DNA of 64,000 nt from contig CM060733.1 in assembly GCA_030704615.1 (NCBI GenBank), forward strand, positions 22,816,001-22,880,000, written 5' to 3'. The notes beneath the pieces are model-generated. The model had not been told where the DNA came from. It made no database searches and was given only the letters and a program-made list of their open reading frames with translations. This DNA comes from Takakia lepidozioides. Taxonomy: Eukaryota > Plantae > Bryophyta. Positions 1 to 64,000 of the stretch are shown one piece after another. Numbering within the stretch: position 1 is the stretch's first letter; each line of letters begins with the position of its first letter. Both the position numbers and the translations under genes were made by a program.

Positions 1-525
1 CACTCATAAAGCAAAGCCAGGATGAAGATGCAGAAACAAAGCGAGGTAACGAAGCGAAAGCAAAAAAGAAATCGAACAAACCGAAAGCAGAAGTGGCTTG
101 CCTGAGAGTACTCGGCTTCAGTTGGCGCAGGTTGTGAGCAAGACACTGGAATCTCCTGCTGGAGCTTCAGTTTGGCCATGCGAGAGATTGGCCGTCGTCC
201 GTAGTACAGAGCTTTCAACTTCCGCCGCGGTCTGGATCTGAGGTCTCTCTCAGGAGAGCCACGCCCTTCAGGCGGCATAAGTCCCAGCCAAAAAGATCTC
301 CTTTTTGGGGTACATGCCTGGAATACCATGTTAAGCCAAGTATAGCATGAGATTTAGGGTACGTGTCCAGGAAGCCATGCGTCGCCAGCCCGAATAATAA
401 GCGACGGCCGTCGACATTTATTGCCCAACTGCGCAATTAAATGTCGGATGAAGCCCTCCATGTCGGAAGAAAATAGACGAAAAACAGTCCGGTATTTCCC
501 TCACGCAGGTAATCGGAAGCGCCCG

Positions 526-1620
526 GATGGAAATCCGGCGCCGAATTTCCATCCGCGCAGGTAGGGCGGTGCGCCAAATTTCCTTCAAGCAGGTAATTGG
601 ATGCGCCCGGAGGAAATCCGGCGCCGAATTTCCATCCGCGCAGGTAGGGCGGTTCGCAAATTTCCTTCAAGCAGGTAATCGGATGCGCCCGGATGGAATC
701 CGGCGCCGAATTTCCATCCGCGCAGGGGTAGGGCGGTGCGCCAAATTCCTTCAAGCAGGTAATTCGGATGCGCCCGGATGGAAATCCGGCGCCGAATTTC
801 CATCCGCGCAGGGGTAGCGGGCGCCAAATTTCCTTCAAGCAGGTAATTCGGATGCTCGCGGATGGAAATCCGGCGCCGAATTTCCATCCGCGTAGGTAGG
901 GCGGTGCGCCAAATTCCCTGAAGGAGGTAATTTGCGGCGCCGGATGGAAATCCGGCCCGAATTTCCATCGCGCAGTAGGCGGTTCGCCAAATTCATTCAA
1001 GCAGGTAATTCGGATGCTCGCGGATGGAAATCCGGCGCCGAATTTCCATCCGCGTAGGTAGGGGGTGCGCCAAATTTCCTTCAAGCAGGTAATTCGATGC
1101 GCCGGATGGAAATCCGGCGCCGAATTTCCATCCGCGCAGTAGGGCGGTGCGCCAAATTTCCTTCAAGCAGGTAATTCGGATGCTCGCGGATGGAAATCCG
1201 GCGCCGAATTTCCATCCGAGGTAGGATAGGGCGGTGCGCCAAATTCCCTGAAGGAGGTGGTAATTCTGCGCGCCCGGATGGAAATCGGCGCCGAATTTCC
1301 ATCCGCGCAGGTAGGGCGGTTCGCCAAATTTCCTTCAAGCAGGTAATTCGGATGCTCGCGGATGGAAATCCGGCGCCGAATTTCATCCGCGTATGAATAG
1401 GGCGTTGGTGCGCCAAATTTCCTTCAAGCATGTTAATATTCGATGCGCCCGGATGGACTCCGGCGCCGCGAATTTCCATCCGCGAGGTAGGGCGGTGCGC
1501 CAAATTTCCTTCAAGCAGGTAATTCGGATGCGCCCGGAAATGGAAATCCGGCGCCGAATTTCATCCGCGCAGGTAGGCCTGTGCGCCAATTTCACCCTGA
1601 AGCAGGTATTCGGCGCCGAA
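526..1620. repeat. Tandem array of ~13 units of ~83-85 bp, each with near-palindrome GGATGGAAATCCGGCGCCGAATTTCCATCC plus a GCAGGTAATT motif
   Basis: Unit starts at about 526, 609, 691, 776, 860, 941, 1022, 1104, 1187, 1276, 1360, 1451 and 1536. Confidence 0.95.
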
Positions 1621-2800
1621 TTTCCCATCCTGCAGTTATTCGAATCGTGGATGAATGGAAATTCGGCTCCCGAATTTCCATCCTGCCTGTTAGTCGGATC
1701 GGTGCCATTTGATGATCATCGGCGTCCGAATTTCCATCCTGCAGTAATTCGAATCGTGGATGAATGGAAATTCGGCGCCGAATTTCCATCCTCGGTACTT
1801 CGAATCGTGGATGAATGGAATTCTGCCCGAATTTCCATCCACAGGTAATGTCGATCGGTTGCCATAGGATATGCGTCGGCGCCGAATTTCCGTTCGCCAT
1901 TATTTCTGAGCGAGGAATTCCTGCGGCAGGAATTCCCATATAGAATTACCACCTTCGTGCAGGTAATTCGCTACAAGATTACCTTCGTGCAGGTAATTCG
2001 CATACAGAATTACCTTCATGCGAGGTAATTTCCAGATGAGAATTACCTTTGTGCAGGTAATTCTGTGACCGAGGGAATAAACATCGATTGGAAATTACCC
2101 TGCAGGAAGGTAATTGTCATCTGGAAATTACCTGCACGAGTTCTTCTTGTAGGCGAATTCCTGCACGAATGTTAATTCTTCTATATGGGAATTAACCTGC
2201 CGAAGGTATATTCCCCCTTCAAAATAAAATGCGAGTGGAAATCGGCGCCGAATATCCATACGGCACGATCCGCTTACCTGCTGGATGGAAATTCGGCGCC
2301 GAATTTCCATTCATCCACATTCGAATTACCTGCAGGATGGAAATTCGGCGCCGAATATCCATATGGGACCGATCCGACTTACCTGCTGATGGAAATTCGG
2401 CGCCGAATTTCCATTCATCCACGATTTCGAATACCTGCATGATGAAATTCGGCGCCGATATCCATCATGCAAACCCCGATCGACTTACCTGCTGGATGAA
2501 TTCGGCGCCCGAATTTCCATTCTCCACGATTCGAATATTACCTGCAGGATGGAAATTCGGCGCCGAATATCCATATGGCACCGATCCGACTTACCTGCTG
2601 GATGGAAATTCGGCGCCGAATTTCCATTCATCCACGATTCGAAATTACCTGCTGGATGGAAATTCGGCGCCGAATATCCATAGGCACCGATCCGACTTTA
2701 CCCTGCTGGATGGAAATTCGGCGCCGCGAATCTCCATCCATCCGGAATTCCCACTTACCTGCTGGATTAAATTCGGCGCCGAATCTCCATCCGGGGGATG
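1620..2800. repeat. Palindrome array GGAAATTCGGCGCCGAATTTCC with ~52-55 bp spacing, around a central AATTACC/GGTAATT-rich hub (1900-2210)
   Basis: Palindrome starts at about 2287, 2339, 2391, 2551, 2604, 2657, 2712 and 2766. The companion motif reads GCAGGTAATT left of the hub and (A/C)TTACCTGC right of it. Confidence 0.9.
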
Positions 2801-3470
2801 GTCTCTGTCGGAGAGGTTGCCCCTCTCCGCCGCTCTGTTGGATATTCGGTGCCGAATTCCGTCCCTGGGGTTGAAATATGACTGCCAGGTTCCTTCCGAC
2901 CTCTTTCCCCCCTCCCCCCTCCCCCCGCTTTTCATTGGAACGGCCCCGAATTGAAATTCGGCGCCGTTTTCTCATCTGTGGAGGTTTTTATGTCGGCCAG
3001 TTTTTCGCTCTGACCCGCCGACAACACTCTCCTTTGGGGGGCCCGGATGGAAATTCGGCGCCGAATGGCCCGTCCAGGGGATGTTCTCTGTCGCACACTG
3101 GCCGGCCTCTGTGCCCCAGGCGACTTCATCCGGGCGTCCCCTGTTCGATATTCGTTGCCGAATTTCCGTCCGGGGGTTGAAATGTGACGCCAACTGCAGG
3201 CCACTCCCCCCTCCCCGACTGCATCCGAATCGCCCCGGATGGAAATTCGGCGCCGTTTTTCCATCTGGGGATGTTTTTATGCCGTCCAGTTTTCGGCCTG
3301 ACCCCCCGACACGACTCCCTTGGGGGGACCGGATGGAAATTCGGCGCCGAATCTCCATCCAGGGGATGTTCTGTCGCACACACTCCGGCCTCTGCGCCCG
3401 AGGCGACTTCATCCGGGCTTCCTCTGTTGATGTTGGGTGCCGAATTTCCATTCGGGGGTAGTAAATGTGA
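2780..3470. repeat. Longer (~290 bp) diverged tandem units carrying the same palindrome, just upstream of the transposase
   Basis: Repeated blocks (gggatgttctctgtcgcacac..., gaaattcggcgccgtttt..., gtgccgaatttcc) recur at about 2780, 3070 and 3350. Confidence 0.75.
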
Positions 3471-3757
3471 CGGCACGGTGCCGGCTTATCCCCTTCAGCC
3501 GTCATCATCCGGACGGCCCCCCCACTTTCTGACTGCATACCGTTGGCAGTTATTGCGCAAAGACGAGGGGCCGCATTCCGGAGACAAGGTTCATTAACAC
3601 TCTGACTGTGGATTTTTGAGATAGTTGGCTCCCTGGATTTGGATCAGGCTCGTCGCTCGGATACAAATCGGCATCGCATTCATTCCCATCGCTGCACCCC
3701 CTTCTACCAGGGAGCTTCCCCGCACGCCATCCTGGCAGTCTTGTGTGCACATCTCCC

Positions 3758-6700
3758 ATGGCGGAAAACCCGAGCGCTACAGTGTACTGCCCCTCCTCAC
3801 GAGCATAGAGCTTCATTTCCGTGCAGAGGGACACCTGCCGGGTGATGGAGAAATATCTGTGCGTTCGATACCACCTGAAACCGGGGTCGGTTTTTTTTGG
3901 AGGAGGAAAGGAAGGACTCAAACGGCCTTGTTGTCGAGAGTATTGTTGTGCTCCACGATGATTTCGGCGATGGCAGGGAATGGCGAGTTCCACCATCGGA
4001 CAGCGTCATATACAGGGCTGTTGGGGACTTCATTTGCCCGCCAAATGCACCGTCTATCCTGGCGCCTTCCACGAAACAATCCGCGAATCAGAGAGTGGGT
4101 ACCTCAAAGAGAGAAGTCCGCAACGAAGTAAATCCAGAGCCGAACCCATCCATGAAGACGACGAGAACCGGGTTGTTCACAACCTGTCCGACTCAGACGA
4201 GGTCATGGAAGTTCCGAGGTCGTCCTGGAGATCAGGCAAGTCCTCAATGGACGTCAGTGGAGGAGGGAGTCATATTCCCAGCACGAGCACCGCAGTTCGA
4301 TCTATTCTAGAAATTCTGCGAGGGCTTCACCTGGAGGGACACCGGTCGGAGCTGGCCGGGCTGGACTACAGCAAGTTCGCAATTAAATCGGTTACATGCC
4401 TTCCGCCGACGTCGACGGTAATGTCTTCTTTGAGTTCCCTCCTCGGGCGGACTACTCGAGGGCGTCCGGAATGTTGACAGATATGGATAGAAAACATGAC
4501 GGTCATCCTTGGTGCGTTACCTTACCAAACCCCAGCATGAAGATGCTTGATGGTGTGCGGGTGCGCTACGTTGTTTGTGCGGGCGCGTTGCGGTGTTTCT
4601 CCCCAACTTGCTTCCACTTTAAATCCAGAGGTCACAGGAACGAGACCGATTGGACAGGCACAGCTCACCAACCATTTCGAGCTCAGGAGAAGGTTCCGAA
4701 CTCCACATTTAAGTGTGCGCATTGCAAAGAACCACCACACTGCATGTCTGTTTGTAATGCCAAGCAGTTCTATGTGTTGCATGCACCGTTTCCCTGACCT
4801 CACCCGAGCTTGCATACACGTTGGTTCCCATTGTCACAAATTGGCGAGGGGAACTCGCGGGAGGCTGCCCACGAAGCAGAGCAGCTCGTTCAGGAGGAGG
4901 TTAAGTTGAGACCGGGTGCCAAACCCAAACAGATACAGCTCCAAGCCGCCCATAAGATGGCATTGGCCAGAATTATGTCGGAAGACGGCTCGGATAGAGT
5001 TCCTCTCGACGAGAAGGAAATGGAGGCATTGCTCGAGTCGGTGTCCCACGTATGTTCACCGAATGTCCGAAACCACATTGTCTCTTGCAAACAGAAAATT
5101 GGGCGTGGCTCGGATATGCACTCCATTCTGGAGGTGAAGCGACGATGTGGATATGACTACATTCATGGAAGTAGGTTTCCAGGACAAGGGACTGAGGCAG
5201 ATCGTTGTTTCGTATTCAAAATGTCCACGTGTGGACCTGGCAGTGGCGTCGAACTGGTCGACAGGATGACGAGTGGGAACTTGTCAAACAGTTGGGTCAT
5301 GTTCGACCATATCAAGCGAATTACAAATCACCAGTGGGTGACAATGGGTGCACATGTCTACGACACCCACTGCAGGATGCTAATGACAATTGCTATTTGT
5401 GAGATGAAAGGAGAGGACACACAATCGGAGATGCTTCTTTGGCAGGGAATAAACGAACAGATGGCCAAGGCGGGATTGCCCCTCCCAATTTCCGTGGTTT
5501 CATGGCGGACAACGCACAAGCAAATTGGGCTGCCATCCGAAGGTTGTACGGGCAAGACCCCAATGTTCCCATGGAAGGCAAGGAGAGATCTTGTGGGTTC
5601 CACTTTCTGCAGAGCCTTTCGCAGTACACAACCAGGCTCGTGGCGCCAGATTTCAGAGAGGAGCACCGTTCCATGTGCCTTGCGTGGAAGCGCGCTCCCA
5701 CCTTGGATGATGCAGAGACACAGTTTGCATGCATACGGGCTTGGTGGACATCGTCAGGTGCTGTAAGGAAATCAGACGAAGGAGCAATGGTCAGTTGGCT
5801 AGCATGGTGGCATTATCGTTTCCTCCAGTTCGGCGACTATATGCGGGAGGTGAGTTGCACGAATTCGCGTCCCGTTGGATATTATTCTTGGCCATATTTG
5901 TAACTTGCTTGTAACCTCAACATGTGCTTGTGCAGGAAATGTGTCTCGACTCCGACACCGACATGCCCACGACAAACATGGCCGAATCAGTGCACTCTTC
6001 CTGGCGTGCCTCCTCTGCGGCGCATCTGGTGGACATCCTCACTGCCACAACGGAGGACATTGTGAGGTCAATTATGCAGCAATGCAGGTACAACGAGTTC
6101 TTGAAAGGGAAACAGTGGGGCTTGGGGCCGGACAGGCAGGAAATGCTGATGCGGACTGCCTCCAGATCGAAGAATCCTCGGAAGTGGGCGGCGGCCTTGC
6201 GAGAGGGCCTTCGGGACACGCCATTGCTGCGAAGAGGCCAACATTTGGAAGGAGATGTTCATACCCGTCCAGTGAGACGAAGACTTGACGAGGCACCTGG
6301 CGGAGAAGAGGATTCATGGCGAGCTGACAAGAATATTCGCACGCTCCCTCGTGGTCCGGTGATGTTGTCCGAGGAGGTCTCGTCGAGCACCGGAAGTCCT
6401 GCACGTTCAAGATCGCCATCTCCTTTGAGCACAGGGCGCGTGCCCGGCAACATAACGAGCCATCTGTAGTAAAGCAATACAACATTCCCATTGTGGAGAC
6501 AAGAGTGTCGGAGTCACAGTGGAGAATTGCGAGGACATTGCCGGCATTTCGAGGGAAGTGTTGCGCCATCCGGGTGGATACGAGAGCACGCTGTGGTGAG
6601 ATGATTCGGAGGAACCCACACGGTGCTGTACCTGCACCTTGTTTCAGCGGCAGATTTTTGACTCCCACATTTGCTCACGCCACAACGCAGACATTTTGGT

Positions 6701-7353
6701 TCTGTAGGCACGACATAATGACCTGTGTATTTGGCAAGCCCAAGTACGGGATTCAGGGAATGCCGGAGCCTCCGGGCGTCTGGCCTGTTGCACCGGGTTG
6801 CAGCCTCTCTCTTAGAATGAGGCGGATGCTCTATCTGCAGCAGGATTTCGAATGGTGCAACGCACAGACATCCCGGCCCACGCATTTCCGGTTCCTCAGA
6901 CCCAGCCATTGCATACTGCTCGGTCCAGTAGAGACGGATTGGACAATTCTGCACATCCCACAATGCGATTCGGAAGAGTGAAGAGACGACACCCTCCCAA
7001 CAAGTTGAATGAGACTCGGATTGCCAATGCTCTTGGATGGCTTGCACTATTCAGAGCTCCGTGGACGTACCCCCACCCGGCCTTGGGCGTGTGTATCGGA
7101 TGGCAACGGCCGGCTCGGCTGTACGCGACGATGTATACACAATTACGATTGGAGTGGAGCCGACTTGCAACTGTACGGACTTCTCGTTGATGGAAGCAAA
7201 GAAGGGTTCGAAGTATTATCCGTGCAAGCATCTGTATTACATTACCTGAAGAGGTTGAGGATGAACGTGACTATTGATGACTTTATTCATGCACCGGCGT
7301 TGAGCGTGAACGAGCTGCACAAACTCCTTCTTAGGGATTCCAGAAATCATTGA
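3758..7353 (+). pseudogene. MULE transposase (GCM-like Zn domain + DDE + SWIM), several frameshifts; intron 5850-5935
   Basis: Motifs across frames: HPW..CAG.L.C...C..CAHC..C..HVGSHCH (WRKY/GCM fold); WVMFDH (D1); FRGFMADNAQA (D2); RSCGFH (CxxH); TTNMAES (E); PTCNCTDF..PCKH (SWIM). Collinear with the copy at 33721-37326. Confidence 0.88.
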
Positions 7354-7509
7354 TGGGGCAAACGGAATCCTCCATATGGATATTTTCAAATGCATTTTGC
7401 TGTATCAGACTTTTTTTTTGCAGTGTAATGAAATGCACCCCAAAACTCCTGGAATGAGGCAATATTCATTCAAACTGAGATCCAACAGAAGCAGTTCTGG
7501 GGCCATTTC

Positions 7510-7870
7510 TGGAAAAATGGCGCCGAATTTCTCTTTTTGGGGCCGAAAACTCGCTAAGTCTCCAACATGCACTGGTACCTGTGTTTGGGAAAATGGCGCC
7601 GAATTTCTCTTTTTGGGCCGAAAACTGGCTAAGTCCAACATGCACTGGTACCGTGTCTGGAAAAATGGCGCCGAATTTCTCTTTTTTGGGCCGAAAACTG
7701 GCTAAGTCCGAACATGCACTGGAAAAATGGCGCCGAATTACCTGTCATGAGGGGACCTATAGCCGCGGAATTCGGCACCATTTTTCGCCAGAGAGACCTA
7801 TTGCCGCGAAATACGTCGCCGTTTTTTCAGGTTACGGACCCTATTACCGCGAAATTCGGCGCCATATTTG
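7510..7870. repeat. Sub-terminal palindrome-variant array (AAAATGGCGCCGAATTTC, ~76-bp units)
   Basis: Copies at about 7514, 7590, 7663 and 7725, with degenerate copies at about 7768 and 7851. Confidence 0.85.
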
Positions 7871-8044
7871 CACATGTCGCTAGGAATTGGCATGAGCGGA
7901 AGACAAAATATCATGAGCACAACTGTCAAAAGTGCAATTTTCCCTTCAAGGGGCCGAATAATATATTTGTTTTTTCTGACACATTGCATTAAATTATTGT
8001 TTTTTATTTTTTTTTATTTTTTTTTATTTTCGAAATTTGTACTT

Positions 8045-8121
8045 CTGCTCATGAAAACCGATTGTGTTACTACTCTGCTCATGCCGCTCATGCCGCTCAT
8101 GCTCATGAAATAGCAAACCTC
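8045..8121 (-). repeat. Terminal inverted repeat of element A with GCTCATG sub-terminal repeats
   Basis: tgctcatgccgctcatgccgctcatgctcatgaaatagcaaacctc; matches both ends of element B. Confidence 0.85.
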
Positions 8122-9335
8122 CAGCCAAGTCCACAGCAAGGTTCTTGTATGAGAACATAATTTCACGATTTGGCTGTCCCTTAGAATTTATCAGTGATCA
8201 GGGAAGTCACTTCATTAATGAGACCATTGAATTATTGACTAAAGAATTCATGATTGTGCATAGGAAGAGTACAACATATTACCCACAGGGTAATGGACAG
8301 GCAGAGGCTACCAACAAAATACTATGTACTATCTTGGCTAAGATAGTCAATGCAAACAGAACGGATTGGGATACAAAGCTGTTGACAGCTTTGTGGTCAT
8401 ACATGACTTCATATAAAGTCACCACTAAGTATACACCATTCCAATTAGTTTATGGTATGGAAGCCTTACTTCCAGTGGAATTCCTGTTACCTACCATGAG
8501 AACGGAGTGGGGAAAGAGAATGGAATTGCAAGATTCCATTAAGATCAGGAAACATGAATTATACCATGTGGAAGAAGTACGTGCTGATGCAGCTGATAAT
8601 ATGACCAGAATTCAGATGAAGAGGAAGAAACAGTTTGATGAAAACAAGTTAAAAACTTTTAAGACGGGAGATTTGGTTCTATGGTTGCAGAAGAAGGGAA
8701 AAATTAAAGCTTCTAAGCTTAAATCACCATGGAAAGGACCTTATGTCATACAAAAGATGTATGATAACAACACCGCCATGTTACAAACCATTAACAAAGA
8801 AATGCTGGGAAGAGTCAATGCCAATAAGTTAAAGGGATACAGTGGTATCCATGACAAACCATTGCAGCATGATTTGCATGTTGAAACGCAAGAGCAGTCA
8901 CGGGCTGCGCCAGTGTTACCAACGGAGTATAAAGCACTTGTCGCTAGGCCAAGCATATATGACCAGGGCGGGCAGAACAAGCGTGACACAGCCTATCACA
9001 GCCCATCAAGGCGAAACACAGCCTATCACAGCCCAACACGACGCAACACAGCCTATCACAATCTACCACAGCGTGTCACAGCCTATCACAACTTACCACA
9101 GTGCATCACAGCCTATCACAGTGTACCACAGTATGACACAGCCTGTCACAGCTCAACACAGCCTACTAGGGTTACACGATCCATAGAATCAGTGACAGGT
9201 GGACGCACAATAACTTCAGGAAAATGGACGGAAGAAAGGACGGAAACCAGTTTAAAAATAGACACGTGGAAGTCAGGGCGCGACACACAGCTGAGAAAGA
9301 AGTGCAAGAACAGGTGTCATCAAGAAAGAGGATAA
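8122..9335 (+). pseudogene. Ty3/Gypsy integrase (core and GPY/F region), 5'-truncated by element A
   Basis: AKSTARFLYENIISRFGCPLEFISDQGSHF..YYPQGNGQAE..TPFQLVYG..KLKSPWKGPY. Confidence 0.93.
8985..9162 (+). repeat. 30-bp tandem repeat (about 6 copies, ACAGCCTATCACA core) encoding TAYH repeats at the integrase C-terminus
   Basis: Translation reads DTAYHSPSRR NTAYHSPTRR NTAYHNLPQR VTAYHNLPQC ITAYHSVPQY DTACH. Confidence 0.9.
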
Positions 9336-9454
9336 GAATGGCCGTCAAAGTACCTACTTAGCGTGTCAATTCGGATGAATGGCGGGCCCATTAATGAATA
9401 CGAAAAAGAGGAACGGAACAAACGACAAGTACAGAAAAGCGAAATTCTTGTCAC

Positions 9455-12400
9455 ATGTGTGATCATAGTGGACAATCCAGCAGGGAAAGTCCACTAAAGA
9501 AAATTAAATTTAAAATCCAGTCACAGCGGTTACAGCCAATCGAAAGCCAAAAAAAGGATCAAGAAATTAGAGAGAATTTAAGCGCAAGAGTCGGCGTCGT
9601 TCTAAATAACGGACGTCTCGACGGGACAGACCATCAATGCTATAGCTTTGAAGCTATGGAGGAACTAACAGACTATACGCTCGCAATATTACTTACGCCG
9701 TGGCATAGACACGAAAGAACAGAGCAGAGCTTTTCTCTTGATCGATGCTTGCAAGCCTCGTAGGCTTACAAGAAATTACCCATAGCTTTTTGTGGCAACC
9801 ATACGTTTATGCTTTGTGCACTACAGGCATTTCTTCAATTGTTACAGCCAAAATATTTCTGTGGGTCTAGAATGAAGAGAGTGAGAGGAATGGAGGAAAT
9901 CAGGATGAAGAGCACCACAATTCTGCAGAAACAAACGATTGCTACCCCACAGGCGATACAGATACTGAAGGAGCTGAGATTGCAAGGATTGCAAAGCAAA
10001 GATTGGACATTTCACCATAGACAGTATATGTTACAATTCTTACAGAACTTTGAGCCAAGGACATGAGCAACAACGGTGAAGGGAGTTGAATTAGTAATTA
10101 CTCCCCTATACCTACAGCAATTGTTTCGATTGCCAGCAGGCCAGGTGCATGTGGAGGAGCACAGGGCAAGACTGCAAATAAGGGACTTATTCCAAGAATG
10201 GAGTTTCTTTAAAACTCAGGGTTATGCTTGTACCAAGGCCGTGTACCCAGGGCTTAAGGAGGTAGGCCAGGTATTGAACGTTCTGTTTGCCATGAAACAG
10301 AACCAACAGTATTTGAGCAGATCCTTCACAGAGGAAATACTCAAAGCCCTGAGAGGAGAAGAGGTAGAATGGGCGGACATAATGTACAACGCACTGATAG
10401 AGGAGATGAAAAGATTACAGGGTACTGCCGCAAAGTCTCATATCATAGTGTCTGGCCCAATCATTACTCAAATAATTCTTGATTCTGGCATCCTTGATGC
10501 TCGAGAAATAAAGGAGATGGGAGTGTTTGAGCCAGAAACCACTGCAATGGAAGAGCAAGGCTCTTCACACAGTGAGAGTGGAATGGCAGGGCAACACGAG
10601 AATAAGAGACAGAGGCGGGGAAAGACTGTAGTGGCGGATCCACTGGCTTCACGGAATCCGCACGATAATGTTTCCCAAGTTTTTGTGCAGGAAGGGGCAT
10701 AGCAGCACAGAGAACTGCTATTACTAGAAGCAGGACCTTCAGAGAGGGAAGAGGAAGTTACTTCAGTATCACAGCCATCGCAGCCAGATGATCGGCTTGT
10801 CACAAGGTTACAAGTTGTCCATGCAGCTCAACCAGAAATAATTGATTTGGAAAAAGAAGGGTTAGATATTCCAACTACAGAACAGATAGTGGCAGAAATT
10901 GAGAAGGGGGACCTTCTCTATGAATATTCTGGTCTGGTCAAGGAGACAGAGATTCCAGAGGTGCAACAGTTGCCCAAGGAAAATCCTGAGGTGCATATAA
11001 TGCACACACCTGTGTCGGAGGTGCCACAGGTAGAATGTCAAGACACTGCAGCACCAGTGATGGATGAAGTAGTTCAGGAAGAAAATCTGGTGGGACAATG
11101 GCCTGAGTGGTTCGTGAGACATCACACTATTGAGGATCAGGGAGAACAGTCGCAAGCTCACCATGATGACCCTCAACAGGCAATGCTTATGAGTTCCATA
11201 GGCAGGACACTTAATTTGTTGGGGACTTATGTCAAATCCCATGTTCCAACTACCCAATTGACAGCCTTGAGAGAGGAACTCAGGAAAGAGTTTGAGGCTC
11301 GACTAGCCACTGAGTGTGCAAACAAGGTCGATGAAGAGGTCACTCTCAAAATGCAGCAAGACTTGGAGAATACAGAAGCGGCTTTGCAATTGGCCAAGGA
11401 ACAATTGATTGAGGCAAGCCTCGCGCAAGACCAATTGCACAAAGCACATAAGCAACAGCTATACCAAATGCAGGTGAAGCATGAAAGCAAGTTGCAAGAA
11501 GTGAATGCACTACATACGGAGTTGCAGACAGTGCATGACGGGATGGCCATACAATGTGCTACACTTACAACTATGTTTGACCAATCTACAAAAGAAATAA
11601 ACAGTCAAGCAGAAAAATGTATGAAGGCAGAAGCAGAGAATGTTGAGCAAATGAAACTCATTGTCGATATGAAGAATACAATTTGTCGCAATGAGGATAC
11701 TTTCAAGCAATACAGGCAAATTGAAGCTGATCAAGAGAGGCACATCCTGAAGTTGCAACAAACGATCATGGCCAATAGAAATGAAATCTCGGTCACTAAC
11801 AAGGCTTGGAAGGAAGCCAATAATCTACTTGCTGCCTATGCGAATTTGGTTGAACCTCATGCAAAGCGCATGAAGGCTTTACAACAGCAATTGGATGTGT
11901 ACAAACTAAGAGAGGAGCACACTCTCAGAAGAACCACAAGCAACTTGGTGGATAACCACCTTATGCAGGTCTGGTTAGCACAAGGGCCAGTGGAGGGCAA
12001 AGCACCACGAAAGCTCACCCAAAGCGAGATGAATGAGCTCAAACTGCAAGTGCAGAACATTGCCACAATTACTATAGACAATGTCTATAGTAGGATAGCG
12101 GAGTTACAAGAGGATGTAGACGGACTGCAGACTCAAGTGGAGGACCTCACTTCAAATATCGACAAAAGAGTCTATATACCTGAGGAACAGCTAATGGCTT
12201 CTTATTTACAAGCCAGAACTTTGCTTTTCAGTCTTCTTCACAGGAGGTGCAGGAGATGCCAATGATACAAGAGCCAGTGCCACCAGCACCACAACAAGTC
12301 ACTGTGCCAATAGCTGACCCTGTTGTTACTACAACCACACCACAGCCACCACAGTCTGAGGTATGGGGCAATGCTGCTTTTAACCCACCTAAAACTCCAG

Positions 12401-13424
12401 CTGCGAGGGAATACAGTAGGGCTATGATTATGCCCTTCAACCAAATTCCCATCATGTTGGATTTGGCTTGGAAAGAATTTAGTCATCCGCAATCATTGAC
12501 ACATTACTACCAAATCATGCGCATTTGGCTGCCAGTGGCAACAAGGACTAAAGTTCTTCCCAACAATCGACCAATTGAGGATCATCACTTTGCACAATAC
12601 TGGCATGAGGCAGGTACAATGTTGAAGGAATTAATTGCCTTCCAAGTTGTACATGGATTCATTTATACCAAGACCAAGGAAGTAGCGAGTATTGTCATGG
12701 GATGCGGGTTATACTACGCTGCTTGTTTTCTGGTACGTTATCACATTGAGCAGCAAAAGATGCAATCGCGCTTTCTGAGTTATTCCAGTGGGGATCATTG
12801 GGTCTTACCTTCAGTGCCACCTCATATGTACCTATATGAGGCAAAAGTTATGATACAAAAGGATTCTCAAATTCGTTCATGGTTTCATGCGGCCTGGAAT
12901 AATTTGTCAACACAAAAATTCGGCATTGATGATATTTTCTATAAGGGACATGTGGCATGGAAATACTTGCACAATTCACAAGTCATTGGTACCCCACTCA
13001 CCTGGACAGACAAGGAGCTCAGTGTCTTCACCAATTTTGCCGTTCAGCGTTTACAGCAAGTTTTAAAATATAAACTTCCAGACATGGTAGGACAACATTG
13101 TATGCCCCAGAGGATTCCACAAAAAGTTCGACAATCAAAACACCTGAGAGGCGATGAGGTTCTGATACAACTGTTTCTTCAGCGGATTCTTTTGACATGG
13201 GAGAAGACTATGCAATTCAGATGGTAGAGAAGAAGCGATGGGGGTCTCCTATGCCTGAAAGGTTACCTCGATATCAGCCTCCAGAGGGCCTCACTTATCC
13301 GGGTAGTGTTCAATCATCTCCGTCAACCAGTGACCGACCTCGGGCTCGTACACACAGTCCGCCACGAAACTCTCAACGTCAGAAAGGTGTTCGCTCACAA
13401 AGGTTTGCCAATCCCAATCAATAA
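9455..13424 (+). pseudogene. Extra long ORF between Gypsy pol and the 3' LTR (plant-transposon-protein-like N-terminus plus long coiled coil)
   Basis: ORFs at 9455, 9809, 10076 and 10847 share one frame separated by single stops, then frameshift into 12247 and 13197. Contains FLQNF..VKGVELVITP..LFRLPAG and GEEVEWADIMY motifs, with a Q/E/K-rich heptad region at about 11270-12170. Confidence 0.65.
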
Positions 13425-13446
13425 ACCGTGAGGACACGGCTTTTTG

Positions 13447-14468
13447 AGAGACGAAGGGGTAATGTTAGAGGACTGTCTGGGACTTAGACACTTATACGGG
13501 ATCTATGGGGTACCCTTAATTTTTGCACAGACTGAGACCAACAGGAGCCTTAGGGGTGACAGCAGCACACTTTAGAGGGGGGTTACACAGCCGTCACAGC
13601 CAACATAGCCCGACACAGCCCGACACAGTAACACAGCCAGTCACAGCCCAACACAGCTCGACACAGCCACACAGCTTCGCACAGCCCGACACAGCCCGAC
13701 ACAGCAACACAGCCAGTCACAGCCCGACACAACCCGACACAGCCACACAGCCAGTCACAGCCCGTCACAGTTTCACACAGCCAGTCACAGCTTGACACAG
13801 CTGTCACGACCATAGGGAACGGATAGCAGGACAGGGAACGACTGAGGGGAACAACATCTACGAATGGAACATGTAGTTCAAGGGTGACGGTTAGTGAGGG
13901 AAACGGTTAGAACAACGGGTAGGAAAATAAAGCGAGGAGCGAGGACAGGAGGAGAATCACTTTTTCTTGACATGACTTGGCCAGGGGACTTCGGACAGCA
14001 CGGGGGGAAATGAGGCAGAGAGCGTATCTCTGAGCAGAAAGAGGGAGAGCACGGAGTAGGAGAAGTGACGATCTGTTGTTACTTGATGAATGCAAGCTAT
14101 AGAATTGTAATGTAGAGTAGATTAGAGACACCATGGCTTCAGCCTGATACTTGATAGATATTAATCTGATACACACTTCATACTCACACTGTGTAGAGAG
14201 ATCTGAGTGAAGCTGTGGAATGAATGGATGAGTTGATGGAATCCGATAGATTGATGAAGCAAACTGATACTTAATTATCAATAGTAAGGTAGCTAGCTAA
14301 CATGAATGCGGAAAGGAAAACAAATAGGAAACACCCCCATGATACACTAGCTGTAGGTCATGACTGATTGTTCTGAGCGGGCTGAGTACTTAGAGATTTC
14401 CAACTCTTCTATCTTGGAGTTTCCGCCTCGGATAGCGAAGGGATGGGTGAGTAAAAGCCGCGCGACAA
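13447..14468 (+). mobile_element. Polypurine tract and probable 3' LTR of the Gypsy element (TGTTAG start at 13463; right end unresolved)
   Basis: AGAGACGAAGGGGTAA is followed by TGT directly after the last ORF. The region contains a CACAGCC-type repeat (13585-13810) related to the integrase repeat. Confidence 0.65.
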
Positions 14469-16904
14469 GAGTGACTGAGTAGCAACTGCTCAGTCACTCC
14501 CCCCCCCCCCACCTTTTTGTTTTTTCTTTGTTGCCCCCTCTCTCCCTCTCTCTCCCTCTCTCTCCCTCTGGAATGGGTTTATGGAATTGTCGTCCCGACT
14601 TCCATCTTTGAGAAAATTGAAAAACTTAAAAAATTGGGTTGCAAGGAATTTTGGATGTTTTTTCATCCAAAATACAAATCTTTCCCTAGTGAAACATTTC
14701 TTCACTAAATACCTGTGAGGTGCAAAACTCCCGTCAGTCAATCCAACCTGGATGAAAAAATGACTTCATCTGACAGGACCTAAATACGGGGCAAGACATG
14801 TATAAACCCCCGATGTTTTTCGTCTAACCTAGATGAAATACGAATTGCATCCGTGGAGTTCAAGACGGGATGAACGCACGATGTCTTTCATCTTCCGCGA
14901 ATGAGAAACGGACAACGTCCATCGGGCGTACAGGCTGGCGTATGTTTTTCATCCTGAGAAGGATGAATGATGGGCTAGATAGGGGAAAACTCTGCGCAAC
15001 CCTAATGTCTCTCTTTTTGCGCTGCGAGAGCACGCGCGATGGCGGCTTGGGTGGAGCGATGGTGCTCGTGCTGCAGATACCTTGAGTGTTTATGGCTCCT
15101 GTGAGCGCCGCCTAGGCGGGCTCTTTAAGGCAATGATGGTGGCTTAGAGATGAGGGAAGATTCACTGTCTCAGTTGTCTGTTTTTTTGCTGCACAAGGGA
15201 ACCGCGACAGTGATGGCGGAGGTACCACCTGCATGCTTATGACATTTCCCTAGGAGCCCTCCTCTGGATCTTTGATGAATGACGACATCTTGGTAGAACA
15301 AAGAAGTCTCTCTCCCTCCATTTATAAACCCTACCTTTTGAGACCAAGCTCTTTTTTCTTGTGCTTGGCAAGACTTTGCTTTGGTTAAGGTAGCAGTGTT
15401 GTGGTGCTGGCGGAGTCCTCCCTGCACGGTTAGGCTTGTGGAGAGATGACAACTCTCCCCCAAACAGTAAAAAAATGTTTTTTTTTTTTTTTTTTTTTTT
15501 TTCTGTTTAATTTGCTTCTCTACTTTCTTTGGCATTCTATGCGCTTAGATTGAAGTGTATTTGACCTCAATAGCAAGTGTGGAAGCCTGCTACTCACCTC
15601 GTGCATCCTCACTAACTCATAACGCGTTGTGGTTGTTTTTGGGACGGGCACAGGTGAGGGCTTCCACTTAATATTCTGATGTCTAGGTGCTGCTGGATGC
15701 CAAGTGGGATTGTAGAGCCGGGGAAGGAATCGCTTGCCAGGGACTCATCTTAAAATGCTGAAAAACTAAACTACTCTATGGTTTTTCTTGATCCTACCTC
15801 TTTCCTTCCTTGATTTTTCAAGAACAAGTGTAATGCTTTCTACAATGGGCTATTTCGGCCCAACCAGTGGAAAACCTCTGTTATGTGGTGACAGCCTGGT
15901 TTATGATGGCTTGTGTGAGAGACACACATATGTTTTCCAGGCCCCCCTTTGCTTACCTTATGGTAGTTGGAAACAAATTGAGAGGCTGCAAGGAACTATT
16001 TGCTGCAGCTACTCGGGTACCTATGTTGGTATAAGGCCCTTGTTATGTTCCAACCCAGATGGCTTTGTATGAGCTAGATGCTTAAGCCAGGGTATGGTGA
16101 AGTTGCTGCCTGCGGCTATTCGTCTGACACTGAAATATGGCAGTAATATAAATGGTAACTGGTTTTTGAGGCAGCCAGGGTGGTCAAGTGGAAATACCCC
16201 CTGGACATGGTGTAATGACATGGTCAAATGTGGAATGATGTGAAGGGTGTACTGACAGTATCATATACTGTCATAGGATGTGTGTGCAGTCCTTTATATT
16301 TACCTTGTTGTGTCATGAACTTTGATTTTCAGCTATAGCAAGAAATAAAGGTATAGGGGTATTCTGGAAAACTTACCAGACATATCCACCTCCCCTGTGG
16401 GGGTAAGCTGTGCGGCAGACCAGTCTAAACAAATATTGGCAAGGCAAGGTATTTAAATCTGTAATATCCAGGTGTTCCTTTCTTTTTTAAGAAAACCCTC
16501 CATGACACCCATGGGGTTTTAGTAAGTATGCTTGGATTACAGCTTGCAGATTGTAAATCTGTATGATTATTTGACCTGCACCACATCAAGGCCAAAGTAT
16601 GGCCAAGTACCCGCCACCCCACCCAGACCTCTGAATGTGTATCATGATCATGACTGGTGGTCAATCAACATCAGTGCCATACTCTTTGGGTTATGAATAA
16701 TACTGACATTAACACATTACTGTGCATGGATGTAATTCTGGATTTTCTAAGCTTGGTGATTGATGGATGGTACCAGTGTTAAGTGGCTGATATGTTTGAT
16801 TATTCTTTCATGACAATGACCCTAGGGGTCATGTCTTTGTCTTGACATGACAAAAAGTATCTTCCCTCTCTCTTTTTAACTTTTTCTGCAGGGGGGTCAA
16901 CTCT

Positions 16905-17000
16905 GAGGTTAAGAAAACCATGCTTTGTCGCATTATTAGACCTACCTTGGAGTACGGATCTGCAATATGGGTTGATAAATCTGACTTAGAGGTTGTAGTG
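16905..17000 (+). pseudogene. Non-LTR retrotransposon RT C-terminal fragment
   Basis: IIRPTLEYGSAIW motif typical of the LINE RT thumb region. Confidence 0.5.
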
Positions 17001-17386
17001 TCCAAAGCCATGTCACGGTGTACACCACAGGAAAATGACACATCCCTTTGGACATGCATGAATCACATTGTAACTAAGCCCGAGCTTTCATATCATGGTT
17101 GAGGCTTTGTAATCTGTTGATGGCAATGTGTTGGCGGTGGGGGGGGGGGGGGGGGGGAATTGACCTTTTCAGGATACATAGCAGCTCATTTGTGAATGCT
17201 GATGACTCACGGTGAGTCCGGCAGGCATTCAACAAAACCAAGGTGGCAGACAAACGATCTATGGTGCTCCCAACATATAATGGTGTCTTTGGCGCATCCT
17301 GGAACTTAAGATAGTTAGGGTCAATGTTGGGGGCATCGTCCTCTTGCCATCCATCCTCCTCTGAGGAAGAGTCACCTTGTCGACCA

Positions 17387-17850
17387 TCATGAATTGGTAC
17401 CCCATCCTGACTTCCTTCCCCTTCCCCCCCCCCCTATGGCTCCTTCAAGCGCTGGTCTACCTTCCAGTCTCAGGTTAGATCGAGCAAGTTCGGCAGCCTC
17501 GTCTCCAAGGCGGAATGCCTCACTCAACATCCTTATCCCATCCATTTGCATGTCATTATCCAGTTGTGGGGTGTTGTAATGCTGCCCAAAGTAGGCAGCA
17601 TTCCAGTCTTCATCTGAAGAGTCCCCTTCATCACTTGGGTGCTTTACCCTTAGTCTGGGGTCCCTACCTTCAACTGCAAGGTGTCTTTGGACCACCCACC
17701 TCAATATCTTAACCCCCCCATGGCAAACTCTGCACGGACAACGAACCTTTCTGCGTCCCAACGCATTGGCACGATGCTCCTCATTGGCACGATGCTCCTC
17801 TCGTTGCCACAACTTTTCATCTCGCTTGCGTATCCTCCTAGGGTCAGAAA
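17387..17850 (-). pseudogene. CACTA/EnSpm transposase N-terminal (transposase-associated Zn) fragment
   Basis: KVRCPCRVCHGG..VVQRHL..GRDP matches the CPCxxC..HL motif of CACTA TnpD N-termini. Confidence 0.6.
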
Positions 17851-18683
17851 TGCTTTCCCAACTCCCTGCTGGGCCGCGCGTGACCCTGCTCTTCAGAGGC
17901 GGAGTGCTCGGATTCAAGAGAGTGCCATGGGAGGCAACGACCGACGTCCTGTGGTGGAGTCTGACGATTCGGAGAAGAGTTTCGATAGTGAGGCGGATAG
18001 ATTGTTCCAAGCAGATGAGGCCGACGACTGGGAGGAATCAAGCGCAGAGGCAGAACCCCCATCCCCGAAATGGGTGAATGCGTTTTCCACCAAGATGCCA
18101 CGATAAAACCGATGCTAGTTTTTGCTCTCTCTCCCACTCTGTTTCTTGTGTCCTTATCATTTGCATTCATTTGTTTCATGCCCAAATTCTTGGTTACCTG
18201 GTTAGTGTTGTCCTGAACGAGAGGGACGAGGGTTATGTCTTGTAGAGATTACCAAAATGTATGTTACTTCATGATGAGAAATGCAGGAAAGGAAGATTAG
18301 AGTTGCAGATTGCGCCACTGAAACCCCAAGTTCGACAGAAGTCTCAGCCTGTGACATATGGGCATTTCACGCCCACAAACTTCAAGGAGTTTTGGGTCAG
18401 CCTTTAACCTCCACAGTTACGAGTCCTTCAAGTACAGACTTTGTGATCTTGTAGGATCGTGCAAAACGACAGAAGGGCTGTAGTTCAAAGACCCCTAAAT
18501 CCATGCAGCCCCAATCTCTCCTGGTGGCCAAGGCTGGTTGTATGGGACTGTCAGGCAGATGTACCCTGTATCATCATCATCCTTCCAGCAGCCTGCATCA
18601 GGAGGCAATTACAACCAACAGCCTCAGTACATACAGAGTCCCCAAAGCCCACAGACAGGTAATTTCAACCAGCCCCCCCCCCC

Positions 18684-19500
18684 ATGCCGGGTTACTTGAA
18701 CCCATACTCGAACTTGCCACCCTCACAACAGCCCCCTTTCCAGGGTGCTCCGGTGCAGTTTGGAAACCAGCCTGGTTTTCACAACTTTGGGAGCAACAAC
18801 CAGCCTTCTGTGTTGCCGTTTCCTTGCCAACAACAACAGAGCCAACATGGTGGTGCAATGGGGCAAGATGCCCACCCAAATTGGGGGCTTGTGGGAGGAT
18901 AGGGTGCTGGACCTGTAGGTGATGCCGTCGTCAAGGACGAAGCAGTAGCAAAGGATGTACAGCCAGCGGTGGAGGGGGCAGCAGCAAAGGCGCGGAGGGC
19001 AGAGCTTCAACGGGAAGCAAGGAAAGACGATAAGGACTTGCAGGAGCAGTGGAAGCGCAGTGCCTCAGAAGGTCAGCCTGTCTACACAATTACTACTAAG
19101 ATAGGTGACATTGCGAAGGGGAAGTCGAAATGGCAAACAAAGATAAAAGGCCACGTGATACGCTGTCTTGACTTTGGGGCCAGGGGAATTAAACACCAGA
19201 ATGAGGATAAGATAAATTTCATTGTCAAGGAGATGCAAATTGAGTTCCGGTATGCACCATTTCCTCTGAAGGCAAACGCAGTTCGTACTTACATAATGAA
19301 TTTCATGAAGAGTGAGAGATCTCGCTAGAAGAGAGAGTGGACTGCACACAATCCCAGGCCCGATGATTGTCCTCCACACGCGTGGAAGAGCTTGGTGGGA
19401 TGGTGGTCATCGAAAGAGGGGCAGGAGGAGGCCGAAGACAGGGCTGCATCTCGTGCTGCAGAAAAAAATGGAAGCCACGTTGGACCCACAATCTTCAATC
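18684..19500 (+). pseudogene. Probable CACTA accessory (TnpA-like) gene fragment
   Basis: Degenerate ORF KWQTKIKGHVIRCLDF..EMQIEFRY..YIMNFMKSERSR, resembling CACTA ORF2 proteins and the gene at 24234. Weak call. Confidence 0.4.
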
Positions 19501-19848
19501 ACATCATCTCCATCCAGCCTCCTTCATCTCCACTATCAGGAAAAAATAAAAGGTGCTCCAAGCATGAAGCCCCAAACCTGAGTTATAAGTTAGATAGTCT
19601 TACCCTTGCACTTCGAGTCTCCGAGTATCCTTTGGGAGTTGTCAACGCTGCAGTTAAGGCCTGTATGGATGGGCTTCCTTCGCTTTCTTTCCCCTGTGTA
19701 CAGCCACAATAAGACCCATTAGGTGAACGCAGACATTGAAGTGGCAAAATTACAAATTGCGTCAACCCATGAAATATACATATAAGTCATCTTACCAATT
19801 TGGCTGTTGTCCTGATGAAAATGAAGTTAGGCAGAAACTTCCCTGAAC

Positions 19849-20379
19849 TTGTTTCCAGTCAGTGACATGGGGGAGGACATCTTGGATGACCTCAAGGGTC
19901 TACCCACTCTTGGCACTAGTCTGAAATTTAAACTCAGGGCAGGAAGCCTACCTTTGAACAACAAACAGAAGCAGAGAGGAAAAGGAGAGTGCAATTGCCC
20001 GTTGTGTGGGCAATCTGAAGACAGTACTCATTTTCTGATACACTGTCCGGGGTTCTCTCACCAAAGAGATGCTCTCTTCAAATCTATCAAGGGAATTGTG
20101 CCTGTACCTCTGTTTACCAACTTTGAAAGTCTCAAGGCTGAGCCAAAAGCCCAGGCCCTCCTGAGGCTTAGTTATTGGGCAAATCTCACACATCAGTTTG
20201 ATGCTTGTGTGAAGGGATTTCTAGAGGATATTTGGAAAACCCAGATTAATTCTATATATGAAGGTAAGTCTTACTACCAACGTCAGCCCCTGACAGAGGC
20301 AGGTTCTGTCCCTTTTGTTTCCGCTCAAACTGGGCGCAGGGTCAATGGCCACAAGGCTACGGCAAACAACGTCTTATGA
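19849..20379 (+). pseudogene. LINE 3' end with C-terminal CCHC zinc finger
   Basis: FKLRAGSLPLN..CPLCGQSEDSTHFLIHCP. Related degenerate pieces occur at about 27470-27650 and 31970-32790. Confidence 0.7.
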
Positions 20380-20829
20380 GCACAATCTTTTAACTTTTTT
20401 CTGCACCCTCTCTCCCTTGTGGTTTGTTTACTTTTGTGAACAGCAAAAAAGAGAGGGAAGATATTCATGTCATGTCAAGACATAGACAAGACTTGATAAA
20501 AGTCATTGTCAAAAAAAATGACATAGCAGCCTCATTACAAGGCATTGTCAAACATCTCCTTACATGTACAATCCAAAAAAGATCCTTATTACAAGGTATC
20601 CTCCTATCATCATGTTAACACTTTCCCTCCATAAATATGTCATCTTAAATAAAAGAGACTGGATTTCAAAGTTCTTGAAATCCTAGGGTGGAAAGGTGGG
20701 GTCTTTTAAGAAAACAAACACATAGCATGAGCCTGTAGGGTTCTGAAGAAGGTATGCATATTTGCATACAGTCAATCAATCAGAGTCTGAACCACTTTAT
20801 TTAAAACATGCTGAGTTTTAAACAAGAGC

Positions 20830-21460
20830 TATAAGTGTCCCACACAAGCCGCCATAATCTTTGCCATTCATTGCCATGTTTATTAACAAGCTGAAAGCCA
20901 GTTAGACCATGGCCTAAAAATTAATGTCAGGGTCCCACACAAGTCACCATCTTCTCAGTCATCATTGAAGGGTTTCAACAAGGTCTAAGAACTGATATGT
21001 GTGTCCCACACAAGCCATCATATTCAGCACCTGTATGTTAAACCTCACAGGCTGGAGACAAAGCAAAAAAAAAAACTACAAACTGATGTGTGTGTCCCAC
21101 ACAAACCACCATGGTCTTTGCTATCATTGCCAGGTTTATTAACAAGCTGAAGCCAAGTAAGCCAGGGCCTAAAAAACTGATGTGTGTGACCTTCACAAGT
21201 CATCATATTCTCAGCCATCATTGCAGGGTTAAACACTGTCCGGGAAGGTACCCAAAGGACTGCAGCAAACTATAACTTGCAGCACCTATATGTTTACCCT
21301 AACAGATCGGAGGCAAAGCAAATCAGGGCCTAAAAAACTGATGTATGTGTCCCACACAAACCACCATAACTCAGCCACCATTGCAGGGTTTAAACAATGC
21401 ACGGGAAGGTACCCAAAGTGCTGCCGCAAACAATACATTGTAGCGCCTTTATGCTTAACC
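20830..21460. repeat. Degenerate tandem repeats (TGTGTCCCACACAA...CAGCCATCATTGCAGGGTT)
   Basis: Core motif recurs at about 20835, 20932, 21000, 21090, 21180 and 21346. Confidence 0.7.
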
Positions 21461-22973
21461 TGACAGGTTGGGGGCAAGGCAAGGCACGGCAAGGCAAAGC
21501 AAGGCAAGGCAGTCTCAGCCATCATTGCAAAATAGGGGCCCTCCACCAATCTGGAAAGGATTACCCACCACAAGTAGCACTATACTGTCCTTCACAAATC
21601 AAATCATGAAAAACATAGAGTAGTTTAGTTTTTCAGATTTCAGGATGAATCCAGAGTCAACCACCATCTTCACTCCTCTGTAATCCTCATGGTACCCTGC
21701 AGCACTTAGCAATCAGCATATTAAGCGGAAGCCCTCACCTGTGCCCGTCCCAAAAACCACCACAAAATTAATTGTGTTAGTGAGGATGCACGAGGTGAAT
21801 GGCAGGCTTCCACACTTGCTATCGAGGTCAAATACACATCATACTAAGTACAGAGAACACCATAAAGTACCGGGAGATCAACAAACAGAAAAGAGAACCT
21901 TTTAAACTGTTTGGGGGATGGTAGCCATTGCTCCATAACCTAGTTGTTATGGGAAAGCCTCTACCATCACCACAGCACACACACCTAACATCAGCAAGGT
22001 CTTGCAAATCACTATTGAGCAAGAAAGAGAGCTGTGTCAAGCATGCTAGGGTTTATATAAAGGGAAGAGAACTTCCTTATTTCGGATGGGAGCGCCGCCA
22101 TTCATCAATGATCCAGGGGGAAGGGCTCCTAGGGAATCTCCAAAGAGGCAAGCAGTACATCAGCCATCATTGCCCCTGTTCCCTTGTGCAGTAGGAAACC
22201 AAACAGAAGAGCAAGAGTGCCTTCACTTACCTCAAAAGAACCGTCGTCTCCTTAATGAATCCATAGAGGCGGCATTCATAGAGTCTTTAAACAACCCAAG
22301 GAGCGGCAACTCAACGTAACTGCAGCTCGAGCACCTTCCATGCCGCCATTGCGCGATCCTTCAACGCAAGAGGCAAATACAGGGTTGCGCAGGGACCTTA
22401 CCTTGTCTTGCCACAACAGTCATCCACTGTCCGGATGAATTTCATCCAACGTAGCCTTGAACCCGGCGGACAGATTCCAATTTCCATCAAGGTAGGATGA
22501 GAAAAATCGAGAAATTACACTAAGGTTCAACACATCACAGCTATGGTATAGGCTGGATGCAATCAAGGTAGGCTATACTGAAAAATCGTGGGCAAAAATC
22601 AGATATGTGCAAAGGTAAAACGGATGAAACCAGGATGAAATTCATCCGGTTTTCTCTTTAACCCAGATTTTAGGCACCCAAAATATGGAAGTCGGGATAA
22701 CAATTCCATAGACCCAGGTAACAGAGGGAGAGAGAGGGTGAGATCAAGAAACCAAAAAAATAAAAAATGGGGGGGGGAGTGACTGAGCCCGTGGTGCTCA
22801 GCAGCTGGTGGTGGTGCTCAGTCACTTCCCCCACCCCACCTTTTTCTTTTCTCTTTGTTGCCCCCTCTCGAGACCCCAAGCACTTGCTGCTCTCAGCGCC
22901 CGACATGCTTGGTTTTTTTTATTTTTGATCTGGAATGTTCCTAATGAGGCCAACTTGTGGGTTTGCATGACAG

Positions 22974-25177
22974 GTGCCAGCTTATGGGGAAAGAGAAGAA
23001 GTCCCCTGCCCCAAAGAAAGGGGCGGACAATCCGTTTGCTCTGTTGGCACGTGTGACGCGCCAGGGCGTCTCACGGCTAACCAGCCCCGTCGACAGCCGC
23101 AGTTGGAGGGCTCGTTTGCCCCCCGAGGCCAGTACCCCCCTCTGGTCCACATCTTGGATGCGCCAGGGGCCGGCTCAGCCAGCTCTCCTATTCGGGAGGT
23201 TGTTGCTCAGTTGAGCACACCCCCGGCCACCAAGACGGGTGAAATGTACCTTGGCAAGCACATCACCCGTTCGGGGGCCCGGTATGGGCACCTTTTGGAT
23301 GTCACCCCCATAGCGACCCCTTCCTCCGCAGCAAAGGCTGCACTTGCCAAGGCCCAACGTCAGGTTCAAAGGCCTTTGAAAGCCTCCATTGCCAGCCCAT
23401 TGTTGTCGATGAGGGAGGAGGAGACGAGGAGGGCCAATGAAGTGGCCAAGATAGCGAAGCGCCTCAAAGAAGTCAAGCCATGTGAGGGCTTCTACCTGAT
23501 ACGCATTTGGGGGGGGGGGGTGGAGGATGAGGTATGGGCCGGTTTGGAGCAGCCTAGCCAATCGGCGACACCACCCCCTGAGCCTGAGCGGTCAGCAAGG
23601 AAGGGCCTGGACTACGGGGCGCCGCCGCCGGCTATACTCCACATTTGGAATCTACTTCCAGTGGCGCTCCGGGAGGGGATAGAGCGGGCACATCCAACAA
23701 TGGGGACTCCTCCCACATCGGGTGACACCAGAGGTGAATCGGACAAGCTTGCAACCTTGTTATCCTTTCCTTTGCATGCATGATTTTCTTTGTTGTTTGT
23801 TTCTTTTTTTGAATTTGGAGGGGTTATTTGTCTTCAAGAGGCAGCAACATGGCTGGCCTCATTGGTGCAGTCCAGTGGGGTTGCCAATGAGGGAGAGCAC
23901 GTGGTGTTCATGAAGTACCCGAACACCAAAGGTAAGAAGAAGAGGCCTCGATCTCCCGAGATCCCTTTTACCATCAATGAAGGGGCTGCCGAGGAGAGAG
24001 AGAGAGAAGGGAGAGGGAGAAGGAGAGAGAGGAAGTAGCGGGGAAGAGGAAGGAGATGGTCATAGAGAAGGGGAAGGAAAAAAAGAAGAAGAAAAAAAAG
24101 TCCCATGGAGAGGAAGGGGTGAGTGTGCATGCGGGGGAGGGCAGTAGGGTAACAAAGGAGTAGGGGAATGAGGCTACAAAGAAGGGAGAGGGTGGGATAG
24201 CCTTGGCGATACAGGACGTGGAGTTGGCAAAGATTGTGGTGCCACTATGGCGACCCCTGCGGTGCGTTCTGGGAGGCTATGAAGAAGCCAGCCTTCGAAC
24301 TCGCATTGAGGTGGTTCCCTTTGCACATCGAGTGGGCTGATCAGTACTTTGGCGCGAAGCAGGCGTATGCCCGTGAGTTAGACCGCCAGTTTCCCGGCAA
24401 TTGGAGTGACACAAGGGTGATGGAGATGGTGGGGCGAAACTTGAAGGATAGGAGGTACCATGCCAGACAGATCATTCGAAGGGCAATGGAAAAGGGGGCC
24501 ATACCCAAACCACCTTATGGAATTACACAGGTTGGCAAATCCTGAATCATGTCACCTTCCATTAGTCACATGTGCATTAATGAGGTGGATTCGATGCAAC
24601 GTATGTGTGTAATTCACTAATTGTTGGGGGGGGGGGGGGGGGGGGGGGGCATAGGTATCGTGGGATGCACTCATTGCGGGAGAGACTGATGCCGCAAACA
24701 AGGCCAAATTTGACCGGGCACGTGAAGCAACAATAGTCCGCCTTGACAAGCACGAATCCACACACAATTGGGGCGCCGACTGATCCAAGGGTTTTATCTT
24801 ACGATTTGTAAGTCGTACTTCCCTATGGATTTTGTTATGTCTTCTTTCTGGCTCCATCATTGCGAAGAACTGACTTTAATTTGTGGCATGTGTAGCAACG
24901 CGCGTTTGAGATGAAGCCATCTCCGGTAGAGTACAACTACGTCAAAGAGCATGGTTGGCAATTCCTCATGAAGAACATGGCCAACACAGAGGGGATGAGT
25001 GCACTACAGGGCACTAATATAGATGAGGTCGAGGGTCGTGGCCAGGGATTGGATGAGAGCTCTGTGGGACTTAGGGGAACGCCGCCTCATTTACGTGCTC
25101 TGACAAAGGGCGCGGAGTCATCAGGCTCATCGGATAGCTCTGAGTCCTCCACTGAGAGTGAGGATGAGGATGACTAG
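22974..25177 (+). pseudogene. Multi-exon CACTA accessory (TnpA/PTTA-like) gene, degenerate
   Basis: Exon-like blocks: 22974-23750; 24234-24530 (FPLHIEWADQ..LDRQFPGNWS..NLKDRRYH..PKPPYGI); about 24655-24807; 24900-25177 with acidic tail. Lies just inside a CACTA terminus. Confidence 0.55.
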
Positions 25178-25464
25178 TCCTAGTCCATGTAGGTCCCAGG
25201 GTCAGCCTACTAAACCCTTGTGAGCTTTTTAGCTCATTTCCTGTAAATATATTTCCATCTTTCCATCTTCCATCTTATTCATGTGTCGCACCGTCCTCAC
25301 CCTCGATTCATGCTTGCTCAATTGTGTACTTGCTAAATCAGAGAAATGGAACTGTAAGGTCTCCCATCCCCAAATACAAAACCAGGCAAAAAACAAAAAA
25401 CCACCCCCAATTCACCCCCAAAATCAACCCCCAACCCCCCCCCCCCCCCCCCCACCAGGCTGCC

Positions 25465-25997
25465 CTCGCGACTGCAGCACGTCGCCAATGGCGACGTGTT
25501 TTTTGGGCGGGGGTCGCAAGCAGCGACGATCGGGCGTCGCAAACCCCATTTGCGGGCGGCAACGCCCGACACCCCCTGCGACGTGTTTTTTAGTCTGGGG
25601 GTCGCAAGCCGCGACGCCCTGGCGTCGCAGAGACCACCACCCTGCCTGCGCCACGTTTTTTTTTTTAATTAGATTTAAAACAAAAACGATGTTGGAGCGT
25701 CGCAACAACCCACGCCCGGACGTGGCGGAGACCGACTCCTGCTCCTGCTGTTTTTTGCCACGCCCAATAGTCGCTTGGCGTACCACCTGGCTTACGCCAC
25801 GTGTTTTTGGATTTTAGGATGGGATTCCCGGGCAAGTTAGAAAAAAAAGGGGATGCGACGCCCTTGCGACTGCAGGGCAACGGCCGGACGTTGCAAATTC
25901 TGCGCCTGCCGCGTGCCCGAAAAGGGCGTTTTCCCGACGCTGCAGTGTGGCCGCGGCATGGCGCGGGCATCGCAAAGGCCCCCCTTTTCCTGTAGTG
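25465..25997 (+). mobile_element. CACTA element right end with GCGAC/GTCGC sub-terminal repeats
   Basis: Ends ...CCCCTTTTCCTGTAGTG (reverse complement CACTACAGG...) at 25997, abutting Gypsy RT sequence. Confidence 0.75.
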
Positions 25998-25999
25998 CA

Positions 26000-26255
26000 T
26001 TGATCCAGTCACGGACTATGGAGTTGTTCGAAGCTGGATTGGTGGAGTTGTCAAGCGGGGAGTATCGACAACGGTGATGCCAACTAAGAAGGATATCTAT
26101 GGCAATTGGACAGAAAGAAGGATGTGTGGGGACTATCGTCCTGTGAACCGTCAGGCTAAGTCCGATAGATATGTCATGCCAACTCCAGATGAGATCTTTG
26201 ATGCCATTGGGCATGCAAAGGTGTTTAGTACATTGGACTTGCGATCCGGTTACCA
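26000..26255 (+). pseudogene. Ty3/Gypsy reverse transcriptase, 5' half
   Basis: KKDIYGNWTERRMCGDYRPVN..DRYVMP..FSTLDLRSGYH. Confidence 0.9.
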
Positions 26256-27430
26256 CCTGGGGGGTGCACTCCTCATTAAATGTACCAGCCACGTGCGTGC
26301 ACAGGAGGGGGTATTTTAAACCCCCCCATGTACAACATTATACATACATTGTGGGAGCATTGAGGATGCGGAGGGAGTGTTCAACACTATGGCTGAACGA
26401 GGTGGTGTCGAGGAACACGATTCATCCAAGAGGTCGATTTTAAACACAAGATTACTTCTGATTCCCTGCGGATCAATTCAATCCCCAGCATACTCCAATC
26501 CGTATGTAGCTGGAAAGGCCGCCCCCCAATAGGCCGCCTCAGAATAGGTGTAGAAGTCAATCGAGCCTTGAGTTCCTCAAAGGCTTCCTCTTGCTCCTCC
26601 TCCCATTGCCACTCCTGACCCACCTTGGTCAACTTGGTAAGAACCTTTGCAATGCTGCTAAATCCCTTGACAAACCGTCGATAGTAGTTTGCCAATCCCA
26701 TGAAAGCACGAACTCTGCTAACATCGATGGGGCGTGGAATGCGTGCAATGGCCTCCACCTTCGTCTTTTGAACACCTAATCCTCGAGGGTATATCATGTG
26801 GCCCAGATACTCAATCTGGTTGTGGAAGAACTTGCACTTCCCAGGGTGCAATTTCAACCCATGCGCTCTCAAGCGCTCAAACACCACCTGAAGGTGTCTC
26901 TCATGCTCCTCGACCGTAGCACTAAAGACGATGATGTCATCAATGTAACACCGGGCGAAGTCTAGCCCCGCGAGAATCTTATCCATGACCCTCTGAAACT
27001 CTGCAGGAGCATTCTTCAACCCAAACGGTAAGAACCGCCATTGGTACAAACAATCCTTCTTATGTTAGTCAATCCCCCAGAATGCCGTCTTTTGCTTGTC
27101 AGCCTCTTTGATTGGCAACTGGTGGTAACCCCTGGGAGGGTGCACTCTTTATAAAATATCCGTATCACGTGCGTTCGCCGCCTAATAAAAAAAACCCATG
27201 TATACGGGTCTTTGGATCATTTATACCCCTCTGTACATACATTTTGAAGATTATAAAACCCCCTTCTGTAAATATATAGAAATTTGTAATTTTAAAAAAG
27301 TACCGCCTTCTGTATGTATATTTTCCTTTTCAATAATTAAAAAATACCCTCAAATATGTATATGCATGTTTTTATATTATATCAAGTTTATTTATTTAAA
27401 AATAGAATAAAATCTAATAAATTAATTTAA
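26256..27430. mobile_element. Remains of a small DNA transposon (terminus CCTGGG(G/A)GGGTGCACTC, 8-bp TSD GGTTACCA), split by an inversion
   Basis: TSD at 26248-26255 with terminus from 26256; reverse-complement TSD at 27123-27130 with second terminus from 27131. Confidence 0.7.
26480..27130 (-). pseudogene. Ty3/Gypsy reverse transcriptase 3' half and start of RNase H (inverted relative to the 5' half)
   Basis: GYHQLPIKEADKQKTAFW..LPFGLKNAPAEFQRVMD..YIDD..FMGLANYYRRF..FQLHTDWS. Confidence 0.92.
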
Positions 27431-27825
27431 CAAATCTGTTTGCCCTCGATAAAACTTGCTGTGGAATCTCACTTTGAACAATAATCAGATGCAGAGAGGA
27501 AAGGGACATTGTCAATGCCCGATGTGCAAGAGGCCTGAAGAAAATTTCCATTTTCTGATATACAGTCCTGGGTATTTTCATCAGAGAGTGACCCTCTTGA
27601 AGACCATCAAGACCTAGTCACTGCACCTCTGTTCATCAACTAGGACAGTTTCTGAACTTGTTCTACAGTTTCAACCTTCGCAAGGTCCAATTATGTTCAA
27701 AACCTACTATTGAGAATTCCTCTCCAAAAAGAGATTTCGTGCGCCTTTGTTGCCACTGTTGGAGTCCAACCTGACTCGCAGCTGACAGAGTTCAATACAT
27801 TCAATTAGGTGACAAACATTTCATT

Positions 27826-28902
27826 TCACCAATACTCCCCACAAGAACAAACACCATTTTGGAAGTGGTGAAAGCGGTTTGCATCCCGTACAACAATCTC
27901 TTGCTTAGCTATCTTTGAGATAAATTTGGTGGCTGTGTGGCAATCACCACACATCCGAAGATTCCTGATGATCCCCAAAGACATCCCAGAGGGTGTGTTG
28001 ATAAGCCCAAAAACAATGGCCAGCTTCTCATTGTGGTGGCAAAGAGACGATTCTTTAAGCTCTTCCTCAACATCATGCAATGCAAAGCGGGCTTCACCCC
28101 TTCGTGCATCATTTGCTCATAGGTCTCCAAAGCCTCCATCCCGCGCCTTTGCTGTGCATATCCTGCAATCATCGCACTCCACGATAACACATCTCATTCA
28201 GCCATACTGTCGAACACTCCCTTCATACATGTCCACGAGGGTATTGTTCAGAATGACATTTGATACAATTGCAAATCTGACAATGTCGCCATGGACCTCT
28301 TTGCCCTTTTCCAGAGCTGACAGGCTTGCACACGCATTGCAAATGTACACAAACGTGATGTGGTCGGGCTTCACCCCTTCCCCCATCATTTGATCATAGG
28401 TCTCCAAAGCCTCCATACCACGTCCCTGATGTGCATACCCTGCAAGCACCGCACTCCACGACACCACACCTCGTTCAACCATGGAAACTCCCTTCGCATC
28501 CTTAATGCACCCACATTTGGCATACATGTCCACCAGGGGAGTGTTCAGAATGACATCTGGTACAATCCCAGCTTTGACAATGTCACCATGGACCTCTTTC
28601 CCCTTCTCCAGAGCTCGCAGGCTTGGACACGCATTGCATCCTGCCAGCATTATATTCCACGTGATCAAAGATCGTTGAGGCATTCTATTGAATACTTGGT
28701 GAGCATAAATGATGCTCCCGCACAAAACATACATGTTGACAAGGGTGTTGAGTAGAAAAACATTGTGGACTCCCTCCCTTGATCCTCTTTCAGAAGGTGT
28801 GGTCATGGTTGAGGTGCCTAATTTTATCAACTGTGCCGCTGCAGCTGCTGCCTTTAGTTGACCATCTACCCATGCAGGTTTCTTGTAGCTACTGACCCCC
28901 AC
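27826..28902 (-). pseudogene. PLS-class PPR protein with DYW domain, internally deleted and frameshifted
   Basis: NTLVNMY..CG; VVSWSAVLAGYAHQGRGMEAL..GVKPDHITFV..LEKGKEVH; [42 protein letters not shown]. Confidence 0.9.
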
Positions 28903-29078
28903 ATGGAATCAAGGTAATCTGGAGCTTGAAGTCCAGCCCTCTTGGATGAATCCGGACCCACACTCTATCCATGCTCATTCAGGAAAAAACAGGGAAAAAT
29001 TTTGATAACAGGGAAAAACAGGCTGAAATGTGTTGAAGAAGGTACCTTCATTAGCAGCGCCTTGTTCTATCAAATGAT

Positions 29079-30141
29079 TTGGGCTATCGTTGGAGTCTTG
29101 ACTTCGCAGGCCCATTGCCATTGACGATTCGTCATAACAAGTATGTGCTGGTGATGGTGGAACACTTTTCCAAATGGATTGAATTGGTGGCATTGCCTGA
29201 CATGGCAAGTGAGGGGGTTACGTATGCATTCTTAGATCGAGTGTTTAGCCATTTTGGTGCTCCAGCCGAGGTACTCACGGACCAGAGGAGAGAGTTCTTG
29301 GGGGAGTTTTAGGCTTTGTGTGAGCAAGCCTTGATAGATCACCGCACTACTTCTCGGGATCATCCCGAGGCTGATGGCTTGGCGGATAAAGTTGTTCAGA
29401 CAGTCAAGAGAAGTTTGCGTAAGTACGGTTTGCGGACACCTAGGAGATTGGGACCTTCAGCTGCCTTGGCTAGCTATGGGCTATAGGTTCAGCAAACAAG
29501 CTTCACTTGCCGCCTTCTCACCTTACTTTCTTCTCTTCGGCCGAGAGCCGGATTTACCTGCATCTATTCGCAGGGAGGCTGTAGTAGTTCTCAACCTTGA
29601 TGATCCGGATGTGTGGACACAAGCATGTGCTCAGCGGGCAGAGTTGTTCAAGAGAGTCATGCCTGTGGCTTTTGAGAACCTTGCTATTGCCCAACACCGA
29701 GACACATCGAGGTACGCCAATATACATGGAGGGGGATATCGGCCAAGTGTTCGGCGTTTCCACCTTGGGAACTATGTGTATTTGCAGCAGACAGTGCCTA
29801 CGACCTTGGATGTCATAGCAGGACGTGTGATTCTAAGGGTCAGGGAGGTGTTGCCTTCAGGAGTGTTGATTCTGGAGGGTCGAGACGACATGGTATGGAA
29901 GGACCATGTGCGCAATTGTGCGCCATGTCACCTTCCACATGTGGATGAGAGGATAGATCCCAACCTTGCAGTGGTACCTGTAGGGTTGCGTTGCATGCTA
30001 TGTGGGCATGCTGGTGGCGCCGCAACCATGTTGGTGTGTGACAAATGCTCAAGGGGGTGGCACATGGGATGCTTGACACCGCCACTTGAGGAGGTTCCTA
30101 TCGGAGAATGGTTGTGTCCACGATGCTTTGGACAGAGGTAG
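29079..30141 (+). pseudogene. Ty3/Gypsy integrase with C-terminal PHD finger (contains a stop and frameshifts)
   Basis: RWSLDFAGPLP..YVLVMVEHFSKW..VLTDQ..EF; FSPYFLLFGR; CMLC..MLVCDKCSRGWHMGCLTPPLEEVPIGEWLCPRC (C4HC3). Confidence 0.88.
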
Positions 30142-30334
30142 TGGGTATGACAATGGTGAGGCGGACAAGTGATTCAAGGTTTAGCTAGTGGGGCTTCAAT
30201 GTCATGGATACTCGACTGAAGATCATGGATTGCATGAAGGCGACTAACGATGGGGCTACGTTTGCACCCGACCTCTTGATCTATCGACTTCAGGTGTTGG
30301 GACTTGTGCGATTGAAGACCAAATGACCCTCTCA

Positions 30335-31450
30335 CAGGTCCTGGACTAATATGAGATCAATCCAAAATTCATTCGATGGCTGAATGGATGGTTGCCCATC
30401 CGAACGATTTTGGTTCGCTTTCAGACTTTGTCAGTGTGCTCAATATACCATCTAAGAGGTCCAGAGTAATATGAGATGAAACGAAATTCGTCCAATGGGC
30501 CAATGGTTGGTTGCCTATCCAAATGATTTCGTTCGCTTCGAGACTTGGCCAGTATGTCCAATGTACCATCTGATAGGTCCCAGAGTAATATGAGATCAAT
30601 CGAAATTCGTTCAATGGGGCCAATGAGGCGTTCACGTGTCATCCTATTTTGATCATTGCGAAAAAGAAATCTTGTCGTGGGTGAACGACCAATACACCCA
30701 TTGAACGGATGAGGTTGAGACCCATCTTTTGCCCGCATGTGCTTGAATATGTGTGCAACACATATGCGGAGAAACAAGATAAACAACAAACATTTGTCTC
30801 CCCAACAATGCCCTCGCCCTTCCACTAATTTGTAATTAAGTTGCGTTTAAATGAATTTCAAGCAAATAAATAGGTTTACATTGTCTTTGATTGGGGTTTC
30901 CTGCTACGTAACGGTTTTATTTTTGGCTCAATCTTGTTCTCTGGTTTCAACCCTCCCACCGCTACATCCCTACAAAAAATTGGACCAAACAAAAATGATT
31001 TAAAAAAAAAATGTTCTTTTCGCTCACTATTGCAAAACTCTCCATGAAGAGTGCATGAAGTAGAAAACAAATCAAAGTTTGGAGTGCAAATTAGGGAAGA
31101 AACTGTGATTTTGGGTCCTAATGACTTTTGTTCGCTATGAAATTTGATACGCACGTTGCATATGCCGTCATTAGACATATGGCTACAAAACGGAATGAAA
31201 AAAAAATCATGTGCACCCGAAACGTCGTCCAACAGGTCCTAGAGTAATAGCATATCAAACGAAATTCATCCAACGGTTGAACGGATGGTTACCCATCCAA
31301 ATCATTTTTGTTTGTTTTCAAACTTTGCCAGTACGTTTGGTACATCCTCTCACAGGTTCGGGACTAATATGAGATCAATCAAAATTCCTTTGATGGCTGA
31401 ACGGATGGTTGCCCATCTGAACGATTTTGGTTCGCTTCGAGACTTGGCCA
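30335..31450. repeat. ~113-bp repeat family (CAGGTCC..AATATGAGATCAA..GGATGGTTGCCCATCC), about 5 copies in two clusters
   Basis: Copies at about 30335, 30457, 30575, 31233 and 31353. Confidence 0.8.
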
Positions 31451-31476
31451 ATATTAAAAAATAAATAAAAAAAATA

Positions 31477-31805
31477 GCGACCAACATTACTGGCAGTCGT
31501 AGCATTTTCAGAAATTAAAAATATACAAGCGACCACCAGTAATGGCGGTCGCTCTATTTTTTAAAAAAAAAAAAAAAAAAAAAACAACTGCCATAACTGG
31601 CATTCGTAGCATTTTTTGAAATTAAAATATACAAGCGACCGCCAAAAAATGGCTGTCGCTCTATTTTTTTTTTTAAAAAAAAAAGCAACCACCAATAATG
31701 GCGGTCTCTCTATTTTTGTTTAAAAAAAAAATGCGACCGCCATTACTGGCACTCGCTGCATTTTCAGAAATTAAAAATATTCAAGCGACCGCCAGTAATG
31801 GCAAT
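31477..31805. repeat. AGCGACC(R)CCA/TGGCGGTCGCT repeats separated by A/T tracts (CACTA-type sub-terminal pattern)
   Basis: Alternating direct and inverted copies. Confidence 0.6.
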
Positions 31806-31969
31806 GAGTCAATTTTCTTTTTTTAAATGACCACCAACGAGTACTCTCGCAAACCTGCAAAGAAGCCAGAGTGTAGAACACCATCCGTTCATTTCATAAC
31901 TTGAGCTCTTGGGTCCTTGCCAAATGTTAGTGTAACAATCAAAGTGGTTGCGGAGAAGTTTCGGTCCAG

Positions 31970-32792
31970 AGCCCTCTTCAAATCTATTTGCAGGTTTGTG
32001 CCTATTCCCCACCTACCAACTTCAAAAATCTCGAGGCTGGGCCAAGGCTCAACCCCTATTTACCAACTTTGTAAATCTGAACGCTAAGCCATAGGCCCAT
32101 TCAGGTCAATCTTGGCTGTAAACTGAATGTAAACTCCAAGTGGGAAGCCTACATTTGGACAGCAAACAAAAGTAGAGAGGAAAAGTGGATTGCCAATGCC
32201 CATGGTGTGGGCAACTTGAAGACAAATTTATTATTTATTTCCTGATTTTCTGTCCTAGGTATTCCCACAAGGAGATGCCCTCTTCAAATCCATTTGCAGG
32301 TTTGTGCCTATACCCTATCTACCAACTTCAGAAATCTCGAGGCTAAGCCGAGGCTCAACCCCGGCCCTCTTTCACACTCTCGGCACTAGACTGAATTTAA
32401 ACTTAGGACAGGAAGCCTACCTTTCAGCAGCAAATAGAATCAGAGAGGAAGGGGGATCGCAAATTCCCGTGAGAATCCATTCAGGGAATTGTTCATGTGC
32501 CCCTATTTACCAACTTTGTAAATCTGAAGGCTAAGCCAAAAGCCCAGGCCCATTCAGGTCAATCTTGGTTGTATATTGAATGTAAACTCCAAGCGGGAAG
32601 CTGCATTTGGACAACAAACAGAAGTAGAGAGGAAAAGTGGATTGCCAATGCCTGTGGTGTGGGCAACCTGAAGACATTAATATTCATATCCTAATTTAAT
32701 GTCCTAGGTATTCTCACAAGGGAGACGCCTTCTTCAAATCCATTTGCAGGTTTGTGCCTATAATACGCTATCTACCAACTTCAAAAATCTCG
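31970..32792. repeat. Tandemly duplicated LINE-tail-derived segments
   Basis: CTTCAAATC(C/T)ATTTGCAGGTTTGTGCCTA at about 31976, 32283 and 32733; similar to 19900-20160. Confidence 0.65.
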
Positions 32793-33720
32793 AACAAAAG
32801 GTCCAGTGAGTAAGCTTACCGCATTGGCCTGGTTGAAAAGGGCTAATTCACGGGGCTCCACAATTGGTTGCTTGTGTTTACAGATTCGCTCCCACACATG
32901 AGGTTTACTATTTCATGAGCAGAAACCATGAGCCATGAGCCATGAGCCGCATGAGCGGTGAGCCGAAGTCTAAGACATGCGGATTTCATGAGCGGACTCC
33001 TCCAAATTTGGAAATGCGACAGATTAAACAAGTATTAAAATAATAGTTTTATATTTGACCTTGCCGTTTTTGGAAGTTACGGATCCTGTAATGCGGCGAA
33101 GATATGTCGTCAGTAACAACTCCGCTCATGGTTTTTTAGATCCGCTCATGGAAATGAATGACCGTGCAACGAGAAATCCAGTATACCACGGCAAAAGGAC
33201 GTCGCATACTGGCCTGTATAGAGTATTCCGCGGTTTTACATGCCTTAACATTGGAATGAAGCTGACCCTTTTGCCGCGACTGAACCAATAGAGTCTGCAC
33301 AATTCTGTCATCTTCCAGTATTCGGCGGGAAAGTTTTGCAAGTGAACTAGGAAATGCGGTGCCGCATTAGGGTTCGCACGTGCGAAATTTCTGGGCGGTT
33401 TGGTGTTGCTGACTGCCGCATCTAGCAGTACCTACGACGTTACTTGGAAATGCGGTTCCGCATTTCCTTGTCGGGGGTCGAATGAGGAAAGCAAAGTTTG
33501 GGAGAGCAGAAAAACAGGAACCCTCCAACACACAAAAATACATGCACGTGGAAACACGAGTGAATGACATAGTATTATCGACGTTCGAGCAAAACAGGTT
33601 ACTGGTAGGCAAGACATAAGTCGGACCTTTCTGTGGCCAGAGTCGGAGCTACTTGCAGCAGTACAGTTCTACTATCCGAAAAGGATGGGTGTACCATTGT
33701 GTTGGGACCGCAAGCCAAGG

Positions 33721-36700
33721 TCACTGGTCCCCTGGATCCATACTCAGAAGAGTGTGCACCTCTTGGGGGCTCAACCCTGGTGCATGTATGAAGTGATGAG
33801 TTGTGGAATTACACCGGAGTCTCTTTAGGTACACGTAGTACAGATGCTTGCAAGGGCAGTATGATGCCCCCTTGTTCGCCATGATCTGAAAGTCGATGCA
33901 ATTGCAGGTGGGTAATTCTGAAATGGTGATGGTGTACACCTCATTGCGAACAGCTGAGCCTGCCGTGGCCATCTGATACACACGCCCGAAGCCTGGTGGG
34001 GGCACTTCTGTCGAGCTCTGGATTGTACAATTCATCCGAAGTGCATTCCCCATCCTTGTCTCGTTCACTTTTGAGGGAGGTCGCCGCCTCTTCGGTTTCC
34101 CCCAATGGTGTGTAGGATGCTTAGAGCTGTCGGGTCCCATTGTTCTTGCTCCCACAGGGGTCGGTGGTGGAGGCTGTGGAAGCGGAAATGGTTGTCTGGG
34201 GACGTCAGTGCGTTGCACCATCCAAAATCCTGCGGCGGTAAGGGCGTCGGCCTCAACCTGACTCAGATCGCAGCCTGGTTCCACCGGCCACACCGGGGGA
34301 GCCTCTGGCATTGTTTGTATGCCGTACTTGGGCTTTCCATACACGCAAGTCATAATGTCGTGCCTGCAGAACCAGAACTGGGTGGTTGTCGCCTCCGCAA
34401 ACTTTGCATGGACAAATCTTCCTGTAAAAGTAGGAGCAGGGACAGCACCATCTGGATTCCTCCTTATCATCTCTAAACAACGTTGCCGTGTATCCACTCG
34501 AATTGCGGAACACCTGCCACGAAACGACGGCTTTGTGCGAGCAATTCTCCATTGTGACGCAGACACAGTCGTCTCCACAATGGCTTGGCCATACTGCATA
34601 ACAGGGGGCGGAATCTGGGGCAAGCGAGCGGTGGGAATTTCTCGCACGGAATCCCCGCTTGAAGGCGATGACGATCTGGAATTTCTTGGGCTTCCACTGC
34701 TGAAAGACACATTGTGCGGCAACATGACGGGCCCTCGAGGTGCTGTCCGAATGTTCCTGTCGGATCTCCAGGAATCCTCTTCGCACCCGGGCTCCTCTTC
34801 AATCCTCCGCCTCACAGGGCGAGTACGGACGTCCCCCTCTAGGTGCTCACCTCTGCGGTGCAGAGGCGTCCCTTTGATCTTCTCTCGCAATGCTGTCGCC
34901 CATTTCAGTGGATTCTTCGACCTCGAAGCTGTTCGCACCAACAATTCCTCCCTGTCCGGCCCAAAGCCCCATTGTTTCCCGCTCAGGAACTTGTAGTACG
35001 TGGCTTGCTGCATGATTGCTCTGTCGATGTCCTCCGTTGTGGCCATCACTACGTCCACCAGATGTACGGCAGAAGACGCTCGCCAGGAGCAGTGCACTGA
35101 TTCTGCCATATTCGTGTTCGGCATGTCCGTGTCGGAATCCAAGCACCGCTCCTACAAGGACATAGACAATGGTGAGGAACCAATGGAAAGGTCCGTAATA
35201 GAAAGACAATTGCACGAAAATGACAGCATCATACCTCCCGCATGTACTGTCCGAACTGTCGATATCGGAAATGCCACCACCCCAACCAGCTGTGCAAGGC
35301 TCCCAGATTGGTTGTCTCCACTGCACCTGACGTGTTCCACCAAGCCTCGATGATAGCAAACTTAACCTCCGCGTCATCAAATGTGGGTGCATCCTTCCAC
35401 GCCGTACAAAGGACACGATGTTCAGCCTGGAATGAGCTAGCAACAAATTTGGTAGTGTAGTGGGATAGACTCTGCATCCAATGGAATCCACAGGATCTCT
35501 GTTTCCCCTCCATTGGCACATTGGGTCCTCACCGTACACACGCCGCACCGCTGCCCAGTTGGCCTGAGCGTTGTCTGCCATGAATCCCCTGAAATTGGGC
35601 TCTGGCAATCCTGCCCTTGCCATCTGCTCGTTTATGCCCTCCCATAGATGCATCTCCGACTGTGTGTCCTCCCCTTTCATCTCGCAGATTGCAATCGTCA
35701 TGAGCCTCTTGGAGTGATAGTCATAAACATGCGCACCCATAGTCACCCACTGATGGTTTGTAATTCGCTTGATGTGATCAAACATCACCCAAGCATTCGA
35801 CAGGTTTCCAGTTGTCATGCGAGTGACCAAGTCGACTCCAGTCCTAGGCCCACACGTCGACATTTTAAAAATGTAACAACGATCGGATTCGCTGCCTTGC
35901 CCTGGAAACCTGCTACCTTGGATGTAGTCATATCCAGTCATTCGTTTCACCTCCAGGATTGAGTGCATGTCCGACCCCCGGCCGAACTCCTGCTTGCAAG
36001 ATACGATGTGATTCCGCACATTCGGACTACAAACGTGCGAGACGGACTCCAACAGGTCAAGCATCTCCTCTTCGTTCAAGGGCACTCGGTCTGAACCATC
36101 TTCAGACATGATTTTGCCTAGAACAATCTTGTGGGCTGCCTTCAGCTGAATCTGCTTTGGTCTGGCACCGGGGCTCAATTTCACCTCCTCTTTTATGATG
36201 TCGTGTGCTTCCTGCACAGCCTCACGCATGTTGCCTCTCGCCAAGGGGTGGCAGTGGACCCCAACGTGTATGCAAGCTCTAGTCAAGTCCGGGAGCAAAT
36301 GGATAACGTAATATTGCTTGGCTCTGCACATGGACATGCACGTCGGTGGTTCTTTGCAATGTGCGCACTTGAAAGTACCCGCAGGAGCTTGGCTGGAGAC
36401 AATGAATGGATGATGCGTTGTGCCAGTCCAATCCGTCTCGTTTCTCCGCCCTCCTTTGGAAAGAAAGTGGAAGCGGGAGGGATTCAGGCACCTCAGCTTC
36501 CCCGCACAAAGGACGTATCGTACACGAACACCATCAGCAATTTTCGTGCTACTGGTCTTCGTCACACACCAGGGGTGTCCGTCATGCTTTCGATCCATGT
36601 CTGTTAACATCCCTGAGGCTTTGTTTGAGGAAGTAACAGGTGGAAACTCGAAGATGACATTGCCATCGACTTCGGGAGGCAGATACGTTACCTTCCTGAC

Positions 36701-37326
36701 CGGAAATTTGGCATAGTCGAGAGCAGCCAGCTCGGAGCGAGAACCATCGAGGTGATGTTGCCGTAGGAGCTGCACAATGGACCGGGTTGGGTTATGCTCG
36801 AGAGTACATGCGTAGCACCTGCAGAGACGTCCATCTCGGATTTGAACGACCGTGTGGAGGACATGGGGACCTCAATGCACTCATCTTCATCGTCGGAAAT
36901 GTCGAATACGTCCACACGAGAAGCTATGGAGGGTCTTGACGGTCCAGGTCGGGAATGATTATCGTTGCATACCTCTCTGTTGGCAGTGGCCACCTGTCGG
37001 TTTCCGGACTCCTTTGTGGATGGTGTGGGCAGCGACTGATTCGGAAAGGGAATGGGCATTCCCACAGCTCGCTACAGGATGGTGTCTGATGGGGGTACGT
37101 GCCATTCGATTCCGCAACCTCCGTCGTTACCTAGCACGACAATGGTCTCGTCAACCTGTCCAGGAACATCATTCCTTTCTTCTTCCAAATAAACTGTGCC
37201 CGGTTTGAGCTTGAATTTGGAACAAAGATAAGTTTCGGTCACTCTGCAAAGTCCTCCCTCGTTTGGGATCCAGGCTCTCTCAAGTTGCGGAGGACAACAA
37301 ACTATAGCGTAGGAATTCGGAGCCAT
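33721..37326 (-). pseudogene. MULE transposase (GCM-like + DDE + SWIM); intron 35152-35234; stop at about 37072 and frameshifts at about 36780 and 35520
   Basis: HPWCVTK..CAGKLRCLNP..CAHC..C..HVGVHCHP; WVMFDH; FRGFMADNAQA; RSCGFHW; NTNMAES; PTCNCIDF..CPCKH. Same intron position (YMRE|E) as element A. Confidence 0.9.
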
Positions 37327-37708
37327 CGAAGACCGCACGAAGTTGGCAAGTGCGAGGTTCAGTATAGCGACAGACGAAGGCTCACAGGCACCATGCGGAG
37401 TCCATCGACGATTGGAAGTCGCACATTGAAGTGGAAAGTATAGTTTCAAGCTACATGCATGAAGGTGGGAGGTGTGATTCCATAGCCAGTAAGTTAGACA
37501 ATGATGGCCGAATCGGCGACGAAATAACATCTCCTGACAGTTTCTCCTAAGGGTGGATCCAGCAGTATTCTCGGTACAGACAGGAGCGTTCGCACTAACA
37601 AGTGCCAGGACTGTTAGTTAAAACGGTCAGACAACCAAGTTGTGCTCATCAAGACTGGCCGCAATTCTGTTGTTTCGGAACAATGCAACCCATTCAGGTT
37701 CAGCATGC

Positions 37709-39490
37709 GGAAATGAGGTTTCAGATTTCCGTCCGGAGTGATTCTTTCGATTACTGCTGGATGGAAATACGGCGCCGCATTTCCGTATTACATCTTGGCC
37801 ATGCACCAGAGCGACGGAAATGCGGCACCGAGTTTCCGTCCGGGGGAAACCTTTACACTCTTCAGAACGGAAATGCGGTAACGCATTTCCATCCAGCAAG
37901 CACGGTATGTGAAGGTGGAACAGAAATGCGGTACCGCATTTCCGTTCTGATTGAGAATCATGAACAACGGGAACAAAAATGCGGCACCGCATTTCCGTCC
38001 GAGTCGCACTTTCCGACATTCCAGAACGGAAATGCGGCACCGCATTTCCGCCCGGGTGAGACCTTCATACTCTCCAGAACGGAAATGCGGTAACGCATTT
38101 CCATCCAGCAAGCACGGTAAGTGAAGGTGGAACGGAAATGCGGTACCGCATTTCCGTGCTGATTGAGAATCATGAACAACGGGAACAGAAATGCGGCACC
38201 GCATTTCCGTCCGAGTCGCACTTTCCGACATTCCAGAACGGAAATGCGGCACCGCATTTCCGCCCGGGTGAGACCTTCATACTCTCCAAAACGGAAATGC
38301 GGTAACGCATTTCCATCCAGCAAGCACGGTATGTGAAGGTGGAACGGAAATGCGGTACCGCACTTCAGTTCTGATTGAGAATTATGAACAACGGGAACAG
38401 AAATGCGGCACCGCATTTCTGTCCGAGTCGCACTTTCCGACATTCCAGAACGGAAATGCGGCGCCGCATTTCCGTTTTGTATCTGATGCATGGAGCCGAG
38501 TGCAATTCCGACCGCTTGAGACATTCATACTATCCAGAACGGAAATGCGGTACCGCATTTCTGTTCTGACTGAAAATCGTGAACCATCGGAACTGAAATG
38601 CGGCAGCGCATTTCCATCCGAGTCGCACCTCCCTCACAAGCTAGAACGGAAATGCGGCACCGCATTTCCGTTCTTATGAAAAATCGTGAAACATCGGAAC
38701 TGAAATGCGGTACAGCATTTCCGTCGGAGTCGCACCTTCCGACATTCCAAAACGGAAATACGGCGCCGCATTTCCGTTTTGTATGTGAGGCATAGAGCTT
38801 TGGAACGAAAATGCGGCACCGCATTTCCGCCAGGGTCAGACCTTAATACTCTACAGAACGGAAATGCGGTACCGCATTTCCATTCTGACTGAAAATCGTC
38901 AACAGCGGGAACAGAAATGCGTCGCAACTTCCGACATTCTAGAACGGAAATGCGGCGCCGCATGGAGTTGTGGGACGGAAATGCGGTGCCGCATTTCCAT
39001 CCATGTGAGACCTTCAAACTTTCCAGACCGGAAATGCGGCACCGCATTTCCGTTCAGTGAGACCTCTATACTTTCCCGAACGGAAATGTGGCACGGCATT
39101 TCCGTTCATCAACTAAGGTATGTGAAGGGGGAACGGAAATGCGGTACCGCATTTCCGTTCAGATTGAAAATCATGAACCACGGGAACTGAAATGTTGTGC
39201 CGCATTTCCGTCCGGATCGCACGTTTCGACATTCCTGAACGGAAATGCGGCGCCGCATTTCCCTTTTGTATCTCATACATGGAGCTGTGGGACGGAAATG
39301 CGGCACCGTATTTCCGTTCAACAACTAAGGTATGTGAAGGTGGAACGGAAATGCGGTGCCGCATTTTCTTCCAACAAGCACGGATGTGTAGCTTCGTGAT
39401 GGTACTTAACGGAAATGCGGCGCCGCATTCGCATTTTCACTCCAACTCCAAATTTGAACACGTGGAGCAACGGAATTGCGGCACATGTCT
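37709..39490. repeat. Array of ~33 palindromes GGAAATGCGGYRCCGCATTTCC with 53-bp period (212-bp higher-order unit of 4), between the two divergent genes
   Basis: Starts at 37763, 37816, 37869, 37922, 37975, 38028, 38081, 38134, 38187, 38240, 38293, 38346, 38399, 38452 ... 39135, 39188, 39241, 39294, 39347. Confidence 0.97.
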
Positions 39491-39842
39491 GCACTCTATC
39501 TGACTGAAGTGGCATGAGGCGGCGCGGCCTGACCGTTGGATAATGATGTTTGTTTTTCGGACGGCAGGCGTATCCTGAACGATTCAAATTTCGTAATGAC
39601 GCAAAGTCCACGAGGAGACACTTTCCTCCAACCCTTTCGAACCCAAGTGCTGCATCACCGCCGTTTCATCTTCTTTTGTCGTGTCTCCTCAGTCACCCCT
39701 CTCGCGCCCTTTCCATCTGCACTCTTCGCCCCTTTTCCCTGTCTCTGTTCTTCTTATGCTCGAACCTGAGAGGGAGGGAGTGCGTGCACCAGAGAAGAGA
39801 CATCGTCGCAAGCTCCGAAAATTGTACTTCGGACGTAGGCCA

Positions 39843-42800
39843 ATGCCGAAGGGGAGGAAGCAGATGCGTCTACAGGAGGAGATTGCCATCTCGCAGCATC
39901 AGGCCACGCAGGCAACCCAGCCACCAGTGAGAGCTCCGTGCTATCGGGATTCGCCAGCTGATCGAGCACCGAAACCCGCCTCATTTTTCTTCTGCAATTC
40001 TTAGACTGTATGCTAGGAGACTTGACTGCAGAAGATGTTTGCATGCCTAACCGGAAAGGTGGACGTGCTGGAGGGATCGCAGGAATCCGAAGAGCCGCAG
40101 GCAGAGTCCGTGGAGCTAGCTGCAGCACGCACACCCAGCCGATCCACGAGCACGGGTCTTCCTGCCGGTCCTAGCCCTGTGCGTTTCAAGGACGCGGCTT
40201 CCAAGGGCAAGTCTTTGCAGTTCAAAGCCCCAGAGAGCGACTCGCCTTCAAAGGTCATGGAGAATCGCCAGCAGGGGTCTAGCCCTTCTCCAGCAAAGAC
40301 GAAGAAGAAGCAGCCCGTCCTTCAACTTGTTTCTGAACCGGACCAGGCCGTTTCCCCCCCACCCAGGCGAATGAAGCAGATTCAATTGCAGCAGACACCT
40401 TCACCTGCAAGAATGAGGAAGCACAAGGCAATCAGGGGGAGGGCGGAGCAGTCTCCCGCAAAACCGATTCCACGAGCTGAAGCCCAGTTCCTGCTTGATT
40501 TCCAACTGCTGCAGCGAAGGCAATGGGATCGACCGTCGATCTGGTACCGGAGGAGGGTGCTGCCTCTCAACGTTCTCAGCAAGACCTGACCACAGTTGAG
40601 GAAGACCTGACCACTGAAGGCCCGGAGGAGGCCTCTGCAATTGCACAATTGTCCGCAAAGATTCCCCAGAGTGCAGCTCCAGTTGGGGATGCTCAAGCTG
40701 CTCAGCCCCTGCCGCCACCAGCAGAAATGTCTCCGGAGGAATTCCAAAGTGCAGCGGATACAATGTTGGAGGAGACACATAGTAGCATTGGCAGAGTTCT
40801 GGGCAGCAGGGTATTCCAGCGGACTCTTCGAATCCCACTCTGTCGCATGGTCTCCCTTCCCATCGTCAGGCAGGCACTTCCCGGAGATGTGGATAAGCTC
40901 AAGTTCGCATTTCGAGAAGGGTACCGTCTAGGTTCGCCAGCCTTCTACGTTTCCCTTGAGAATGAGGACGGCGAATCTCGTGGACCCACTGCGGAGGAAT
41001 TGTCAACATGGGATACCCACTGGCACACTCGCAACGACGAATTCGAGGCAACCCTGAAGGGTGATCCCGACTTCGGCCATATGTCGGGTAAAATGTTCTT
41101 TGTGTGGGACGGGAATCACCGACTTCTCGCCTGGTGGGAGTACATCAAGCAGAACCATGCCAAGCACATTGGCTGGCATTACATGGTGGAGTGTGTCATC
41201 CTCAAGGTGAAGGCGGCAGACTCCTCCCTGCTCAAGAATGCCATGGCGGACCTCAACTCGTAAGATACTCATACCCTCCCAAGCACGTTCGAAATGCGGT
41301 GCCGCATTTCGGTTTCCAATCTGTTTTGTTTCCGTGCTTTCGTGGACTGAACTGGAGAGTGTGCCTTGCAGGGTCACTGAAAATGCGTACGTGCATACCC
41401 ACATGGCACATATGCTGTACAGGGTGAGGAAAACTGGTCTCACTGATCCGCACATGTTCGCGGAAATGCTGGAGCCCGAGCTCATTCAGAAAGCCGTGGC
41501 AAAAACTGACCGGACATGGTATCGTCTCACTATGGATGGAATGGTGGAGGTGATATACGAAGTAAGTCGTCCTCCCATTTCCCTCTGCTCATCCTTCCCC
41601 AATTTCCGGTAATCTTTCCACATGAATCGAATGTAACGCTTCTGCATGTTTTTGTTGGCAGTCAAACATCAAGCTGGATTTGGCCCATGCCAAACGCTTC
41701 TTCATGGAAAGTGAGGGGCAGGTCAAAACGTTGCAGTCATTGACTGAGCACTTGAAGGAAGCCGGGGTCAAGTCCAGAACGAAATACAAGTCAAAGCTTG
41801 TGAAGCTGGTGGCCATTGCAGATCCGGCACTTGGAAAGGACTTCATCCCCGAGATTGCAAAACACTATTCTCGGGCCATGCAGCCGACCATGCAGTTGGA
41901 GAAACTGCATCACCTCTCAACGGCATGTGTTGAAGCGAAAGAGAAGGTGATGTTTCAATTCACTGAAGTTCCTTCCTAGCAATAGCCACTCTTCTTCCTG
42001 CTCCTGACATTGGATCGGAAATGGCAGACACGGTGGCTGTCGATCTGGAATGCATCGGAGAGTATAAGGACAATGTGGTCTTTTCCACTCGAAGTTTCCG
42101 ACCCTGCAGTGGATGTGTGGCTCAACCGCATGACTTGGTGGTTCCAGGTAATTCAAGGTACTTCCCCAGAGTTGCTTTTCTGAAATGAATTCCCTGAACT
42201 GCTACGTGACAATGCATGTGGGAATCGCAGGTAATGACGAATGCGAAGGAGCAAGTCGTAATGCATACAAATTCGTTCGGCTTGTACGTCAAATGGGATG
42301 GAACACAGACATTGGAAGACTACGTGACACGTTTCAGATGTGCTTACAAGGACAACCTCTTCGCCAGGGAGCTGCAGACAGCAAGAAGGAGCGTGGAGTT
42401 TACACATCAGGAGGGAGCGGGAAAAGCTGCAATGCGAATTGTTTACAGGTGAAGCCCAGCTGTCCTTGTATGCAAAGCCTGGTAATGAGGTTTGTCTGGG
42501 AAATGCGGCACCGCATTCGCATTTTATGTTTTCGGTTGCACTCTGCGAGTACGTTGGTCTCAACTTTTGCTCACGCATGCTGACTGCCCTGCAGGTATAT
42601 GAAATACGTGCTTCTTCAGACAGGGGCCCTGGCTCAAGAGCCCCCGTTCTTCATGGCTTGGACCGTGGCGGGCCCAAGCTGTGTCTACACACCCGAGATG
42701 CAGAAACAATGGCATGCCGCGCATCTGGTTGGATGCCCGTGGTACCTGGACATGTCTGGCGGAATTGTTGACGAGTCTGAGAAAGATCTGCACGCGAAAG

Positions 42801-44947
42801 CAGAAGAGAAGAGAAAGGAAAGACGTGTCCCTGCTCGGCCAGAGTCGGCAAAGGAAGCTGCTGCTCTGGAACAATCCAGAAAGGCAGCTGAGATGGCACA
42901 GAAGACGGTGGATGCAGCTGTGCAGGCTCAACAGAAGGGGTCGAAGAAGCGGACTCGCCAGCAAGGAGCAGCAGTTGTGACACCCAAGAAAACGAAGAAG
43001 CAGAAACAGATAGTGCAGGTAGAGGGTGAGGAAGAGGACTCCGATGGAGACTTTGCAACCAGCCCACCCCCCGAGACGCAGCCGAAATCCCCTGTGCCCA
43101 CCGTTGTCACGAGAGGGACGAGAACTGGCTCGGCAAAGAAGGCACTCTTCAACCCCCCGGGGGGGCACCCTTTCGAGCCGGTGGAAATGAAGAGGCCGAA
43201 AGTGGATCCCGATACAGTAGTCCAGTGTGTGAATGAGAGTTTCTTGGCGGCTTTGGATGGACGGGCAGCCAAGTTGGCATACATGAAGACCATGGAGGGT
43301 CTGAAGGGCAGAGCACTGAAGAAGGCGGCTGCCGAAGAGCCTTCCGACACCCCCGGGTTTCTGAAGATGGTCTCGTTCTTTGAGAGGGTGTGTGCAGACA
43401 AGGATTGCAGGAGGGGCGGAAATGCCACCGAGTGGTCTTGCGATATGATCATCTTGGATATTCCGGACGGAGAGCCTGTGGAAGGACTGCAAGCTTTGCC
43501 ATCTTGGAACAGGTACTCCGAGGACTTTTGGAAGAAAGGATTCGGGCTCGCCCGCATGGTGTTGGACGACAGAGGCTGTGTGGTTGTCCTGGCGAGCAGA
43601 GGCAAAAACACGCAGACAGGAATTGCGAAGTGGACCCGCAAGAGCGCCGTCCCAATTCTGAAGAAGAAGTGGACGTGCATCAACACATTGGGCCTTCGGT
43701 CGGAAGGGAAGAAGGTAATTACGACCTTGGCACTCGTCCTTTCATTTTCTTAGGAGTTTTGAAATGCGGTGCCGCATTCGATTTCTAATCGTTCCCCACT
43801 GTGTATGCAGACGAAGCAGTTCGATGCATACTGCTTTGTGAAGGAGAACTCCACCTTTGCTTTCCGGAAGGAGGGATTGTTGGTTGACCCGAACTGCGAC
43901 CCCATCGATTACGACGTCCTGTTCAACAACGTTCCCACGGAACTTCTCCCTCATAGCCTCACTTCAACTGAACCCCTGCGGTATTCACGCACTCGGAGCC
44001 CTGCCTTCATTCAGACAATTATGGAGACATGCACTGACGTGGAGGGCACAGTGCTCGACCTCATCTGTGGGACAGGTATGCAGAATCTTGTTGTATGCTT
44101 TTCTGCAAACTCTCGTTATGCTTTCATTCGCAACATCTGAAGGGCCATGTCATAATGTGTGGATGGCATTGTAACAGGTGCCTCAATGTGGGCTGGGCGG
44201 TTTTCCGACCGGCACCTCTTTGCCTACGAGGAGGACACAGCGTCTGGGGATCCCATCTGGAAGGGCTGCAACGGAATGTGAAGGCTCCCATCGAAGTCAA
44301 AGACTCCTCGGATTCGTCGGAGTCGGAGGAAGAGACAGTGGACATTGATGCCGAGGAGAACCCGGAATACGAGTGAGTGCAAACATTGTAAGTTTGCAAA
44401 GCCTTCTGTGTGATTTTTTGTCAAACGCATTTCCGGACTGTGGTTCTCATTGGTCTCGTTGGTGATTGTTATGTGCAGGATTGGAGGATCCGGGTCGAAA
44501 CATGTAAGGCCTACACTTCCTGCCAGGAAGAATGTCCCGTTCTTTGCGAGGGCCGACTTCATGACGAGCCCGGTGAAGGACTACTCCCTTCCTAGTTATG
44601 CAGCTAAACTCGCAAATACAGCGATTAGACGATGTGAGAATCCCAGTAAAGTAGAGCAGATTTTGGAGAGGGCTAGGGAGGACAGAAGGATAAGGAAAGA
44701 GTTGGCAACAGCTGAGGCAGGTAGACGGGTGCGAAAGTTCATATGTGATTCAGCGGATGAGAGCGATGCAGACAGGGAGGACGACGAGCCAACGGAGGTG
44801 AGATGGTCGGTTCCGCAAGGTGAAGATGGGATTTTCGAAAGCCTGGCCAACGACCAGTCCGCTGGAGATGAGAAAGGCAATGACGGGGTGGAGGCGGAGC
44901 AGGACAGTCAAGGACAGGACGACAATAGTGATGATTTTCAAGATTAA
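39843..44947 (+). CDS. Multi-exon gene: ParB/Srx-like domain + beta-class (N4C/N6A) DNA methyltransferase-like domain + acidic tail; two apparent frameshifts (about 40499 and 44240)
   Basis: Inferred GT-AG exons: 39843-39926, 40032-41259, 41372-41561, 41662-41946, 42028-42147, 42231-42448, 42595-43714, 43811-44075, 44178-44372, 44479-44947, all phase-compatible. Motifs: IPLCRM..DVDKLK..FFVWDGNHRLLAW; CDMIILDIPDG; RSPAFIQTIMETCTDVEGTVLDLICGTGAS..GRFSDRHLFAYEED. Confidence 0.75.
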
Positions 44948-45083
44948 TACAATTTTAATGAACTCTCTGTACATTTAAATTCAATTCCAGAGTATATAAA
45001 GGGAATTCTCCCCGTCCTTCATGTCCCCTCTCCCATGTGCTTCTAAACGACAACATCGTCCAAACCTGGTCCCTCCCAAAATC

Positions 45084-46116
45084 TGAAATGCGGCACCGCA
45101 TTTCAATGTCTGAACGGAAATGTGGCAACTGCAAAAACCTCGTTTGGAAATGCGGCACCGCATTTCCAAAACCGGGGCAAGAACAAATTTCCGTTTCATG
45201 GTTTGGACATCAGAAACTGTTCGGACAAACGGCATTTCCATTTCCGACACGGCAGTTTTGCCGATTGCCAGCTCCTTCCATGGATGTAAATCGAAATGCG
45301 GAGGTCGAACATGGAAATGCGGTGCCGCATTTACCTTTTGGAGATGGACATTTTTCCAACTGCAGACCCATCGACGTTCTTGGGCTCCCAATTCCATGAT
45401 GCTAGACGGGAATGCGGCACCGCATTCCATTGTCCAATAAGAAATTTCGATGACGTACATGGAAATGCGGCGCCGCATTTCCAAAAGGGACATCGTTGTT
45501 TGCCCAATTCCAGACCCTTTGACGGAAATGCGGCACCGCATTCCATCGTCCTATAAAAACTTACATTGTCCTATAAAAACTTTCAATTGCCCAACATGGG
45601 AAATGCGGCGCCGCATTTCCAAAACAGACATCGTTGTTTGTCCAATTCCAGACCCGTGTGGGCATTCCGTCTTGATGGACGGAAATGCGGCACCGCATTC
45701 CATTGTCCGATTCGATATTTTGATGACAGACATGGAAATGCGGTGCCGCATTTCCAGAACTTCCATCGTTGTTTGTCCAATTCCAGACCCTTCGACGGAA
45801 ATGCGGCACCGCATTCCATTGTGCTCTCCGGAAATGCTGTGCCGCATTTCATTGTCCGGTACGAAATTTCGATGACGGACATGGAAATGCGGTGCCGCAT
45901 TTCAAGTATGGACATGGACAAGCATTAGCGACTGGACATGCTTGGATAGTTCAAGGTCGAATATGGAAATGCGGCGCCGCATTTCAAATTCGAAGTATGG
46001 TAATGCCATGTCAGGAAATGAAATGTTGTACAACATTTCCGTTACGACGACAACGGAGGAAAGGGAGCTGCCAGAAATCGCTTCATGGAGAAAATGGAAT
46101 GCGGTGCCGAATTTCC
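45084..46116. repeat. Second array of element-B palindromes (~15 copies, less regular spacing)
   Basis: GGAAATGCGGYRCCGCATT(T)CC at about 45084, 45146, 45313, 45408, 45461, 45524, 45599, 45681, 45734, 45796, 45883 and 45965. Confidence 0.93.
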
Positions 46117-46392
46117 GAGCTTCGGCGTGTACATGTTTCCTACAACTCATACATGGATTTTCTTCACCTCAGGACTGTGATATCGCTGACTCTGGTATAT
46201 TCATATGGACAGACACATTGTAGAAATGAGACCTCAAATTGTAAACAGTGGGCCAATTACGGCAGTTCTTGAACACGATGAAACACAAGCACACAGAAGT
46301 GAGGTACGATGGGTTGTTTTATTGATCGAACACGGTGTCTCACATTTAGCAACTCCAGACAAATCTAAGCCCTTCCTCCTTCTACATGGGTG

Positions 46393-46968
46393 TCACCAAG
46401 TCGACGGAACTTCGATAGCCCTCAAAACAAGCTCATTACTGATGCGGCATCTCGAGGTAAACTGCAATGCGGTCGATCTGGTGCCCTTGGTGGAGCTGAC
46501 GACAATGTCATGCCCATCAATCATACCACCATCATACATTGACAAGGTCACTGTGGGCCTCCTGTGCCCGTGCGATTCGTCTTCGCAACTCAGCCGAATG
46601 TCTCCATACACTGGAAAAGCGGAGTGAACTCCACGAATATAGTTTTCCCCGGTGCCGTCCTCCCGCCACTGGCAGCAGTTCCAGCGCCAAAGTGAGGCCG
46701 TGCGTGATCTGTCCGGCATCCCATTCCACCTTGGTATATCGAGGTCAACAATTTTCAGGACCCACGGACCGCATTGACCCTCGCCCTCACCTCGCTCAAA
46801 GCGGTAATAGCCCTCCAGATACTCCATTGCGCGCAAAGACTCCCGCTTGATTCCAGATGCGTCTGTGAAAAGTGAAAGCCAGACAATGATGTCTCCTGAT
46901 TCTGGTTTGAACATAGCATAATCGTGGCCATGATAAGGGCAGTCAGCAGGATTTCGGCGGCACGACAT
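46393..46968 (-). CDS. Unknown ~190-aa protein (element B cargo, paralogue 1)
   Basis: Open frame MSCRRNPADCPYHGHDYAM..RWNCCQW..YGDIR..DGGMIDGHDIVV..ELVLRAIEVP; homology to paralogue 2 along its length supports coding status. Confidence 0.7.
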   Translation of the reverse strand: MSCRRNPADCPYHGHDYAMFKPESGDIIVWLSLFTDASGIKRESLRAMEYLEGYYRFERGEGEGQCGPWVLKIVDLDIPRWNGMPDRSRTASLWRWNCCQWREDGTGENYIRGVHSAFPVYGDIRLSCEDESHGHRRPTVTLSMYDGGMIDGHDIVVSSTKGTRSTALQFTSRCRISNELVLRAIEVPSTW

Positions 46969-47501
46969 CCCTGAAAAAGAGTAGCGCAGTACGCTCAATG
47001 ACAGCAGCTCCCGGATGGAGGAGGTAGCAGCGCGGTGGCTGGAAGAAATTCAAGCAAACGCTGCTACATTTAAGTTTCCCCCCGACAGGAACCTGCATGG
47101 ATGAAGATTGGCTCATCCATGAATGTAGCCGTTTCAGTTTCCTTCCCTGCCATGCAAACTATGGGCAGTAAGTGCTAGGTGGGCCTATAGCCACTCGAGA
47201 CGACGAAGTCCATCCCCCCTTCGATGTAAATGCGGCGCCGAATTTCCATCCGGGGGATGGACTTCGGTGGCAGATTTCAAACTATACCCCGTGGATGAGA
47301 AAGAGGTATTGGTTCATCCACCGCTGGCTTGTTGAACACGTTACACGATGATTGGTGGGTACTTGTGACCCAGATGGTCCATTATTGGAGCCCGCACTGC
47401 TCTTCCGCTTCTCATCATTTCGAAAATCTAAGGGCTTCGTTGCTGTCCGCAAGGTCATTGTCATCGGCATCAAAGATGTCCTCAGGTCCTTCTTTGCAAG
47501 G

Positions 47502-48063
47502 ATGTCGTGCTTCCGGAACCGGGACGACTGCCCTTATGGAGGCATCGATTATGCAATGTATTCGGCCACATCGGAAGACATCGTTATCTGGTACACAGAT
47601 TACACAGAAGATACTGGTTCGAATGTGGAACATTGTCCGCTTTTGAGTATCTCCCAGGCCAGTACGCCTTTGAGCGGGGTGACGATCTTGGTCTGAGGAG
47701 TCCGTGGCTCCTGCGCATCCTTGATTCCGATTTCCCAGCTACGACGGGCACCCATGCAGAAGAATGCGCACTGCTATGCTGTTGCGGTGGAATTGCTGCC
47801 AGTGGACGTGGGTGGACTCCATCGGAGAGACTTATACTCCTGAAGGAGTGCGCTCATCTTCTCCATTGTATGGGGACATTCGCATTGGTGTGGACGGCGA
47901 AAACGTGAAGCTTTCCATATTCGATGGTGGTATGATTGAAGGGCAGGACATTGTGGTGAACATCAATAGGGGCGGTACAACGGCTGCAATCCAGTTTACC
48001 TGGAGGAGCCCGAAGACTCATGAGCTAGTTCTCAGAGCAGTCGAAGTCCCATTGACAACGTGA
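47502..48063 (+). pseudogene. Unknown protein, paralogue 2 (two frameshifts, about 47632 and 47762)
   Basis: MSCFRNRDDCPYGGIDYAM../AFEYLPGQYAFERG..PWLLRILD../RWNCCQW..YGDIR..DGGMIEGQDIVV..ELVLRAVEVP. Confidence 0.7.
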
Positions 48064-49069
48064 CTTGTATTCAGAAGGCACATGGCTAAAGATTTGTTTG
48101 CACAATCAGCACAGTAGACGTGCTTCAAATGCAATTCATGTGGATCAATAAAAACCCCATTGTGCCCTCTTTTTGTTCTATTATGTATCCATCGTTCCCA
48201 AAATGCGTCATTCCTCATTTCGTTTGGGATTGGGAGTGTGGGTGGATTTTGCAAGTGGCTGGTAGGCTGAAATGGGCCCCCATTGTACAGATCAGTACCA
48301 CCCTACCATTCGCGAAACATTGCCTTTCAATATGTAATTCTAAAAAACATTGCCGAACCTCCTTCATCGGGAGGTCCTTCTCCCCCTATGACCGTGACAC
48401 CCTAAACCCTATTCCCGTGGACACTCATTTCCGGAAAATAGTCATGCTCATGTTTTTTTCGACACTTACGACTCTGCTCATGGCTCATGGCTCATGAAAT
48501 AGCAGCCCCCCCCACACAGTGCTCAATCTGGCTACTGTTGCAGATGTCTGCATTCACCCTCTTGCTTAAACTTATTGCGAGAGAATCCACAAGCCCCTTT
48601 GGTGAAAAATGTACAGCAAGGCAGTTTTAAATGATGGGATTTCAGGTCACAGACTGGTCAAGTGACCCTGAAATACAATAAATCTCAGGGAGCTTGTACA
48701 TGGCAAGCTAGATTGTAACTTAGTGCATATAACTTTGCAAACTTAGTCAATAGATGTATCTCAGAAATCCTAATCTTCCAACAGATATTCAGAAATCAAT
48801 CACCAGTCCCTAACTACCAAGAATGTGGTACACGTGTATATTTATTTAAAGATACTAAACCAGATCATCAACCATAACAAACCAAAACTTACACTCACCG
48901 GAGTTTGCCATGCATGCTTCCACATTTCGCGTTCATGTCAGCAAGGCCAGTCTCCACATTTACATCCAGTGCAATCCCAGCTTTGATGATGCCATGCTGT
49001 CATTTCATAACATGAGCCAAGAGCCCACATTTGCAGGATGGATTAACTTCTTCGCATGGTGCATTAAGA

Positions 49070-49620
49070 AAAAGCTACATCTTGTGATTGCGGTTGTCCC
49101 ACCATGATCGTGAAGGATCTTTACAAACTCATGCCAGCTCTGCTCCGTGCCGAGTCTGATGAAAGGGCAAAACAGGCTGAAATAGGTCGAAGAAGAAGGT
49201 GCCCTCACCACATTGTCCTCAACCTTGTGTCATGTCCCATGGAGGATTTGACTGACCATGAACCCAAGAGGACCTTTTGTGTGTGCTACTTGTGTCTGTC
49301 AGGTAATGTCGGATTGGTCTGTGAGAACTACCACGATGTAGCTGAGCGGGCGTCGATTGAACACGAACTGCCAAGAGCAAGCTGACTTTCCCAAGAACCT
49401 TGTAAACATCAGGAAGAATACCACATCACGGTACTAACATGAGCTAAGAGCCCATTGTGGTTGCGGTGCAGGTTGCGCTTCGCCCCGCATCAGTAGCTCT
49501 ATGCAAAGCCTCCATCCCACGCCCTATCCTGCAATCATCGTGTTCCATGACACATCAGCTCGATACTAAGAAACCGCACAGGAGAAATAAGAAAAAAAAA
49601 GCTAAATCCCAGCCCTCTAA
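49070..49620. repeat. Segment duplicated at about 54415-54965 (associated with PPR debris)
   Basis: TTGCGGTTGTCC..GTGAAGGATCTT..AAATAGGTCGAAGAAGAAGGTGCCCTCACCACATTGTCCTC is shared by both. Confidence 0.75.
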
Positions 49621-49759
49621 TGGGCAACCCTATAAGCAACTTTTTAAATTGTTTTAACTTTTTGGCTACCACGCTTGCACTAGAAGTCATTCCAACGACT
49701 ATTTGGTGGTGAGCTCACGCTGGTCAACCATCGTTGACCAATCTTCCGGCTAGTGCGGA

Positions 49760-49941
49760 GCCATGCAGTCATGACGAAGTCTACCAACGTAGTTACCCAG
49801 AGGACTACATAGTCACGTAGTCATTTCAACGACTACGTGAGGCCCCATTTGGTCCAAAAATACAGGGAAGTCATGGTCAAAGTCAAGAAAACCATGACTA
49901 CTGCGGCTTGACAGTCAGATTTACCGCGCTCTGTTGTAGTG
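49760..49941 (+). mobile_element. CACTA element end inserted in a Gypsy RT
   Basis: ...CTCTGTTGTAGTG at 49941 (reverse complement CACTACAAC) with GACTAC/GTAGTC repeats; interrupts RT exactly at FVIVY|(LDD). Confidence 0.65.
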
Positions 49942-51700
49942 TACACGATCACAAAGTCCTCCAACCACTCCTGGAAAAGGCCATTCATTAGCGTGCTAAA
50001 GGTCACGGGTGCGTTGGTGAGCCCAAAATGCACACCAAGAACTCATCTGAACCATATCTTGTCCAGTACGCGGTCTTCTCCTCATCTTCTTCCGCCACTC
50101 GGATTTGATGGTAACCTAAGCGCAAATCGATCCAGCCGAAATACTTTGCTCCTGCCAACCGATTGAAGAGATCGTCAATCCTTGGCAAAGGGTACCGGTT
50201 TTTGATAGTCACCTTATTCAGAGCCCTGTAATCGACACACATCCGCAGCGTCCCATCCTTCTTGTCTGCGAATAGCACCGGGGCTCCGTAGGGTGACTTA
50301 CTCGGCCGGATGTACCCCTTCGACATTAGATCCTTGAGCTGGGCCTTTAGCTCGACCAACTCTCTGTGGCTCAACCGGTAGGGCGCCTTGGCAGGCGGCT
50401 CCGATCAGTATCACCTCTATTTTGTTATCAACTCCTATTCGCGGTGGCAAGCCGCTTGGTAAATCCTCCGGCATCACATCCTCCTTGATCCAATCTGGGC
50501 TCGGCTCCCTATCGACTTCTCCTTCCACTTGTCTTACGTAAAGCAAAAATTGGGGTTCGTGTGGCTCCTCCATGACCCACTCCTTTGTTGTCAGTAGGTT
50601 TATTCGCCCTCCCACTCGGTTGGGCGTTTCCGACACCCGTAAAACTTTGCCATCATCCCCACACAGTAGCGTGACTACTCTCTTGCGGTCATTTATGACC
50701 GCTTCGGATTTGCTCAAAAAGGTCATCCCCAAAATGAGATCCACTCCATCGATCTCGCAAATGGTGAAGTTCTCACGTCCCTCCCAACTCTCGAGCCGAA
50801 GAGGAACATCGAACACCAACCTTGTCGCCAGTTGTGGTTCTCTTTTGGCAGAACGCACTTTAATAGAGGCCCCCACATCACTTGTCGGGAGCCCCAGCTT
50901 CTGTGTCGTTGCCGGTGTCATGAAGGAGTGCGACGCTCCTATGTCCACCAACAACGACACGTTAGTTCCGGAAATTATCCCACTCACGAACATTAACTGA
51001 CTTCCTTTACGCAAGGGGCTAGTCTCCTGATACAACTCACAAGAGTAGTTGCCTACCTTGCAAGTCTTGGCAACCACCGCTTCCACCAAGCGGCTGATGG
51101 AATCTTCGGACAACTTCGTGGTCGCCCGAGTCATGTTCAATTATCGGGGTTTTGCGCACTTCTTGGTCATGTGCCCGAGCTCCCCGCAATTATAACACAC
51201 TCCATCGAAGGTCGCCTTTTGTCCGCCATAAGGCGCTGCACCTGATTTTTCTTTCGGAGCACCAGGTGCCGCCTTGATGTGTGAAGGCCCTCCCTTCGAA
51301 TTCCATGTGCCATTGTCGCCGTGTGGCCTATCCCACTTCTTTTCCGGTCGGAAGGAGTCACCCTCCAGCTGGGTCTTCTTGTGGTTCAGCTCCGTACGGC
51401 CTTGTTTTTCGCCCCTAGGGATATCTGAGAAACATTCAGCCCTTTCAATTGCCTCGTTCAAAATCATAGGTGGCTTCTCCTCCAACTTCCGTCTGGCCCA
51501 TGGGGCCAGTCCCACCACAAAGTTGAAGACCATTTCTGGTTCTGCCATATCCGCGACTTTGAGCAACAACACATTGAAAGCCTGAACATATCCCCGAATG
51601 TCATCCGTTTGCTTCAATTCCTCATCTTGTCTCGAGCAAGCCAGGACGCGTTGAAGGGCACAAACTATCTTTTAATAAGTTCCTTGAATCCATTCCAGCT
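49942..51700 (-). pseudogene. Ty3/Gypsy gag-protease-RT (degenerate)
   Basis: Zinc knuckle CYNCGELGHMTKKC; protease LLVDIGASHSF; [40 protein letters not shown]. Confidence 0.92.
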
Positions 51701-53422
51701 CAAGGTTTCTGGGTTTGGACCTTGGTCATGAAGGCTAGATGAATGAGAGGTCCAGACATCAAAACCCTAGAGTGAAGTATTAAATAAATGACAGTGCTGC
51801 CAGCATGGCGTTCACGAAGGATTTGAGTTAGGTACCACTTGTATGTGAACGCGATGAAAAAACACAAACACCAAGATACCTCTCAGTTACCACTAGTTGT
51901 GCACAGACCTTAAAGTACTATCTGGAAAACATTGCCTCGCCTAAGCTGCATTGCTCAAATGGAAATGGAAAGGGAAAGTAGCAAATGCAATTGGTACATG
52001 AAAATTTGGTCCATAACTATATTTTTTTTTGGAAAAGGAAAGGGGACAGAGGCCCTTTTAATCAAATTAAATAATATAAAGGTCACAGAACTTGGTGGAA
52101 AAACTAACTTTTGGAATCATAAAAAGATTTAAAAAAAATCATAAAAAAATGGATTTAATGTCCATTGTCGCGCGGAGTCCACTCAGCGATGAGATCAAAT
52201 GTAGACGCTTCAAAACCAACCTTACGCTTAGGTATGCGCGTCGCTGCACCATAGCTTGACCTCCTGAAGATCTTCTTCGCACTCACACTCTTCGTTGCGC
52301 TGCCTATGCAGATTTCTATTCAGTACAGATTTCAATGGAGCATTGTAGAATCGTGTGGAATTTGTTGAGGAAGTGTGTTTTTTTGGGTGTCCATGAGAGA
52401 TCGCAGTAGATCTTCAAGAGGTCATGGCACCAGGGTGCCATTCACTTGTGATGTTGGAAACACTGTCTCGCTACCCTCCTCTACATCTGTCTTGCTCCAT
52501 GGACACACGGCTGGCGACTTAGCATAATCTCCCCGGACTGCATGTTGCCTGAACCTAGCCAATGTGCATCTCACAACAGACATGATCTGACTACTTTTGC
52601 AGTCCAAGGCTTTCTGCAGGGCCATCCTCATGGCATGTCAAGTGCCTAAGTAGTGTACGACTGAAAATTGACACACTACTAAACTCTAAATCACGCCTGA
52701 TCCTCCAAATAAAGGTGATTAAGAACATGGGGTTAATCAAGTAGCTGCAGTAATGTATACTTAAATACAAGAGCTTTTAAAGTTTGAGAAAGAGATCACC
52801 TACAATTACATAAGTGCAGTAGCAATACGCTGCCCACCATTCTTGGTATTGAACGTATCATGAAAGTAATCATAATGTGCCTCATATTGTTGACCTTCTT
52901 TATAATGCAAAACCTGCAACCCCTCACCATGCTATGCAAACAGGCAATTCTTCAATCTGACCCTGATGAAAACTGTAAATATGTGAGACTCATTTGTGAA
53001 TAGTCAATCAACCAAAAGCCCAGGTTGGAGTCAGCTTCCACTGGTTTGAAGTGGTAGAGTACAGTGGTCCAATATCCATTGCAGATGGCAACGCCCTTTA
53101 GACCAGCACAACAACTTATATATTATGATTATCACAAATCCAAGGTTACTGCCAATGGAGATAGGCATGGCGTCCCAGGAGCTGTGTTGATGAACCCCAG
53201 CAATTGCCAGGTTCCAAATGGAAGAAAATGATAGACAAAAGTATTCCTTTACCCTTCACCATTTGGCACATGATTCACTCGGACGTCATAATCCACACAT
53301 GCATTACAATCTCTCCCTCTAAGCAGTAAGACCCTAGAACGTAATTAGGGTATCATTGGACATGCACTTAAGAGACAGACATATGTATCTGAATCTACTG
53401 AAATGCCTCCTTGGTTTAAAGT

Positions 53423-54370
53423 CTATAGAGCCTCTTTCAGTCTGCCTGCCTCACAAAACATATTCACATGCCCAGAAGTGCCAAAAAAGGCATTGTAGAC
53501 TCCCTCTCTTGATCCTCTTTCAGAAGCTGTGGTCATGGTTAAGGTGCCTGGTTTTATCAACTGTGGCGCCGCTGCAGCACCTGCCTTTAGTTGACCATCT
53601 ACCCATGCAGGTTTCTTGTAGCTATTGATCCACAGGGAATCATAGGTAATCTTGTGCTTGAAATTTGGCCCTCTTGGATGAATCTGGACCGACACTCTAT
53701 CCCTGCCCCTTCAGCTATCACAGCCTCTACACAAATCATGCATACATCCTTGCCTTGCAGCTGATAATGACAGCCTATATTTGTTCTAGGAAACACCCAA
53801 CTCAACTTATCACACTAGTTCCTATGCTGAATTGCGCCTGCTACTCTCTGTAATCTAACAGGCATTTATTTTTTTGCCTTGGTTGTCCCACCATTGACTG
53901 GGATCAAAAAATTATTCATTCCACAGCTACTCCTTATCTCTGTTACGTGTTTTTGGATACTTTCATGTTGTCACATTGGCAGTATCATGTCAAAGTCACT
54001 CCAAACTATCAAAGATTCGCTCAACCAGCTAACTTGCAGAACTCAACATGGAATTTTAGGGCCGATTCTGATAAGAGGGGAAAACAGGGTGAAATGTGTT
54101 GAAGAAGGTGCCTTCATTAGCAGTGCCTGATTTTATCAATTGTGCTGCTACTGCTGCGGCTTCCAGTTGACTATCTACCCATGCAGGTTTTTTGCAGCAA
54201 TGGATCCACGGGGTATCATAGGTAATATTGAGTTTGAAATCCGGCCCTCTTGGATGAATCTGGACCCAAACTCTACCCCTGCTCCTTAAGCTATCCATGC
54301 TCTACACAAATCATGCATACATCCTTGCCTTGCCCTAGTAACTGACAATGACAGCCTACATTTGTTCTAG
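53423..54370 (-). pseudogene. Two further 5' fragments of the PPR gene seen at 28740-29060
   Basis: KKPAWVDGQLKA..QLIK.GT..SERGSREGV is repeated at 53423-53800 and, in part, at 54056-54370. Confidence 0.75.
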
Positions 54371-57300
54371 CAAACACCCCAACCGTGTTCTAGAAAACGC
54401 CCCAATCGTACATTAAGAAAAAGCCTCACCTTGCAATTGCGGTTGTCCTACCATCGTGAAGGATCTTTAAAAAACTCATGCCAGCTTTGCTCCGTGCTGC
54501 AAATTTAGGGCTGAGTCTGATGAGAGGGCATACAAGCTAAATAGGTCGAAGAAGAAGGTGCCCTCACCACATTGTCCTCGACCTTGTGTCATGACCCATC
54601 GAGGATTTGACTACCCACCTCTTGTGTGTGTTGCTTGTGTCTGTAGTCAGGTAATGTCGGATTGGTCTGTGAGAACCACCACGGTGCAGCTGAGCGGGAT
54701 GAGATTGAAACAAGGCCTGCTAGACCAAGCCGACTCTCCCAAGAGCCTTGTAAACATAAGGAAGAATGCCAAATCATGGTACTAACAGGAGCCAAGAGCC
54801 CACCTTTGCAGGATGGACAAACTTCTTCACATCGTACTAAGGAAAAGCCACACCTTGCGATTGCGGTTGTCCACCCAAGCTATGCATATCCTGCAGATCA
54901 ACAAGACCATCTACCGTGCTTTGGCACTAAGAAGACGCAGACCCCAAAAAACACCAAGTCCCAGCCCTGCAACACAACCCTAAACTCGAGCACATTCATT
55001 CACTCATCCATCGTAATTCATCCTAAACACTCATTCATCCATTCAATCATCCTAAACATTCATTCATCATTCATTCATCCATCCATTCATATTTTACATG
55101 TGTAAGATTGACTTCTGGGTCTTATCCAATCAGGTACATTCAAGTTAACATTTGAGTGGGGGAGGATTATGTGCTTCATCTAGGTATTATCTAGTGGAGG
55201 TATACCCGGATCTTACTCATTTTTGGCACCAATGCGTGGTCTCTCCCTTATAGGGAGGAGCCAACAAAACAAACGTCGCGCTTCATATATTGATTGTGGC
55301 CTTGAATTCAAAATGGGAGAATCTTGTAGAGTTGTTCAATACATAGGCGCTTCCCTCTATAATAGTTCAACATTTTTTGTGTGAAAGAAGTATGTTCAAA
55401 TTTTGATGTTTAGTAGTACTAAAGATTGGTGCCCATATATCATGTATGGCTTATATTACAAATTTCTTACGAAAATGGCCTCGAGTGGTTTTGCATGTCT
55501 ACAGTCTTATTTGCTCATGTCCGCACCTTACAAAAGTATATGAAATACCTTGATAGGATTTTGACTCATAATGTTGTAGAAGTTGAGTCATAAAGGTTAG
55601 GAACAATTTGGGACATTTGAACCTTGTACAATTCTTCAAGACTACTTTAGGACCCTTAAACTTGTTAGATAACAATGAGTTTTATATAGGCATACTAGCG
55701 CAACGCGCTTCAATGAATTTTTGATAATAAAATGTTTGTGTGGTTTCATACTAAACTCATATTCATAAATTTGGATTGATTGCACCATATGCACTGGGAA
55801 ATAGATGTGCCATCCTTTTTGGCATACTACTAGGAGCCAAAAAAGATATCACATTCTGTTTTCCAGTGCAATTAGGACGGCCAGAGCTGGCGGTCCCATT
55901 TATCAATTTTTTTATTTTAAAATTTGGAACTTCTGGAGCCGGTGATCCCAAATTTTTCTAAAAATATGTTTTTTAAAATTTCGGACAATTAGATATGACA
56001 TGATGGCTTTTGTGTTACTATTGTAAACAATGCAATATAAAGGTTAGAATTTAAAGAAAACATTTACACAATATAAAGTCAGGTTTTGAGGTGGCGTGAC
56101 ATCGCGTCATTTCGTTCCAACCTGGATGGGAAGGACATGATTATGGTCTTTGCCCGACGGTCAGCACCGGTACCCAGGGATATATGAGATAGCACTCTGA
56201 ACCACAAATATCTGTTGGGCCCAAGAGTTTGGCACCATAAATCATGTCATCATTTTCTTGGTTTTGGGCCCGGACCTGGTGTAAACCGCTTGGGTGCATG
56301 CTAGTCCACATGAGTCATACATTTGCATGGGCTTCCTTCTCCCATTGAAGTCAAACCGTATTCACTCATTTATTGTCTCTATAGGTTAAAAATAAGTCGA
56401 AAATATAGGGAAGAAAAAAGAAAGATGCCACATAAAAGTGAAAAATACGAAAAAATAGTGGCCATGTGGCAAACAACAAAAAAAGTTCCATGTCAACTAC
56501 ATAAACAATATATATACTTCAGAAGTTTGATTAAGTCTAATTAGATCCGAAATATATTTTGAAATATATTTAAAAAAAAATTGGGACTGCCAGTGCAGCA
56601 GTCCCATATACTTTTAAAATAACTTGGGACCGTTAGTGTTGACTTGACGGTCCTGTTATAATTAAAACATATTTTTATTTTATTTTATCTAACAAAATTA
56701 ATATTAATATATCCTTATTAATAATTATTTGGGGAAAAAAATTAAAACCCTCATGTCCTCGCCACTATTTCCATAGGAGTCATGCCTTGGTCTTAGCTGC
56801 TACTTTCATCCTGCGGGATGGTACTCTCTTCCTATGTGTCTTTGGGTTGGTGGTCCCTCACCGCATGGTGTGTTTGCATGGTGTGTTTGCTTTATGGCCC
56901 TGAGGGTTTTATTTTTCCTCTCATTCAAACAAAATAACGGGGCTTCATCCTTTTTATTAAAATTTATAAAAAATAAAAATAAAACAAAATGCCGTATTTC
57001 TTGAACATAGATTTTTAATGACCTGTTTAACTTCTCCCGCCCCCCTATTGATAGCCCGATCCACGTCACCAAACTACAGATAAATGCCTGTATGTGTGAA
57101 CGGAGGTACATAATAGTCGGGTTATCAACAGGGCTAACCACAGGTGTGAACTGACCTTAAGCGTCAATTTGGTTTTTGTCAGCAAAGTCGTACTCGTAGC
57201 AAGTAGGTACCACAAAATGACTGGAAGGTCGTTCCAATGACTGGATGTAGCTCTGATCTATCCTTAAAACAGCCCGTTATGTCCGGTAACAGGTGGCCTC

Positions 57301-57500
57301 TAGCCGGTTACGTAGGGCTGATTTCTCTTTGTAAATTTCTGCCCGTTATCTAGCATAAGAGCCCGCCCCATGATTACCGGTGCATTACACGAGTGTGTAA
57401 TGCACACCTGCAATATTTCTTTATCTTTACCTCAAAGATTTTTTCAGGGCAAGCTACTGGCGGGGGAGAAAGCATAGGAAATCGTCCCATTTCTTTACGC

Positions 57501-57639
57501 AGGGTAATGCCCCTGGTGTCGGGCACTCCCGGATTTTCGGGCCTGACCACCGACGGCGAAATCCGGGCCTTCCCCTGGGGCTACCGCCCTGGGGTCAGCC
57601 CTTAAATCCGGGAATGCCCTCCACTCAGGGCATTACCCT
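57501..57639. mobile_element. MITE-like 139-bp imperfect hairpin
   Basis: AGGGTAATGCCC(C)TG ... CAGGGCATTACCCT termini, with inner arms CCCGGATTT/AAATCCGGG. Confidence 0.5.
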
Positions 57640-58970
57640 ATATAACTAGTCCTCTACTACAGGCTAAAATCTTACATGTACTGGTTTTAGCTGTAAGATT
57701 TTCCCCGCGGGGTTGATTGGCCTCATAAAAAGTGTCGAATTGAGGAATGCATAGATCCCAAACTCTCAGTCCAACTTAGTCACATGTGCAGGAAACCTTT
57801 CCATTTCAATTTGTATCTGCATGCTAGTAGCAGACACGTTTCGAAAAATCATCTCAAGGCTGCTTAAAACGGCAAATGAATACGACAACTCAATTATGTA
57901 GACTAGATGGGACAGAACGTTCAATTCTTGTCGACAAACTACTCTTCCGAGCTCACACTCAGGGATGAAGGTGAAGTCCTTGCGGCTAGACAATTACCAG
58001 AACCACCGTGCCAAGAGAAGTCAGCACATTGACGAGTCTTTGGATTTGAAGCACGCTGCAGGACCAAGCAATGTTCACTGTTCTATTTCCGGAATATCTT
58101 CATCAATTGTGCTCTCAGATTCCAGTTTCTTCACATACTCACTCTCTGCCAGAGGGATCTTGAAATCCCCGTTTCGTCCCTATCAAGGTCTCCCTGCAAG
58201 CTCTGTTGTACGCTGACCTGTATTTGGTTCCTTAATTTCCTGCTCACAAAGGCATTCTTTGTGACATACGTATTACGATCTGCAGTATATATTCATCTCA
58301 TGAACGACGATGTATCAAGCTAAAATGATTTTTTAACACACCACTCCAGGCAGGTGACGGAATGCTTAAAAGTGTTTGCTGGACTGACAGCATCACATGT
58401 ACACCCTTGGAAAAAGGAACCGCTGCACTCAGCAGGTTGGATTATAGCGCGCGGTATGATAAAAACCTGTACACGACATAAAGGTGAGAAAGATGTAATT
58501 CCGATTCCCCTAGTTCTACAACATAGGTATGAAGGACGATCTGACGTTGATCAATGTTATGCTTCCACAATCGAATAAGCAAGCAACCAGGTTAGCTCTT
58601 GGCCCGACCTTTCAGTGACAGGCTCATGCATTCCATCATATCAATTGACCACTTGAGACTTATCTAGTTCTGTATCAGTTCTTTCCCAAAGCTTCTGTAA
58701 TTGAACATGCGGTCCTTCTTATCCACTCTCTGCAGGCAAGCTATCGGATGAGGACTTTTGGCGCCCGTCTATCTAGAGTTCTCATTTTGGATCGAAAGAG
58801 CGAAATGACCGCAAATGCAATGTATTTCTCCAGCGGTAACTTGTCTCTGGAAGGTGACCTGTATAAATCCTTCTGATGACAACAGAGGTGCAAAAATTGT
58901 TCGCCGTGAAGGCAAGTCTAGACAGAGTCATTGCTCCTAATATGTCTAGGAAGCTTGCCAGAAACCTCGC

Positions 58971-60485
58971 TCAAGTCTCCGCAGTTGGTGTAGACAGGGG
59001 ACATTGGCGAATGGACACCAGACAGAGCTTCTGCTTGAAGAGCTGCTGCTGAAGGATCTCCGATAGGATCAAAGGACTCGTTGCCGCTCTCAAAGGCAAG
59101 GCTGAACAACATTGAGAGGCTTCACCTGTAACCGCAGCCGCCCGGCTTCTTTGGGGGCAATCTATGCAAGTCTCAGTCTGGACTTTGGGCCACAGAGATG
59201 GCGTCGCGACGGAAGTCGTCACTGCCATTTCGCCTAAAGACTCGAGGAGCTGCACCTGCAATTGGAGGAATTTAACGTAATCGATAGCCTCGTCCAGCAT
59301 GGTGGCAGTGTCCATCTTGTTACCACCAGGAATGAGCTTCTCTAAAACTCTGACGCGCTCACTGATCTTCTTCCTTCTATGCCGAGCAGCTACACTTTGT
59401 GGCTCAATGGAGGTGGGCGCGACTTTGCGATTTGACTTTCCCTCTTCCGCTGTATTCAATGTTTGCACAACTGCTCCAGGAACAAGGTCGTGAGCTGAAA
59501 GGTTGTCATGAGAAGGGAGGTGGACACCCGGAATCTTGATCTCCTTCCATAATGACGCTCTAGAAAGAGGACCAATTGTGAGATCAAGCCCCCGATTTGT
59601 GTTTGAGGCAAGAACATTTTGCGAAGTCTGTTGATTAGCTGCAGGCCTGTGCACACTATGGTCCAAACCTGGATAGTAGCTCCGCCGGCGTTTAAGTGGA
59701 GGGACAATGGTGGTTGTTGAGCATGTTGGCATGTCGAAGGAATTTGCCTGCGTCAGCAGGTGACCACCTGTGAGTACAGCGTTGCTGTCATCTTCAGCTA
59801 CTGCGGCAGGATTATGCATCCAAGAACCATGAAATGGTGCCAAAGTATCGTGCTGCAAGATGTCGAGCCTTTGCGAATGCAAACTGCAGACGCGTGCGCC
59901 TCTATCTGTAGCTGCGGACGACGATTCATCTGCAGGATGTTCTGCAATGAGAGAAAATTCAGATGCAGCTCTCCAGTTGTCAGTGGCAATGTTCTCACTT
60001 CCAGACGAATTGGCCTCCTGCACGCACTCGTTTGAGGATGTGAGCAAACAAGGCTGTGGTGCCATGGCCTGAGGCGTGAAAGGTGGGACAGGATCAACGT
60101 AGTGATCTTGAATGAGAGAGTAGACTTGCAGCCATTGAGGGAGGTCATTGAGTCCCGGAGCATAATATGGATCCCCTGCAGCTAATGTTGGCATCACGTC
60201 AAGCCCCAGTGCGTTGCAATTGCCATGGATATAGTGCAAACCTTGGTGGAAGTAGTTCATCTCGCTATGCGTGTGTAGATCTTTCGTGCGGCCATCCCAC
60301 GTTTGCTCACTCAGCACAAGAGTTGGTTCTGTGGTGGACCACGACATCGCTGGATTTGCAAGCTGCGGGAAAGGCCCCAATGTGTAAGGCCCATTGAGGG
60401 CATTCTCTTCGAGAAACGGAACGTGATCAAGCGCCATGCCATGGACATCCTGCTGCTCCTCCATCGATCTGCTTCTCCAAGACAC
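58971..60485 (-). CDS. Intronless bHLH transcription factor, plant subfamily VIII (HECATE/INDEHISCENT/BONOBO-related), 504 aa
   Basis: [57 protein letters not shown] in an uninterrupted ORF; the exact start codon is uncertain. Confidence 0.93.
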
Positions 60486-63400
60486 AAGTGCAAAGGCGCG
60501 ACGAGGGATCTGAACCTGTGCGAGGAAGAGAGGCGGCAGAGGAACCAGCGAGGGAGATGATAAATCCCAGACGCTTCCACGCGACGCCCGTTCAGTTTTA
60601 GTTACCGCGGTTGGTTATAATCCTCAATGAGCGTGTTTATGGTTTTACCCTCCCTGGAACCACTCCCAGTACTCCCTATCCCCCCCTAACCCCTATCACC
60701 CCCCCATGCTCCCTCCTTCCTTCCTTCCTTCCTTCCTCTACTTTATCTGCTCCATCAAACACACCCTTCTGCAAAGCTGTGGATTTGAACCTCAATCCAC
60801 CAACCACCCATTTTGTTTTTTTGATCGGTTACAAAACCCACTTGATAGAGCCTATCACCCCCCTATGGAGCTCCCGTAACTGCTCCCCTTATCACCTGAT
60901 CATTACTCCCAACAAGTAAACATGCCTACACGCTAGGTAACTCCCTACCCATTCTCCAGGTACAAGAGTTCATATCTTGTTCCACTAAAGAATCCTTGCG
61001 AACCATGTTTTTAAGCAGCTCATATCGTCAAGTAGAGAAGGTGGATTTGAGCCCAGGACCCTATCACGAGTGTCGTCACAGATTTCCGTGTAATATTGAT
61101 GGCATGTGCTTCCCTGGAGGGGCGCAGAGATAGGGGTGATTAGCGCGCACTGAATCTATGCGTAGGGATGTTCTTGAGGGAGTGTCAGAGTCGGTTAGCG
61201 CATGAATGAGGCGCGGTACGTGGGGCCGGGTAGTACGCGCGGTAGCCTCCAATAAGGGGCCCCGCTCGCCTCATCCTGAAAATGATGTGCGTAATCAGCC
61301 GCTCTTATGGCGCGTACTGTCCGCCTAGCCGCCGCTGTCCCTGCCCTCCTTTACTACATCCCCACATCCCCCTCTAGTCAAAGATTAGGTCAAATTTCAT
61401 TACTGTGCTGCGATTTGGTGGCTGCAAGGGTTTTTTTCGTCAAGCGGATTTGAGCTCTGGACTTGTGGACAGACACTGATCTAATTATCGAAAGTGGGTT
61501 GAAGTGTGCAGAAGATTTTGCATGGAAAAGCCTGGCGAGGAGCAGCAATCTAATGATTTAGTGTAACTAACTGGACACCCCATACAGCTAATCTCAGCGT
61601 TGGATTTTGAAATCCATGCAACGGACCCCTGAGATCTAGCTACGCCTTGGCGCAGTACTCGAGACAGGGTTCTAGAAATGGTGCGTGGCAGCCCATCTAT
61701 GTACCCGGGTGTGTCTGTGTGACACCTATCATTGCGCCACAGCTCTTTTGTACTCTCGTACTGCTGATTTGCTTTGCTTTGCTACCATCATTCCCTCGCT
61801 TTTGCCTCTCTCTCTTCATAACTTGGGCACCACCTCGCTCCCTCACCCCCCTCCCGTCTTCCCTTCTCCCTCAACTCTTCCGTTATGCAAGCCTGCCTGC
61901 CTGCCTGCCCTCTGCTCTCCCCCCACTCCCCACACCCTCTCTTTGCTATCATACACGCTTTCCACTTGTGCATGCCCGCCCTGTGTTGACTCCCCCCACA
62001 TCCCAATCCGATGTGCTACTGTGCCTGCTGCTCGGCGGGATCATCCGGGTTCAAATCTGCAAGGCCTCCAAATCCAGCCCGAAGTATGGACCTGTTTTAG
62101 AGCCTTGCTTAACTGAACAATCTTGATTACCTCTAACTGCCTCCGTTATACAGTACATGCAAAACCGACCGAGGCAGGTATCTATCGAGGCTGGCACTAG
62201 GGTGCTCGAAGAGGCTGTGTATTGCCTTGCATGGAACGCGACACCGTATGCATGAAGAAAATGATCGAATGTACGTTACGTCGACCGTATGTCGCCGTCG
62301 CCAGCTTTTCACGTCTCTATCACCACACTCCCTGCACTCTGGCGATTCAAATTATATGCTGCCTTTCTGCGAGCAATGAATGATGGGCATCATCCGTCAT
62401 CGGGCTCTTCATCCATTCCAAATGCCAAACTCCCTCCAGCACAAGCAGTACGACCAGTAATAAACGGAAAATCATTTACACAGTAATTATGTAAAATTAG
62501 GTCACTATCGGGGCTGTGTCATGAGCAGCTATACGTGTACGTGTACCCGGTACAGGAATATCGTACCACCGTATCTTCATACGATTTTCTGTCAGAGACC
62601 ACCCCGCGTCGGCGCTCTACCAGGTATTCATCTGCCAATACATATATACGCACATACATGGGTAAGTACAAGTACACCGCCTCTGGTATGTATGTATGTA
62701 TGCGTTAGGAATCCGGCCTGACAGAAGACTGCCACGTACCTGTCCACGTGTACGATTGGATGCACGTGACGAGCGACTCAGCACGCTTCCCCCCGAGAGC
62801 GACATATACGTACACGCCTTTTGAACCTGTATACGTGCATCATATTCGATATACATATATATATGTGTGTATGTAGCGTATGGTAGGTTAAAATACGGTA
62901 CGCATGGTGTTACCGGCGTCACGTCACGTTTCCGCGCGTAACTTGCATTGCCGAGAAGTGAGGCGGATAGTTTTGCGGGTAGAATGTTGTGGCGAAACTA
63001 CCCTGCTGCGACCAGACGCAGGGTCTTGCTTTGGCTGCATATAGGCGTGTGCCGCGTGGCATTTGCACCTGTCTCTGTGGTTATCTTCTCCTCGCTTGCT
63101 TGCTGGGATCGTTTCCTGCATCAATCAGAAATGCGCTGAAGTTGGATAATCCATGTGCTGTTTTGTGGAGATTAGAGTAGATTGGTGGTGAGCGCGAAAC
63201 TCGACAGGGAAATCAGTCTTCTTTTTCGTCCTGTAAGTGCTCTGCCGCGCCCAGCCTCCCTTTATTCTGGTTTCACTATGTAAATGTGCCAAATGTGTGG
63301 TTTTCGTGATGATTGAATCGACAACCCGTTTCAACTTCACGAACGTTGCATGACATTAAGGGATGCGTGAATTTTGTTGGATTAGGTCGGACAGAAAAGT

Positions 63401-64000
63401 GGCAGCATCCAGGGATTTCTCACGTCTATCCTGCGTTCGGAAGGGAAAGGTGAGAAGCCTCATTTTGTACAGCAGAAAATCACTAGGATTGTTTGTGGAT
63501 GTAAGTCGATCCAGCATTTTACTCCAACTCTGTGTGCATACAATGGAATACGTTTTAAATCAATCCCTGATATCCTTTCACGATTGCAGTTTAAATTTTA
63601 GTAGATCTTGCCGTTTGTTTGACCTGTTTCAGGGTTTCCAACAATATGTGAGCCAGCGGGGTAAAAGTGTATGAAAGGCAGATGTATTATATTACGAGAA
63701 GTTTATAATTAAAGAATCTAATTCACGACGCAGCCATTCGATGATCCGTTTGCAAGACAAATTTTGCAAACAAATCTTACAGCACATACGGCAATTGCGA
63801 AAGCCATGATCATGTGGTACCATCTGAAACTCCGGCACTCTCTCTGGAGCTTCAGCTGTTGTTTCTATTCCTGATTACTCTTACAGCCCCAACGTAAATG
63901 GAACCCACTGACAGTAGTCCGCAGCAGTTGATGGAAGTTCTTACTCCCAAAGCTCATGCCGATTAGACGGAGGGTTCACCATTGCCACTCTCAGCCCTGT

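Follow-up and report, generated by a model that had tools for sequence, protein, structure and literature searches.

Element B, a 15.6-kb DNA transposon bounded by terminal inverted repeats (TIRs), carries a transposase gene, a divergent accessory gene with ParB/sulfiredoxin (Srx)-like and methylase-like domains, and arrays of one palindrome, and we suggest that the accessory gene and the palindromes probably form a self-recognition system. The element occupies positions 32900-48510 of the 64,000-nucleotide stretch of Takakia lepidozioides DNA that was analysed (the window). In the best overall explanation, to which we assign a probability of about one half, the accessory protein of this lineage acts on the palindromes of its own element and thereby keeps the promoter region accessible.

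Ends, transposase and palindromes of element B

The left TIR of element B (GAGGTTTACTATTTCATGAGC, 32900-32920, forward strand) is an exact match, and the right TIR (48490-48510, reverse strand) is the same sequence with 3 mismatches, the two 21-bp repeats agreeing at 18/21 positions and no match being expected by chance at either end. The target site duplications (TSDs), CCCACACAT at 32891-32899 and CCCACACAG at 48511-48519, were read directly and agree at 8/9 positions, and the 15.6-kb unit with TIRs and TSDs described in the initial annotation is thus borne out. CATGAGC subterminal repeats follow the left TIR up to about 33000. A TSD of about 9 bp was found both in element B and, at 9/9 positions, in a related element of the liverwort Riccia sorocarpa (L014). 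The assignment of element B to the Mutator-like DNA transposons rests on this TSD length and on the termini, because Pfam and PDB profiles miss the transposase. A scan with a 19-mer of the TIR gave 9 matches, which have nothing else in common with element B and were taken as chance. No Rfam family or tRNA gene was detected in the window. The window also encodes a plant-type SAC51 bHLH domain, the named relatives are a liverwort and a fern, and no contig in the analysis has a human appearance.

The transposase gene was located on the reverse strand at 33724-37269 by tblastn with three relatives (P0210-P0212), which show 40-42% identity with E-values of 1e-112 to 1e-122. The homologous blocks are 37269-36895, 36781-35522, 35525-35232 and 35151-33724. 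The reading frame changes at 35522-35525, where there is too little room for an intron, and since the transposase is frame-broken, this copy of the element may be inactive. A weak SWIM match at the C-terminus (E 0.11) and a weak match to the RNaseH-like region of ZSWIM1-3 (E 0.17) were obtained. The MULE/MuDR catalytic model (PF10551 or related) gave no Pfam match in element B, in the Riccia pieces or in 8 database homologues (E up to 1-10). Pfam found nothing significant in 11 transposase homologues, and the transposase profile had no match in the PDB.

The 22-bp palindrome GGAAATGCGGYRCCGCATTTCC is present in 51 copies within element B. When AAATGCGGNNCCGCATTT was searched with up to 2 mismatches, 64 matches were found in the window against 0.03 expected; 51 of these lie in element B, and the remaining 13 are a variant in a second copy, element A. 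No palindrome of the 51 overlaps a predicted exon and 3 fall in accessory-gene introns, in agreement with the earlier count of more than 50, almost all non-coding. Two copies (33352-33465) fall in the interval from the left TIR to the transposase 3' end. Array 1, with 31 copies (37757-39430), occupies the common 5' region from which the transposase and accessory genes diverge and shows a 53-bp period within a 212-bp higher-order unit at 95% identity. The intronic copies are at 41292-41309 (intron 1), 42501-42518 and 43762-43779, the last within the methylase-like domain. Array 2, with 14 copies (45080-46114), lies downstream of the accessory gene, and a single copy lies at 47228. Open reading frames listed inside the arrays (e.g. 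37602-38093) were rejected as artefacts of repeat translation, and an exact palindrome scan of metagenome contigs gave 0 matches.

The half-sites are nearly invariant over the 51 copies, while the two central bases vary by transitions only (CA 19, TG 11, CG 10 and TA 10). Judged from the sequence, invariant half-sites with a variable centre are as expected if a dimer binds without contacting the centre, and we infer that the accessory protein binds the palindromes, presumably as a dimer. Alternatively, the palindromes might be sites of the transposase itself, recognised by its N-terminal zinc-finger domain for autoregulation or transpososome assembly, with the ParB-methylase protein acting at other places or independently of sequence. 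The promoter region of the transposase contains array 1, Mutator transposases can reportedly activate cognate copies sequence-specifically, and the transposase could be the binder because half-site-like strings (ATGCGG, GGAAATGCG) occur in the subterminal 150 bp of element B. However, a transposase must recognise the repeats at and near the ends of its element, and these differ from the palindrome both in element B (CATGAGC) and in L014 (GCTGATATC and CAGCAA motifs, against the palindrome CCGGCGGAsTCCGCCGG). Moreover, the accessory gene has arrays on both sides and palindromes in its introns. We consider binding by the transposase unlikely on balance, while still a serious competitor to binding by the accessory protein.

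The right end of element B contains two further genes. Paralogue 1 (46393-46998, reverse strand) is an intact 201-aa ORF without a Pfam match, and paralogue 2 lies at 47478-48057 on the forward strand. Their relationship, suggested earlier, is real, with 50% of the amino acids identical, although paralogue 2 is spread over three frames. Element A (1-8121, reverse strand), a related copy inverted relative to element B, had been described as having the same visible layout. We identified its arrays of AAAT(C/T)CGGCGCCGAATTT (494-3472), a degenerate transposase (about 4250-7400, forward strand) and one TIR (8101-8121); it shows only these parts because the window start cuts it, and the ParB gene is not visible.

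The ParB/Srx-like and methylase-like accessory gene

The multi-exon accessory gene (40035-44947, forward strand) encodes a ParB/Srx-like domain, which a linker several hundred residues long connects to a methylase-like domain of the beta class. From the splice sites, its approximate exons are 40523-41258, 41372-41561, 41662-~41943 and ~42021-~42150, with further ones up to 42599-43753, then 43820-44077 and 44174 onward, up to 44947. By tblastn the gene is collinear with ORFs of a related contig (L015) and with Riccia proteins, and it appears intact, no frame break having been found. A frameshift suspected near 41980 was rejected, as an in-frame intron lies there. One alignment of the linker region (A3, with fragment rows) was discarded as too rough.

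The first domain (40802-41260, forward strand) was delimited by alignment, AF2 and Foldseek. Its AF2 model has a pLDDT of 90.5, and the best 50 Foldseek matches in the PDB all belong to the ParB/Srx superfamily, including Srx, ParB, Noc, PadC, KorB, SbnI, serine kinase and Atu1540, with probabilities of about 0.99-1.0 for the best dozen, a best E of 0.01 and TM scores of 0.4-0.58. As modelled, the N-terminal domain is of the ParB/sulfiredoxin fold, as the initial annotation had claimed. A profile search collected 1232 relatives of this domain, and a DGNHR loop is invariant in the alignment, standing where ParB has the CTP-binding GERRxRA box; the domain with this loop would be nucleotide-binding. 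None of the Pfam clan models (ParBc, DndB and others) was significant for 34 ParB-domain members, the best being DndB at E 0.087 in 2 members. Searches with phmmer of single exons against the PDB returned only noise, and Pfam gave no useful match for the window ORFs (ParB exon, methylase exons, paralogues and transposase).

The part of ParB that binds parS is distinct from its N-terminal fold. Pfam found neither a helix-turn-helix (HTH) nor a ParB C-terminal dimerisation domain in full-length relatives, and because searches of the accessory protein revealed neither an HTH nor any other domain that binds DNA, "parS-like" is an analogy only. The same observations bear on a true ParB role, in which the protein would be loaded at the palindromes and would bridge the element or condense it, or tether its copies after excision or replication, a structural or partition function rather than an epigenetic one. 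The fold itself, its conserved loop of phosphate-binding type and the resemblance of the clustered inverted repeats to centromere-like site arrays agree with such a role. Nevertheless, DGNHR replaces the CTP-binding box, the HTH and dimerisation domains were not detected, and partition is no evident requirement of a nuclear transposon that moves by cut and paste, which together make a structural role improbable.

The second domain is a PF01555-type methylase-like domain (43349-44236, forward strand) with motif IV before motif I. The motif IV region CDMIILDIPDG starts at 43439, and motif I, VLDLICGTG, the FxGxG-type SAM-binding motif, lies downstream at 44051-44077, so that element B has the permuted order. 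The intron-split methylase exons of element B, searched separately, reached no Pfam threshold. Relatives match PF01555 over the whole profile above the gathering cut-off of 26.7 bits (L015 ORF 30.6, P0185 31.7 and P0191 27.0 bits), the L015 methylase ORF aligns with the element B domain in one in-frame tblastn HSP, and the exons of element B are collinear with the relatives. The family profile matches CcrM and DpnA in the PDB. Foldseek placed CcrM, M1.HpyAVI, M.BceJIV and MboIIA at the top with a model of the Riccia protein, which was built from a shallow alignment and is of low confidence (pLDDT 51); CcrM and M1.HpyAVI are common to the profile and fold searches. From these alignments the C-terminal domain is predicted to be beta-class N6/N4 DNA-methylase-like, and the amino-methylase assignment made earlier is retained.

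Motif IV reads D-x-P-x-G in all members seen, compared with the canonical (D/N/S)PP(Y/F/W), and neither the second proline nor the aromatic residue occurs in any member. The variants are DIPDG in element B and L015, DIPEG in L007, DLPTG, DMPSG or DLPSG in Riccia and DVPFG in the fern Adiantum. Since motif IV is non-canonical across the family, methyl transfer is doubtful, and so is a methylase activity of the accessory protein as read from its sequence. The altered motif is nonetheless conserved, indicating that the methylase-like domain is under selection though not as a canonical catalyst, and the family raises the question what such a methylase fold does with its conserved D-x-P-x-G loop. 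A tblastn search with the ParB domain and the L015 methylase ORF against 50,697 phage records gave no match.

Linkage in related elements and comparison with known systems

The transposase, the ParB-methylase gene and element-specific palindromes recur together in Riccia sorocarpa, where two loci (L013 and L014) show the order transposase, array, gene, array, as in element B. L014 is a 14,927-bp element with TIRs of about 31 bp and a perfect 9-bp TSD, CTTGATCCG. Other copies thus carry the gene and palindromes, one of them between TIRs, which answers positively the co-occurrence check proposed for this element. A candidate TIR pair of L013 (2141, 16019) was dropped, being unlike element termini. 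In contigs reached by the transposase search alone (L015-L017), the ParB gene lies within about 5 kb in 3/3. Each element has a private palindrome, in 3 to 51 copies. In 7/7 loci that allowed both to be examined, the accessory gene is linked to the transposase, with identities of 28-41% across liverwort and other hosts, and it is also present in Adiantum genomes. Divergences of the ParB domain and of the transposase are similar and correlated over six elements (r = 0.90). The gene and palindrome set is not a one-off capture, and the accessory gene would have been co-inherited vertically with the transposase.

These data also bear on the view that the gene is passenger cargo in the style of a Pack-MULE and the arrays are ordinary satellites, the two being functionally unlinked. 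No homologues of the two right-end paralogues were found in other elements of the family, and as these genes are lineage-specific, element B does pick up genes. The linkage of the accessory gene in all seven loci, however, largely refutes the cargo view, and the conservation of the motifs in altered form and the presence of an own palindrome in every element also oppose it; we regard it as highly improbable.

The combination had been put forward as not known to be described, which does not hold, because transposons of brown, red and green algae are reported to carry ParB-methylase accessory genes with inverted-repeat arrays next to them (PMC12477816; 10.1101/2025.02.11.637652; PMC4738411). No land-plant report of a ParB-methylase transposon gene with arrays was found in the literature searched. 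In the algal reports, the ParB and DNA-methylase accessory gene is on the strand opposite the transposase and self-binding is proposed (PMC12477816, available passages). Element B shares the algal-type arrangement, with a ParB-like and DNA-methylase gene divergent from the transposase and inverted-repeat arrays near it, the accessory proteins being likened by their described architecture. Sola1-1_Ec32 of Ectocarpus is likewise a giant TIR transposon with the accessory gene opposite the transposase strand, encoding a protein of about 1000-1100 aa whose N-terminal domain is ParB-like and whose C-terminal domain is a DNA methylase of the N4C/N6A type, for which binding and modification of the own element were proposed (PMC12477816, available passages). 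It differs in having a Sola1 transposase and a brown-alga host, whereas element B is Mutator-like with a 9-bp TSD and resides in a land plant, and the available passages report no palindrome arrays (PMC12477816).

In the giant Plavaka elements of red algae (Bostrychia), which have the accessory genes PAG2 and PAG3, tandem inverted-repeat arrays adjoin the ParB-domain gene, as in element B; these elements also carry an N6-adenine methylase, and self-binding with self-modification was proposed (bioRxiv 10.1101/2025.02.11.637652). PAG2/PAG3 homologues occur in Mutator elements of Chondrus crispus, and the cassette crosses transposon superfamilies, Mutator among them (bioRxiv 10.1101/2025.02.11.637652). 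The red algae have two genes, ParB-2OG oxygenase and methylase-SET (bioRxiv 10.1101/2025.02.11.637652), while element B combines ParB and methylase-like domains in one protein, in which no oxygenase or SET domain was found. Prokaryotic and phage ParB-methylase fusions have the same domain order with PF01555-type permuted motifs, as does the ParB-fused "chlorophyte-type Dam" found in green algae and in chytrids (PMC4738411); the plant proteins differ by the linker of several hundred residues and by D-x-P-x-G in place of DPPY.

VANC of the Mutator-like VANDAL elements of Arabidopsis is comparable in that the element encodes a protein that goes with a short motif specific to its family; protein and motif co-diverge, and in VANDAL21 the motifs lie in tandem repeats, both intronic and upstream (PMC5735166). 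Element B likewise has a family-specific motif amplified in non-coding tandem repeats. VANC is not known to have a ParB or methylase domain. Hypomethylation was demonstrated for VANC (PMC5735166), whereas for the accessory protein of element B it is conjecture only. Experimentally supported self-recognising and self-protecting transposon proteins are stated to be those of VANDAL/VANC in eudicots only (bioRxiv 10.1101/2025.02.11.637652).

Proposed role of the accessory protein

Based on these observations, we suggest that element B would be a member of an old Mutator-like lineage of seed-free land plants with a 9-bp TSD. Its private GC-cored palindrome would have spread by tandem duplication into the promoter region, the accessory-gene introns, the downstream region and the subterminal DNA, and the accessory protein would act on its own element family only. 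The promoter region would be kept accessible, most likely by amino-methylation (6mA or 4mC), or by occupancy instead if the methylase domain is inactive. By analogy, the protein would have a function comparable to that of VANC and would be related in kind to the algal ParB-methylase genes.

A more elaborate possibility is that the protein is a nucleotide-gated ParB-like clamp, which would load at its own palindromes, spread and carry a non-canonical 6mA/4mC writer as a self-protection cassette. Through this mark the element would be identified as self and shielded from silencing by host 5mC or small RNAs. The cassette would then be portable and of prokaryotic origin, transposon superfamilies would have exchanged it from algae to land plants, and every element would evolve a site code of its own. 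We consider this joint reading doubtful, and retain action on the own palindromes to keep the promoter region accessible as the preferred explanation.

Algal transposons were already known to carry ParB-methylase accessory genes, and the protein-site pairs there are proposals (PMC12477816; bioRxiv 10.1101/2025.02.11.637652). With the elements described here, this class of accessory gene would extend from algae to land plants. The land-plant lineage is an unusually clean case, with one protein and one 22-bp palindrome in 51 copies, and since related elements with different palindromes exist in sequenced genomes (Riccia), protein-site co-evolution is directly testable.

Boundaries, palindromes and transposase of element B

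When we searched the window for the TIR sequence given in the initial annotation, an exact match was found at 32900-32920 on the plus strand and one with three mismatches at 48490-48510 on the minus strand, together with a third, exact copy at 8101-8121 (minus strand), where chance would be expected to give none. Element B (32900-48510) is a bounded mobile element, and the nine bases flanking its two ends are CCCACACAT and CCCACACAG. Scanning the window for the palindrome core AAATGCGGNNCCGCATTT at a tolerance of two mismatches gave 64 matches (0.03 expected); 51 of these lie within B, and the remaining 13 represent the variant in element A, a related copy described below. In B, array 1 (37757-39430; 53-bp period, 212-bp higher-order unit, 95% identity) contains 31 copies and array 2 (45080-46114) another 14; two copies lie close to the left end, three introns of the accessory gene hold one copy apiece, and a single copy lies at 47228. 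None of the 51 overlaps a predicted exon of B. Counted by position over these copies, GGAAATGCGG and CCGCATTTCC are almost invariant and the two central bases are limited to CA, TG, CG and TA, a pattern consistent with constraint on the two half-sites and with a centre that is free to decay by CpG transitions. The observed/expected ratio of CpG is 0.86 in B and 1.2-1.4 in the arrays, compared with 0.52-0.67 in the flanks. The overlapping ORFs of 100-190 amino acids in array 1 (37602-39503), with recurrent MRCRISV and GNAAPHF, are the translated repeat and were rejected as artefacts. Just outside B, a separate tandem array (31454-31803) is built of repeats roughly 48-52 and 107 bp long, and in each of them A-rich spacers enclose a GCGACCGCCAnnnnTGGCGGTCGC-type palindrome; this palindrome is unrelated to that of B, and the array may belong to another element. 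A tandemly duplicated block of about 450 bp (32000-32800; repeat families D14-D20, 84-95% identity) abuts the left end of B.

The transposase of B lies on the minus strand, and eight database proteins resemble it at 36-42% identity, none of them with a name or a Pfam domain; these homologues align to it in four minus-strand blocks. Its reading frame changes at 35522-35525, and a four-base overlap between the two frames leaves no room for an intron. Barring a sequencing error at this break, the copy is probably unable to produce a transposase of its own. Pfam did not recognise the B transposase or its relatives apart from SWIM (E 0.11) and ZSWIM1-3 RNaseH-like (E 0.17) matches, and a transposase profile found no match in the PDB. 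A C-x2-H, which we take to be the MURA-type signature, follows the second acidic block. Our classification of B as Mutator-like rests on the 9-bp duplication, the G-rich termini and this signature, with a transposase that Pfam does not recognise. This caveat matters because accessory-gene homology once led to the misfiling of Plavaka elements as MULEs (bioRxiv 10.1101/2025.02.11.637652).

Positions 33753-36675 of B align with 7321-4406 at 70% identity (blastn), which places element A in inverted orientation relative to B and running off the start of the window. The initial annotation ascribed the same visible layout to element A; this holds for the transposase, the arrays and one TIR, but not for the accessory gene, which is not in the window and, if present, would be outside it. 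Both an internal stop and a change of frame interrupt the transposase of element A. Its arrays (494-3472) employ two variants of the element A palindrome, AAATCCGG in 84-bp units (531-1561) and AAATTCGG in 51-53-bp units (1768-2623), and 13 copies of the form AAAT(C/T)CGGCGCCGAATTT lie at 531-2623. Near its TIR, a 73-bp repeat in 2.9 copies with half-palindromes was also observed (7508-7722). Beside element A stand long ORFs at 8145-9335 (weak integrase-core match), 10847-12265 and 12247-13227, and two 10-bp arrays of the ACACAGCC type (8980-9165 and 13585-13801) flank the ORFs of the 8145-13800 region, which is probably a retroelement remnant inserted there. Elsewhere in the window we found a weak 'transposase-associated' domain (17387-18010), a PHD-finger ORF (29374-30141), a retroviral-type aspartyl protease ORF (50298-51140) and a plant SAC51-type bHLH ORF (58971-60485), the last of which points most clearly to a plant host.

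The accessory gene

The accessory gene of B (40035-44947, plus strand) is a multi-exon gene in which no frame break was found. Splice sites read from the sequence are the donors TC/GTAAGA at 41258 and GAA/GTAAGT at 41561 and the acceptors at 41372 and 41662, and an in-frame intron lies near 41943-42021, all on the plus strand. For the ORF at 40523-41263 we found 33 homologues (35-51% identity), every one an ORF without annotation in metagenome or assembly collections; aligned, they define a domain of 150 residues in which DGNHR is invariant. When the domain was modelled by AlphaFold with the homologue alignment (pLDDT 90.5), its best 50 Foldseek matches in the PDB all belonged to the ParB/Srx superfamily (sulfiredoxin, ParB, Noc, PadC, KorB, SbnI, serine kinase and Atu1540), with probabilities of about 0.99-1.0 in the top dozen and lower further down, a best E of 0.01 and TM scores of 0.4-0.58. 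The E-values are modest, yet the superfamily is uniform across these 50 matches. In the model, DGNHR is located at a strand-to-helix turn, the position at which Srx and ParB bind the phosphates of nucleotides. The Pfam sequence models of the ParB/Srx clan gave no match to the domain, and on the predicted structure it is a ParB/Srx fold outside every curated family. The GERRxRA box of ParB is absent from it, and a true partition-like role of the accessory protein appears less likely. A profile of the domain searched against 1.84 billion representatives retrieved 1232 proteins at E<=0.001 and 656 at E<=1e-10, and the long matches are annotated gene models of the liverwort Riccia sorocarpa (901-1207 aa) and of two ferns, Adiantum nelumboides and A. 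capillus-veneris.

Downstream exons of B (43349-43753, 43820-44077 and 44174 onward) are collinear with relatives that match PF01555 (N6_N4_Mtase). The Riccia members score just under or over the threshold of this family, and UniRef names some of them 'DNA methylase N-4/N-6 domain-containing protein'; an uninterrupted ORF of the related contig L015 matches profile positions 1-216 of 221 with 30.6 bits (cut-off 26.7). The family profile found CcrM and DpnA in the PDB at E of about 0.01-0.02, and the top fold matches, from a model with a pLDDT of only 51, were CcrM, M1.HpyAVI, M.BceJIV and MboIIA, followed by MT-A70 enzymes. In B, motif I (VLDLICGTG) lies downstream of the motif IV region, in the order characteristic of the beta class. 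At the motif IV position B has DIPDG, and every family member inspected has D-[ILMV]-P-x-G, never (D/N/S)PP(Y/F/W). Conservation of this loop indicates that the domain is under selection; the loop does not, however, contain the aromatic residue against which the flipped base stacks in known enzymes, so methyl transfer is uncertain. When we compared window positions 44573-44620 with the C-termini of four related accessory proteins (P0174, P0188, P0191 and P0192), a conserved short tail motif, Y-x-L-P-x-Y-A, was observed after the methylase-like domain, DYSLPSYAAKLA in B and NYSLPAYAAEAA or YRLPKYAEQIA in the Riccia proteins. This tail may be a docking peptide.

Linkage of the genes and palindromes in other elements

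In a check that the initial annotation had itself proposed, the association of accessory gene, transposase and palindromes seen in B was found again in two Riccia sorocarpa loci, L013 and L014, and in contigs reached through the transposase. In both Riccia loci, reached through the accessory gene, the parts are ordered as in B: a homologue of the transposase (36% identity over 416 aa, E 1e-68 to 1e-69), encoded on the opposite strand, is followed by a tandem array, the accessory gene and another array. L014 spans 14,927 bp, is bounded by TIRs and has a perfect 9-bp duplication, CTTGATCCG. A search with the transposase only led to L015, L016 and L017. In all three, a gene with the ParB domain lies no more than about 5 kb away; two of these genes are divergent from the transposase, and the third shares its strand. 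In L015, the ParB-methylase gene and an identical 36-bp repeat each occur twice, exactly 16,674 bp apart (4911-5027 and 21585-21701), which points to two neighbouring copies of the element or to a segmental duplication.

Each element examined has its own palindrome. L013 contains TCCGGCGAGgCTCGCCGGA (6 copies) and a second palindrome, TCCAGCGGAsTCCGCTGGA (9 copies); L014 contains CCGGCGGAsTCCGCCGG (12 copies), L015 TTGTGCGCTAGCGCACAA (6 copies in the divergent intergenic region), L016 GTTCGGCACCGAAC (3 copies) and L017 CCGTCGGATCCGACGG (3-4 copies). In a further locus, L001, 10 copies of AGCACTnAGTGCT are found within a 181-bp x 24.5 array immediately upstream of the accessory gene. The 51 copies in B place it at the upper end among these elements. 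Pairwise identity across six elements is 26-41% for the ParB domain and 29-48% for the transposase, and the two sets of identities are correlated (r = 0.90, a value that leans on the close L013/L014 pair). Such correlated divergence is as long co-inheritance predicts, unlike recent capture, and we consider it less likely that the accessory gene is a passenger.

Candidate palindrome-binding protein and related systems

The gene pair is conserved, the palindromes are private to each element and non-coding, and their half-sites are constrained. We infer that the palindromes would be sites for a dimeric, element-encoded protein, and we favour the accessory protein as the candidate, because the arrays flank its gene on both sides and occupy its introns. 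Beta-class methylases such as CcrM are dimers acting on short symmetric sites, which also points to the accessory protein. The transposase itself is the strongest alternative candidate, since half-site-like strings are present in the subterminal DNA of B and a 2026 preprint reports sequence-specific activation of cognate copies by a Mutator transposase. On the other hand, the terminal motifs that the transposase must bind (CATGAGC in B, GCTGATATC and CAGCAA in L014) are all unlike the palindromes, which again argues for the accessory protein. This preference is also based on anatomy: VANDAL21 has its VANC sites as tandem repeats, located in introns and upstream regions and co-diverging with the protein (PMC5735166), and the anatomy of B reproduces that arrangement.

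The initial annotation considered the combination undescribed, but it has already been published for algae. In Ectocarpus, the Sola1-1 element is reported to encode, opposite its transposase, a 1104-aa protein with ParB-like and N4C/N6A methylase parts (PMC12477816). In Bostrychia Plavaka elements, PAG3 joins ParB to a 2OG oxygenase and is adjoined by inverted-repeat tandem arrays, PAG2 joins an N6-adenine methylase to SET, and Mutator elements of Chondrus crispus have homologues of the Bostrychia PAGs (bioRxiv 10.1101/2025.02.11.637652). ParB-fused Dam-type methylases in chlorophytes and chytrids were listed by Iyer and colleagues (PMC4738411). A limited check of the literature found no land-plant report of ParB with a transposon. 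What appears to be new is the land-plant lineage, the union of ParB and a methylase-like domain in one protein of an element with a 9-bp TSD, the family-wide D-x-P-x-G loop and the clear series of private palindromes. The initial observation on B is confirmed, and its interpretation is partly supported. The concept is already published, and the system of B makes it directly testable.
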